This document shows positions 1 to 55,370 of a stretch of DNA of 55,370 bases, piece by piece. A program made the position numbers and the translations under genes. The notes under the pieces are model-generated. The model was given only the letters and a program-made list of their open reading frames with translations, was not told the origin of the DNA and searched no databases. The first letter of the stretch is position 1; the number at the start of each line of letters is the position of its first letter. Origin of the DNA: Rhizaria sp. SCN 62-66 (taxonomy: Eukaryota); the NCBI GenBank assembly GCA_001724265.1, contig MEDY01000317.1:1-55370 (forward strand), written 5' to 3'.

Positions 1-2750
1 ACACCGCGGCCGCCAGCCCGCCGCCGCCGCCGCCGCCGGGGCTCGCGAGCCCGGGATTGAGGCCGGTACCGGCGCCGGCGCCGGCGCCCGCGCTGCCGAT
101 GGCGTTGGCGTAGCTGGGGCCGTTGCGCGCGGCGACGACGTGGGGCCAGTCGAGCGCGCTGCTGCCGTGGCTGAGCTGCCGGCGCTGGTGCTCAAAGTAC
201 AGCCGCTGCGCGTCGCAGTCGCCCGCCCCCGCCCCCGCGCCGTAGTAGCTCAGCCCGCCCTGGCTCTGACCGAAGCTCTCGCCCTGGCTGTGAAGATGGC
301 CGTCGGCGCCCACAGTGCCGGGCGAGAGCGCGTCGACGTAGTGTCCGTGTCCGAGCCCGAGCCCAAGTCGGTGGGCGTCGGCGGCGCCGGGCGAGAGCGC
401 CAGCCGCGGCGAGCCCATCGGCAGCGGGCCGTCCAGCGACAGCGATGGCGCCGAGTCGTCGCCGTCGCCGCCGGCGGACTGTGCGCCGACCAGCGCCCTG
501 TCGTCGCCAGCCTTGGCACTGGCACTGCTCGCAGCAGCAGTTCCATTCATAGTCGCAGTCGTCGTAGGCGCTGTTGCGGTCAAGGCGGCCTCCCGCCTGT
601 TGCGCTGCCGCTCGAGGCTGAGCCAGGACCCGGCCTCGATGACGGACGCCGAGCCGGGCGCGGCAAAGCCCACCCCGAGCGCGGAGCCCAAGAGAGCGGA
701 GCTCACTAGCGCGGAGCCAGCGGTCGAGTGCAGCCCGGAGCCCGCGAGGAGGGAGCCGGGCACCGAGCCCAGGCTGAAGCCGCGACCGCGGCCGCCGAGG
801 CTCACGCCCTGCCGCAGCTGCGACAGCTGCTGCTGCTGTTGCAGCGGCTGCTGGCGCGACAGCGAGCGGGGACCGAGGGCGCTGGCCCCGGCACTGGCCC
901 CGGCGTTGGCGCCACGGGCGGCGCCCAAGGCCCTCTGCGCACCACCGCTGCTGAGGCCGGCCCACGGCGAGGTCGTTGCGGCTCCAGCGCCAGCGCCAGC
1001 AGCAGCAGCAGCAGTGTTGCGCTGCCCCTGCCCCTGTCCCTGTCCCTGCGACTGAGACTGAGACAGAGGCGGGGCGGGCCGGCCCATCGACAGCGCGAGC
1101 GGCCGCTGCTGAGACTTGCCCTTCCCATCGCCGCCGGGCCTGCTGCCGCCCCGCGCGCGCGAGCCCGCAGCGCCGCCGGCACCGGCGCCGCGAGCATTGT
1201 CCGTCGCAACAGCTGCAGCTGCAGCAGCGGCCGCGGCCGCGGCGGTGGCGGTGGGGACCGCCGCCGAGGGCCGCGGGCGCAGCGGCGAGGCCAGCTCCGC
1301 GCTGTCGTACGCGTCGCTGTCGTACGCGCCGGCAGACGCAGCGGCCGCAGTAGCAGCCGCGGCCGCAGCGACAGCAGTGGCGACGGGAGCAGCGGCGCCG
1401 GGAGGGAGCCCGTCGGCGGGCGCGGGCGCGGGCGAGAGCGAGGGGAAAGACACGGGCGCACAGTCACTATCGTCGTCGTCGTTGCTGCGGGCGTGCGCAG
1501 TCGCGGCCGGCGCGTAGTCGGGCTTGCGGCCGTCGGCGTAGTCGTAGCTCAGGCCCAGCCCCAGCCCAACGCCGAGGCCGGCGCCGTCGCTGTCGTCGTA
1601 GTGTGCGTAGCCGCTGCCGGTGAGCGCGCGCGCCGCGGCGATCGCGCTCATCGCCCCCGCCTCCTCACTAAGCCCGCCCGTCTCGCCGCCGCCGCGGGGG
1701 GCGTGAGTGCGCGCCAGACTGCGGCCCGCAGTCGCGGCCGTAGCGGCGTTGGCTGCTGCTGCTGCGGCGGCGTTAGCTGCTGCAGCGGCGGCTGAGACTG
1801 AAACGCGAGGCGGGCGGTAGGAGCCTAGCGCGCCGCTGACGTCGCTCTCGACCAGGCTGTCGTCGCCGTAGCCGTAGCCCTCGGCGTCGCCGTCGTCGTA
1901 GCTGTACTCGTACTCGTCAAAGTCGTGCTGCGGCCGGTAACTCCCGGCAGCAGCAGCAGCAGCCGCAGCAGCAGGCGTGTTCCGGTTGCCGTGACCAAAG
2001 CGACTAGTCTTGGCCCTCGGAGCAGCAGTGACCACGAGAGCGCCCGCGCCCGCGTCGGCGTCCACAAGCAGCGCGCCTGCGCCCTTGCCGGTCCGCGCCC
2101 GCTGTTGCAACTGCGGCTGCGGCTGTCCGAGCGTGTGCGCGAGCAGCGGGAGCGAGTTGGGCGCGAAGATGAGGCGCAGGCGCAGCGCGCGGAGCAGGTA
2201 GGGCAGCGTGGTGACGGCGTACAGCGCGGAGATGAGCCACAACGTGCACGAGCAGTAAGCGCGCGAGGCGGGCACGTAAGCGTCAAGGAAGAAGAGCCAG
2301 AAGACAAGGGCGACGGAGCCGGCGCCCGCGCAGAGCATAAGCGGTAGCGAGCGTGACTTGAACGGGTGCACATGACGCCTAAGCAGACAAAACAAAGAAA
2401 ACGCGAGTTATTGAAAAAAGAAAACAAAAAAAGTAGTTTTGAGAATTAAAGGTCTACTATGATTTGATGTTATAGCGATTAATGCAGAGTCTGTTGCGCA
2501 ATAGAGAATGATAGGAGACGTACCGATTCCAGGCCATGATAAGCACAGGACACATGTAGACCGTGAGAAGCACGCACCACGCAATGCCGTAGGACCGCGC
2601 TGCCGTCAGCAGCGAGCCCGTCTGCCCACGCAGGTCCTCATAAGTCTCGAACACGAGCGCAAGAAGGATACCTAGCGCGAGTACAAGCGTGCACAACCAG
2701 CCCAACACGTAGCAAAGCACCACCGACAAGGGCGCGGAGGGGCGCCGCAT
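1..2750 (-). CDS. Multi-pass membrane protein resembling the N-terminal helices of 7TM (RGS-7TM/class C-like) receptors, 3' end outside window; exons 2750-2524 and 2378-<1
   Basis: Exon 1 has two hydrophobic stretches. A GTACGT..TAG intron (2523-2379) joins in frame to give AWNR-RHVHPFKSRSLPLML..SVALVFWLFFL..CSCTLWLISALY..PYLLRALRLRLIF. The frame then appears stop-free to the window edge (hence absent from the ORF track) and is low complexity. Confidence 0.7.
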
Positions 2751-3582
2751 ATCGTTTTAGGATCTAACTGCGGCGTAATTTATTTCGTAAAACCAAAGAA
2801 AACGCACGTACAAAGTTCGGTATGCAGGAACTATGTCTCGTGACGACGTATTCCGCGAGTTCAAACAAACTTTCATTCTCCCGTTCCGCGTCTCCGCGCC
2901 TCCTTGCTTGACTGCAGACCTGATGCGGAAGCAGATTTCAAACGATACCCCAATAGATACAATATATTATGGTGCACATGCCTGCGTACCATAAATAACA
3001 CCGCGCTTTTAGATGGTAAAGTACATTTTTATGTGTAATTTGTGAGTTTACATGCATATAAACGGTGAGTGGTCTCCTTGCTCACGGTCTCTTCAAGACT
3101 GCGTAGTAGAAAAGAAGATACACAGCAAAGTGTAAAGCGGCCAAGGACTTATTGAAGCAAAAAAAGAGTTTGAAAACATCCATATCCTAGATGCATGTTA
3201 TGCGCAGTTTTTTTCTGCATTTGAGACGTAGATAAACTCATCTTCGCACATCACTCCTCCCAAAAAGATTTTGTGGTCGGCTGCGGTGGGCAACCGAGCG
3301 CTAAACTTTCATGTCATGATATGCGATAGAATCTTCGTGGAGTTCCGATTGTACACGTTGTAACAACAGAATATAGTGTTTCATTATGGATTCTTTGTGA
3401 AAATCGCCTTTTCTTAACCGTATTGTGTCTCATCCTATCTTTTTCTTACATGTGGTTTCATACACAATCTCTGACCGTATCCTATACAAGATTCGCCTCT
3501 CTCTTGGCCTGTTAATCGATAAAGTGAGATTTTCGTGCGTGAAAACAACGTATATGGTGTTAGATAACACGTTTACTACAAA

Positions 3583-6500
3583 ATGGAAGGCGATCTCAGA
3601 AACATTCACGCCGCACTGGCTCCCATGATGTCATTATCTAAAGTGACAGTCAACGAAGTAATCTAGCTTCAGAACGCTATCCATTGTTGCCATATGATTC
3701 CCGATTGCTTACCAGTTCTAAATGAGACCGGTGCCATAGAAATTCTTTTGCACGGACTTGAAGCTGCTGTTATTGCTGATGTCATGGGGGACGAAGCAGA
3801 AACCCGTGTGGAAGCCTACTTGGATCTCTTTGGGGAGATCGTTGGGTATCAAGTCGACGATTACTACGAGTCCAAGTTTATTCAAGTCGGAATTGACATG
3901 CTCGCCTAGCGCGAGGCGGCTGATATGTTTGCTGCTATAGCGCTTCGCTACGAGGGCGCTGCGTTTCGCTGCCTCTGCCTCACGCGCGCTGTGGCGATGT
4001 CGCGGTCGCTGACGACCGCGGCTCGGCGGCGTGCGATGCGCTGCGTTCTCACGTACATGCGACGGAACTGCGACGAGGAGCAGCAGCTGCACTTGCAGCG
4101 GCAACAGCAACAGCAAGAGGCAGGGGCTGCACCGGACGATGGTAACGATGACGACGACGACGACGACGACGTAAACTCTCAATCCTACAAACGCTTTCTG
4201 TGCCAGGACTTGCTTTGCGGGACTGTGACTTCGTTGTGCTCGCGCTGCGACCCGCCGGTGCCGTACTCCGCCGTCGCCGGGTTTGTTCCGCTGCTCCGCG
4301 CAATCCTGCGGCGCCACTCCAAGGCCGCGGGCTTCGACGCCAACCTGCGCGAGGCCGTCTACGAGGCCCTCGACAGCGTCTTCAACCTGTGCGGAAGCGT
4401 CAACAAGACCGTCATCAACCCGCAGCCCGCAAGCGCAAGCGTGTGTAACGCTGACGCAACGGCGCACCTCCAGGATGGAGCCGCCTTGGACGCTGAGGAC
4501 GCGCTGTGCATGGATGATATCAGGGACTTCGCGCTGAGTCCTGAGTTCAATCACATCTTTCTCGCGATGCAGGACGAGACCACGCTCTGGTCCCACGGCC
4601 CCTACCCGCCGCTAAACCTGCTGTACAAGCTCGCGGCCGTACTTGGCGCCGACACGCTCCGGCGCGTCTTCACGCCCGCGCGGCTCGCCGCGGTGCGCCG
4701 CTTCAGCTCCAGCCCGCACATCGCCCACTGGCCGCTCTGGCAGCAGCTCCTGCCGCTCACAGGGCTGCTGGCGCGGCTCGCAGAGGTGTTTCCGGCGTTT
4801 GCGCAGCGGATTGTCGTTGTCGGCGACCGCGGCCACGACGACAACAACGACGACGACGACGACGACGTTGGCGGTGATTATGGCGATGACCGCCGGGCGC
4901 GTGGGCTACGGTTCGTGCTCGAGCAGACCGCGGCGAGGTTTGAGAGCGTCCGCCTGCGAGACCCCGACATCTCCAACTTCAGCTTCTACAAGAGCTGGAA
5001 CCACGAGCGGATGCGGCTGCAAGACGACGTCGTGCGCCTGCTCGAGCGCGTCCTCTCGCCCGCAGCTGACGCCTCAGCCCAGGACAGCGCCGCAGTCGCT
5101 GCTGCCGGGGGTGCTGCTGCGGCTGACTCTCCCGCCGCCGCCGCAGACCCGCTGGCCGTGCAGCATCTGATCGGCAGCGGCGCTGTGCACTGCTGTGTTG
5201 CGCTGCTGCGGGCCGCCGCCCTGTGGGTCTCTCGCAGCCCTTCCACTGACCGGAGCGGCCGCGGCGACCAGGAGGGCCGGGACGCCGCCGCCGAGCCGGG
5301 CGCGAGGGCCGTGGCGCGGTTGCTGCGCTTGCTGGGGGCGATGCTGCTTGCCAGCTTCCAGGCTGCCGGTGCGAGCGGCGCTGACACCGCCGCCGGCCCG
5401 GACGCGTCTGTCCCTGCTGCCGCTGCCGTCGCGCCCGACGGCGACGGCGACACGACACCTCATAAGCCGCCTCAGAACGCTTTCATCGCGTGCTTTGCAC
5501 GCGCCCGCGGCTCGCAAGCGCTTGACCTGCTGCTCTACGCCGAGTGCACGCAGGCCGACGACAGCCCCGCGCGCGCGGAGCTCGCCCGGCTGTGCGCGCT
5601 GCTTGCGGGCGCGGGCGCGCGGTCCGACGCCAGCGGGCCGGCGGCGGCGCCTGCAACCGACACCGAGAGGGTGCGGCAGACGGTCTCCGACGTGCGCGCG
5701 TTTGCAGAGCCCTACGGCGGCGACTGGCAAACAGCCTTTGACAATTACATCACGTTCTATCTCAGGAACTGCGGCTACCCACCCGCCCAGCCACTCAACA
5801 TCCAACAGGTCATCGCTTACTCCCGCGACTTGAACGGTAGCTGCAGCAACCATAGCAGCAATAACAGTGGCGGCAGCGGTAGCGCGCCTGCGTCGGTCTG
5901 GAGCGCGCCTGCGCCGTCGCCGCCGTCTGCGCTGGCGCTGGCGCTGCTGCAGGCGCGGTCCCGCGAGCGCGTCCACGCGCTCGCGCGCGACCCGGGCGGC
6001 ACCAAGGCGGCCCGCGGGGACGGCGGCGCGGCGCCGCGCCTGCGCCAGTCGATGTGGCTCTACAACACCGTGACACGCGCCCGCGATGTGTCGACGCTAG
6101 TGATCGAGCTCGACGACGCGCGCGTGCCCTCCCACGCAGCACACTTCCGCGCCGCGGCGCGCACGGGCGCGCTGGGCCTTTTCGTGCACCGCTGCTTTGT
6201 TCCCGCCGCCTGCCGGGCCGCGGCAGCGCTGCCCTTTGTGACGCTGTTCCGGCTGGAACGCCTCAATTCGCCCTGTGCAACCGCGCCACTGGCGCTGCCC
6301 GCGGTCGACGTCGTCTACGGCGAGTACGCCGCACCCGCGACCAACGCCGCCGCGAGCACCAACGAGGCGTACCCCGTCGGCACCCTGCTCATGTATCCGC
6401 GCGCCGCCGTGCCCGCGACCGCGAGCGCGGGCGCGAAGCCGGCGCGCGACACGCCCGTATTTATCGTCTTCCGGCCGTGCCCGGTGACGCTGCTGCTGGG

Positions 6501-6696
6501 CGCGGTGCCGGTGGGCCGCGTACGGTCCTGCGTGTCCGGCCACCTCGCCGCGCCGCACGACGCCGGCGACGCGCCCTTTGACGTCACCGTGCTCAAGAGC
6601 TTCGCGGACCGCTGCGCCGCGAAGACGTGCTGCAAGTGCAACTCGAACGAATGGTCGAGTTTCGGGAGTGCGACTGTCATTAAGGATACCGTATGA
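3583..6696 (+). CDS. Divergent ARM-repeat (importin-alpha-like) protein with a degenerate C-terminal cyclophilin-like domain; 1037 aa if two in-frame TAG codons (3664, 3907) are read as sense
   Basis: The 923-aa ORF 3925-6696 is in frame with ORF 3694-3909 and with an ATG in AAAATGG context at 3583, separated only by TAGs. It has Leu-rich helical repeats and shares motifs with the 12524 gene. The C-terminal LVIELDDARVPSHAAHFR..FVHR..GTLLM..FIV..VPVGRV follows the cyclophilin motif order. Confidence 0.7.
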
Positions 6697-7391
6697 AAGG
6701 CCCGCTTTTGAAAAATAATTATATTTTTGTACCAACTGACTTAAAAAAATAAGCTCTAGCTGTATGAATATTAATAAACTTTTTTTTATACCCTCTTACA
6801 CTACCGGTTGTTAAACCCCCAGCCCTCGTGACAGCCACAAGCGGACACGTAGCCGGTCAAATGTGGCCGACCGACAGCAACAATGCCGGCTGCCGGCCTC
6901 TCCTTCGAGTCACGCTTCCCGGCCGCTTTTGGAGCTGATTGCAATGTTGGATGTTTTAGGCGCCTTTTGAAACAACTTGTATCCCAAGTTTAGCTTCCGT
7001 AGTTTTTTTGGCGTATCTATAAGGTGCCCCCGAAGCCGTTCTTTTTCTTCACTTTTTCGTCGCAGTCCTCTCCCTTTGCCTCCCATTGAACCACCCACTT
7101 CTTCGTTCCTGAGGGCAACACATGACCCCAATTTCTCTTGTCCAACACGTATTTCACATTTTCACATTAGAATTCTCACTAAACCACTTTGTTTTACCCC
7201 ACTACATCCACCAAAACCTCTTGCCTGGGCCTCCATCGCACTTTCCCTGCCCCTCGCCCCCGTTGCTGTTGCCCTCGCTTTCGCAACTTTTTTCGCCCCT
7301 CTCTATCGGCTTAACACCCATCACAGACCTTTCTCTTTCTCTCTTTCCCTTCCAGGCAAGAAAGACCGAGTTAGCCCCCCCTTTAGCCCCC

Positions 7392-8786
7392 ATGAAGCTG
7401 CTGCGCTCTGTGATCGTGGCCGCTATGGCGCTCGCCGCGGCGGCGCTGAGCCTGTCCTCCGCCCCCCTGGCCTCGGCCGCCGACCTCCCGCCCGGCTTCA
7501 CGACGCGCGCAAGCGACGAGGTGCTGCTGGACATCCCCGCGCGCAAGATGTGGGGCTGGGACGAGGGCCACGGCTACTGCGGCGAGACGTCGTTCCAGTC
7601 GGCGCTGCTGTACTACGGCAACTACGTGACCCAGGAGAAGGTGCGTTACGCCGACGGCAACAAGGAGCTCCTCATCGGCGTCCATGACGAGAAGGCTGCC
7701 AAGAACCTGCTGCTGACGTACGAGGCGTTCGACTTCGAGGAGGAGGACAACCCGCACGCGACGACCTTCCTGGACTTCGTCATGAAGCACGTGCGCGCTG
7801 GCGCCCCCGTCGTGGCGGGTTGGTTCCTCAAGAAGAACAACGGTGACGAGGACTACGACCACATCATGCCCATCGTCGGCTTTAAGGGCTCCAACAACGG
7901 CTCCAAGCGTTCCCCGCCCACCTCGGCCGCGATCACCTACAACGACCTCTACGTCACCTCGGCGCACTCGGTCGTGGCGGGCTCCGATGCCTTTAAGACG
8001 CGCAAACAGTGCACGACCAAGTCGCCGCGCCAGCCCTACTCGTACTGCCTGCCTGTCGAGGCCAACTACGGCATCGCGTTGACGGGCAATGTGGACCCCG
8101 AGGGCATGCTGTACCGCACCATCCTGCGCGCCGACAAGGTCTCCGAGCCCGACTGGGGCGCCGAGGATGGGCTCGACGAGACGCCCGAGCAGCAGACCTT
8201 CGCGGCCACCGTCTACGGGCTCACCGTGGGCGAGGAGTACTCGCTGCTGCGTTTCGACAGCGTGTCGTCGCTCGAGAACTCGCGCAACTTCCTCCAGCTT
8301 GACTACTCCGACCGCGTCGACTTCACTGCCGCGGCCACCACGCACGAAATCTCTGGCATCCAGCTGCGCTCCGATGGCGAGCATTATTTCCGCACCGTCT
8401 CGGTCAATGGCATCCCGCCGCCCGACTACGCCGCCGACACCGAGGACGGCGAAGCGGACGGCGCCTCTTCTTTTCGCGCCTGGAGTTTGTTCCTTGAGCT
8501 CCCTCTTGGCGCACGCATCGCTATCGGCCTCGCGGTCCTGATCGCCGTCGTCGCCGCCGTTGTCGGCGTCGCCGCCTGCGCCGCGCACAAGGCCTGCTGC
8601 TTCAAGCCCCGCGCCGGCGCAGGCAGCGACAGTGCCAACCCCGAGCCCATCGACCTCGACACGCTCGGCGCGGGCTACGGCTCCGCCGCCGCCGCGCCTG
8701 CCGCCGCGCCCGCGCCCGGCGCTGTCGATGCTGCGCTCGACACTGAGCGCGTCGGCGTCGCCGGCCGCTACTTCCAGGTTGTCTAA
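7392..8786 (+). CDS. Type I membrane protein with signal peptide and papain-like (C39-like) Cys/His domain
   Basis: MKLLRSVIVAAMALAAAALSL signal peptide; WGWDEGHGYCGETSFQSALLYYG (candidate Cys); DEDYDHIMPIVGF (candidate His); TM helix IAIGLAVLIAVVAAVVGVAAC followed by a Cys cluster; strong GC3 codon bias; TAA stop. Confidence 0.75.
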   Translation: MKLLRSVIVAAMALAAAALSLSSAPLASAADLPPGFTTRASDEVLLDIPARKMWGWDEGHGYCGETSFQSALLYYGNYVTQEKVRYADGNKELLIGVHDEKAAKNLLLTYEAFDFEEEDNPHATTFLDFVMKHVRAGAPVVAGWFLKKNNGDEDYDHIMPIVGFKGSNNGSKRSPPTSAAITYNDLYVTSAHSVVAGSDAFKTRKQCTTKSPRQPYSYCLPVEANYGIALTGNVDPEGMLYRTILRADKVSEPDWGAEDGLDETPEQQTFAATVYGLTVGEEYSLLRFDSVSSLENSRNFLQLDYSDRVDFTAAATTHEISGIQLRSDGEHYFRTVSVNGIPPPDYAADTEDGEADGASSFRAWSLFLELPLGARIAIGLAVLIAVVAAVVGVAACAAHKACCFKPRAGAGSDSANPEPIDLDTLGAGYGSAAAAPAAAPAPGAVDAALDTERVGVAGRYFQVV

Positions 8787-9753
8787 GTCAGTTACAAGGC
8801 GCTCTCTCTGTGGTCCGCGGAGTGCGTTATGAGAGATGCTTCGAGTATCGTGGTTACGCCGTGATCAATTCAAACATTAAGTGAGTGCTCTTGCTGTCGG
8901 TGATCTTTTTGTCGTTGGTTTTGTTTTGCGCGTCTTTTAAGCACCGTTAGGACGCAGGCACGGACAAGAACCAACCCGAAACGACACAAACACTTACACT
9001 TAGATCCATCACGTAATCATGAATTTCTTTGCTCTCATCCTTCACTCACGCACTGACGCTGCCATCTCATTGCTGTTGTGCTGCTGCTGTTGTCGTGTTG
9101 CCGCTACTGAGCACAGGCTCGCCGCGACCGCCACACAAACCAGCTCCAGCAACGGCCCATGTTTTATTCTTTGTTTATTCTTTGTTTATGCTTTAATTTT
9201 TCCCCACGATGTTTTATAGATGTAGAGTGAATATTTTCATGTAGTTTTAATGAGTTAGTTCAAGTTTGATTATTTGTGCGTGTCCTCCTGTGTTCGATCC
9301 GTCTTGGTTTACGTTGCTTGTTTCACTCCAGCACACACAGCGTAAGCAAAAGTCCAACACATGAGCACGCGCACAGGCGACTGCAGCCTCGTGCTGTGCG
9401 TGCGACGCGGTGGGGTGCGGTGTTGTCCGCAGCACACACGCGTCAAGTCGCGCTAACATACGCCGCTGATCTTCGACTGATGACGATGATCACGAAATAA
9501 CAGCAGTCGCAGAGATATAACGCAACGTAAATACATCACCCATGATTTACTTGCTCTTAACACGTAACATAACACAGTAAAACAGTTAATACAATGTATT
9601 CATAATCAGTAGAAAGATTCAATAACTTAAAGTGACACTCAGCCCCGAACTATGCGTCAAAGGCATGATAATGGCCTGCCTGTCAGTCAGTTAGCCGGTC
9701 GGTCGGCTGATTACGTTTCTCACGCTCTCTCTCGCACCACCGCGTCCCTCCGC

Positions 9754-11925
9754 TCAGTCCCAGCGCGGCACCACGACGACCTTGCCGCCGTGCGTGCGGA
9801 TGCCGCCACGGCCCTCCACAACGACGTCGTCAGAGCTCTGCCCAGTCGCGCTCTCAACAGCAGCCTTCTCAGTCGCATTCTTCTCAGCAGTCGTCTTCTC
9901 AGCCGCAGTCTGCGAGGCGAGGCGCTCCCCACGCTCGCGCTTGCGGCCCTCGAAGAGCTCGAAGCCGGCCTCGACGCTGCGCACGGTCGTGTCCACGAAC
10001 GCGGTCACGGCGCCGGCGTCGGCCAGGCGCGCCAGGTGGGCTAGCGCGGCGGCGTTGGGTCGGAACACGGCCGGGGCAAAGCGCACGCCGCACTCGGCCA
10101 GCAGCCGGCCCTGCAGCTCGGCCACGGCCGCCGCCGCCGCCGCCGCGCCCGCCGCAACGCCCATGGCCCCCGGCGCGCGCGCGCGGCCGCCGTGGGCCGC
10201 GGGCGTGAAGTCCATCAGCAGTTTGTGCACCGAGACGTAGGTGCCGCCGCGGCGCAGCGCGCGCGCCGCCTGGAGCGGGTCGGCACCGCCGCAGTCGAGC
10301 AGCACGTCTGCGGGGCCGCACGGGAGCGGACGCGACCAGTCGAGCCCCGCGTAGTCGAGCACGGCCTCGCAGCCCAGCGCGCGCAGCGACGCGTGGTGGC
10401 GCGGCGAGCACGTCGCGGCCACGCGCGCGCCGTGCAGCCGCAGCAGCTGCACGGCGAAGCGGCCCAGTGGGCCCGAGCCGCCATTGATGAGCACCAGCGG
10501 CGCGCCCGCGGCCACCACGCCGCCCTCACTCTCGCACGCCGTTGCAGCCAGGGACGCGGGCTCAGACTCGGGCTTGTTCCCAGTGGCCTGGGTCTGGGGC
10601 TGGGTCGCGGTCTGAGGGGCGGGGGTGGGCTCGGTGCTGCTGGCTTTCGCGTTGCTGCTGCTGTTGCTGATGTTGTTGTTGATGCTGCTGCTGTTGCTGC
10701 TGATCGAGGGCGCGGGGAAGGCGCCGCGACGCATAAACGGCTTGCTACTACTGCTGTCCGCGTCAATACTAGCACCACCAGTCGGAGCAGAGACAGAAGA
10801 AGCAGGCACACTAGCAGTGGAGGGACTGGCATGACTGTTGCTGTTGTTGTTGGGAGCGACGGTGGCCGCGAAGTGGCTCGCCGCAGCGGCAGCCTTGCCG
10901 ACGAGCGCGCCCAGCCCGCTGCCCAGCCCGCCCGCGAAGCCGCCGAGCGCGCCAGCGTTGCTGCCGTCGCCGAAGCTCGCTGCCGCGGAGGCGGTGTTGT
11001 TCGCGGTGAAGGCGGCGCCGAGCTTGCCCAGAGCGCCGGCGCCGGCGCCGACAGCGGCGCCCGCGGCAGTGCCGACGGCGGCGGCGGCGGCGCCCGCGGC
11101 GGTGGCAACCTGTGCAGCGCGGGCGCCGGCGCCGAAGCCGGGGCCCAGCGCACCCGCGCTTACCGTCGCCGAGGCCGAGGCGACGGCGCCAGCGACTGCG
11201 GCGGCGGCGTTAAAGAGTGTGGCGCGCGCGTCGGCCGCGGCGGCGGCGGCGGCAGAGCGCGCGCGTTGGGCGCCGAGCGGGGCCGCGGGGGCCGTGTCGG
11301 GCGCGATGACGGCGGCGACGTCGACGAGCGCGGCCCAGGCCGTGAGCGCCGAGTACGGCAGCGCGGCGGCCTCGGCGTCGGTCAGGGTCGCGGGCGCGAG
11401 CGAGAGCTCCGAGGGACCCAGCGCGATGAAGCGTGCGTGCGTGCCGGGCGCGCGGAAGGGCGAGGGCGCAAACCACACGCGGTCACCGGCGCGGTAGTCC
11501 CAGACGCCCGCGCCGACGCGCACGACGCGACCGACGCCCTCGCGGCCCAGCACCACTGGCGGGCCGCCGCGCGCCAGCTCGAGCGCGTGCGCGCCGTAGC
11601 CCGCGGCCATGTCCGCGTCGATGGGGTTCACCGAGGTGGCCAGGACCTCGACCAGGACTTCGTGCGAGGCCAGCGCGGGCAGCGGCAGCGACACGCGCGC
11701 CAGCGCCTCGGCGGGCAGCGGCGAGTAGCGAGTCACGGCCACCGCGGGCATCGTCGCCGGCAGGCTCGCGGGGGCCCCGCGCGCGTGCGCCGCGCCGGCG
11801 CTGCGGGCGGAGGACAGGTGGCGCTAGGCGGGGATGTACAGCGGGAGCAACGTGGGAGCGAGCAGGCGCGGAGGGACGGCTACGCGCGAGCACACGCGAG
11901 CAGCAGCGCGGCGGGAGGCGAGCAT
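9754..11925 (-). CDS. RTN4IP1: Mitochondrial NAD(P)H oxidoreductase of the MDR family, RTN4IP1-like; presequence contains an in-frame TAG (11826-11824)
   Basis: EVLVEVLATSVNPIDADMAAGYG, PVVLGREGVG, EAAALPYSALTAW, VLINGGSGPLG, GGKVVV. An upstream in-frame ATG at 11925 adds an Arg-rich presequence with no acidic residues. TGA stop. Confidence 0.8.
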
Positions 11926-12523
11926 GCTGAGCGAGACCTGCGTGAAAGGCCGCCGGGAAAGAAAAATATGAAGTAATGGTGAGAAAAAAAGGAAATATTT
12001 AGGAATAAATACAGCGGTCTTCTAGTATATCTTCAAGGTGTCTCCAGAATGTTGATTGTGTGCAGCTGGAGCTAGGCATGCGGAGAGTGAGCAGGTGTTT
12101 GAAGCTTTGTCATCGTTGTTTCTTGCAAGTTGGGAAATTCAGGGGATGATGATCTTGCCCAGAGGTATTATAAAGGCTTCGTATAAGACGTTCACTCGCC
12201 ACACACATATAAGCATATAATTGTGTTTGACGATGGGTCAGTCGAGATTTTCAAATTAAAAGAGGCAAACGGCGTGCCAACCACATACGCAGACTAGAGC
12301 CGTTCGCCAAAAGAATGTTGGATCTCTGACGATATCAGAGCGAAAACCATGGTTTGAGAACGATTTCTGTTTAAAGTGTGACATTTTGGTATTATACTAG
12401 TATATTCCCTCTTAGTCGCGTATTTTCATCTTCTTCTCCCGCAGTTTGTGTTCCTGATTGCAGCCAAACGCAAAGAGATATTTTGGGCCGATATAGATCT
12501 TTTTCGACTACACCTCGTTTTTC

Positions 12524-13987
12524 ATGGCAGTTGCAGACTTGATGTCGCTTTCCCCAACAACGCAATCTAAAAAAGTGGAAGTGATAAAGACAGTTGTCAT
12601 GACGACCAGGATGTCAGAGTTAAAGGAGTTAATTGCTGTGTGCCTCGAGCGGGACCTCTTTGACTATCTTGCGCGGCTTCTAGATTCCTCATTGGATGAG
12701 CAAGACCACGACTGCACGCACGAGATAGTCCAGCTGCTTCAGGCCCTGGTGAACATGTCGACGCCCGCGGTCCTTGGGGCGCTGCTCGACTGCGGCGGCC
12801 TGGCTGAAGCGCTCTGCCGCGCGTTCACCGATGCGCAGCCCGACGCCGTGGCTACGGAAGCCGCCTGGCTGCTGGGCTGCCTTGCCGACATCGACCGCGA
12901 CGCCGCCGACGCGCTGGTCCGGCGCGGTGTGTTCGCCCGCGTTTGCGGGTTTATGTCCGAGCTGTACAGCGACAACGACGCCCCCTCGTTCGGAAAGGAC
13001 CTGAACTGCTCGCTGGCCTGGATTTTGAGCAAGTTCGCCTGCGCGACGCCGGCGCTGTCCCCGAGCGTGCTGGTGACGATGGTGCCGCTGCTGGGCCTTG
13101 TGCTGCACCGCGTCGTTGCGCGCCCGCACGCGTTTACTGCGCAGACCCTCGCCGTAAAGTCGCTGGCCCACATCTTCGACGCCGACTGCGACCCCGCGTG
13201 CTTCGAGAACCTCGTTGCCGGCGGCGAAGACAGCGTCTTCCACGCTGTGCTGGCCGACCTCGGCACGGACCACTCGGGACCCCGCGCCGCGCTGCTTTTG
13301 GTGGCCAAGGTCGCCGCGCTCAAGGGCGACGTCGCGGAGCGCGTCTTCACGCCGGCCGTGCTCGAGCGCCTGCGCGCATTCGCGTCGCGGCCCGCGTCCA
13401 ACGGCACGGACGGCTTCAAGGAGCAACTGATGGCAGTGGTCTCGCACCTGATGTGCAAGGGCCCTGCGATGGCGGCGCGCGTGTTCGCGTCGAACCTGCT
13501 GCAGACGGTGCTCGCGCGCGTGCCACCGCCGCCGCATAAAGGCCAAAGCTGGCACATTCTGTGGACGTTTATGAACGCTATGTCGACGATGGTCGCCGCT
13601 GTGCTGCATGCGGCGTCCGCGAGCGACGACAGCGACGGCGGTTCCCGGCTGGCGATGGCGCTGCTGCTGCACGACGCGGGCGTGATGAGTCACTGTGTGA
13701 AGGTGATTGCAGCTGCCACAGCCACGTCTGTGCTGCCTCCCACAACTTTAGTCGAGGTGATAGCTCTTATGATCGCGTCTGGCGACACGAACCCGGACCC
13801 CGCGGTGCTAGGCAAGGGCGCCAAGCCGCGCAATGTCTTTCTGGACGTATTCCTTGCAGAGGGCGGCCTCGGCGCGATGATGTGGTTGCGCCAGAGGAAG
13901 TTCGGGCAGGCGAGCACGACGAAGCTGGACTCGCTTGTGGAGGGTATTCTGGGAGGCATTGGGAAGGGCAATGCTGTGCCCTAGTGA
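12524..13987 (+). CDS. Divergent ARM-repeat (importin-alpha-like) protein, paralog of the 3583 gene
   Basis: 486-aa ORF with EAAWLLGCLA and LAWILSKFA (ARM helix-3 W motifs) and a C-terminal NVFLDVFLAEGGL. Ends TAG-TGA: 13984 under the standard code, 13987 if TAG is sense. Confidence 0.8.
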
Positions 13988-14877
13988 TGTGGGTCTGTTT
14001 TTTTTTTTGTTTTTAAAATACGTTAATACACATTTTCCCACTATTTTTATTTTTTTCAGCAAATTTCCCTTTGTAGCCATGACAGTGAGTCAGGCAGATG
14101 TGTCAGTTGCTCGCAAGTCTTGAATATGTATCGAAAGACGGCAAGCAGCATCACAAGTGAATCCATAAATACAATGTATTGTATATAAACAACAGAGATT
14201 TCTTTCAAAAAAACTTGAAACTAGCTGATTTGTTGACACATATCACAAAGTTCGCATAACAGCTTTCAAGTTCATGAAACAAATGCTCAAAGTTGCAACG
14301 TGCATGACAATCTGTAATCTATATTATACAGACAAAACATGAAAGCTATAAGCTACTTAAACATCCTTGCTGCCTATAATCTTCCTCTTGCTACACGTCT
14401 TTGAGAGCCCGAGCGCAGATGAGCCAGCTGAAAGCAGTGGCGCAACTTAAAGAATACGCTTCCAGTCTGAGTGGGAGCTGCAATCTTCGTGTTCAGACTG
14501 AAATCGACTAAATATACAAGGTTGATCAAGATAACTTTCACTTCACATTAATGTTAACTTGTTTAAAGACTATTAAAAATATTCATTTCTTGCACTGCAG
14601 CTGCTTTGCAGTATAATATTGTGGATTGGTTAAGTTGATCCCATTCTGCTTCCCTTCCTCTACATGATGTTCTTTGACGCGACATGTATCACGCTTAAGT
14701 ATAGATTCGATGCATTTTCAAGTTGTATCATACTTGTTATGTTATTTTATTTTATTGAATATAATTACCGAGACATCTTATAGTATGTTTATATCCCGCC
14801 GCTACTAACTCTTGATCTACTCTCGCACTTCCACCCATTCTGGCGACTCCATCTCTCTCTAGCTCTCTCGCCTCAAC

Positions 14878-15396
14878 ATGAAGTTCTCCTACATTGTTCT
14901 TGCCGTCGCCGGTCTGTCCGCTGTTGCGCTTGGCACTGAAGCGTCTTCCGTGCCCCGAAACGCCCCGCACGCGCGCTCCACCGCCGCCGCCACGCCTGCC
15001 TCCGCGCCCGCCGCCGCGCCCCTGTCGCGCTCCGCTGCGACGCCGGCGTCCCCACGCGCCGCGCCTGCCTCCCGCACAAGCGCGCCCCGCCCGGCGTCCC
15101 CCCGCGCGGCGTCTAACCGCGCCGCGTCCTCGACCAGCGCGCGCGCGGGCAACGCGGCCTCGTCGTCGCGCCGCAACGCGCCCGCGGCGCCGGGCTCGCT
15201 GGCGCGCGCGGCGGGCGCGGGCGCGGCGGCAGCGACCGCCGGAACCCCAGTGGCCACCGCGGCCGCCACGAGCGCGACCGGCGCTCCCGCTCCCGCTCGC
15301 GCTCGAGCGAGCGCGAGAGGGAGCGCGAGGCCCGTGGCAACCTGGGCTCGCGCCGCTAAAGTGCGCGCTTTTAAGGCTCTAAGGGCTAGACAATGA
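14878..15396 (+). CDS. Small secreted low-complexity Ala/Arg/Ser/Pro-rich protein; C-terminal frame uncertain
   Basis: CAACATG start; signal peptide MKFSYIVLAVAGLSAVALG; GC-rich island flanked by AT-rich DNA; repeated PASPRAA motifs. Confidence 0.6.
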   Translation: MKFSYIVLAVAGLSAVALGTEASSVPRNAPHARSTAAATPASAPAAAPLSRSAATPASPRAAPASRTSAPRPASPRAASNRAASSTSARAGNAASSSRRNAPAAPGSLARAAGAGAAAATAGTPVATAAATSATGAPAPARARASARGSARPVATWARAAKVRAFKALRARQ

Positions 15397-15861
15397 AGGC
15401 CTAGTGTCGCGACGGCGAGGACGAGGTCGAGGACGAGCAGAGTACGCACCACAGGGGGACCATCGGAGCAGCAGAGAGTTATAAGACGTACTGATTTGAC
15501 ATTGTGTGTGAATGTTAGCGAACAAACAAACAAAGTAAGCACAATACAGAAGGCTAGATAATCGAACAAGATCTTTGTATTTTCCGAGATTTCCATAAAT
15601 ATAGCGTATTTGTTAAGATAAATACGTACGGACTGAATTGGAGTTGGACGTACGCTCACATATCCTGATTGATTACTACAGTAGACTAGATAACAGTATC
15701 GTCGTGAGATGTAGGCTTAAGTACACTCACGAGAATTAAATATTTCACATACACAAGAAGATCGAGACTCACACTCGCTGCCGTCTCACTTTGCGCGTCG
15801 CACTCTTCTTCGTTGTTTTCAGCCGCCTCAACTTTCTCACGATTGTCAACTGTCAGCTTTC

Positions 15862-16917
15862 TCAGTACCCGCTGCCGCCGCGCTTGCCCGTCAGCGGGTT
15901 GATCGCGAGCGCGCTGGGCAGGCGCTTGTCGCCGACGTCGCCGCGGCCTGTGTCCGCGCCGCCGACGCTGCTGTCGCGGTCGCCCGTGCCGCCCGCGCCG
16001 TCGCCGTAGACGCTCTCGCGCTTGGTGTACCGCATGTGTTCCTCGTCCGAGAGGCGAAGCACGCAGGCGACAACGCGGCGACGCTCCTCGCAGAGCAAGT
16101 TGAAGGTGCCACACGCGCGGTGCGTCGTCATGCACTCGTAGGGGATCTTGAGCATCTGCAGGAACTCGTGCGCCGCGGGCGGCAGCGGCCGCAGCCCCGC
16201 GCCGGTGCCCAGGATGAGGTAGTCTGGCGAGGGCGTGAGCAGGTGGAGGAAGGCCAGCGCCTCGGGCGAGACGTCCTCCCAGCGCTCGACGGCCCACGCG
16301 AAGGCCATGGCGGGCGTGGCCACCACGGACGAGTGGTACATAATCTCGTTAATGCCGATGACGCCCGCGCCAAAGCCCGAGATGACAATCGAAGGCAGCG
16401 AGTGCTCCCGCCGCTCCGCCCCACCGCCCTCCGACAGCAGCTGCGCGCCAGTCACCGCGCCCTCGCGCGCGCCGCCGCCCGCAGCAGCAGCAGCAGCACC
16501 CGCAGCACCCGCAGCAGCGGTGCCGGCGGCGGCGGCAGAGGCGCCAGAGGCGGCGTTGGGGTCGCCCGCGGTGGCGCTGAGGCTGGCCAGGAGGCTGTCG
16601 ACCTGCGCGACGCCGTCTACGTTGACGGCCGCCGGGACGGAGACCTCCTCGAGCAGAGGGCCCGTGCGCAGCTGGGGGCGCACGGGGCCGCTGGCAGCGC
16701 CGGGGGCGGGGGCGGCGCGGGGCACGGAGGACGTGGGCGGGGAAATGCCGCCGGGGAGTCCAGCGAAGGGGCGCGCAGGCAGCGAAGTCACAGTGGTTAC
16801 AGAGGTCACAGAGAGCAATGAAGGCAGTGAGGCGCGCAGCAGGGCTGGCGACGCCGCAGCGCAGCCGCGGAGGCTGCGAGTACCGCGCGGGGCCGAGAGA
16901 AGAAAGCGGGACAGCAT
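15862..16917 (-). CDS. NDUFAF3: Complex I assembly factor NDUFAF3 (Mth938/DUF498 domain)
   Basis: Mitochondrial presequence MLSRFLLSAPRGTRSLR; PSPDYLILGTG, IPYECMTTHRACGTFNLLCEERRRVVACV; TGA stop. Confidence 0.9.
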   Translation of the reverse strand: MLSRFLLSAPRGTRSLRGCAAASPALLRASLPSLLSVTSVTTVTSLPARPFAGLPGGISPPTSSVPRAAPAPGAASGPVRPQLRTGPLLEEVSVPAAVNVDGVAQVDSLLASLSATAGDPNAASGASAAAAGTAAAGAAGAAAAAAGGGAREGAVTGAQLLSEGGGAERREHSLPSIVISGFGAGVIGINEIMYHSSVVATPAMAFAWAVERWEDVSPEALAFLHLLTPSPDYLILGTGAGLRPLPPAAHEFLQMLKIPYECMTTHRACGTFNLLCEERRRVVACVLRLSDEEHMRYTKRESVYGDGAGGTGDRDSSVGGADTGRGDVGDKRLPSALAINPLTGKRGGSGY

Positions 16918-17443
16918 TGGGAGACGGTCCGGGTTCTCTGCCTGTTGATGCGGAGTGACGCAGAGCAGCAAGAGCGAGTGAGGCAGCACAGGAAGCGGTG
17001 AGGGTAGGTAAGAATTGATAAGACGTGCGGGGACGTGTGAGTGACAGGTTAGCAAAAATAGAAAGTGGAAATCGATAGAAAACAACACAGGCAGTATGAG
17101 TACAGCGCGATCGGCTTATTGGTCGTCTGGAAGCACACAAACTCCGCGCTATCTATGAGAGCTCACTCGCAGCATGCCTCACAGCGTGGCCGAGGCTGGC
17201 TGGCGACAAAGTTTGAAGAGGAGCAAGATATCCTGCATGCTTTCTTACATCTCTACGTCCGTGTGCGCGCATATCACTGTGGAATTCATAATTAAACTTC
17301 TGTTTTTATTGCTAATATAAAATCATCATTTTTGTATCTGTCAATCTTGTAGTGTATCTTCTTCTGTAAGTTCGTCTCTCTCCTAGACAACAACGGCTAC
17401 AACCTTTTGCTTTGCCTGAGTGCCCGCCCGGCCCCCCGTGCCG

Positions 17444-19903
17444 ATGCAGTCGAACCCCTTTGTCTCCGCGCCGCCCACTGGCGCGGGCTCGTCCTTACTG
17501 GCCCGCTTCCCCGGCTCCGGCCCTGCCGCGACGCCCGCGCCCCAGACGGAGCAGGCCCGCGCGGCGCGCAGCCCCTGGCTCGAGGCCTGGGCCTCCCCCG
17601 CCGCCGGGCTAGCGCGCACCTCTACCAAGCTCTGCGCGCTCGCCGACCTAGGCTCCGACGGCGCCTCGCGCTTTGTCGTGGCCACGGCGGCCCCCGCGCC
17701 GCGCCTCCGCGTCTTCGGCGGCACCGCGCTGGAGAAGGAGCTGGCCCTGCTCGACTCGCCCGTCGCGCTTGCCACCTTCTACCCCGAGCGGCCCACCGCG
17801 CGCTCCGAGCCGCTGCTGGCCGTCGCAGCGGGCGCGGCGCTGTTCGTGTACCGCGCGCTGCGGCCTTACGCCAAGTTCGCGCTGCCGCGCGTGATGTCGC
17901 CCGAGAAGGACCGCATGGTGTGGGAGCAGGTCGCCGCCGCGCCCGCGGTGACGGCCGCGCTCACCGAGCAGCTCCACGCCATCCTTGCGCAGGCCTACGC
18001 GGCCGGGCACGAGCTTTCGGCGCGCTCCGTTGACTACCTCAACCTTGGCGCGGCCTCCGCGCTCGCCAACGCGGGCGTCAACGCCGGCGCCGGCAACGCC
18101 GGCAGCGACGCGAACTCAAGCAGCAGCAGCTACAGCAGCAGTGAGCAGAAGCAGGACGGCGACGACGACGCGACCAAGAGCGCCGACGCCAGCGCCGACG
18201 CCAGCGCTGACGCCAGCGTCGCCAGCGCGGCCGGCGCCGCGCCCGCCGAGTCCGCCGCCGAGGCCGCGCGGGCGGCGCTGGCCGCGCGGCGCGTGGCGTT
18301 CGTGACGGCGGCGCGCGCGCAGCCGCACCGCGACGCCGCCGCCGTGACGTGTCTGGCCGCGGTGCGGCGCGCTGCGATGGCGGCGGGCGAGGGCCACGGC
18401 GTGGGCGACCGCGTGCAGTCGACGCTCGTGGTCGGGACCGAGCGCGCACAGCTGCTGTTCCTCAACCCCACTGTCACTGCCGTCACGGCCACGGTCACGC
18501 TGCCCGCGCCGCCGGTCAAGATGCTCGTGCTGGCCGGCAACGACGACGCCGCGGCGGCGTTAGCTGCAGGCGGCAATGCCAAGAGCCTGCTGCAGGCCGC
18601 GTCCCCGTCGATGGCCGCGGGCGGCGCCGGCGCGGGCTCGGCCGCAGCGGGCGCCGACGACCGGCTCTACGTGGCGTGCCGCGACGGGCGCATCTACCTG
18701 GTGCATCGGCAGAAGCTCGTCGGCAGCGTCGTCGACACGCGCGGGCTCTACTGCGACTTCTGCCTGCTCGACGCGGGTCGGCTGCTGGTGGCCACTGCCG
18801 ACGCGCAGTTGCAATGCTACTACCTGCGCGGCCTGCGCGCCTACTCGCTCGCGCTGCCCGCGGCGGCCGTCTCGCTGACGCCGCTGGCCTCGGCGGCCGA
18901 CGCGGCGACGGCGACGGCGGGCGCGGGCGCCGTGGTGCCAGTGCTGGTGGCGCTGGCCAACGGGGAGATGCGCGTCTACGCCGACCGCCGCCTGACGCAC
19001 CAGTCGACGCTGCCGTCGCCAGCCGTGGCCGCGCGCTTCGGCCGCTACGGGCGCGAGGACGGCGCGCTCGTGCTCGTGCTCGCTTCGGGCGCGCTCCAGG
19101 TCAAGCTGCTGCACCGCCACGCGCAGCTCACCGGCAGTGCGGTCGCCGTCGCTGGCGCTGGCGCTGGCGCTGGAGCTGCTGGTGCTGGCGCGAGCAGTGT
19201 GAACGTGGCCGCGGGCACTGCGCTGCCGCCGGCGGGGCAAGACGTGCCGCTGCCGGTGCCCAAGAAAAGCCACCTCTTTGTGCAGCAGGCCGCACGCGAG
19301 GCCGCCGCCGCCGCCGCGATGCACGCCGCGATGCAGCGCGACCTGGCGCGGCTGCGTCTGCTCACTGCGCGCGCGCTCGCCGCCGCCGTCGGCGCGGGCG
19401 GCGGTGGCGCCGGGGCCGCAGGCGCGTCGGCCGCCGCCTCCGCGTCCTCCGGCGGCGGCGGCGGGCGCGGCGGCGCTGCGCTGCGCGNCGCCGCCTCCGC
19501 GTCCTCCGGCGGCGGCGGGCGCGGCGGCGCTGCGCTGCGCGTGGAGACGCAGGTGCTGGGTCTGGGCCCCGCGTTCGTGCTCGAGGTGACGGTGCGCAAC
19601 ACTGGTGCGCGGCCCGCGCACGGCGTCGTGGTGACCGTGAGCGCGGACCCGCGCGCGTTCCGCGTCGAGCGCGGCGCCGCCGTGCTGCGGCTGCCCGTCG
19701 CGCTTCCCGCGCTGCCCTACCGCCTCACCGTCCCGCTCGCTGTCGCGGCGGGCGCCGGCGCAGGCGCGGGCGCGGGGGCCACGACGGGCGCGGTGACGGG
19801 GGAGGTGCGCGTGACCGTGGCGACGGCGGGGGCGGATGCGCCTGCCGTGACGGCCGTCGTACCGATGCCCACCGTGCAGTTCGACGCCGCTGGGGCCGCT
19901 TGA
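17444..19903 (+). CDS. BBS1: Bardet-Biedl syndrome 1 protein (BBSome subunit)
   Basis: WLEAWASPAAGL, ALADLGSDG, LFVYRALRPYAKFALP, LVVGTE, FGRYGREDG, LPVPKKSHLFVQQAARE, MQRDLARLRL. One N at 19488 sits at a probable assembly join. Confidence 0.92.
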   Translation: MQSNPFVSAPPTGAGSSLLARFPGSGPAATPAPQTEQARAARSPWLEAWASPAAGLARTSTKLCALADLGSDGASRFVVATAAPAPRLRVFGGTALEKELALLDSPVALATFYPERPTARSEPLLAVAAGAALFVYRALRPYAKFALPRVMSPEKDRMVWEQVAAAPAVTAALTEQLHAILAQAYAAGHELSARSVDYLNLGAASALANAGVNAGAGNAGSDANSSSSSYSSSEQKQDGDDDATKSADASADASADASVASAAGAAPAESAAEAARAALAARRVAFVTAARAQPHRDAAAVTCLAAVRRAAMAAGEGHGVGDRVQSTLVVGTERAQLLFLNPTVTAVTATVTLPAPPVKMLVLAGNDDAAAALAAGGNAKSLLQAASPSMAAGGAGAGSAAAGADDRLYVACRDGRIYLVHRQKLVGSVVDTRGLYCDFCLLDAGRLLVATADAQLQCYYLRGLRAYSLALPAAAVSLTPLASAADAATATAGAGAVVPVLVALANGEMRVYADRRLTHQSTLPSPAVAARFGRYGREDGALVLVLASGALQVKLLHRHAQLTGSAVAVAGAGAGAGAAGAGASSVNVAAGTALPPAGQDVPLPVPKKSHLFVQQAAREAAAAAAMHAAMQRDLARLRLLTARALAAAVGAGGGGAGAAGASAAASASSGGGGGRGGAALRXAASASSGGGGRGGAALRVETQVLGLGPAFVLEVTVRNTGARPAHGVVVTVSADPRAFRVERGAAVLRLPVALPALPYRLTVPLAVAAGAGAGAGAGATTGAVTGEVRVTVATAGADAPAVTAVVPMPTVQFDAAGAA

Positions 19904-20246
19904 GAGCCAGAGCCAGACCGAGAGCGAACAGCACTAGAAAGGACAGGCCCCGCCTTGCTTCAGAGTCGATATGCAGGCCCGTGCATTCGCTGTGGCGAAT
20001 TGTGTAAGTTCAAATGCTCTTGTTGCGTATTGTACGCGATACGAGTCTCTGACTTATAATACATTGATTCTTTCTGTGTTTAATTCCATGCTCGATCGTG
20101 CTGAGACTTGAACTCAAAGCTGCCTTTGTGCGAAGTACAACTTGAAAACAATTTGTGGTGAGCCTTGAAGCTTCCACCCTGGGGCAAGGTCGACTTGAAG
20201 ACAAACAGATTTTTGACTGAGTGTTCCGAACAAAACATATGGTATA

Positions 20247-21246
20247 ATGACTCCGTTGCGAGTGTTCTTTCTGTTTTCTTTGGCCATTGCTGGCTTTTTT
20301 CATTTTGCATCTGCAAAGCGTGTGAGTACGTCAACATATCTCGCCTTTTGTCAACACCAGCTTGCTTCCTTCTTCGACGCAACTTGTGTTTTGAAAGCTC
20401 TGTTTGCTCATGCGTCTCGATATTGTCATGCTGTAACTGCACCGCCATTAAGACACGCTGGCGCACCCTGCCCCGGGCTCGCGCGATCCGTCAATGACGC
20501 TCGTGGGCACGGTGCACGGCCGCCGCGTGTACATCGACCTCTCGCCGGGCAGCGTGGCCCTGCGCGGGCGCGCGCGCGGACGCGTGCCGCTGCCGCGCGA
20601 GCCCATCTACTCGCGCCCCAACGCCGACTTGGGCATCAGCGCGCGCCTCGCGCCAGCCGACTTCACGCTGGAGAACCCTGGCATTCCGCGGCCGTACACC
20701 AACTTCTCGCGGCCCGAGCCGCTGCGCATGCCCAAGCCGGCCCCGCGGCCGCCCGCGCGGCCTTACGTATCGCCGGCGCCGCGGCCCGTGGTCGTGATTG
20801 GCGCCGCGAACCGGCCCGCACGCGCGCTGCCGGGCGCGCAATCGGTGCCGGTGCCGCGGACCAACGGGCCTATTTGCCTCGAGCAGGCCGGGCCCGGCGC
20901 AAAGCCGCTGCCGGTGACGCCGAGCATGGGCAACACCGGCCACGCCGCCATCCCCTCCACGTCCTCCTCCTCAGCGCTGCCGGGCGCCAGCGGCAACAGC
21001 AACAACGGCAACAACGGCCCGACCGTGCCGGGGCTCTATGTCGACCTCTCCCCGCGCGGATTCGAGCTGCGCGCCGCGGCGCTGCGCGAGCGCTACGGCC
21101 CCGCGTACCGCCCGCCGCCGGGCCACTACGAGACTCCCCAGCCCACAGACATGCCTTCGACGGCAACCTCTACGACCCCGACGATGACCAACTCAGCGAC
21201 AGCTTACGCCGCTGCTACTACTGCGCCCAGACCGGCTGCGGCGTAA
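20247..21246 (+). CDS. Putative secreted Pro-rich orphan protein; exons 20247-20325 and 20453-21246
   Basis: The signal-peptide exon MTPLRVFFLFSLAIAGFFHFASAKRV joins in frame to the 250-aa ORF 20494-21246 via a GTACGT..AAG intron (20326-20452). Internal repeat Y[IV]DLSP; TAA stop. Confidence 0.6.
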
Positions 21247-21774
21247 ATACACATGTAACAAGTAAATACACCGCACTATTTCAGATTATAAACAGTTTGT
21301 TGTATTCATATCTGCTCAAGTTTCAAGTCGCTGTAGAGTGTTTTCAAGATGCACGAGGGAGCCAAAACGCGTTTGTGGTGCTGCCGTGCACATAGCAGCA
21401 GTGGTACGATTCCAAACGTCTACGTCGCTGTAAGTTTGTAATTGCCCTGACACCGTGTGTCATCGTGGATAGCGCATATTTGTTTTGTTTTAACTGGTAT
21501 TAACGAGTTTTTTCACTTATAGATTATATTTTTAGCGTATAATGCTCGTTTATGCACCGCAAGACTTGCCTAAACTCGCGCATCAGACCACTGCATTTTC
21601 CTCGATGACGCTATCAACCACTCATCACCCCGTGCTTTGTTTACTTGCACACTCACGTTGTCGCGACTCATTTCATTTTTTTCTAGACGTTTTAACGCAC
21701 TGCCAACCTATTGGTGCTGTGAAACCTTGCAGTATTAGTTTTCTGTTCAAGTTCTTACACTCCCTTCACCAACC

Positions 21775-23712
21775 ATGCCTCCTAAGAGCAGCAAAAACAA
21801 AGCTGCGTCGGCCTCCGCCTCATCATCATCGAGTGCTAACGCGCATGCGAGCTCGTATTCGAGCAAGTCTGCTGCCCTTAGCAGCCTGAGCGAGCTCAAG
21901 GTTCCGCTCAATGCCGACTATTCCGCCGCTAGAGACTACGGCTCCTCCACCTCGGTCGCCATTATCGCCGATGGCAACGCCGACGCGGTCGGCGACGCGC
22001 AGCAGGGCGCGGCGACGCCGATGGTGATCGTGGAGGCCCAGAAGGCGCTGGAGCAGGAGGGCCCGCAGTCGATGTACGTGTATTTGTCGTTCATGGCGCT
22101 GGGCGGGGCGATGATCTTCCCCTTCAAGGCCGTGTCCAACGTAGGCGACTTTTTCGCGCAGGAGTGGCCCGGCACGGATATCCTCTTCTACGCGCCCTCC
22201 GCGCTCACCGTCGCCACGCCGCTGATGCAGTCCTTTACGGTGCGCCTGTTCGGGTCTTTCTCATACACCTCGCTGCTCATCGTGCCGCTGCTCCTGGTCG
22301 CGGCCGACGTGGCCTTCTTGCCCTTCGTGCCCGCCATCATGCCCGACCCTGACAGCTCCTTCGCGCTTGCGCTAATCGTCTTCGCCTTCAAGGGCGTCTT
22401 CGGCGCCGTGTGTCAGGCCACGCTCTTCTCGCTGGCCGCGGCGCTGCCCGCCCACTACGTACAGGGCGTCATGGAAGGCCAGGGCTGGTCGGGGCTGCTC
22501 GCCGTCGCCATCCGCGCCGTCATCAAAGGATTACTCCCCGACCCCGAGGCGCCCGAGACGATCCGCCGCTCGGGGCGCGTCTTCTTTGTGGTGGCCGCCC
22601 TGGTGGTGGTCGCTGCGGCTCTCAACGTGCTGCGCCTGCGCACGCACCCCGTGGTCGAGCACTACGCAGCGCTCGCCGACAAGCACCCCGACGTGCCCGG
22701 CTCGCTCCTCGCCTCCGATTGCGCGCGCGGCCGCGCCGCCCGCTCTGCGCGCGCCGCCGAGCTGGCCGGGCTCTCCGGTCTGGCCGGCGTCTCGGGGCTG
22801 GCCGCGCTCGAGGGGCTTGAGGGCGACGCGTACACCGTGCAGCGCGGCGCGCTCACGGTCGCCAACGCGGACGCGCTCGCGGCCGCGCCTGGCGGCGGCG
22901 GGAAGCGGCGTGCGCGGGTCAGCGTGCGCGGGGGCATCCAGGACGGCCGCGGCGCGGGTGCCGGCTCGGCGCACAGCAGCGAAGCAGACGCGCTGACAGT
23001 GTCCGACTTCGACGGCGACCACGACGGCGACGGCGACAATGATGGCGACAGCGAGCGGCAGACCGTGTCGGCGAGCGCTCTCGTGCCCCACAACAAGGCC
23101 GGCGACCATAACAGCAACAACAGCAGCAGCAGCACTGCGGTTTCGTCGTCCACATCCTCGGCCGCGTCCGCCGTGTCAGCTGAGCCCGAACTGGCGCCCG
23201 TCTCTGCAGTGGCGCTGGCGCGCGCGCAGTGGGGCATGCTGCTCACTACGGTGTTGTGCTTCGCGGCGACCTTCCTTGTCTTCCCGGGCCTCACCAACGC
23301 GATCAAGACGCCCTTCCCGGACTCGGTGCCGCAGGGCTGGTACACGCTCATCATCAACGCCGTCTACTTCCTCTTCGACCTGCTCGGCCGCGCCGCCGCC
23401 AAGCGCGCCACGGGCGTCACGGCCGCCAACGCTAAGTGGTTCGTGCTCGCGCGCTACGCCGTGTACCCGCTCTTCCTCGCGCTGGCCTACACCAAACACT
23501 TCACGCACGCCTTCTGGGGCGTGCTCGCAGTCCTGTACGCCGCCATCGGCAACGGCGTCATGGCCGCGCGCGTCTTCATGGTGGCACCGCCGTTGGTGGC
23601 ACCCCGCGAGCGGCCCACCATGGGCGGGCTGATGTCCATCGCCTGCGTCGTCGGCGTCATGGTCGGCTCGCTCACCGCGGCCACCATCCAGCACTTCATG
23701 AAGAACAAGTGA
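21775..23712 (+). CDS. Equilibrative nucleoside transporter (SLC29/ENT family)
   Basis: About 11 hydrophobic helices with a large central loop; FMALGGAMIFPF, YVQGVMEGQGWSG, TFLVFPG, FDLLGR, GNG..A..F motifs. Confidence 0.9.
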   Translation: MPPKSSKNKAASASASSSSSANAHASSYSSKSAALSSLSELKVPLNADYSAARDYGSSTSVAIIADGNADAVGDAQQGAATPMVIVEAQKALEQEGPQSMYVYLSFMALGGAMIFPFKAVSNVGDFFAQEWPGTDILFYAPSALTVATPLMQSFTVRLFGSFSYTSLLIVPLLLVAADVAFLPFVPAIMPDPDSSFALALIVFAFKGVFGAVCQATLFSLAAALPAHYVQGVMEGQGWSGLLAVAIRAVIKGLLPDPEAPETIRRSGRVFFVVAALVVVAAALNVLRLRTHPVVEHYAALADKHPDVPGSLLASDCARGRAARSARAAELAGLSGLAGVSGLAALEGLEGDAYTVQRGALTVANADALAAAPGGGGKRRARVSVRGGIQDGRGAGAGSAHSSEADALTVSDFDGDHDGDGDNDGDSERQTVSASALVPHNKAGDHNSNNSSSSTAVSSSTSSAASAVSAEPELAPVSAVALARAQWGMLLTTVLCFAATFLVFPGLTNAIKTPFPDSVPQGWYTLIINAVYFLFDLLGRAAAKRATGVTAANAKWFVLARYAVYPLFLALAYTKHFTHAFWGVLAVLYAAIGNGVMAARVFMVAPPLVAPRERPTMGGLMSIACVVGVMVGSLTAATIQHFMKNK

Positions 23713-25085
23713 GGGAGCGCCGGGCGGAACCCATGCGCATCGGGGAACAGGTGACGGAACACCCAAACGAACGCACGCGTCTGTCACGCGAGTCAGCGCA
23801 ACGGCGCGCCAGTACAACGGTGAGGCAGAAGCAGTGAATGAGCGAGCGAGTGGCCAGAGCGCCCGCTGGCGGCTTGTGCTGCCGCTGGCTGCTGGCTGAC
23901 TGGCTGACTGACTGGTGGCCCGGGAGACCGTGAGACCGAGGCTCTGCCTGCGAGCGACGATGACGTGACGATTCGCTCAGCCTCATCAGTCCCAAGTCTT
24001 GCAGCCTTTGCATTGCTATTTTAAATAGCGATGTATTTTTTATTACGAAGTTCAAGTTGATTGAGTGTTATGCGCTTACATCTGACTTGCCCCTAACATA
24101 TCTTATTGACGTTTTATTATGTAGCTAAATTATCAAGTTTAATGTTGACACTAGTTTTTGTCGTCTGTGCATCTCAAGAAGATGTGCAAACCCACGTAAT
24201 TTTACCACACATGTTCATACACAATTAAGCCTTTAAATTACAAGTACATGTACCGTCATAACGATCGCAAATTAAACAACCATTGTTTATGATGAATAGA
24301 AATACTTATATGGCGTGATATTGACGAACAACACCTGAGTCATTAGAACAATACAGTACGAAACAACACGAAGAAGGAAACAGTCCATGCGTCACAGCGT
24401 AACACTGTACATTAAGTACATGTACTACATACAACACAGAAAGCAAGGCACAGCAGGTGCGATGCAACTCAGCGCGCACACGAGCAAATGTGACAGTAGC
24501 AGTGACAGTGTGACACAAATCAGAGACAAGGAACAGAATCTCCAGACAGTGACAGTGAAATACAATACAGGCTTACGAGACGGAGACGATGATTGTAGAC
24601 AACAATTGAAAAAGAGAAACACAGTAAGGTACGCACAGTAAGTTACGAAACCTTGACACTAATCTTATTGCGTATACTCTCTCGAGAAACACAAAAAGTT
24701 GCAACTGAGTCACAATACTTATGAGGAACATGTTGCCGTTATTTTGCAAGTGTTGCTCCAATCCAAACTTAATAAAAACAAAAGCAAAATGCCAAGTCTT
24801 CTTTGAACTGCGACCTTTTTCTTTTCTTGCGTCTTTTTTCCCAATCTATCTAACAAATTCCCAGCAACGCCAACGCGCACATTTACACGTACACTCGTTT
24901 GGAGTTGCACAGATACCCAAAGGAATGTACCCAGTGTGTCTCCATGTAAAACTGTCAAGTCGATGTGCTTTTGCAACGCGTAATTGTTCGTTGTTTTAAG
25001 GCTCTCTACATAAAGCTCGTGCTAGTTTAGTCACATCTTAGATTTCCCGTGTACACCAATCTTTTATCTTGACCCGATCTCTGGC

Positions 25086-27227
25086 TCACCGGCGACCGAA
25101 CCCCGGGCCCGCGCCCGCCGCCACGGCCACGCCGCGGCCATCAGCCCCCGCGCGGCCGCCGGCGCCAGTGCGAGCGCCGTAGCTCCCGCGCGCTGACCCA
25201 GACCCAGACCCCGTCCCAGCGCCAGCGGCAGCGGCAGCGCCAGTGCCAGCGGCAGCGGCAGCGCCGCCGCCGCTGTAGCCGCCGCCGCCGTAGCCGCCGT
25301 AGCCGACGGGGTTGCTCGGCCGGCCGTAGCCGCCGCCCTTCCCGGCCGCGCCCGCAGCAGCGCTCGCCGCGGCGGTAGTGGTCGTGACCGAGGTCGCGGC
25401 CGTCGCGGCTGCCGAAGCGTTGCCGGGCATCGAGTAGCGCGACAGCGGCCGCCGCGCCGCGCCAACGCCGCCGCCGCTGCCGTGCGCGCTGTTGCTACTG
25501 CCCGAGGCCATGACCAAGGCGCCCGCGCTGCGCAGCGCTCCAGCCCCAGTGCCCGCGCCCACGCCCGTGCCGGCACTCGACCTGCCGCTGCTGTAGCCGC
25601 CGCCGCCGGTGTAGCCGCTGCCGCTGCTGCGGGCGCTGCTGGCGGCGGCCGCCGAGTGCGCCCCCGAGTGCGCGGCGGCGGCGGCGGCGGAGGTCGGCAG
25701 CGAGGCCCGGGACGACATGAGCGGCTGCCTTCGGCCCACGGTGCTCACAGCGCCCGCGTGGCCACTGTGTCCCCCCGCGGCGAGGGCGGAGCGCGCGGTG
25801 CTCTGGCGCGGCGGCAGCTGGCGCGGCGCCAGCGCGGCGGCGCGGCGCAGCGCCAGCGCGGGCACGGCCACGCCGCTAGCTCTCGCGCTGCCGCCACCGC
25901 CACCGCCACCGCTGACGCCGACGCCGAAGCCGACGCCGCCGCCGGTGCCGCCACCGTGCTGCATCAGCTTGCGGCCCTCGGCGTGCATGCGGGCCTCGAT
26001 GGAGGCGAGGTAGTGTTGCTGACGGCCGATGACTGAGCCGGGGCGGCAGAGCCGCAGCCAGGCGATGACGTCGGCGGCCGAGAGCAGGTGGTGCTTCATC
26101 ATGTAGGCGCCGATAAGCGAGCCCGTGCGTCCCAGCCCGGCCTTGCAGTGGACCGCGAGCAGCCCATCGGCCGTGGCCTCGGCGACGGCGAGGAAGCGCG
26201 CCAGCACGCGCTCGGGGGGGTTGCTGCCGTCCTCGAAGAAGAGGTCGACGTGCTTGATGCCCGCGGCGAGGAAGCGCCGGCGGTCGTAGGTGTCCTTGTC
26301 GTTGAGGCGAACAACGGTGGACACGCCCAGGCGGCGCAGGATGGGCACGTAGTCCTGCGGCGTGAAGGCCGGGTAGCCGTCGGGCGACACGTTGCGCGCG
26401 TAGGGCGAGGAAAATGCGACGAACTTGCCCGGCAGCACGACGTTGAGGTCGCCGTTCTCCACGCACTCGAAGTGCTCGTACTCGTCGATCGGAAACAGCG
26501 GCGCGGATGCGGGGGCCGCGCTCCCGCCGCCGCTGCTGCTGGCGGTCGCAGAGCTGCTGTTGCTGCTGATGTTTCCGGCGAAGTTGGCCCAGCCGAGCCG
26601 CTGCGCGTGGGCGAAGGCGCTGATGACGTGGCTGGGGAAGAGCTGGTACGTGGTGCCGTGCTGTGACGCGTCCTGAAAGCCGGCGTAGGGCTCCAGCGCG
26701 GCGAGCGGCGCGTAGGCGGCCGCGGCGGAGCGCGCGAGATAGGCGACCTGGTAAATGCCGACGAGGCAGGCTGCGTTGGCCACGAAGGTTGGCCGCGGCG
26801 CGCAGTAGTAGACGACGACCTTGTCCTTGAGCTTGGGCGCGGAGAGCTTGGCATGGAGCAGCTGGCAGAAGCGGAACGCGCAGCCGAGGTGCAGCGGGCC
26901 GAAGTCGCGATAGAAGGGCACGTAGGTGAGCATTGTGTCGATGGAGAAAAAGTGGCAGTGCGGCAGCGCGGCCTGCGTCTCGGCCGAGGGTGGCGCGGGC
27001 AGGCCCGCGAAGTAGAGCCGCCGCGGCAGCAGCTCCAGCGCAAAGGTCGCCTCGGCTGGCAGCGCGGGCGGGGCGCCGGCGTCCGAAGAGGAGGACGAGG
27101 ACGAGTCAGCAGCGGCAGCAGAGGCCGAGGTCGAGGCGGAGACAGAGGGGCCTGAGTCGATGACGACTGCAGCGGGGGCAGGGCTAGGGCCAGCAGGGCC
27201 CGCGGGGGGACTGCCGTAAGTGCTCAT
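25086..27227 (-). CDS. CDC14: Dual-specificity phosphatase Cdc14
   Basis: YVPFYRDFGPLHLG, YEHFECVENGDLN, VVRLN, HVDLFFEDGSNP, catalytic HCKAGLGRTG, RLCRPGSVIGRQQ; Gly/Ala/Ser tail; intronless. Confidence 0.95.
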   Translation of the reverse strand: MSTYGSPPAGPAGPSPAPAAVVIDSGPSVSASTSASAAAADSSSSSSSDAGAPPALPAEATFALELLPRRLYFAGLPAPPSAETQAALPHCHFFSIDTMLTYVPFYRDFGPLHLGCAFRFCQLLHAKLSAPKLKDKVVVYYCAPRPTFVANAACLVGIYQVAYLARSAAAAYAPLAALEPYAGFQDASQHGTTYQLFPSHVISAFAHAQRLGWANFAGNISSNSSSATASSSGGGSAAPASAPLFPIDEYEHFECVENGDLNVVLPGKFVAFSSPYARNVSPDGYPAFTPQDYVPILRRLGVSTVVRLNDKDTYDRRRFLAAGIKHVDLFFEDGSNPPERVLARFLAVAEATADGLLAVHCKAGLGRTGSLIGAYMMKHHLLSAADVIAWLRLCRPGSVIGRQQHYLASIEARMHAEGRKLMQHGGGTGGGVGFGVGVSGGGGGGGSARASGVAVPALALRRAAALAPRQLPPRQSTARSALAAGGHSGHAGAVSTVGRRQPLMSSRASLPTSAAAAAAHSGAHSAAAASSARSSGSGYTGGGGYSSGRSSAGTGVGAGTGAGALRSAGALVMASGSSNSAHGSGGGVGAARRPLSRYSMPGNASAAATAATSVTTTTAAASAAAGAAGKGGGYGRPSNPVGYGGYGGGGYSGGGAAAAAGTGAAAAAGAGTGSGSGSARGSYGARTGAGGRAGADGRGVAVAAGAGPGFGRR

Positions 27228-28643
27228 CAAAGGCCGAGGGTCGTGACAAGAAACACGGCAGCGGAATGAGCTCGGTGTGGGCGTCTACTGGCTTGCTGCA
27301 GAGACAAAGAAAGCGGACTTGGAAAGCGCGCTGTGGACTGACGAGAGCGAGCGAGAGCGCGAGGCGAAGGCTGGCGCGTTGCTGTAGGCGTGTTTAGCGC
27401 CAAAGGCAAGTTGACTGAAGATTAAACAAGCGTAACTCGCTTGCTGCGGTGGTATAATAGCGAGATGCGTTGTTGGAGAATGATCTGTGGGGTGGGGAAG
27501 TGACAGGGCAGAGGAGACTCGCGAGTGAGTAAGCCTATAACAAAGAGCAAGCATTACGATCCACACAAGTCAATATGAAAGATATTAATAAGAAAATGTA
27601 ATATTCATGTACGATAGTATATGAAAATACACGATTTTCCCCAAGAATACAGATATATCCCGAAATATAGCCCGGTTTTCCAAGCCATTCGTTACACCCT
27701 GACCGTTGCCGCTATCGATCCTCGCGCAAAGTGCCCGAAATGTAAATCTTCAATTTATTAGTAATAAAATGCAGTCATCAGAGCTGAATGCAAATGCGCA
27801 CTGTATGTAAAGCTGTAAAGTACAACGTATTACTGATATTATTCTGGGATACAACGTTTCTCTGGGAGATATCCCTAGATTTCCTCTCACAGAGACACTC
27901 CGCATGACGCATGTGTGACCTCAGCAGTCAACCCCAGCCGCGCCGTAGAGCCAACGTGTGCACCAACACATTTATGACGGCGGAAGCATAATATAACGCA
28001 GCTAGAGGAACGATTTGGTTGACTTTGGTTAATGTTGGTAAAAATTAGCCCGCACACTGCAGAGCGGGCCACAAGCGTAACTGTCGTAGTTGCGGCTGTC
28101 TGCCGCGCCACTTGCGCCAGAGGCGGTTGATGCAACAAAATAAAGCGTGGAATGCTTTTTGCATGCGTGTTCATGACTGATTCACTCCTGCGCTATGCCG
28201 AAGCGCCTGTTGATATCACAATTGTCACACACAAGCTAGCTGTGAAAATAAAAAATCGCTTTATTCAGCTTGTTATAAGAGGAACATCACTGGGCTATCT
28301 GGGCTCATAGAGAAAGCCCTCACGTAAAAGAGAATACACAACCTCCAACGTCTCGAGTACACACGAGTACGCACAGCAATTCCAGCCACGCACACGTGTA
28401 GAGCAGCCTCTAACTGAAAGACATCAGTCAGCGTTAGAGAGCAGATCACAGATCACGATATAATGATAACGAGATTAACAATAAGCTTATGCTTACGAAT
28501 AACGTACACAAAAACACAGCACACCACAAAAAGAATTCAGAACCGATCTAAACAAAAAACCCTTAACATAATCATTCAACAAAACACGCTACAGAGGCAC
28601 GCGCGCACTCGCTTACATTGCTTCGGCGCGTTCGGCCGCGCGC

Positions 28644-31600
28644 TCAGTTGCTCCAAACGTCGGTGCGGTAGCGGCCGAGCTTGACCATGCGCAACACGTA
28701 GGCGCGCGCCCACACGGCCGTCTGCGCTGCGGGTACGCGGTCCAGGTCCAGGTCCAGCACACCCAACCCCTGCGCGCGCCGCTCCTCACTGACTCTGGCG
28801 GCAGCCGCGGCGGCGGCGGTGGCGTCGACGGGGACAGTCGTGGTGAGGCCGGCAGCGCGGGCGGCGTTGAGCTCGGCGGTGTTGTCGCCGCCGCCGTTGC
28901 AGTCGCGCCAGAGCTGGGGTCCGTGCGCCGCGATGGCCGCCTCGAGCGCGGCCTGGACGCCGCGCGCCATGCCGACGCCGTCGCCGCAGACCATTACGGT
29001 GGCGCCCCGCAGCAGCACCGCCGCCGCGGCAGCGCGCCCCGCCGCCAGCAGCCGGTGCTGCACGTACGTCTTGCCGCCTTCAGCACTGTTGTCACTGCCA
29101 GAGCTAGCAGAGGCGGGCTCGCGGGAGAAGGCGTAGTGCGCGGCCGAGAGCGCGCCGACGCGGAGGAGCGCGGCGACCGCGCCGCGCTCGATGGCGTCGC
29201 GCTCGCGGCCGCGGGAGCCCGTGAAGAGCACCACGTCGCTCGGCTCGGCCGCGCCCGCGCTCGCACCCGCACCCGCGCCAGCGCCAGCGCCAGCGCCAGC
29301 GCCAGGACTGCTGCCGCTGTCAGTGCCGGAGAGGGCGGCGAGCCAGCGCGCTCGCGGGTGCGCCAGAGTCAACACGCCGGGCGCGTCCTCCACGACCACG
29401 GGCTCGCAGTCGCCACAGCCGGAACCGCCGAGCGCCGTGGCGCGGGCGGCGCGGAGGTGCTTGAGGTGGCCCAGGAAGGGGGCGATGCCCGTGCCGGGAC
29501 CCACCAGCAGCAGCGGGGGGTTCGCATTCGCGCTCGCGCTCGCACCGTTGACGGTGACAGCATTGCTGTTGCTGTTGCTGTTGCTGGTGTGCGCGTTGGC
29601 GTTGCCGTTGTAGGGCAGCAGCAGCGGCTCGTGGGGCAGGCGGAAGGCGGGGGCGACGTGGATGCTCAGGGGGATGAACGTCGCAGTTTTGGCCTTACCG
29701 TTGGCGTCGGCGCCAGAGTTCGAGGTCAGGACGACGCGGCCGGGCAGCTCGAGCCACGACAGCGCGCCACCAGCAGTGCTGGCGTCACCGCGGCCGGACA
29801 GCTGTGCGAGCTGGTCGAAGAAGCCAGTCGCCACGCCGTGGACGACGCGCCTCAGCTCCCCGTCGTCCGCGCCGGCCGCAGCGCCCGTGGCGGCGGCGGC
29901 GGCGGTGTAGGCGCGGTGGTCGGCAGCCTCCTGAGCGGCGCCGTAGGTCCGCGACGGGGGCTGCGCCGCGCGCGCCACGGGCGCGGGCGTGCGGGCCCAC
30001 AGGGGCGCCTTCTCCTTCTTCTCACTGCCTTCACCAGCAGCGGTGGCAGCAGGGGCGGCGGCGGCGGGCGCGGGGGCGGAGCCGGAGACGGAGCCGGGGT
30101 ATGCGACGTCGGGCAGGCCGCACACAGCGCCCTGCCGGCCGAAGTCAGCACCGGCCGCGTCGGCAGCGGGGCCGGCGACGGGGAAGGCGGCCTGGACGGG
30201 CGGGGGCGCGTGGCGCACCACCGTCATGTACACGGTCACCGTGCGGCCTGACTTCGAGACGCGCACGCAGCCACCCGCACCCGCACTCGAACTAGCGCTG
30301 ACCGCACAGTCATCGTTCTCCTCCTCCTCAGCGTCGTCGTCACTAGCGGCGGCGTTGCCGCTGGCGTCCTCCTGTGCGGGCGTGGAGGCGATCGAGTAGA
30401 CGCGGCTCTGGAGCGCAGCCGTATGTTCGGCGACCTCGGCAGCGTCGGCGCGGGCGTTGGGCGCGATGACCGTGAGCAGCTCCGGCAGGCTCAGCCGCTG
30501 CGCGTGCACTACAGCGTCCATGCACGCCTTGCCGTCGCGCGCCACCGCCGCCAGCAGCCGCTCCGAGTCGCGCACAGCAGCAGCGGCCGCGGCGGGGGCG
30601 GCGTCGGCGGGGGCGGCGCAGCGCGCGGCGAGGCAGCGGAGCAGCGCGCGGCGCGGCGGCGCCGTGATGTCGAGCCCGTGGGCCAGCAGCGAGTGCAGTG
30701 ACAGCGGCAGCGGCGTGCTGGTGGGGGTGATGACGCAGCGGCGGAGCCAGGCGGGCAGGTGGGCCGGCACAAACGGCGCAGCAGCAGCACCAGCAGCGCC
30801 AGCGCCGGTGGCGGCGACGACAGCGGTGTCCTTGTCGGCGCTGGCGCTGGCGCTGGTGTCGTCGGCCGCGGGCGCGGGCGCGAACGAGATGGGTGCGAGC
30901 GCCTGGGTGTAGTCATAGCCGGCCAGAGTCGCAGCAGAGACAGAGGCAGAGACGGTGCTGGCGCTGGCGACGGGGAGAACGCGGAGGCAGCGCAGCGCGG
31001 CCTGGACGACCGCGGGCGGGTTCGGGGTGAGCACTGACACGCAATCGCCGGGGTGATACAACACAGGCGATGTAAGGGGGCCCTTAGACTGGGCCGGCGC
31101 GGGGAGCTGCGCGAGGGGCCGCATGAGGGCGGCGACGCGCGCGGGCACGCGCAGCCGCACCTGCAGCACGACGCGCGGGTCGTACTTAGACTCATCTAAG
31201 GGGCATTTAGCAGCGGCGGCGTAGGGGTGCGGCCAGTCGCCCTCGCGGCACACGGGGCGCACCGACAACACGCGCGCCAGCACGGGCGCGTCGGCGCTGT
31301 AGCCGAGCCCCTCGCCCTCGGCCGCCTCGGCCTCCGCCTCGGCCTCAGCCTCAGCCTCGGCCTTGGCCTTAGCGTCGGCCTTAGCCTCAGCGTCGGCCTT
31401 CGCGTCCTTGCTGGCGGCCTTGTTCGCGGTGCTGGAGGCGGCGGCCGAGAGCAGCGGCAGGGCGATGCCCGCGAGCGTGGTGGGGTCCGACGCCGCGGTG
31501 TCGAGCGCCCACTTAGACTGGGCCTGGCCCTTAGAGACGTCTAAGGGGGACTTAGAGCTGTGCGGCTGAGTGAGGAGCGCGGCGAGCTCGAGCTGCTGCT

Positions 31601-32723
31601 GCTGACTCAGCACACTGCCCGCACTCGCACTGGCGCTGGTGCTGGCACTGGCGCTGGCGCAAGTGAGAGTGAAGGGCGCGGGCTGCAACTTGATCGTGAA
31701 CGGGGGGCGGGCCACGTTGACAAACTCAGCAGCAGCAGCAGCCGCGGCGGCCGCATCAGCACCAACGCTCGCGGCGCCAACGCTGGGACTGGTAGCGGTG
31801 CTGACGGACGCATTGCTGTTGTTGCTGTTGTTGCCGAGGTTGCTCGCGATCGCAGCGGCCGCAGCAGCGGCGGCGGCGGCAGTGGCAGCGGCAGACTCGC
31901 CAGTGCTGAGGGCGCCCATCAGCCGGTCGAGCTCTGCAGCCTCAGCAGTCTCAACAGCAGCGGCGGTGGTGGCGGCAGCGGTGGCCGGCGTAGCGTCGCC
32001 GCTGTCGATGACCTGCTGGTAGAGCTTGGTGACCTTGCCCGCGACCGCGGCGACCCAGGGGTCGACGACGACCTCGAGTCCGGTGCCGTCATCCGCGTAC
32101 GCGCAAGGCTCGGCGCGCCGCGCGCCCAGCTTCACCAGCTGCGACTCGACCGACTTGAGGCCTTGGCAGAAGCGGTCGTAGTTGGTGTCGCCCAGCCCCA
32201 GGCCCAGGAAGCGCACGCGCGACAGCACACCGCCAGCGTTAGTGGCAGTTGTGCCATCTGCAGCAGCAGCGGCAGCGGGAGCGGCGCGCTCGAGGCGCTT
32301 GAGCTGGCGGTAGAAGGAGCGGCCGTTGTCAGGGATATCGCCCTGCCCCGTGGTGGAGACGACGAGCACGACGCAGCGCTCGTGCGGCAGCAGCGCCAGC
32401 TCGGGGTCAGAGGTCACGTACGCTGACAGAGGCATTACGCGCGGCGCGGCTACGGTTACGTGCGCGCCGGGGCAGCTGAGCGAGCCGGCGAGCTTGAGCG
32501 CGACGAAGGAGCCCAGGTCGCCGTGCAGCACCTTGGAGATGGCCTCCGCGTTGCCGGTGTGCGAGGCGTAGAGAATGAGCGGGCCGGGCAGCGCCAGAGA
32601 GGGGCGAGATGGCTGCGCGGCGGGCACGCAGGCGCAGCCGGCGGACGAGTGCACGTGCGCTGCGGGCTCTGCTGCGGGCGCAGCGGCGGGCGCGGGGGCG
32701 GCGAGGGACGCAGGCGTGGCCAT
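28644..32723 (-). CDS. MTRR: Diflavin reductase, methionine synthase reductase-like
   Basis: Flavodoxin domain ILYASHTGNA, STTGQGDIPDN, LGLGDTNYDRFC, ADDGTGLEVVVDPW (MTRR-like); FAD/NADP domain RVYSIAS, GVAT, GPGTGIAPFLG, AFSRE, YVQH, VCGDGVGMARGV, RYRTDVWS. Confidence 0.85.
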   Translation of the reverse strand: MATPASLAAPAPAAAPAAEPAAHVHSSAGCACVPAAQPSRPSLALPGPLILYASHTGNAEAISKVLHGDLGSFVALKLAGSLSCPGAHVTVAAPRVMPLSAYVTSDPELALLPHERCVVLVVSTTGQGDIPDNGRSFYRQLKRLERAAPAAAAAADGTTATNAGGVLSRVRFLGLGLGDTNYDRFCQGLKSVESQLVKLGARRAEPCAYADDGTGLEVVVDPWVAAVAGKVTKLYQQVIDSGDATPATAAATTAAAVETAEAAELDRLMGALSTGESAAATAAAAAAAAAAIASNLGNNSNNSNASVSTATSPSVGAASVGADAAAAAAAAAEFVNVARPPFTIKLQPAPFTLTCASASASTSASASAGSVLSQQQQLELAALLTQPHSSKSPLDVSKGQAQSKWALDTAASDPTTLAGIALPLLSAAASSTANKAASKDAKADAEAKADAKAKAEAEAEAEAEAEAAEGEGLGYSADAPVLARVLSVRPVCREGDWPHPYAAAAKCPLDESKYDPRVVLQVRLRVPARVAALMRPLAQLPAPAQSKGPLTSPVLYHPGDCVSVLTPNPPAVVQAALRCLRVLPVASASTVSASVSAATLAGYDYTQALAPISFAPAPAADDTSASASADKDTAVVAATGAGAAGAAAAPFVPAHLPAWLRRCVITPTSTPLPLSLHSLLAHGLDITAPPRRALLRCLAARCAAPADAAPAAAAAAVRDSERLLAAVARDGKACMDAVVHAQRLSLPELLTVIAPNARADAAEVAEHTAALQSRVYSIASTPAQEDASGNAAASDDDAEEEENDDCAVSASSSAGAGGCVRVSKSGRTVTVYMTVVRHAPPPVQAAFPVAGPAADAAGADFGRQGAVCGLPDVAYPGSVSGSAPAPAAAAPAATAAGEGSEKKEKAPLWARTPAPVARAAQPPSRTYGAAQEAADHRAYTAAAAATGAAAGADDGELRRVVHGVATGFFDQLAQLSGRGDASTAGGALSWLELPGRVVLTSNSGADANGKAKTATFIPLSIHVAPAFRLPHEPLLLPYNGNANAHTSNSNSNSNAVTVNGASASANANPPLLLVGPGTGIAPFLGHLKHLRAARATALGGSGCGDCEPVVVEDAPGVLTLAHPRARWLAALSGTDSGSSPGAGAGAGAGAGAGASAGAAEPSDVVLFTGSRGRERDAIERGAVAALLRVGALSAAHYAFSREPASASSGSDNSAEGGKTYVQHRLLAAGRAAAAAVLLRGATVMVCGDGVGMARGVQAALEAAIAAHGPQLWRDCNGGGDNTAELNAARAAGLTTTVPVDATAAAAAAARVSEERRAQGLGVLDLDLDRVPAAQTAVWARAYVLRMVKLGRYRTDVWSN

Positions 32724-33659
32724 CGCACTATGCAGTAGAGAAGAGAAGTTAAAACAAGATGCATGCGGCGAAACGTGAGTGGTGCGCAAGGGACGACGGG
32801 CAGTGAAGGGGCCGGTAGTGCGTGGAGTGCGAGATTCAGCGTGTATAGCAATATATAAGCGTTAAAAATTAAATTAATGAAATCAATGTAAATATTGCAC
32901 CTCGGATTTTGTTGTTGCACAGCTGAATGACGATGGTGTCACGCGGAGTACAGTTTCGCACTTGGCGCTCGTTTGTTGTCGACCACACCCCGATTTCGGA
33001 CTTATGGCTGTCGCGTCATCGCTGCTGCTGGTACTGTGTCTTTGGCGGCGTTTATAAAGGAACTTTAAGTTGATCTCGAGATATAGCGTATTTATAATGT
33101 ATTAAACGTATTATTGTTAGTATTACAGTGCAAAGTGCGGTGTTCAACGATATATCCACTGAATTCACTCTGGGATTAAAGGGCGACGGGCAATGCGCGA
33201 GAGTCACGGAAGTCAAAACAGGGCGCTAAACGATGGCAGCAGAGATTGCATGACCACAACATCATCGTATGGTATAAAAAATGCACTGACGCACTAAACA
33301 GGATATTAGTGGCGCTGGCAGGAGAGCGGGATAGCTCTCACTTGCCGCGTCGTCAAAGTCGGAGTTTCGTGTTGGTGACCGTTGTGCCGCCACAAACAGT
33401 GCTTGCTTCACATTCGAGGCGGATACGCGAGATATTACTCGAATAAACGCAACTGCTTGTGATACGTGTGGTTGATATAAGAAATTATGTCGACAAGGCT
33501 TGTTAGTAATGTCTCCATCGCAGCATAAATACACGAAGATACGACTGACCAAGGAGACACCAAATGACGAGTACTTCTACAGATTCAGTCGTGTAGACTC
33601 GCCACTCACTGACCCGGACATTGTTCGCACGCGGATTGAGTTGTGCTCATCGGTTTCGC

Positions 33660-35403
33660 TTAGACCTGGTTCATGCAGTCCTTAAAGAAGGCGCCCAGCT
33701 GGTTGATCGAGGCCATCGACAGCGAGTGCGCTAGACGGGGCTCCTGAGAGAAACAGAAGCAAGAAGAAGAGGTGTTGTAGGAATAGAGGTAAAGAAAGGC
33801 GCAAAGAGAGTACACAAATGAGTTTAAGTGCGAATATAATGAAAGTTGCGATGTAGAATCGTATGGCCCCGAGATGTCGATAAGGTTCATCGAGTCATCA
33901 TTTTAAGCACAGTCCATGATATTGCGTGGTGATATTACAGATAGAGCGAGCACGCACCTCGGTGAAGTGCGCGACGGTGACGCCCTTCTTGTCGAGCCAC
34001 TCCTTGGTGGCGCGCGCGTACTTAAGCGGCACGACTTGGTCCGCGGCGCCGTGGTAGATGAACAGCGGCGTCTGCTTCTGCACCACGAACCTGCAGCGGC
34101 GAACGCACGGGGTTCACGTGGGGGTACACGTGGGGGGTGCGCGTAAAAGAAAATAGGAAAAATGAGTTACCGTGAGCATAACAAACAGATACGGAAAAAT
34201 TAGTCAATGTAGAGCAACCATGGGGCATATCGTTGTGTTTATAACAAACAGAGAAATGATAGCAAACTTGCTAAGCGAATAGAGCGTGAGATACAAGTTA
34301 GAAGCAACGTACTCCTCGCGGTAGGGGATGAGGGCGTAGCCGGACATGACGCCCAGTCCGCCGAGCTGCTCCGCGGAGCGCAGGCCCATGTGCAGGGTCA
34401 TGGCGCCGCCCTGTACAGCAGCGAGTCGCGTAAGAAAACAAACAAGAATGTAGTTGTGAATGTGGGGGAGAAAAAAGGCAAGGATATAATACACGTATCA
34501 TAAGGACAGATTCGAGCTTATCGTGACGTATTTTCAAGTTAAAACGCGCCAAAAATTCCTAGTTTGCGTCTCAAGGTGTGCTTTAATAATTGAGTGTTTG
34601 TACGTACCTGGGAGAAGCCGCCGAGGAGGACGCGCTTGTAGGAGCCGAGCGCAGAGGCCTCGGCGTCGATGAGCTCCTGGACGAGCTCGGCAGAGGCCAG
34701 GATTGACTCGTCGTCCTGCTTGTCCTACGCTCGCAGTCGCCGCGATCGCAGTATCGCAGGAGAAACAATATAAGCGAAGGAAAGATGGAGTGAGTTGACA
34801 TATTTGAAGACAAGGTTATAGAAGAGTTTGAAGATCAAAGCAATCAAGTGAGTACACGACCACACATGTATACACATAGATCGAATAGTTAGAAATTCGG
34901 ATCTATATTGGCGTCACCACACGTACCTCGAAGCCGCGGTTGCTGCCAAGCGTCTTGATGTCGTACCAAGAGGGCATGACCATGCCGCCATTGACCGTGA
35001 CGGGCTGCTGCGGCGCGTTGGGCAGGATCACCTTGACGGACTTAGGCAGCTTGAGCATGTCGAAGACGTCGACAAAGCTCTCGCCAGCGTCGCCGAGCCC
35101 GTGCATGAAGATAACGGTGAACTTGTGCTCGCTCTGCGCGGGCAACACCACGGCGCGCTTCAGCAGGCGCGGCGCCGGCTTCGCGTCGGTCGACATTAGG
35201 CGGACGGGCTGCAGCGGCGGGCACGCGGTGCCCACGGAAGACGACGAGGAGAACGAGGCAGATGGCAAACAAGACGCAGCGGCGGATGCAGAGGAGGCAG
35301 CGGCGGCAGCGACGGGGGAGGTCGCGGTGGCGGCGGCGGTGAGAAGGGCGGCCGTGGCACACAGACGCAGCGGGGAACGGCGGAGGAGAGTGCGGGTAAG
35401 CAT
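33660..35403 (-). CDS. Acyl-protein thioesterase / lysophospholipase (LYPLA/APT family); exons 35403-34927, 34724-34608, 34410-34313, 34090-33958, 33743-33660
   Basis: IFMHGLGDAG, PVTVNGGMVMPSWYD, GGFSQGG (Ser), HGAADQVVP (Asp), LAHS (His). All four GT-AG introns are phase-compatible; TAA stop. Confidence 0.93.
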
Positions 35404-36209
35404 TGTGCGGGAGAGCAAGAGAGGCGAGAGCGAGTGTGTTGTGTGTTTGTTGTTGTTCACAGGTGCGTGTCAACAGCAAGTGGCGAGGAGAGGGGGGGTG
35501 GGACGCGGGGGGAAGAAGACGAGAGGTGGAAAAGCGGCTGTGAACAGCGTACAAGGTAAGAACAAGGACAATAAGAAGGCGGGCAGTGTGGGCATAACGT
35601 CACAACAACAAGACATTGCATTGGAAGGCTACGCGAGCGAAGGATAGAGAGTGCTGACAGAACGAGGGCATATACCACAGACGACGCAACAGAGATACGA
35701 TTTCATGGGGTAGATGCAAGAATTAGTGTGTACAGTTTTAGTATCATAGAGAAAACAAAGTTTAAGCATTTGAAGTGCGCGTGACATCTCAGGATTACGA
35801 AGGGGATATGCCAAAATGCATTGCATTCGTGAGCCACCACAAGGGATCCGGAGATTCGGTGGGCTGCGACCGCGACCGTGCTGGGGTTGCCTGACCTTGA
35901 AACAAAGTGTAACGTTCTGACACATTTCATCGTAACTAGCGAGTAATACTCAGTGAAGACGTCTAATAAGGGAGTTTATATTATTATTCTATTTTAAAGC
36001 TCCACAAGAAATGTGTTATGACTGGCAAGTCGACATGCACTGTTTGCGTGCCATTCAACGGCTCGCTTCTGCATCACCCTTTTTCCCCCTGCCTAGGTCC
36101 TCTCACACTTGCGCCTCCATCATTTTACACCACTACTATCCCGCAGAAACCGTCACCTAATCGAAGATAAACTTAACTTGGCGCCTCCTTGCCTTTGTTT
36201 CTCTCCGCA

Positions 36210-37497
36210 ATGAGTGACGACAACGAGTTCGGCTCCCCTGCCCCCTCTGCCTCCAAGGCTTCTTCGTCTTCCTCCGCCGCGCGCGCCGGCGCGGCCGAGC
36301 CGTCGCTGCTGACGGACGTCTTTGCGGGCTGCGCGCCCGAGGTTTCCAAGCCTATGCACGTGCCGTCGATCGCGCCCACGAGTGCGGCCGCCGCCGCGGC
36401 CAACGCGGCCGCCGCTGCCAGCGATGACGACGACGCCGACGCCAGCGCCGGCGAGCTCCCTGCCTCTGGCACGCGCCCGCGGCCGCTGCCCGTGGCGTCG
36501 GGCGCGGCTGCGGCGGGCGCGGAGGTGGAGGTGCTGCAGTACAAGGTCGCCGTGGTGGGCAACGGCGCCGTCGGCAAGACGAGCCTCATCTCGCGGCTCT
36601 GCACGCAGGCCTTCGTGCCGCAGTACAAGCAGACGCTCGGCGTCGATCTTTATAAGGCACGCATCGACCTGCCCGAGGGCGTCAAGGCCTCGCTGCAGAT
36701 TTGGGACATTGGCGGGCAGATGCTCAACTCGCCCATGGTCGCCAACTACCTCTACGCCGCACAGGTGCGTAGCTAAATATGTTCTTGCGCTTGTTGGAAT
36801 CTTTAAGCATAATTATTTCTGCTACCTTTATGAATTATCCCAATTTATGACTGATTATATTATTTTACTGAGTATTGGCTCATATAAAACGTATATACCC
36901 CACACATTGATGCGAGATGTCTTGACTGCAGGCGATCGTGTTTGTGTACGACGTGACCAACGCCAACTCGTTCAAGGACCTGGAGGACTGGCTGGCGCTC
37001 GTCAAGCGCCAATTCCCCGCCAGCGAGCTGCCCTACATGGCGCTCGTGGGCAATAAGATGGACTTGACGCACATGCGCGCGATCAAGCCTGACAAGCACG
37101 CAAAGTTTGCGGACGAGAACAACATGTTTTCGTTCCTGCTCTCAGTCCGCCTAGGAGACCTCGTATGTCGTGCTTGCGCTAACAGATGAAATAACTGTTT
37201 ATTATTGTGATGTATCTTTTGTTCCACGCGTTGTGCTGTCATTATAATTGAATATTTTGTAATCTCACTCTTGTTCGTATCATCGCATCGTCTTTGTTTC
37301 TTCGTAACTTATAGGTCGAGGTTATGTTCCGCCGCATCGCAGCCGACCTGGCTGGCGTTGTTTTGACCAAGGCGCACCTGGACGTTGCGCCCGCGGTGAT
37401 CCCCGCGCGCCTGACCAACCACACACAGCACGATCCGACGCAGAAGCCGCTCGCGCTGCGCGACAGCGGCAACTCGTCCAGCTGCACAGTCATGTGA
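36210..37497 (+). CDS. RAB28: Small GTPase Rab28; exons 36210-36764, 36932-37162, 37315-37497
   Basis: GNGAVGKTS, YKQTLGVD, the Rab28-type WDIGGQ, NKMD, CAAX end CTVM; two phase-0 introns; about 105-aa low-complexity N-terminal extension. Confidence 0.92.
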
Positions 37498-37633
37498 GCA
37501 GTTGTTGTCTCTGTCACTGTCACTTCACTGCCACAAATGTGCGTTGTGAGTTGCCGTATGTGTGAGACGTCGTTGTGCAGTGTTGTGCCCAGCAGTGCAC
37601 TAGAGTGGTGCATTGACTTTCGCTATCCGACTT

Positions 37634-37659
37634 AGCTTAATAAGCTTACTTATTAAGCT
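37634..37659. repeat. Perfect 11-bp inverted repeat (AGCTTAATAAG-ctta-CTTATTAAGCT) within a cluster of TAAGCTTA palindromes
   Basis: Arms 37634-37644 and 37649-37659 are exact reverse complements; about 140 nt downstream of the Rab28 stop. Confidence 0.8.
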
Positions 37660-38361
37660 TAAGCTTATCGTAAGTTTAACGCATCTTGATTTGCTTGATG
37701 ATAGTACGAATTACTAACTGTTTGAAGAGGGATTACGATGCGGGCCACGCACAGCTGCTGTCAACAGAAACTTGTTCCGATATGATTAACTTAACATCAA
37801 TGAACTTATAAACAACGAGCATACAGTTTAGATTTAAAAAGCAACACGTAACTGAAGAGTAGTGCTAGATCAAACAATAAAATAGATTTGTATACGTAGA
37901 TGTGCGAATGTTTCTGGCAAGTAAATAATAGAAAGAAACATATTTGAAAAAAAAGGGATTCGACATAATGTAAGTTCGACAGTTCATGAGCACTCTACAA
38001 CTAGCACGGTTAGATGCCAACAGGGCAAAGCAAGGTAGAGCACAGACAACGAGGGCTTACACACTCACAAAACAGAACACAATGCAATGCATAGAAAGAA
38101 AAGAAATGTTGTTACAAAATAGAATAATATGGACTACGTATAAGCCGAGGACTTGAGAGGCGACTGTCTTTGACGTAACGCAAATGAAGAAGGAAGAAGG
38201 AGGATGAGAACAAAATAGGATTAGGTACATGAAGTATATTAATAACACACTGAGTTACGTTAAAGATGGGTGCAATAAACTTGTGTTGAGTTTACATGCC
38301 AACATTTTACAAGGCATACACGCTTGTCTTCGTCTTCGATAGCGTTAACACACTTCGAGCT

Positions 38362-40931
38362 TTAGGTGTGGACGGCGCCGCGGGTGCCCCTGACCGTGGC
38401 AGCGGCCGCCGCAGCCGCCGCGGCGGCCGTGGCCGTGGCCGTCGTCGCCGCGGCCGCATCTGAGGGCGTGGCGGGCACCGACGGGGGCTGCGAGCCCCCG
38501 GACACGGATACAGCCACACCGGACCCCGAGGGGACAGCGGTCGCGGCAGGAGTGGCGGTCGCGGCGGAGGCCGAGGCCGGCGCAGCGGTGCGCAGAGCAA
38601 CCCCGCCGAAGCCGGCGCCGCTACTGCTGTTGCCGGCCGCGGCCGAGGGCGAGGCCAGCGCGGACTTGGGCGTCGCGGCGCTACTCACAGTGCCAGCGCC
38701 AGTGCCAGCGCCAGCGCTGGGCGCGGTGGCCGAGCCGGAGCTGGAGGTGCCCACGGTCAGCGGCCGCAGCGCCGCGAGCCCGGCCCCCGCCGCGGCGGCG
38801 CTGGCGCCGGCGGGCTTGAGCCCCCCCAGCGCTAGCGCGGCGGTCGCGAGTCCCGCCGAGGCGCCCGAGGCCGCGGGCGAGGACTCGGCTTTGGTCGCGG
38901 CGGCCGTGCTGGGGGCGGAGCCCGAGGCCGAGGCCGTGACGGCGCCGACCTCGAGCTTGACCGAAGCGCTGGCGCCGTCGTCAGTCATCGCGACGCCGGC
39001 GCCGCCGAAGCTGCCACTGCCACTGCTAGTGTTGCTGTTGGAGTTGGTGGCGGCGGCGGTGAAGAGCGCCCGCATGAGCACGGAGGCGACCTGGTCGGCC
39101 TTCTTGGCCAGGCCCGCGAGGCCGCCAGCCGCATTGGACTCCGTAGCGGCGTTGGCAGCGGCAGCGACAATGGAGGACTCGGCACCGCCGTCGGCGTCGG
39201 CGTCGGCGTCGGCGTCAGCGCCGGCGAGCGCGCTTGCGAGCTCACGCCCGAGCTTCGCGAGCTCGCTGCTGTCGTCGTTATGCGCGGCAGCAGCGTCGGC
39301 GTCGGTGTCGAGGTTCTCGAGATTTTCGTGGTCATCGCCCTCGTCGCCATCCTCGTCGCCGTCGTTGTCACCGGCGCTGGCGCTGGCGCTGCGCCCGCGG
39401 CCGCCGCGGCCACCCTTGGCGCTGCCGCCACGGCCGCCGCGGCCGCCAGCCTTGGCTATGTTAGCAGCAGTTGAGCGGGCGCGCGGTTGCTGCGCGGCAG
39501 AAAGGGCGGGACGCTTGGCCGCGGCGACAGATTGCGCCTGCTGTTGCGGCTGCTGCTGCTGAAGCATGGACAGCATCGTGTAGCAGAGCGAGAAACCCTG
39601 CACAAAGGCGTTGGCGCTGCTGCTGTTACCGGCATTGTTAGAACCGAGAGCAGACAGGAGCGACGCACAGCCGCCTTCAGCAGCGTTGCTGCCGCTGCCA
39701 CCGCTGTTGGTGGTGGCCTGGGGCCAGGGCGAGGCCGCGAGCGGCAGCGGCACCTGCTGCTGCATCAGCTGCAACAACTGCTGTTGCTGTTGCTGCTGCT
39801 GCTTGCTAGAACCGGCCGCAGTCACAGAGCCGAGCCGGTTGCCTGCCGCCGCGGCCGCCGCAGCCGCCGCGGCGGTGGTGCCAAGCCCGGTGAAGCCGCC
39901 GCCGAGCGCGCCCGCGGCGCCGTGGTGGCCGACCAGCGGCGGCGAGTTGAGGTACGACAGGAACGTCGACTGCGGCCCTCCGCCGGCAAGATGGCTGCCA
40001 GCGCCGCCACCGCCGCCCAGGGGGAAGGTGTGGCCCGAGATGACGATGCTGCCACCACCCGCGCCGCGGGGTTCGCCCTTGACGCCCCCGCCGTGCTGCT
40101 GGCCGTGGCCGTGTTGATGACTGCCCGCATTGCCGCCGCCACCCCCGCCCATGAGCGCCTCGATGCCGGTCAGCGCGGCCGAGGCGGCCCAGGACCCCAG
40201 CAGCGGCGACGCGTCGCTGTCGAGCCGCCCCGCGCCCGCGGCGCCCGCGCCCGCGAGCAGCCCCGCGGCCGAGGAGACTCCAAGCCTCCGGTCCGCGCCG
40301 GCGCCGGCGCCGGCGCCAGTACCAGCGCCGGCGCCGCTGGCGAGGGCGGCGGCCGCGGAGGCGGTGGCGGCGGCGATGGCGGCGGCCGAGGGCAGCGACG
40401 GCGACGACATGCCGCCGCCGGTGGCCGCGGAGGCGTTGTCTTGCTGCTGCTGCTGGTGGTGGCCGCCGTGGGCGGAGTGACCGTGGGCGGAGTGACCGTG
40501 GGCGTGGCCGTGAGCGCCGTGGCCGTGGCCGTGACCGTGGTGCAGTCCCAGCGCGCTGCCGGCGCTGTTGCTGTTGCTGTTGCTGGAGAGCGCGGTGTTG
40601 TTGTTGCGCAGCGCGGCGAAGAGCGTGTTGCTCATGGGCTCGAACAGCGGCGATCCGCGGGGGGCTGACGCGGCCAGGAGACCGCCCACGGTTGTCGTCG
40701 TCACTCCCGCCCCCGCGCCCGCGCCCGCGCCGCCCGCGGCGGTGCCGCTGCTGCTGCCGCCGGGGCCGCCGGGGCCAGAGCCCGCGCCCGCGGCGGCGGC
40801 GGCGGCTGCGGTGGCGGAGGAGGCCGTCAAGCCGGGGCGCGCGAAGATGTGGTGCGGCGAGTTGATGGGCGAGTTGCCGGGGGCCCCGCTGGCGCTGCCG
40901 CCGCCCTGAGAGGCCTTGCCTTCAGCACCTC

Positions 40932-40969
<38 letters not shown>

Positions 40970-43311
40970 GGGCCGCCCTGCTGCTGCTGCTGCGCGCTGC
41001 TGGCGTTGGCGCCGCCACCGCCGCCGCCGCCCATGTGCAGGCCGACGGGCGACGAGGGCCGCGTCCAGCGCATCGCGGGCGACGCGATCGACGGGAACGA
41101 CGACGCGTAGCCCGTCGCCGTCACCGACACGCCCAGCCCCGCGGTAACGCCAGCGCCGCTCGCGCCGCCGGCCGCGCTGGAGCTGGAGCTGGACGAGGCG
41201 GCGGCGGCGGAACGGAGCGCGGCCGCGGCGGCGCCGACCTTGCCAGTGGGCCCCACAGTCGCGCCAGGTCCCGCGGCCTGCGCGGGGCCGCCTGCGCCGC
41301 CGCGGCTGCCTGCGCCGCCGCCCGCGGCGCCCCCACCGGGGCCGCCGGCGGCTGCCGCGGCTGCCGCGGCCAGGTTAGACAGCGCGCCCCCGGCCGCGCC
41401 GCCGCCGCCACCGCTGTTAATGCTGCTGCTGTTGCTGTTGGCCGCCGCGGCCGAGGCCGAGGAGGTGGCGGCCTGGTTGAGCTGCAGCGAGTGGGCGAGC
41501 AGGGGCGCGGTGGCCGCCGTCGTGGCCGGGGTGCCCACGCCGACGCCCAGCGCACCGAGCCCGCCGCCGAGGCCGAGACTGAGGTTGGCGGCCTGGCGCT
41601 GCGCCAGCGACTGCGTGAAGGGGAAAGGGGACCCGGGGCCGCCGCTGTTGAGCCCGCTGCCGAGTCCGTGGCCGCCGGTCGCCGAAGACGAAGACGACGA
41701 CGAGGACGAGGACACGGTGGCGCTGCCGCTGCTGCCGCTGTTGTTGTTGTTCGCGGGGCCGATGGCGGCGGCGTACATGCCCGGCACGGCCGTGTGCGCC
41801 TGTGCCAGCGAGTGTGACAGCGCCCCATAGCCGCTGCCGCCGCTGTTGCTGTTGTTGTTGCCGTTGCCGCCGCCACCGCCGCCGCCGTGGTGGAGCTGCG
41901 AATGCGAGTAATAGTTGTCCAGCGCGTCGACGAAGCCGTTGCCGCCGCTGTCGCTGTTGCTGTTGTTGTTGCTGTTGCTGCCGTAGTGGCTGTGCGCCCC
42001 GTGATGGTGGTGCCCGTGGCCGTGGCCGTGCGCGTGACCGTGGGCGTGACCATGGGCGGCAGCGGCAGCGGCGGCGGCGGCGTGGTGGTGCTGCTGCTGC
42101 TGATGGGACGATGCCATCATCCCCGGGTAAAAGGGGAACTGCGAATGGCCGAACGCGTGCGGGTGATGACCCAGCGCCGCAGCAGCCGCGGCCGCCGCGG
42201 CCGCAGCCGCCGCAGGGTCTGCCTTGACCAGGTCTTTCATCTGCCGCTTGCGACAGGCGGCGCAGCAACAGAGCCCGCGGCAGGCGGGACACTTCCAGCC
42301 GGCCACGGCGTCGCCGACGGGCCGGCGCTCCTTGTAGAACTTCTTCAGGCAGTGGTCGCAGTACTTCTTGCGGCACAGCGTCGCCGACGTCTTGCTCTTC
42401 TTGTTCGTGGCGTTGGAGCAGAAGGAGAGATCGGGCGTTGAGCGGCGCGACTTGCACTGGTGGCACGACGAGCCGCCCGAGGCGTCCGCAGCCAGCAGCG
42501 CAGCGGACTTGCGCTTGACGCGGCGCGAGCGGCCGTCGAGCAGCCCGCCGTCGCCGTCGCCGTCGCCGCCGCCGGCCCCGCCTGCGCCGCCGCCACCGCC
42601 GCCTGCGCCGCCGTCCCCGTCGCCGTCACCGCCGTCATCGTCGTCGTCATCGTCGCCGCCGTCGCCGTCGCCGCCATCGCCTGGGACGCCGTCGTCGTCA
42701 TCGAACTCGTCAAGCCCGCCGCCAACAGGGGCGCCGCCCTGCTGCTGCTGCTGATGCTGCGCGTGCGCGTGTGCGTGCGCGTGGGCCGAGTGCGAGTGCG
42801 CGTGCTGCTGCTGCTGCAAGAGCTGCTGCTGATACTGCTGGTAGTAGGCCATGTACACCGCCTGCGAGTACGCCGCGGGCTGCTGGCCGCCAGCGCCGCC
42901 GCCGCCGGCAGCAGCAGGGCCGGCGCCAGCGCCAGAGCTGGTGGTGGTGGTGTTGGTGGCGCTGGCGCTAGCAGCCGCGACGTCGGCTGCGGCAGCGGCG
43001 GGCGCGGGCGCGGGCGCGGGGCCGGAGGCCGAGGCGGGCAGCTGGGCGTCTGCATCCGCGTCGGCCGCTGCGGCGGCGGCGCCGCTGCTCTGGGGCCCCG
43101 CGAGCCTGGCCTTCTTGATCGTGGCCATGGCGGCCGCGTCGTTCTCGGCGTTGTTGGCGTCGCTGGCGGCGGCGACGGGCGCGGTGGGGGAGCCCGTGGC
43201 GCTGGTGTCCCGCGACTGCGACTGTGAGCCGCGCGCCTGGAGGATGGACATGCCGGTCATCGGGTTGCTGCCGTTGCCGCTGTCAGAGGCGGCAGAGGCA
43301 GGGGCGCTCAT
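38362..43311 (-). CDS. Large low-complexity protein with a zf-4CXXC_R1 zinc finger
   Basis: 1649-aa intronless ORF; CHQC..C..C..YCDHCL..WKCPACRGLCCCAAC at about 42470-42250; the rest is poly-Q/H/A/G/N; TAA stop. Confidence 0.85.
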
Positions 43312-44960
43312 TCGAGGGAGTCTTGGAGAAGATGGCCACGAAGAAGATTATTGCTGCTGGGAGGGCTCAGAGAGAGATAAAGAGCACAAGAGCAAGATTA
43401 GGGAAAAGACAGGGAATGACTGTGCAGTACTGCTGCTGCTGTTGCTGCTGCTGTTGCTGCGGGTGCGGTTGCGGTTGCGGGTGCGGTCACTCGGAGCAAA
43501 GCTCGGAGAAGTGAGCGAGCGAGTGGGTGGGGGCGCACACAGACAGGAGGGGAAAAGCCAAGGGAGCGGAGAAAAGGCACTGAACACCCAAGAGCTAAAG
43601 CGAGAGAACAAGGAGGGCCAGGGAACGAGGGTGTCGGAAAAAAAGCGCAAGATGAGGATATGAGAGGGAACAGGCAGGAGTCGTGAGGGAATGCGATGGG
43701 CTACAGATGAGAGTGAGCGTGCGCCAGAAGGAATGCAGATTGTTTCACGCGATAGACAAACTTGAGCGACAAAACACTTAAAAATACAGAAACTTCAAGA
43801 CAGAAAGCAGCAAGAGACGTTGCATATTCGCCGACAGAACCCTTTTGTGGCACCGAACGGCGACTCGGAAAATGCATCGATGAAGAGGGGTGACTGTGGG
43901 CACAGCTTTGGAGAGTTCTTGCGACCTCAAGCCAAGAGCTACATCACCAAGCGCAGCGGAACTCGACTTGTGAGGCAGTGACGGCATCCGATGTGCCGTC
44001 ATAGTCGCGGGCCCAAACTGGCTTGGTGCTGGGGGCACGCGACCTAGGTCAGCACCCGGTTTCCAAGAGGTGTGCGATGGATTTGTGAAGATTGAACCTT
44101 TCGCGCCAGAACTCATGCACTCCACTTTAAGAGATAAAGTTGAAGTAAGCCCAAGTCGAAGCATATTATGTCAATCACACGTCTCTTTTGCGTGCTTCTC
44201 CAAGCCACACGTAGCGGAAATATCAACCCCGCCTCCGATTTCTCTCTATCCTTCTCCGTCAAGCCGGGTCAGGATCAGCTCACGGTCACTTCACATTGTT
44301 GGCCTGCAAACGGCTCTAACAAGTCGTACTGAGGCCAAAACAGCATCAATCGCAGAAATAGCGGCATTGTCATGATAGAGTGGTTGGGCGTGTATCTATT
44401 GTAATATACTGTATTTATCTCAATATCTTGTGTGGGGTCCCGGGGTGCTTCGCAGAGCCCTGCGACTGCGTATGTAACCAGTCGCAGAAGACTCATATCT
44501 TCCTGCCTCTCGTGATGGTGGTCTTATTTGTTGGGTATTATATCAAATTTTTCAATTATATTGTCTTGCATTCACAACAACAAAACAGCAACAAACCATA
44601 TGAGTCGTTGCTGCCATACTGTTATCTCGCAAAGCCAACTTACATGCAACATGATTGATGATTACGTACATGCTCCAGGCTTAGTTAGCTTCACGTTTTT
44701 AAAAGCTCAACGCAAGGCGCTATGCACACGATCTACATATTACATGGCATGGCGCTTCACGTGTTGCATTTTAGACACACACACATTCACACACATCCGT
44801 TTGTTGTTGTGTTTGTTTGTGTGCTTTGTCTTGTCGTGCTCAAGATGGAAGTGAGGCTGTTATTTGCTCTGCACCTTTGAACACCAATGATTAGCTTAGC
44901 TTAGTTAATCTTAGCTTTAGCTATGACTCAAAGAGCGTTTTCCGCTCTCAGGCCAATGCT

Positions 44961-47199
44961 TTAGCGGCGCTGGGCGCCGCCGCCGCCGCGCGTCCAGGCG
45001 GGGTTGAGACCGCTCCAGAGCTGCGCGTCCTTCTTGAAGGTCATCGTGGCCGTGTTATAGAGCGCGGCGACGGCGATGAAGACGAGCGCAAGCGAGGTCC
45101 ACAGCACGATCTGGTAGTGCACCACGGTCTCGGTCGCCTGGGCGGGCCAAGGCAGGATCGAGGCCTTGACGCCAGCGGAGGCCGAGGCGGCGCCGGCGGC
45201 CGAGACGGACACGGACGAGTCGAGCTCGATGAACACGTTGGCGAACGTGGCCTCGCCGTTCGCGCCAGCGACAGCGGGGGCGGAGGCGGCGAGGCGGCGG
45301 GCGAGGCCGCCGACGGCAGCGCGCTCGGCGTTGCCGAGCTTGGCGACGGCCTCGGCAACGCAGTGAGCGCGCGCGGAGGGCACGGCGGCGGCCACGGCGG
45401 CGGCGACGCGCGCGCACGCCTCGGGCGCGGCCAGCGCGGCGGGAGACGCGAAGAGCGAGGGGAAGGCGGCCGTGTTGACGGGCTGGCCCTTGAGCGCCTC
45501 GGCCACGGCCGCCTCGACGGCGGCGCGCTGAGTCTCGGTGAAGGCGGGCGCGGCGGCGGGCGTGCCCAGCAGCAGCGCGGATACGGTGAGCGCGTCGCCG
45601 TACGCGGCCGAGGCGGCGTTGCGGAGGTCGCCGAAGACGGCGTCGACGAGGCGCGCCGCGACGGCGTAGAGGGGCGAGTCGGTGCCGTCGCGGAGGGCGA
45701 TGGGCTTAAGGCCCACGACGGCGGCGGAGAACATGTCGGGCGCGTTGTCAGCGCGCAAGGACGCGAAGGCGTCGCCGGAGAGCGCGGTCGTCAGCGCAGC
45801 CTTGACCGCGGCGAGCTCGTTGACGAGAGCAGCCTAGAGTGCGGGGAGCAAAAAGAAGAGGATGAGGAGAGAAAGATAAGAGTTTGTTTTTGGGGAGATA
45901 TATGACATGTTAAAAAATTTCCCAATTCAAAGTTCAGACCCTACAGAGTGAGAGGCTGTGATAATTGTTATCTCCGCTTTAAGACGTAAATCTGACGTAC
46001 CTGGAGGGGGTCCGCGAGGTCGAGCTGGGGGATGGAGGGCTCGCCGACGAACTTGACCGACACGAGCATGGAGCCCTGCTCGGCATCGCGCGTGAGGCGG
46101 GCCAGCGGGGACGAAAGCACAGAGACGGGGTCGGCCATCGCGGCCTCAGTGGCGGCGATGAGCGCGTTGGCCGTCAGCGCGTTGCTGGCGGCGGAGAACT
46201 TGCGCGCAGAGTAGTCAGTGTAGCGCGCAGTGCCCGCAGCCGCGTCGGCGGCGATGGTCGCCACATTCCAGTTCTGCGTGTTGAGCGCGGACTCGTCGTC
46301 GCTGGTGCCGAACGAGGCGGCCAGCTCGGGGTGCAGGCCGAGCGAGTTGGCGAGCTTCTCGTTGCCGGAGACGGCGACCTGGAGCGAGCGGCCGTCGAAC
46401 GACTGCGCAAGGCGGTCCGCCACGGACGCCACGGCGGGCGCGGCGGCGGGCGCGGCCGTCATCGCGGACACGACGTCGCCCTGCTGCGGGGACGCGGCCC
46501 AGGAGCAGGCCGTGACGCCGTGCACGCGGGGGGTCACGCCGCGCACAGCCGTGTTAAGCAGCGCCAGCGGCGAGGCCAGCGCGGCCGAGGCCGGCGTCGA
46601 GACACGGGCGCCCAGCGAGATGGCTGAGTTGGAGAGCGTCGAGAGCACGGGCATGTGGCCCTCGTTGAGCGCAGTGACGCCCGCAGAGTGCACCGTGAAG
46701 AGCAGCGCGGCCTTAGAGAGCTTGGCGCCGGCCTGCGCGGGCGCGAAGTCGGGGTTCGGCGCGGCGACGCCCAGCGCGTGCGAAAGCACGTCGGCGACGT
46801 TGGCGGCGTTAACGGGCGTGCCCGAGAGGTCCGCGAGCGCCGGGGAGGTCTTGTGCGCAACGAAGTAGGCGTCCGAGGCGGTCGCAGCGGCGTCGGAGTT
46901 TGTGATCAGGAGGTTGCCGCCGCGGGGGTACGCGGAGGCGGCAACGACGGACAGGGCAGAGGGCTCTGCAAGGGGAAAGATAAACAGAAGCAAATGAAGA
47001 AGGAAGTAAGGTTGGTGAGGTCAGAGCGCGCAGTTTTAAGGCAACGGAACGGCCTTCTCAGGCGGCGGCCGGGCTAACCACAGTTACAGGGCCTAGGGCA
47101 GAGAGGGTAGTTGGGACGGATTTGGGACGTACCGGCGACGTCAGTCGCGCACGCAGCTCCGGCAACAAGGGCCAGGAGAGCAACACACGCGGTCTTCAT
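44961..47199 (-). CDS. ATP6AP2/(pro)renin-receptor-like type I membrane protein (V-ATPase accessory); exons 47199-47133, 46965-46001, 45833-44961
   Basis: Signal peptide MKTACVALLALVAGAACA; VADVLSHALGV; C-terminal YQIVLWTSLALVFIAVAALYNTATMTFKKDAQLW matches the renin-receptor TM/tail pattern; two phase-compatible GTACGT introns. Confidence 0.75.
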
Positions 47200-47703
47200 T
47201 GGACTGTGCGAGCTGCAGGCGCAAGGGGAGGCGACAAAGCGGACACAAAGGTGGGGCGAGGTGAGCGTCATCCTGTCAGCAAATTCGCGTTGTAAAGTAA
47301 AGTGCGGATTTTGCACAGCAAGGCAACGGTCCATGCACAAAAAAAAGACATCCCACATAGAAAAACTATCCATCAATCTCGATATAAAAACACAAAGTAG
47401 CATACGCACATCTCGACCCAGTGATGTCTATATTCGTCTCGCCCCACAGCTCGAGGGCCTCGTCGGTCTAGAGCGACGGAGGCTGGACCGACCGGCAGGC
47501 CGACTGTGCAGTCAGACTGGTGACTGGACCGAGTCGGTTGACTGGGCAGGAAAGCAAGCCGCATGAGCTCGCAGTTGAGATCTGTCGAGATGATTTGTGA
47601 GTTTGTTTCGGACGTGAATAGTGCATTGCGCGCATTTCTGGACTGCCTTCGTCGTGCTCATTTTTACTTTCTTTTTTCATTTGTTGCGTCGCTCAACTAG
47701 GAC

Positions 47704-48394
47704 ATGAACGGCCTTTCCCACCGTCTGCGCCCGTCCTTCGGCCTGGTCAAGAGCATGAAGGTTGGCTTCTACGCCCTCGACAGCACCTGCGTCGGCCTGC
47801 GGTATGTTCTATCCCCTCGTAACACTTCTGCGACTTTCTTGTAATGATTTCTTATATCCTCATGTACCCATTGTGGAGGTTTTATTAGCCGTCAGGGGGC
47901 GCGTTCCCGATGTCTTCGGACCCAAGGTTTTCTTGGCTGGGATAACGTGCGATCCAATGCCCTGTGCGGTCAGTACGCCTCCTAGATTCTTTGTTTTCTC
48001 TTTTCCATCTTTCTTTACCCACTTTTCTATTGTGCTATTCCAGTTATATCTCCATGTCCACTCGTTTGTGCCTCACTTTCCTCCCATTAAACCACGATTC
48101 TCTTTCTCTTGCCTCTTTGCGTATCCGGTCTACAGCTCCCTGCTTAACCTTGCTGCGACTCCTTCGATGAAGAAGACGAACCCCAAGGTGGAGGTTTCTC
48201 ACGAGCTCTTCCAGAAGCCCTCCGAGTCGTTCGTCGAGTTCAAGATGCTCGACGACTCGGTCGTCCGCTTTAACGGCACCCATCTCAAGCTCCCTGAGCT
48301 CTGGGACAAGATGGTCTTCGTCAACGCTGAGGTCAGCAAGAAGGGCATTGCCTCCGACGCAGAGAAGCAGATGATCAAGGAAATCGACATGTAA
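47704..48394 (+). CDS. Mitochondrial ribosomal protein mL53-like; exons 47704-47801, 48136-48394
   Basis: LVKSMKVGFYALDSTCVGLRSLLNLAATPSMKKTNPKVEV..SESFVEFKMLD..FNGTHL follows the mL53 pattern; phase-2 GTATGT..CAG intron; TAA stop. Confidence 0.7.
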
Positions 48395-49073
48395 AAGAGC
48401 AGAACACACAAAACACAGTTCTCAGCTCAGCATTCTCACTCACGAACAGCGTATCGCTTTCTTGTTTGCTTTGCTCGCCTCGACATAGTTTGCTCCCTGT
48501 CTTTATTTCTTTCATCAGCATTCATATAACTTATTGAGCGAGATATGGTAGCATTCAGTCTTTGCGGCAAATGCTAACAATCATCGCTCGACCCACCCCG
48601 TTACGTAGTTTTCACAAGAGTTGTTTCGTTTACCCGGCCCTTTTTTTCGGTGCCGCAGTTGCAATTGCAATGCGATACTTCAACTTGGAGGTGCCCTATG
48701 CTTTCTGCACTGCTTGGTTTCTCTATCAGCACTGCACACGCCACGTGCAGCAACTCTTTTCTCCATAGATACATCCCATTTTTTCAGCCTTAGCATTTGT
48801 CACTGCGGAAGTTCGGGTGCTGCATCCGTGAAGCGATGGCAATAACAATAGCTTCCTTGTATTCACATCTTCACAACGACTCCTTGCAAATACTTGTACG
48901 TACATACTAAACTGTTTAAAAAAAGAGCCAAATATCACAGTTAAATAACAAATTCACTCGCACACACTACATTGACGTTCACGTCACCAACATTATCGAT
49001 CACACAAGCACCCATAGGCACCCACAACAAGCAGACCCCGCAAGTGTTCCATGCATTCCCTGCATTGCGCTGC

Positions 49074-50594
49074 TCAGAAGGGCCACCAGCGCGCGCTGAA
49101 GATGTTGTGTGTGCAGTCGCCCTTAAAGGTGAGCTTCTGCATGTACGACTGGCCGTACTCGCCGCGCATGAGGTAGTGCGCCTGGTACGGCACGTTGACC
49201 TGCACGCCGGCCCAGGGCACGAGCTGCAGGGGGAAGATCGAGTCCCAGGGCCGGCGGTAGAACTTGAAATCGCTCTGCGCGCCGACCACGTACACGCGAC
49301 CGTCCTGGAAATATCAGAAACATAGGATACAAAACGTTGAATAGATGAGTGAGTGAAAAAGCAAAGGCAGTATTGATACAAACAACATGCATACATATAT
49401 CCAAATATAAGCTAAAAAGCAAAGAAATCTCGCGAGAGGTCGCGAGTAGTGTTCTTCCGTGTTGCGTTGCAGCTGAATTGTTGAGTTGCGTCGATTTGAG
49501 TCCGCGTACCTCGGGGTCTGTCTGCTTGTCCCAGAACCAGATGTCGACGTGAGGACCCTGCGCGCCGACCTTGTTCATAATCTGGATGAGACCGCGCGCC
49601 TTGCTGTAGGTTGCGTGCGTGTGGCCCGCCTCGGTCGAGAACATTGCCACGATGCGCATTGCTTCGGCGTCACCCGGGTGCACCATCGAGTAGTCCGTGT
49701 CGTGGTCCCAGGGGTTGATGGTACCCAGGCGCAGCACCTCCAGCAGCGTCGCGCTCTCCGCCCAGAACGGGATGTTGTTCGCCACCAGGACGCCAGTCGC
49801 GAAGCGGGAAATGCTGTGCGGGTAAGAGACGGGTAAATAAGACAAAGCAATGGAAGCGACGAAGGCAACGGAGGCGAGAGCAGAGAGAGGAGAGATGAGC
49901 AGGAATACATCTGTAAGAGACACGAGGCAACATGTGTATACCACATTTTAAAGACAACATGTAGTTTTCGCGATACGCCAATGATAATACAGATGTAGAG
50001 ATGTTCGAGCTTTGACGTACTCGACGGTGGTATCGAAGTATTTCGTGCTGACGGCGCAGCGGAAGACGTAGTAGTAGATCTCAAACGTGAAGGCCAGCGC
50101 GCCGTTGATGGAGCAGAGGATTATCATGAAGCGGATCCAGCGGCGGCGCTTAGCCAGGTCAACCGTCTGGGTAGAAGAGGGACAAAACAGACATAAAAGT
50201 GGGGTTTGTGAGTGATTCATGCAATCATAAGGTACATTAGCGCGTATAACAAAGATATACATGCTTAGTCACAGTATATTCGCGATCAGACACAATTTGA
50301 GCACGAAAGAGCGTTCAATCAGCGCACACCGCGAAGTTGCGAGGCAGGAAGACGAACCTTCGAGAAGCGGGGCCAGTAGATAAGCGCGCCGAGGACGGTC
50401 AGGAACACGCACAGCGTGGGCATAAAAATGTTCTGGTCATGCCAGGCCTGCGCAGAGAGATGGCAAATGAAGCAAGTGATGTCAAGAGGTTAGAAGACAA
50501 TGTGAGGCGAGAGTCAACAACAGAACGTGGTGCGGTGTGCGGAGGGACATGAAAAAAAGCGCTACCTGAGCGTAGGTCGTACCTTGATACCCAT
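49074..50594 (-). CDS. LicD/fukutin-family nucleotidyltransferase-fold protein with two N-terminal TM helices; exons 50594-50583, 50447-50358, 50166-50021, 49813-49510, 49304-49074
   Basis: IPFWAESATLLEVLRLGTINPWDHDTD, HVDIWFW, IFPL..VP..YG..YM; four phase-compatible introns; TGA stop. Confidence 0.85.
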
Positions 50595-50937
50595 GTTTTA
50601 AGTGATAAAGTATCTTTGTAACGTTGTTTCGAGATGAGCAGGTCTGGGATGTACTGACGGTCGTTTGACGGAGAACGAAGTTGTTTCTTTCAAGCTGCTA
50701 TCGCCTCCCCTGTCGAGTCCTCTCAGAACGTATAAGCTTGGTTTCCTAACTTGATCATTGATCGACTCTTAAACACAGATTTTCGAATCAAACATTGTCT
50801 TATTCGGATTTAAACCTAACAATATGTATTTCTTCTTTTCTGTATCTTTCTATCCTCTTTAGTTCGCGCTCTACACCCGCTTTCGTGCCCTACCACTGAT
50901 CGTTACTCGCACCAGCGCCCGCGCCCTGTTGCTCCCC

Positions 50938-52754
50938 ATGCTCGGCACCGTGGCTATTCTGCACAAGACTGGCGAGTGCCTCTTCGAGCGCAATTACGAC
51001 GGCGCCGCGCTGCCGCTTAACGCGCTCATTTCCGCCTCGTCCTCGCTCTCGCACCTCGCCAAGACGGCCTCCACCGCCGCCGCCGCCTCCGCCTCGGCCG
51101 CCGCCGCCGCCGCCGCTGCCGCCGGCGCCTCCGGCTCAGGCCCTGGCTCCGCGCCCGCCGCATCGGCCGCCGCGCTGGCCGCTGCCGCGCTGGCCGCGGA
51201 CGCGGATATCCCTCTGAGCCCGCGGCTGGACGCCGTGTCCGATGTCGCGCTATCGCAGTGTGGCAACAGTCTGCTCGCCGCGCTTAAGGTTGGGCCCTAC
51301 ACGCTGCTCGCCGCGGCCTCGGCGACCGCGGCGACGCCGCATCTGCTGGCATCGCTGCTGACCTCGCTGCAGTCGCTGCTGCACTTCTTTCTGGGTCCAT
51401 TCGCGCTGCTGGCCGACGACCCCGCGCCCCTGCGCGCGCTCTCGCACCTGATCGAGGCTCAGATCACCCGGTTCTCGAGCGACTTCGCGGCCCTGGTCGG
51501 CGCCCCGCCCTCAGCGCCCGTCGACGCGGCCCTGCGTGGCAGCCTGGAGCAGGTTCTGGCCACGGTCGAGAGCGCGGACGCCGTCGTCGGCTCAGGGCTC
51601 TTCCTAGGCGCCGCGGTCGTGCACTCGCGCCTGCCGCCCGCCGCACTCTACTGGATCTCGGCGCTACTTGCGGCGGCCGCTCCGCTCGCCGCTGCGACGG
51701 CGACAGGCGCTGCCAACGCTGCGGACAGCGCGCGCGCGGGCGCGGCTGCTGCGGCGGCGGTGGCGCCGCGGGTGCGCGTGGTGCCGGCCTTCACAGGGGG
51801 CCGCTGGGTTAACATCATCATGGTTCAGGTCAAAACCATGGTACGGCTTGCTATCCGCTTTTCAAGACCTAGTTTGCGTTTGTTTTATGCTATATGAAGA
51901 TATATACGCTTACAGAGATTTGTTCTACTGGTTTTCTTTGTTATTATTGCTGTAATTAGGTTCTTGTGTTGCTGGCGTCGATCCGCGCGCCCTTCCCGTC
52001 GCTGCTGCCGTTCCTCGCCGACCTCGAGGAGGTGCTGCTCGAGGCCCACCTGCCGCTGCCCGACGAGGCGCCCCCGCAGCAGCTGCGCCAGTTCGCCGGC
52101 CCCGACACGCTGGCCTTTGTCGTCGTGTCCCGCGAGACAGGGCTCGCGCTCGCACCCACCCCCAGGCTCACCGCCAACAGCGGCCTCCCGCAGCTCGTCA
52201 GGTACGACGCTGGCAGAGAGCGAGTATTCAACTTGAACAGATCTTATGTGACTTGAAGCGCAATTCAATACGTTTGTACGGCCCAATCAATGATCTTTAA
52301 CTGGTTTTCACGTTAATTTCTAACTTTATCTGTTGCTCTTTCTACTTGTTGTTTTTATTTGTGCGTGTATATCTTAGTTCTTTCGCGTGGTTCTACGCCC
52401 GTGCCGCAGCCGTGCTGTCTGGCACCACCATCGGCAGTGTCACACTCGCCACCAAAGGTCCGTCAATTGCCCCGCTTATTCTAATCTAGGGACACATTCA
52501 CACTTGGTTATTAGTTTATTTCACCGATCCATATCTGTTCTATATCATTGTATCTCACAGAATCATCGTTTCTTTGTTTCTCTCTTTCTCGCACACACAC
52601 AGGCTACCGATTCCTGGCCGAGTTGCGGGCGACACACGCAGTCTATTACCTCACCACAGACGCGTTATCTTCCGCGGGCATTGAGGCTGCCGCGCAAGAG
52701 TCCCTTGCCCTCGCAGTCGCCCATAACGCCATCGACCCCATCCCCACCGACTGA
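50938..52754 (+). CDS. Tri-longin domain protein of the Fuzzy/Mon1/HPS1 family; exons 50938-51840, 51960-52201, 52378-52457, 52603-52754
   Basis: N-terminal VAILHKTGECLFER longin start, LQSLLHFFLGP, GSGLFLGAAVVHS; three phase-compatible introns; TGA stop. Subfamily uncertain. Confidence 0.65.
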
Positions 52755-53003
52755 TAAGATAGAGGTGATCTGAGTTCGTTTTTTCTAAACAATGCGTTTT
52801 AGGGCCCTATGACGTCTGGCCATTGATAATACAATAGCATGATTAATTTCACACTACTTAGTTTCTAGAAATTACAAGATATGTACAATCTACAAAAATA
52901 TTGTATCGCAATAGCTTCCGATAATATATGTTTTTCTGAAGGAGCGAGCCGCCCACGGTCGGAAGGGGCAGTCGGTTCGCGAAAAAGAGAAATAAAATTA
53001 GGA

Positions 53004-53024
53004 GGCCCTTAGAGGGCCCTTAGA
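53004..53024 (+). promoter_or_regulatory. Tandem GGCCCTTAGA direct repeat upstream of RPS20, candidate promoter element
   Basis: Two exact 10-mers at 53004-53013 and 53015-53024, about 320 nt before the ATG; related AGGGCCCTA near 52801. Function is inferred only. Confidence 0.3.
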
Positions 53025-53343
53025 CCGGCCGACCGCCGCACCGTGGTGGGCTTCGTGGGACGGCTCCGAGCACCATGTTCACCATGCTTGTTCTCAGTCC
53101 ACGAGCGTTATATTCCCCCCGCGGCAATTGTTTGAGAATGCCTGGTTCTTATAGATTCTTGCAATGCAATTGCTGTCCTCACGCGGTCCACTTTGCGGGT
53201 GATTCACATCCCATTTTGGGCCGACCAGAGCTTCATCCAGCCCTGTAGAGTCGCGGTCGTCTTCCGTGCCTTCGCTGCCGTCCCCTGCTCACTCTCTGTG
53301 CTTTTTTCTGCTTCTCCGACTTGCTTCTTTTGCTCCTCTCCAG

Positions 53344-54061
53344 ATGTCTACTGCTAAGAAGGATGTCCAGGGCACTGAGGTGGCGGCTCACCGTATCCGC
53401 ATCACCCTTGCCTCGACTAAGCTCCAGTCCGTCGAGAAGGGTACGTCTAACTTGCCGCGCACACCGGCTTCCGCTCTCCTCCAAACGTCATTTCGACAGC
53501 GCGTTCATTTCGCAACCTTCTTTGCCTCTTCTTCTTACCACCACTCTTTTGTGGTCCCCAAACTCGCCGATCTTCTGCTCACTTTCTTCCCTACGCTGCG
53601 CACTCTCATTCCCCTTGTCCCGCACTCCCGTCCTCGCCTCTCTCCTGCGTCTCTTCAGTCATCTCCGACCTCCTCCGCAAGGCCCGCAACGAGAAGATCA
53701 ACGTCTCCGGCCCCACTCGCATGCCCACCCGCAGCCTGAAGATCACCACCAAGTCCGGCCCCAACGGTCAGGGTTCCAAGACCTTCGACCGCTACGAGAT
53801 GCGCATCTACAAGCGCGTTATCGACATCAACGCCTCCGCCGACACCGTCCGCAAGATCGTACGTCACCACTCTACCTCTGCACATCATACCTCTCGACAA
53901 AACAGTATGCGGCACTCGCACTCGCTTTTACCCCGTTTTTGAGACATCCGCAACTCATCCTCATTCCTTCTCTCCCCTTGCTCTCCCCTGTTATCTTCTT
54001 TCTTCAGACCGCGATCGCCATTGACCCCGCTGTCGACATCGAGGTTGCTGTTGCCGCGTAA
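53344..54061 (+). CDS. RPS20: 40S ribosomal protein S20 (uS10); exons 53344-53440, 53659-53858, 54008-54061
   Basis: HRIRITLAS, SVEKV, GPTRMPT, GSKTFDRYEMRIYKRVIDI; 116 aa after removing two GTACGT..CAG introns; strong C-ending codon bias. Confidence 0.96.
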
Positions 54062-55370
54062 ATTCTCTTTCTCAGCGTCTAATACATACTTTCGTAGACT
54101 TCTTCTAAACTCTCACCCCAAACAAGTCTTCAAACCTTCAAAACCATCCCTGAAATGCGTCACCAACGAGAGCAGCAGCCCTCTCTTGAGGCGCGGCTTT
54201 AATGAATATGAATGCGCAGAGGCTTGTTCGTCAGCGATATTCTTCTTGTAGCTGCTTTGTCCACGGGCCGGTTTATTTGTTATTGCTTTGTGTATTTAGC
54301 TATAAACAACACCTTCTCACGTTATGCTTCACACAATCAAATTCTCTTCTCACACAGAGCTTGGGTGCCTTTCACGACGACCCTTCGGGTTGTAGCCCAC
54401 GCTCTATCATAAAGCGATCCGCATCTACCCCCCGGTGTGGTGTCTTTCTGGTCCTTTCGCGGCTGCCAACGCGGCATCATCACCACCAACCTGTCTTTAG
54501 CTGCTTGCATCGCGTGACCGCAGCTACACAGTCAGGGAGCTCCAGCCCATATGCTTGAGCATAAAGCCGACAAGCTGTCTGCGTGAACCCACGAAGGCTG
54601 GAACAGATTCACCCAGACAAGCGGCATTAAGTCACTCATAATCTTGCACACGGACGAGCGCTATCTGTGCGCCATATGAATGCGGTGATCACACACATGC
54701 GCACCCACACTAGTGAGAGGCCGTGCCAGTTCGAGTGGTGCTGAGAGCGCTTTCACGAATGTTATTGCATCAAGCGCCGCATGGTGAATGCCAATAACAT
54801 TGCCAGTGCCGGCGTTCTCCACATTCTCGACGCTGGCAACGACGCTGGCACATGTCGTAGCATTGCCACTAAGTAGCCAGCAGTCGTTAAAACAACAAAC
54901 GCAGCACAGCAGTCATAACAACGGTGCGCGGACGTTATTCAGGTGCAGCAAGTGCCAGTGCTGGACATGCTACCACAGTAGCGGCGACGGCGGCGGCTGC
55001 AGCGGTGGTCATAGCGGCGACAGACCCACGCACTGCGTTGCAGCGTGTCGGCGTTTCCGACATGCAGTGACGAACATCTGGTATCTTTTTCTTTCTACGT
55101 ATCTACATAGCTTCAATTGACGACAGATATTTAATATATAGTACAATTACGAAAGCGTAATATCCACTGAAGATACACAACAAGTCAACGTACAGTGTAT
55201 GTAGTACGGTACTTATTCAGTTTGTTTAGAGGCTGAAAAGAGACTAGGCGCGAGAAGTCGTTTTGATTGATAATACCCCTGATGTAGAGGTTTATGAAAA
55301 ACGCAAAAACGCGCCTGGAAGGGGCAGTTTGAAATAGCCATACAACTTTGTCAAACTTCCGTCAAATAAA

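What the first reader, a model, noticed from the sequence alone, without database searches (positions are those of the whole stretch)
3583..3924. Two in-frame TAGs in a 114-codon N-terminal extension that resembles the paralog's N-terminus
From ATG 3583 the frame reads MEGDLRNIHAALAPMMSLSKVTVNEVI*LQNAIHCCHMIPDCL...GIDMLA*REAADMF straight into the 923-aa ORF, with TAG at 3664-3666 and 3907-3909 and no TAA or TGA. MMSLSKVTVNEVI* resembles LMSLSPTTQSKKVEVIK at the start of the 12524 paralog. This suggests the extension is coding and places a polar residue opposite the first TAG (weak support for Gln). Two independent nonsense mutations that are both TAG, without frameshifts, is a less economical explanation.
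Basis: partly seen in the sequence, partly recalled or inferred. Interest (0 to 1): 0.82.

Follow-up and report, generated by a model that had tools for sequence, protein, structure and literature searches.

The report
In-frame TAGs in a gene's true N-terminus
The stretch before this gene is its genuine ancestral beginning, broken only by two TAG stop codons, and relatives of the gene elsewhere carry the same TAG-only interruptions, which hints that this uncultured microbe can read TAG as an amino acid.

Summary
From ATG 3583 the frame runs into the 923-aa ORF, with TAG at 3664 and 3907 and no TAA, TGA or frameshift. Both TAGs recur unchanged in other sequencing runs. A polyA-RNA contig crosses TAG 3907 unspliced and unedited.

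The 114 codons are the ancestral N-terminus of a metagenome-only family with a helical-repeat region and a cyclophilin-like domain. Alone they align with the closest homologue's N-terminus (E 3e-8). They are no more diverged than other members' N-termini.

In 31 related loci from another metagenome, a stop-type-blind profile search found 22 TAG, 2 TAA and 0 TGA inside family-homologous frames. That is 19:1:0 once stops at the natural C-terminus are removed, against an expected TAG share of about 0.48 (P about 1e-5). TAG is therefore selectively tolerated in this family.

Against a full reassignment:
- Non-family genes show no in-frame TAG in about 15,000 codons.
- Conserved TAG columns disagree (E, K, L).
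- TAG still sits at some gene ends.
- GC3 jumps exactly at ATG 3925.

Best reading (0.48): TAG is decoded, or efficiently read through, giving a 1037-aa protein. Glu fits best, not Gln. Main rival (0.38): two nonsense mutations and a truncated or dead gene. Splicing and editing are rejected.

The parts
3583..3585 (+). Ancestral start codon of the family protein, in the context acaaaATGg
   Evidence: Aligns with the first Met of P0090, P0005, P0037, P0068, P0071 and P0081 in alignment A1. Context.
3583..3924 (+). 114-codon N-terminal region (first helical repeats), interrupted only by two TAGs
   Evidence: E 3e-8 against the P0090 N-terminus. GC1>GC2 periodicity with GC3 about 0.5. Its divergence is like that of other members' N-termini.
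3664..3666 (+). In-frame TAG 1 (codon 28), followed by C
   Evidence: Unchanged in DNA contigs of X2/X3 and X4. The aligned column is variable: E 6, A 4, M 3 of 21, and G in P0090.
3907..3909 (+). In-frame TAG 2 (codon 109), followed by C
   Evidence: Unchanged in the DNA contig of X2/X3 and in the polyA-RNA contig X5 3808-4112. Aligned with E of P0090 in GIDALIERNAGELF.
3925..6696 (+). 923-aa ORF under the standard code (Met115 to the TGA stop), GC3 0.83
   Evidence: Identical protein on record as P0002.
6037..6681 (+). Divergent cyclophilin-like beta-barrel domain at the C-terminus
   Evidence: AlphaFold2 model of residues 760-1037, pLDDT 83.7. The top Foldseek PDB hits are almost all cyclophilins (E 1e-4 to 3e-3, TM by target 0.5-0.6, identity 10-18%). 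The Atlas structural hit is to PF00160 clusters. There is no Pfam or PDB sequence hit.
12524..13987 (+). Short paralogue (486 aa, helical region only) that ends ...GTG CCC TAG TGA

Best explanation
The gene is a full-length member (1037 codons from ATG 3583) of a fast-evolving family that combines a helical-repeat region with a cyclophilin-like domain. The host is an uncultured, flagellum-bearing, intron-containing eukaryote with GC-rich coding regions, found in wastewater and bioreactor metagenomes.

In this lineage UAG is not an efficient terminator inside genes. It is decoded by a UAG-reading tRNA, either as a rare sense codon or by efficient suppression. UAA and UGA terminate normally. In-frame TAGs arise by single-base changes from NAG or TNG codons at weakly constrained sites with weak codon bias. 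They persist because they are translated, whereas TAA and TGA at the same kind of site are purged.

Shown:
- The extension is the ancestral N-terminus.
- The two TAGs are real, stable and present in RNA (TAG2).
- Splicing and editing are excluded.
- Relatives' genes are interrupted by TAG but essentially never by TAA or TGA.

Inferred:
- Ribosomes read through these TAGs.
- The window's organism shares the trait seen in the relatives' metagenome.
- The inserted residue is Glu (best fit, weak).
For: 1. Homology from the first Met, collinear across both TAGs (E 3e-8).

2. The 114 codons contain no TAA, TGA or frameshift. Given the codon content of the stretch, a random nonsense mutation would be TAG only 32% of the time, so two out of two has probability about 0.10.

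3. The extension is as conserved against family members as their N-termini are to each other. Mean identity is 21.1% against 21.6%. Among the closer pairs, the ratio of N-terminal identity to the identity of the next region is 0.57-0.93 for the window gene and 0.52-1.13 for others.

4. The TAGs are identical in runs of different studies and years, and TAG2 is in a polyA-RNA contig that also holds ATG 3925.

5. Relatives: a profile search with all three stops masked alike examined 31 loci. Inside family-aligned stretches it found 22 TAG, 2 TAA and 0 TGA. This becomes 19:1:0 after dropping 3 TAG and 1 TAA at the profile's C-terminal end. The expected TAG share from the family's codon usage is 0.47-0.48. 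P = 8e-6 and 1e-5.

6. TAGs per locus fit a Poisson spread: observed 16/10/3/2 loci with 0/1/2/3 TAGs, expected 15.2/10.8/3.8/0.9. They are not piled into a few dead copies.

7. The per-codon TAG rate in family genes is alike in both places: 2 in 1,523 codons in the window and 17 in 12,105 in the relatives.

8. Of 15 apparent gene ends in the window, 9 are TGA, 5 TAA and 1 TAG. That TAG is followed at once by TGA.
Against: 1. No in-frame TAG occurs in 8,220 codons of 12 non-family ORFs in the window, nor in 6,811 codons of 8 neighbouring ORFs in the relatives' loci. Four of those 8 have Pfam domains. Fisher's test of family against non-family gives 7e-7. Even if TAG were depleted 5-fold by codon bias, P(0) = 0.017. 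Established UAG reassignments put UAG into conserved housekeeping genes (PMC5304391, passages read).

2. The few well-conserved TAG columns disagree: E in 59 of 66 (L030), K in 50 of 70 and L in 60 of 71 (both in L027). All are one base from TAG, as plain nonsense mutations would be.

3. In four relatives TAG sits at or just past the expected C-terminus (L013, L015 and L025 at the profile's C-terminal end; L007 four codons before its TGA), and it also ends the window paralogue. TAG may therefore still terminate.

4. GC3 is 0.38-0.57 over the 114 codons and jumps to 0.8 right at ATG 3925. Other genes' low-GC3 5' zones last only 40-80 codons. This is what a decaying 5' leader would look like.

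5. Both TAGs lie in the first 11% of the gene, upstream of an in-frame ATG. That is where nonsense mutations are easiest to survive.

6. No tRNA gene lies in the 158 kb at hand.

7. How closely the window's organism is related to that of the 31 loci is unknown. GC3 is 0.85 against 0.5-0.77, and no shared neighbouring genes were found.
Confidence: 0.48

Rival explanations
1. TAG is an ordinary stop here, and the gene has suffered two nonsense mutations in its N-terminal region (GAG to TAG is likely for the second). Either a shortened protein is made from Met115 (ATG 3925), or the locus is a young, still-transcribed pseudogene. The old N-terminal codons are now a 5' leader drifting towards AT.
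For: - GC3 jumps from about 0.5 to 0.8 exactly at ATG 3925, and the low-GC3 zone is longer than in any other gene of the window.
- Both TAGs are upstream of an in-frame ATG, and TAG2 aligns with a Glu one base away.
- No other gene of the window has an in-frame TAG.
- The paralogue ends in TAG.
- Conserved TAG columns in relatives are E, K and L, all single-step neighbours of TAG.
- The family does hold clearly broken copies: frameshifts in L022, L025 and L026, and a TAA in L030.
- Two of two being TAG is only mildly unlikely, at about 0.10.
Against: - In relatives the disruptions are TAG-specific: 19-22 TAG against 1-2 TAA and 0 TGA. No mutational bias explains this, because the aligned ancestral codons need four different base changes (G>T, A>T, T>A, C>T). 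Selection must be sparing TAG.
- The extension has no frameshift or other stop, and shows no excess protein divergence.
- A leader that includes 3808-3924, as the RNA contig does, carries ATG 3898. If it is longer it also carries ATG 3779 and ATG 3784, whose reading frames end at or beyond the main start. These would hamper initiation at 3925.
Confidence: 0.38
2. Context- or structure-programmed readthrough of these particular TAGs by near-cognate tRNAs. This would be a gene-specific regulatory device, with TAG otherwise a normal stop.
For: Both window TAGs are followed by C. From general knowledge, not tested here, that is the weakest termination context in eukaryotes. In-frame TAGs are confined to one family.
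Against: - There is no shared downstream motif. Across all 37 TAGs listed, the next base is C 11, T 11, G 9 and A 6.
- There is no stable structure after either TAG (z-scores +1.15 and +0.52).
- The TAG positions differ in every paralogue and mostly fall in variable columns, unlike a conserved regulatory site.
- Two readthrough events in series would cost most of the yield.
Confidence: 0.07
3. The TAGs are removed or changed before translation, either by small in-frame introns that use TAG as acceptor or by RNA editing (UAG to CAG or UGG).
For: The organism does have GT-AG introns. One in the abhydrolase gene runs from GTACGT to ...GCGTAG, about 200 nt.
Against: - The polyA-RNA contig 3808-4112 is identical to the DNA, with no gap and no changed letter at 3907-3909.
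- The protein alignment is collinear, with homologous residues directly on both sides of each TAG.
- No GTACGT-like donor lies upstream.
- The window's known introns are about 100-200 nt and AT-rich.
- W is not seen at TAG columns.
Confidence: 0.03

Closest known systems
UAG-only stop-to-sense reassignments: Iotanema spirale (Gln), rhizarian exLh (Leu), Scotinosphaera (Ser), phyllopharyngean ciliates, Protocruzia tuzeti (PMC5304391 and PMC11687900, passages read)
   Same: In-frame UAG sits where homologues have sense residues, while UAA and UGA stay out of reading frames and close the genes.
   Different: In those organisms UAG is common in conserved genes (204 in 126 genes of I. spirale), maps onto one amino acid at conserved columns, and never terminates. 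Here it is rare (about 0.14% of family codons), has been seen only in one gene family, gives no consistent residue, and may still end some genes.
Oligohymenophorean ciliate PL0344 (UAG = Glu, UAA = Lys) and Blastocrithidia nonstop (UAR = Glu) (PMC11687900 passage; PMC12153298 abstract in the listing)
   Same: Glu is the best-fitting residue for UAG here too.
   Different: Those lineages also recode UAA, and they are AT-rich ciliates or polycistronic trypanosomatids. This contig has GC3 of 0.85, frequent strand switches and GT-AG introns. UAA is a stop.
Ambiguous, position-dependent stop/sense codes (Condylostoma, Parduczia, karyorelicts; PMC4967479 and bioRxiv 10.1101/2022.04.12.488043, abstracts in the listing)
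   Same: The same codon could be read inside genes and could terminate near the 3' end. TAGs at gene ends here are closely followed by TAA or TGA: 0, 4 and 6 codons later in three of the four where the distance could be read.
   Different: Those codes concern ciliates and all or several stops at high frequency. Nothing here shows position-dependent termination directly.
Unitary pseudogene or 5'-truncated gene
   Same: Premature stops lie upstream of an in-frame ATG, and composition shifts at that ATG.
   Different: There is only one kind of lesion (TAG), no frameshift, no excess divergence, the gene is still transcribed, and the same TAG-only pattern appears across many paralogues elsewhere.
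Pyrrolysine-type, family-restricted in-frame UAG of methanogen methyltransferases (recalled, not from a call)
   Same: In-frame UAG is confined to particular gene families. UAG is rare as a terminator and is often backed up by a second stop.
   Different: Pyl sits at one conserved catalytic column per family. Here the TAG positions are scattered and mostly lie in variable columns. No Pyl machinery was looked for or is expected in a eukaryote.

Membership tests
UAG-only stop-to-sense reassignment | In-frame UAG inside coding sequence, aligned with sense residues of homologues, without TAA, TGA or frameshifts | tested here: met
   Window: 2 TAG, 0 TAA/TGA. Relatives: 22 TAG, 2 TAA, 0 TGA in 31 loci.
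UAG-only stop-to-sense reassignment | In-frame UAG spread over the genome's conserved genes | tested here: not met
   0 TAG in 8,220 + 6,811 non-family codons. Only about 158 kb was available.
UAG-only stop-to-sense reassignment | One amino acid at conserved UAG columns | tested here: inconclusive
   E 59/66, K 50/70, L 60/71, Q 26/65. The summed log-likelihood is best for E at +7.3, or +10.1 without L026 and L027. Most columns are variable.
UAG-only stop-to-sense reassignment | UAG never used as a terminator | tested here: inconclusive
   Window: 1 of 15 gene ends is TAG, and it is followed directly by TGA. Relatives: TAG at or near the C-terminus in L007, L013, L015 and L025.
UAG-only stop-to-sense reassignment | tRNA with anticodon CUA; altered eRF1 | not testable with these tools
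   No tRNA gene in the window or the 31 loci. No genome is held.
Pseudogene / decaying gene | Mixed lesions (all stop types, frameshifts) and faster protein divergence | tested here: not met
   Only TAG is present. The divergence of the extension is like that of intact members.
Pseudogene / decaying gene | Composition drifting to that of non-coding DNA | tested here: inconclusive
   GC3 is 0.38-0.57 over 114 codons against 0.8 after 3925. However, 5 of 13 other genes also start with 40-80 low-GC3 codons.
Spliceosomal intron at the TAGs | GT...AG bounds, absent from mRNA, with an insertion relative to homologues | tested here: not met
   The RNA contig is unspliced across TAG2. The alignment is collinear. 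The window's own introns use GTACGT and are about 100-200 nt.
Cyclophilin-type PPIase (PF00160) | Sequence match to the family profile | tested here: not met
   No Pfam hit at E<=0.01. The profile against PDB sequences finds no cyclophilin.
Cyclophilin-type PPIase (PF00160) | Cyclophilin beta-barrel fold | tested here: met
   Model pLDDT 83.7. Foldseek PDB hits are almost all cyclophilins, E 1e-4 to 3e-3. Atlas TM 0.67 by target.
Cyclophilin-type PPIase (PF00160) | Catalytic residues / isomerase activity | not tested
   Active-site residues were not mapped.
Programmed readthrough signal | Conserved downstream motif or stable 3' structure | tested here: not met
   The +4 base is mixed. Fold z-scores are +1.15 and +0.52.

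The most novel reading that the evidence does not exclude
An uncultured, flagellated eukaryote lineage with GC-rich coding regions, living in engineered water systems, is caught at an early or ambiguous stage of UAG reassignment. A UAG-reading tRNA (probably Glu) already makes internal UAG translatable, so UAG codons accumulate neutrally in a fast-evolving multigene family. Codon-optimised housekeeping genes still lack them, and UAG can still end genes when a second stop backs it up. That would be a natural 'ambiguous intermediate' of stop-codon capture outside the ciliates.
Probability: 0.3. Interest if true: 0.85.

Novelty: new variant of a known kind. Interest (0 to 1): 0.62.

Why it matters
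[quoted passage not shown] This organism appears to tolerate UAG inside genes only at low frequency and mainly in dispensable, fast-evolving genes. That would make the intermediate step of codon reassignment directly observable, including suppressor tRNA against release factor, back-up stops, and which genes take up the new codon first.

There is also a practical consequence. Standard gene callers cut these proteins at TAG: P0068, P0042 and P0002 are such pieces. The family, and possibly the whole proteome of this lineage, is therefore mis-annotated in metagenome catalogues.

If the rival is right, the locus is simply a truncated or dying paralogue and of little interest.

Tried and rejected
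- Whole-genome search: no genome is held.
- Word-based homologue search: found only the window's own 923-aa protein.
It was repeated with 10 full-length rows.
- Scans of genome contigs and viral contigs found no relative.
- tRNA scans of the window and the 31 loci found 0 genes.
- Earlier-findings look-ups returned nothing.
- An Atlas search with BBS1 for a hint of the taxon gave only animal-dominated BBS clusters.
- tblastn of 13 window proteins against the loci gave no hit, so there is no synteny or relatedness measure.
- A RIP-like or CpG-deamination origin of the TAGs was considered and rejected. The conserved aligned residues (E, K, L, Q) require four different base changes.
- RNA cover of 3583-3807: no X5 contig lies there. 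This says nothing either way, because cover of the whole gene is patchy.
- The 'TAG end' of ORF 34903-35469(-) is not a terminator. It is the start of an intron.
- ORF 20247-21395, which ends in TAG, is the wrong frame over the real gene 20494-21246, which ends in TAA.
- Literature: searches found no report of this family or of a GC-rich wastewater eukaryote with in-frame UAG. The giant-virus catalogue PMC13524828 (passages) mentions alternative codes in activated-sludge viruses, but nothing that bears on this contig. Supplements were not consulted.
Full report
**What is there.**
The window is a metagenome contig held by bioreactor and wastewater runs. No genome is held for it. It is eukaryotic:
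- Long ORFs lie on both strands, with GC3 of about 0.85, separated by spacers of 35-47% GC.
- It encodes a BBS1 homologue, a CDC14-like phosphatase and a nucleoside transporter.
- At least two genes have GT-AG introns of about 100-200 nt. One is an Abhydrolase_2 gene whose first exon covers only profile positions 4-75 of 217 and is followed by GTACGT...GCGTAG. The other is a three-exon Ras-like GTPase that ends ...CTVM TGA.

I could not name the organism.

**The observation.**
From ATG 3583 the frame runs for 1037 codons to TGA 6694-6696. The only interruptions are TAG 3664-3666 and TAG 3907-3909. An in-frame TAA lies six codons before the ATG.

The TAGs are not errors:
- DNA contigs of X2 and X3 cover both TAGs with 0 differences. 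The two runs gave identical records and count once.
- X4, from another study and a later year, covers TAG1 with 0 differences.
- A contig of the polyA-RNA run X5 spans 3808-4112 with 0 differences and no gap. TAG2 and ATG 3925 therefore lie on one unspliced, unedited RNA-derived contig.
- X5 has no depth over the spacer bins 2400-3572 and 13739-14100, which the DNA runs do cover. This argues that X5 really reports RNA.

The piece between the TAGs is on record from 6 contigs. A strain variant of the 923-aa protein was also called from Met115.

**The extension is the gene's real N-terminus.**
An exhaustive phmmer search with the read-through protein found 88 relatives, all unnamed metagenome proteins. 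The closest is P0090 (994 aa), and it has an uninterrupted N-terminus.

In the 17-row alignment the window's Met1 falls in the same column as the first Met of P0090, P0005, P0037, P0068, P0071 and P0081. The motifs L..AAL.P..SLS and E.G..ILL..L also line up. The 114 residues alone match P0090 residues 12-124 at E 3e-8, collinearly across both TAGs. TAG1 lies opposite G, and TAG2 opposite the E of GIDALIERNAGELF.

The protein consists of a helical-repeat region and a C-terminal domain. Pfam and PDB sequence searches do not recognise that domain. It nevertheless folds with confidence (pLDDT 83.7) into a barrel whose Foldseek neighbours are almost all cyclophilins.

**Splicing, editing and programmed signals.**
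- The RNA contig and the collinear alignment exclude an intron or majority editing at TAG2, and make both unlikely at TAG1.
- There is no stable structure downstream of either TAG (z +1.15 and +0.52).
- No shared sequence context exists among in-frame TAGs of the family.

**The relatives.**
One scan of metagenome contigs returned 31 family loci, all from one other metagenome. Their GC3 is lower, at 0.5-0.77.

tblastn alignments ran through stop codons in many of them, and 19 of those 24 stops were TAG. To avoid any bias from how I delimited frames, I masked all three stops alike and searched the three forward frames with a family profile. Inside profile-aligned stretches of the 31 loci there were 22 TAG, 2 TAA and 0 TGA.

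Three of those TAGs (L013, L015, L025) and one TAA (L021) lie at the C-terminal end of the profile and may be natural terminators. Without them the count is 19:1:0.

From the family's own codon usage, a random nonsense mutation would give TAG 47-48% of the time. The excess therefore has P = 8e-6 for 22 of 24 and 1e-5 for 19 of 20. It is still 5e-4 if the expected share were 0.60.

The residues aligned to conserved TAG columns (E, K, L, Q) would need four different base changes. Mutation bias therefore cannot produce the excess. Selection must remove TAA and TGA but spare TAG.

TAGs per locus fit a Poisson spread. The database protein P0068 is exactly the part of L002 that lies before its TAG, and about 440 further family codons follow in frame. 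Three loci also carry frameshifts (L022, L025, L026), so some copies are truly broken.

**What speaks against a simple reassignment.**
- In frames delimited only by TAA and TGA, the 8 long neighbouring ORFs of the loci hold no internal TAG in 6,811 codons. Four of them have Pfam domains (P-type ATPase, DAG-kinase-like, NUDIX, GNAT).
- The window's 12 non-family ORFs hold no TAG in 8,220 codons. The TAGs in their TAA/TGA-open frames lie only in 5' flanks of non-coding composition.
- Family against non-family gives Fisher P = 7e-7. The codons most depleted in the neighbours are only 4-6 times rarer than in the family. With 5-fold depletion P(0) is 0.017, and with 10-fold it is 0.13. Faster evolution of the family could add to that, but I could not measure it.
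- In the lineages with an established UAG reassignment, UAG is frequent in conserved genes, maps to one residue and never terminates (PMC5304391, passages).
- Here the best-fitting residue is Glu (log-likelihood +7.3, or +10.1 without the two most broken loci). Lys scores +3.8 and Gln -4.1. The signal is weak, and plain G-to-T nonsense mutations of GAG would mimic it.
- TAG also sits at or near some gene ends. The window paralogue ends CCC TAG TGA. In L007 and L025 a TGA follows 4 and 6 codons after the TAG.
- Of 15 apparent gene ends in the window, 9 are TGA, 5 TAA and 1 TAG. Some of these may be exon ends. P(at most 1 of 15) is 0.09 if TAG had the 24% share it has among stop triplets in the spacers.

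**The window gene itself.**
For still being read:
- It has no lesion other than the two TAGs.
- ATG 3583 has a good start context.
- Protein divergence of the extension matches that of intact members.
- The rate of 2 TAG in 1,523 family codons is like the relatives' 17 in 12,105.
- Upstream ATGs would burden initiation at 3925 if the leader is long.

For a truncated or dying gene:
- GC3 is 0.53, 0.38 and 0.57 in the first three 40-codon bins, then 0.8. The step falls at ATG 3925. Other genes' low-GC3 starts last 40-80 codons.
- Both TAGs lie in the first 11% of the gene, upstream of an in-frame ATG.
- Two of two TAGs has a chance of about 0.10.

**Verdict.**
The interpretation that the extension is coding and that TAG is read is partly supported, mainly by the TAG-only pattern in relatives. 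The proposed residue, Gln, is not supported.

I put 0.48 on TAG being decoded or efficiently suppressed in this lineage, which gives a 1037-aa protein. I put 0.38 on ordinary nonsense mutations with a truncated or dead gene, 0.07 on gene-specific readthrough, and 0.03 on splicing or editing.

The closest known systems are the UAG-only reassignments and the ambiguous stop/sense codes. This case differs in the rarity of the codon, its confinement so far to one family, and its possible remaining role as a terminator. My four literature searches found no description of this family or of such an organism.

Noticed in passing
window 33898-35469 (- strand): An Abhydrolase_2 (phospholipase/carboxylesterase) gene split into at least four exons by AT-rich GT-AG introns of about 100-200 nt. 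The donor is GTACGT and the acceptor ...TAG. The ORF's apparent TAG 'stop' is intronic.
   Followed up: partly
window 36177-37497 (+ strand): A Ras/Roc-like small GTPase in three exons (36177-36776, 36926-37189, 37315-37497). It ends in a CAAX-like ...SCTVM followed by TGA.
   Followed up: partly
window, 5' ends of ORFs 7122, 12524, 15862, 21775, 25086(-): GC3 is 0.5-0.7 in the first 40-80 codons and 0.85-0.97 afterwards. This is either a 5' codon-usage ramp or mis-placed starts. It complicates reading low GC3 as decay.
   Followed up: partly
window 12524-13987: The paralogue has only the helical region (486 aa), lacks the cyclophilin-like domain and ends with the tandem stops TAG TGA. The relatives' protein P0068 is also 486 aa, but only because its gene call stops at an internal TAG.
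   Followed up: partly
L001-L031: 31 family members were found in a single metagenome, and 88 database relatives, none of them named. This is a large, fast-evolving, lineage-restricted family. Several members (L007-L010, L012) share only the C-terminal domain and have other N-terminal regions. P0024 and P0034 likewise have other N-terminal regions.
   Followed up: partly
L-loci: family genes against their neighbours: Family genes have lower GC3 (0.5-0.66) than the neighbouring genes on the same contigs (0.68-0.82). This suggests weak codon-usage selection or low expression of the family.
   Followed up: no
window 45968-47020 (-) and 51960-52256 (+): Coding-like open frames (GC3 0.87-0.89) with no ATG for 122 and 98 codons. 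They are probably internal exons of unannotated multi-exon genes. Neither has a Pfam hit.
   Followed up: no
window 19488: A single N inside the BBS1 gene (17444-19903).
   Followed up: no
window 4063-4170, 4830-4870 and elsewhere: Runs of Gln, Asp and Ala codons in most proteins of the window. In the read lay-out they attract many partial contig matches and false 'joints' (tables 5 and 7).
   Followed up: no
runs X2 and X3: The two runs are filed under different studies but gave identical contig records over the whole stretch. They are probably one data set filed twice and do not count as independent.
   Followed up: no

Follow-up and report, generated by a model that had tools for sequence, protein, structure and literature searches.

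A predicted RTN4IP1-like oxidoreductase gene on the minus strand of a 55,370-nt stretch of DNA from Rhizaria sp. SCN 62-66 (MEDY01000317.1:1-55370; hereafter the window) is preceded in frame by a presequence-like leader that contains a single TAG, raising the question of whether the enzyme is made with a mitochondrial presequence, by passage of the TAG, or from the ATG that follows it. The layout of the locus is established (Table 1): from the upstream start (ATG1) the order is 33 codons, TAG (codon 34), 24 codons and the downstream start (ATG2), the two ATGs lie 58 codons apart in the same frame with no other stop between them, and the frame from ATG2 runs for 665 codons to its TGA. The initial annotation of this DNA, made from the sequence alone, had all of these coordinates, the frame and the codon number right, and the R-x-L-S-S motif that it placed immediately after the TAG is found there, on translation, as R-H-L-S-S, which may be read as a presequence cleavage motif of the R-3 type. 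A search of all frames from 12078 to 11752 recovered no ATG besides ATG1, and the minus-strand ATGs within 12130-11752 are those at 12113, 12079 and 11925 only. ATG1 would therefore be the first AUG for any transcript that starts in the AT-rich leader upstream of it (11926-12078) and, since no AUG lies between ATG1 and ATG2, the latter could be reached by scanning or reinitiation. Start-codon context does not tell the two apart, as both have A at -3, and no clear consensus emerged among 14 other starts.

Table 1. Features of the leader and the enzyme gene, in window coordinates; bias values are codon bias in frame against the two other frames
Feature	Position	Strand	Remarks
AT-rich leader upstream of ATG1	11926..12078	-	No ATG in any frame; GC 0.41 over 11926-12060
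ATG1, upstream in-frame start codon	11923..11925	-	A at -3
Codons 2-33: first half of a presequence-like leader, or body of a 33-codon upstream ORF	11827..11922	-	+0.22 bits/codon vs -0.55 and -0.64; GC 0.74
In-frame TAG (codon 34), followed by C	11824..11826	-	Present in an independent DNA contig
24 codons from TAG to ATG2: basic, acid-free, very GC-rich, opening with R-H-L-S-S	11752..11823	-	+0.39 bits/codon vs -1.28 and -0.35; GC 0.88; within the RNA-run contig
ATG2: Met at the start of the conserved domain, likely main start	11749..11751	-	Met column of homologues; public gene calls
RTN4IP1-like MDR oxidoreductase body, with low-complexity insert of about 260 aa	9754..11748	-	Ends with TGA 9756-9754

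The window codes for eukaryotic proteins, including the ciliary protein BBS1, for which a search returned one relative (P0124, 56% identity), and the stretch turns up in sequencing runs from bioreactors, wastewater and activated sludge. Its composition is sharply divided, with exons at about 75% GC (GC3 0.8-0.9) and spacers and introns at about 40% GC, and its intron donors are strongly fixed, the six that were read directly being four GTACGT and two GTGCGT. Scans of the window for tRNA genes and Rfam matches found none. A single N stands at 19488, inside the BBS1 ORF (17444-19903). Upstream of ATG1, a pyrimidine run (11938-11990, minus strand) closes with CAG at 11940-11938, 12 nt ahead of the ATG; it resembles the organism's intron acceptors, and an intron in the 5' leader may be possible. 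Over the 119-334 nt ahead of it, however, neither GTACGT nor GTGCGT is found as a donor; a GTATGT is present upstream at 12288-12283, and an RNA-run contig is colinear through it.

By sequence, the gene belongs to the MDR oxidoreductases and is RTN4IP1-like. Pfam searches matched ADH_N (E 5.8e-12) and ADH_zinc_N_2 (23.8 bits, below the cut-off of 27), giving the two-domain make-up of the family, a GroES-like ADH_N domain followed by a Rossmann-type zinc-binding dehydrogenase domain. Human RTN4IP1 (2vn8) is the best solved structure, matched in two stretches at E 3.2e-30 against 4.4e-21 for the next chain, and both domains align to it, the glycine-rich nucleotide-binding stretch included; the RTN4IP1 identity given in the initial annotation is upheld by this match, as an assignment made from best hits alone. 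The likeness to human RTN4IP1/OPA10 (2VN8) extends to the family architecture of an N-terminal extension followed by the domains, and the gene described here differs from it in the TAG that interrupts its extension and in the insert between the two domains. This low-complexity insert (about 260 aa, 10500-11300, minus strand) is Ala/Gly-rich and then Asn/Ser-rich; in the protein of the nearest relative (P0125 and P0274), the first domain is likewise followed by a low-complexity insert, but one that is Cys/Ala/Lys-rich. RTN4IP1 is described as a NAD(P)H oxidoreductase of the mitochondrial matrix that is required for coenzyme Q synthesis and complex I assembly (PMC10830421, PMC12489013).

A HMMER search gave 6542 matches at E<=0.001; 19 of the top, RTN4IP1-like matches were looked up, and the six with an organism name comprised one bryozoan and five Amoebozoa (Acytostelium, Phalansterium, Balamuthia, Cavenderia and Polysphondylium), which makes it likely that the DNA comes from an amoebozoan. 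One word-based protein search returned bacterial dehydrogenases at 40-46% identity and another only the protein itself, and a metagenome scan added one bacterial homologue (L001, 40% identity) that starts at the Met equivalent to ATG2; neither the word-based protein search nor the metagenome scan yielded DNA of a close relative for this locus. Membership of the family and the order of extension, Met and domain are established: when aligned with 10 homologues, all 10 have residues ahead of the domain (about 16 to more than 100 aa, in extensions that align unreliably), and seven of the 10 have a Met in the column of ATG2. For Balamuthia mandrillaris two forms are annotated, one of 378 aa that includes the extension and one of 339 aa that begins at that Met. 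The nearest relative, whose representative P0125 is 53% identical, has a longer form (P0274) with an open, basic extension that lacks a stop. Public gene calls in two strains start at ATG2 and give 665 aa. The Met at the start of the domain in seven of 10 eukaryotic homologues could be either left over from a bacterial start or in wide use as a second start that serves dual localisation.

On either side of the TAG, the leader resembles the coding sequence of a protein N-terminus, and it does so in one frame only. Based on a codon model trained on 8018 codons from 11 other ORFs, codon bias is positive in this frame on both sides of the TAG (Table 1) and negative in both other frames (-0.35 to -1.28 bits per codon), as would be looked for in read-through; for reference, off-frame windows score -0.19 at their 95th percentile and the first 33 codons of real genes score from -0.09 to 1.07. 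GC content rises from 0.41 in the 135 nt ahead of ATG1 to 0.74 between ATG1 and the TAG and 0.88 from there to ATG2, such that the step is located at ATG1 and not at ATG2; at 11 other starts, the preceding 99 nt have GC contents of 0.37-0.59. The 58-residue leader contains eight R/K and two H but no D/E, acidic residues appearing from residue 73 onwards; its net charge is +8 and its maximum helical moment 1.89, compared with net charges of +4 to +7 and moments of 1.22-1.88 in the extensions of the homologues. Counted from ATG2, the first 33 aa have a net charge of 0 and the first 58 aa one of -4, which agrees with the initial annotation that the shorter ORF lacks a presequence. That annotation had also called the leader Arg-rich and acid-free, correctly as to composition, but such likeness to a presequence is common by chance in GC-rich DNA: the criteria of no D/E, at least eight R/K and at most one stop per 58-codon window are matched by 18% of 7412 off-frame or antisense windows from the local GC-rich genes (and by 0.5% of 1484 in-frame windows). 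Because of this frequency, the basic, acid-free make-up is by itself weak evidence for a presequence, and the GC step and codon bias are stronger evidence than the charge composition. Two other genes of the window, a DUF498 protein at 16917 (minus strand) and an Abhydrolase_2 protein at 35403 (minus strand), have uninterrupted basic N-termini of the form M-L-S/T-R, making the stop in the RTN4IP1-like leader exceptional in the window; the DUF498 family is presumably NDUFAF3-like.

The TAG is not an assembly slip, and its presence in the DNA is established. A DNA contig of 4222 nt spans 10433-14654 with 0 differences; it is identical in runs X2 and X3, which we accordingly counted as one confirmation, and X1 is possibly the source sample. 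For 11752-11925, none of the four runs compared, all of them as assembled contigs, has a differing letter or an indel listed. In the polyA-RNA run X4, a contig covering 11184-11828 also has 0 differences and reads the TAG 3-5 letters from its end, which does not bridge the TAG by the 31-letter rule. Of the region 11820-11900, for which the initial annotation proposed cDNA reads, this contig covers the part up to its end at 11828, short of ATG1. An ENA protein variant from a second strain (P0123) is identical at 664 of 665 residues and is likewise called from ATG2; the second strain presumably carries the stop too. A sequencing or assembly error at what is truly a sense codon therefore has next to no chance of being correct: the region is very GC-rich and its depth low (about 5-8), but the contig from another sample, the RNA-run contig, the four runs free of variants and the protein call of the second strain all stand against it, and the initial reading of a TAG in the DNA, for which a CAG would have been the telling variant, holds. 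The TAG allele is found in runs dated 2015-2017 and again at the end of the 2025 RNA contig (X4), a weak hint at a fixed, tolerated state rather than a passing defect. Polymorphism at the contig breaks at 11828 (X4) and 11844 (X5) was considered and dropped, no other letters or indels being listed there; the pieces listed for X5 around 11844 are largely AT-rich DNA.

It is most improbable that the TAG is a sense codon of a variant nuclear code. Nuclear codes with a sense TAG (e.g. NCBI table 15) likewise show an in-frame TAG inside an apparently coding stretch, but here the instance is single, against no TAG in 8018 codons of 11 other ORFs, and ORFs of 1661, 1405, 928 and 827 codons stay open without one; in-frame TAGs in many genes were not found within the window. 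A census of stops flanked by coding-like sequence flags 15; as we read the census and ORF data, 14 of them fall in frames that are off or antisense to stronger ORFs, and just this TAG is left. The window has no tRNA gene, the named nearest homologues are from Amoebozoa, and we know of no nuclear code with a sense TAG in that group. In favour of such a code, TAG accounts for only one of the roughly 16 apparent terminal stops that we count in the window, and this one is directly followed by TGA, so that TAG is not proven as a terminator; it belongs to the gene at 12497-13984 (plus strand), with tandem stops TAG and TGA at 13981-13986, all other terminal stops being TGA or TAA. A generally used sense TAG is excluded for the window. 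Removal of the TAG by a small or unusual intron, joining ATG1 to the body of the gene, is very unlikely, although 18 GT..AG pairs (16-131 nt) span the TAG, nine of them frame-keeping (39-129 nt), and a pyrimidine-rich run precedes it. The donors of these candidates (GTGTGC, GTGCTC, GTAGCC, GTCCCT, GTTGCT and GTACAT) differ from the two donors read in the window, the GC content of the candidate introns is 0.62-0.83 whereas the DNA just after the donors read is AT-rich, and the introns sized in the window (n = 3) measure 167-214 nt; the initial annotation had likewise set such mini-introns apart from local introns. The X4 contig is colinear across the candidate acceptor at 11765, continuing for more than 31 letters in either direction, and extends 27 letters past the acceptor at 11801 and 4 past that at 11824. 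Among the 15 contig joints listed out of 166, none is of the intron type; GC-rich sequence from other organisms dominates the joints and loose ends of this set. A non-AUG start past the TAG, such as the CTG at 11817-11815, would provide a short presequence without read-through, and N-terminal extensions of this kind are known in other organisms. In-frame CTG codons do follow the TAG, but the resulting extension would have only about 22 aa with two Arg, R-H-L-S-S would lie at its very start and the codon stands in an unfavourable context (C at -3, T at +4), making this route, too, highly improbable.

We put a probability of roughly 0.55 on the reading that a genuine TAG splits an ancestral presequence and that the enzyme is made mainly from ATG2. 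Under this reading, the TAG would act as a stop of the standard code within a present or recent mitochondrial presequence, and translation would begin mainly at the Met with which the conserved domain starts throughout the family, either by ribosomes that pass or reinitiate after the 33-codon ORF from ATG1, which ends 72 nt upstream, or on an mRNA that begins downstream of ATG1. The main product would then lack a presequence, and a mitochondrial form would arise only via occasional near-cognate decoding of UAG-C; we infer both the choice of start and what becomes of the upstream ORF. The reading is favoured by the TAG in the independent DNA contig and at the end of the RNA-run contig, by the Met of the homologues at ATG2, the short Balamuthia form and the public calls at ATG2, by the absence of TAG from 8018 codons of other ORFs and of further sense-frame stops from the census, and by the lack of an AUG between ATG1 and ATG2 and of read-through signals save the C at +4. 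The end of the RNA-run contig at 11828, between the two ATGs, is a further, weak hint in its favour. Near the start, the X4 pieces listed cover 11184-11828 and 12062-12328, and the gap between them (11829-12061) is uninformative, the listing being limited to the 8 longest pieces of each run. The contig at 12062-12328 (depth 2) lies in the AT-rich spacer between two divergent genes; it may stem from an extended 5' leader of one or the other, from a transcript that lacks an annotation or from DNA carry-over. Against the reading stand the intact 665-codon body and its presence in the polyA-RNA run, the in-frame codon bias of both leader halves, the GC step at ATG1, the neutral to acidic N-terminus from ATG2 and, weakly, the recurrence of the TAG allele over the years; a form without a presequence would moreover be expected to be misplaced, as mammalian RTN4IP1 acts in the matrix (PMC10830421, PMC12489013). 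The arrangement resembles an upstream ORF, in that a 33-codon ORF opened by an AUG ends 72 nt before the main AUG with none between, but differs from a typical one in being in frame with the main ORF and in having coding-type composition and codon bias; its presence on the mRNA is putative. It also resembles dual targeting by two in-frame AUGs, in the order ATG1, basic extension, ATG2 and domain, in the Met of seven of 10 homologues and in the two annotated forms of B. mandrillaris, except that here the stop ends the long form after 33 codons and ATG1 on its own yields a short peptide.

For a complete presequence to be translated from this DNA, the TAG has to be passed, and in this structural sense the claim of the initial annotation that the presequence depends on read-through is sound; that the TAG is in fact passed did not find support. 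Functional read-through, in which UAG-C would be decoded by a near-cognate tRNA to give a mitochondrial isoform while ATG2 gives a cytosolic one and the stop sets the ratio between the two compartments, is in our estimate unlikely. It would account for the coding-type bias that a single frame shows before and after the TAG and for the GC step at ATG1, and it fits an intact gene body, a family with presequences whose namesake is a matrix enzyme (PMC10830421, PMC12489013), the TAG allele recurring in the 2015-2017 runs and at the end of the 2025 RNA contig, and the C at +4, which favours leakiness in a statement made for UGA in PMC12233894. The same paper describes UAG as less leaky than UGA, and the context (GCC-TAG-CGC-CAC) contains neither a CARYYA nor a CUAG motif and has C, not A, at -1 and -2, such that only the C at +4 fits a leaky stop. 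No stimulatory structure was found in the downstream RNA either, the 100-nt fold giving z +1.37 with 186 of 200 shuffles folding at least as well. Of the ortholog comparison that the initial annotation had proposed as a check, the nearest relative speaks against it, its extension (P0274) being without a stop, and among the papers listed in our literature search none, by title or abstract, describes read-through inside an N-terminal targeting signal. Known dual-localisation read-through concerns peroxisomal forms of metabolic enzymes in fungi and animals (PMC4207609) and is similar in that a stop separates signal and body and is followed by C; in the known cases, as described in PMC12233894, the signal is C-terminal and the stop is UGA with CUAG, whereas here it is UAG-CGC and the targeting signal is N-terminal and putative.

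If the stop merely truncates the long form, the locus would be an ordinary case of a premature stop or upstream ORF before an internal start, in a poorly sampled protist. For annotation, the start is to be placed at ATG2, with no change of code assumed. That the stop within the presequence serves as a translational gate, with read-through of UAG-C giving a matrix form and the conserved internal AUG a cytosolic form, we consider quite unlikely. Read-through inside an N-terminal targeting signal would be new if shown, none of the papers listed in our search describing it. Such a gate, if true, would mirror at the N-terminus what C-terminal read-through does in adding peroxisomal signals, and read-through, if it is used, would divide an enzyme between mitochondrion and cytosol by a mechanism that is new.
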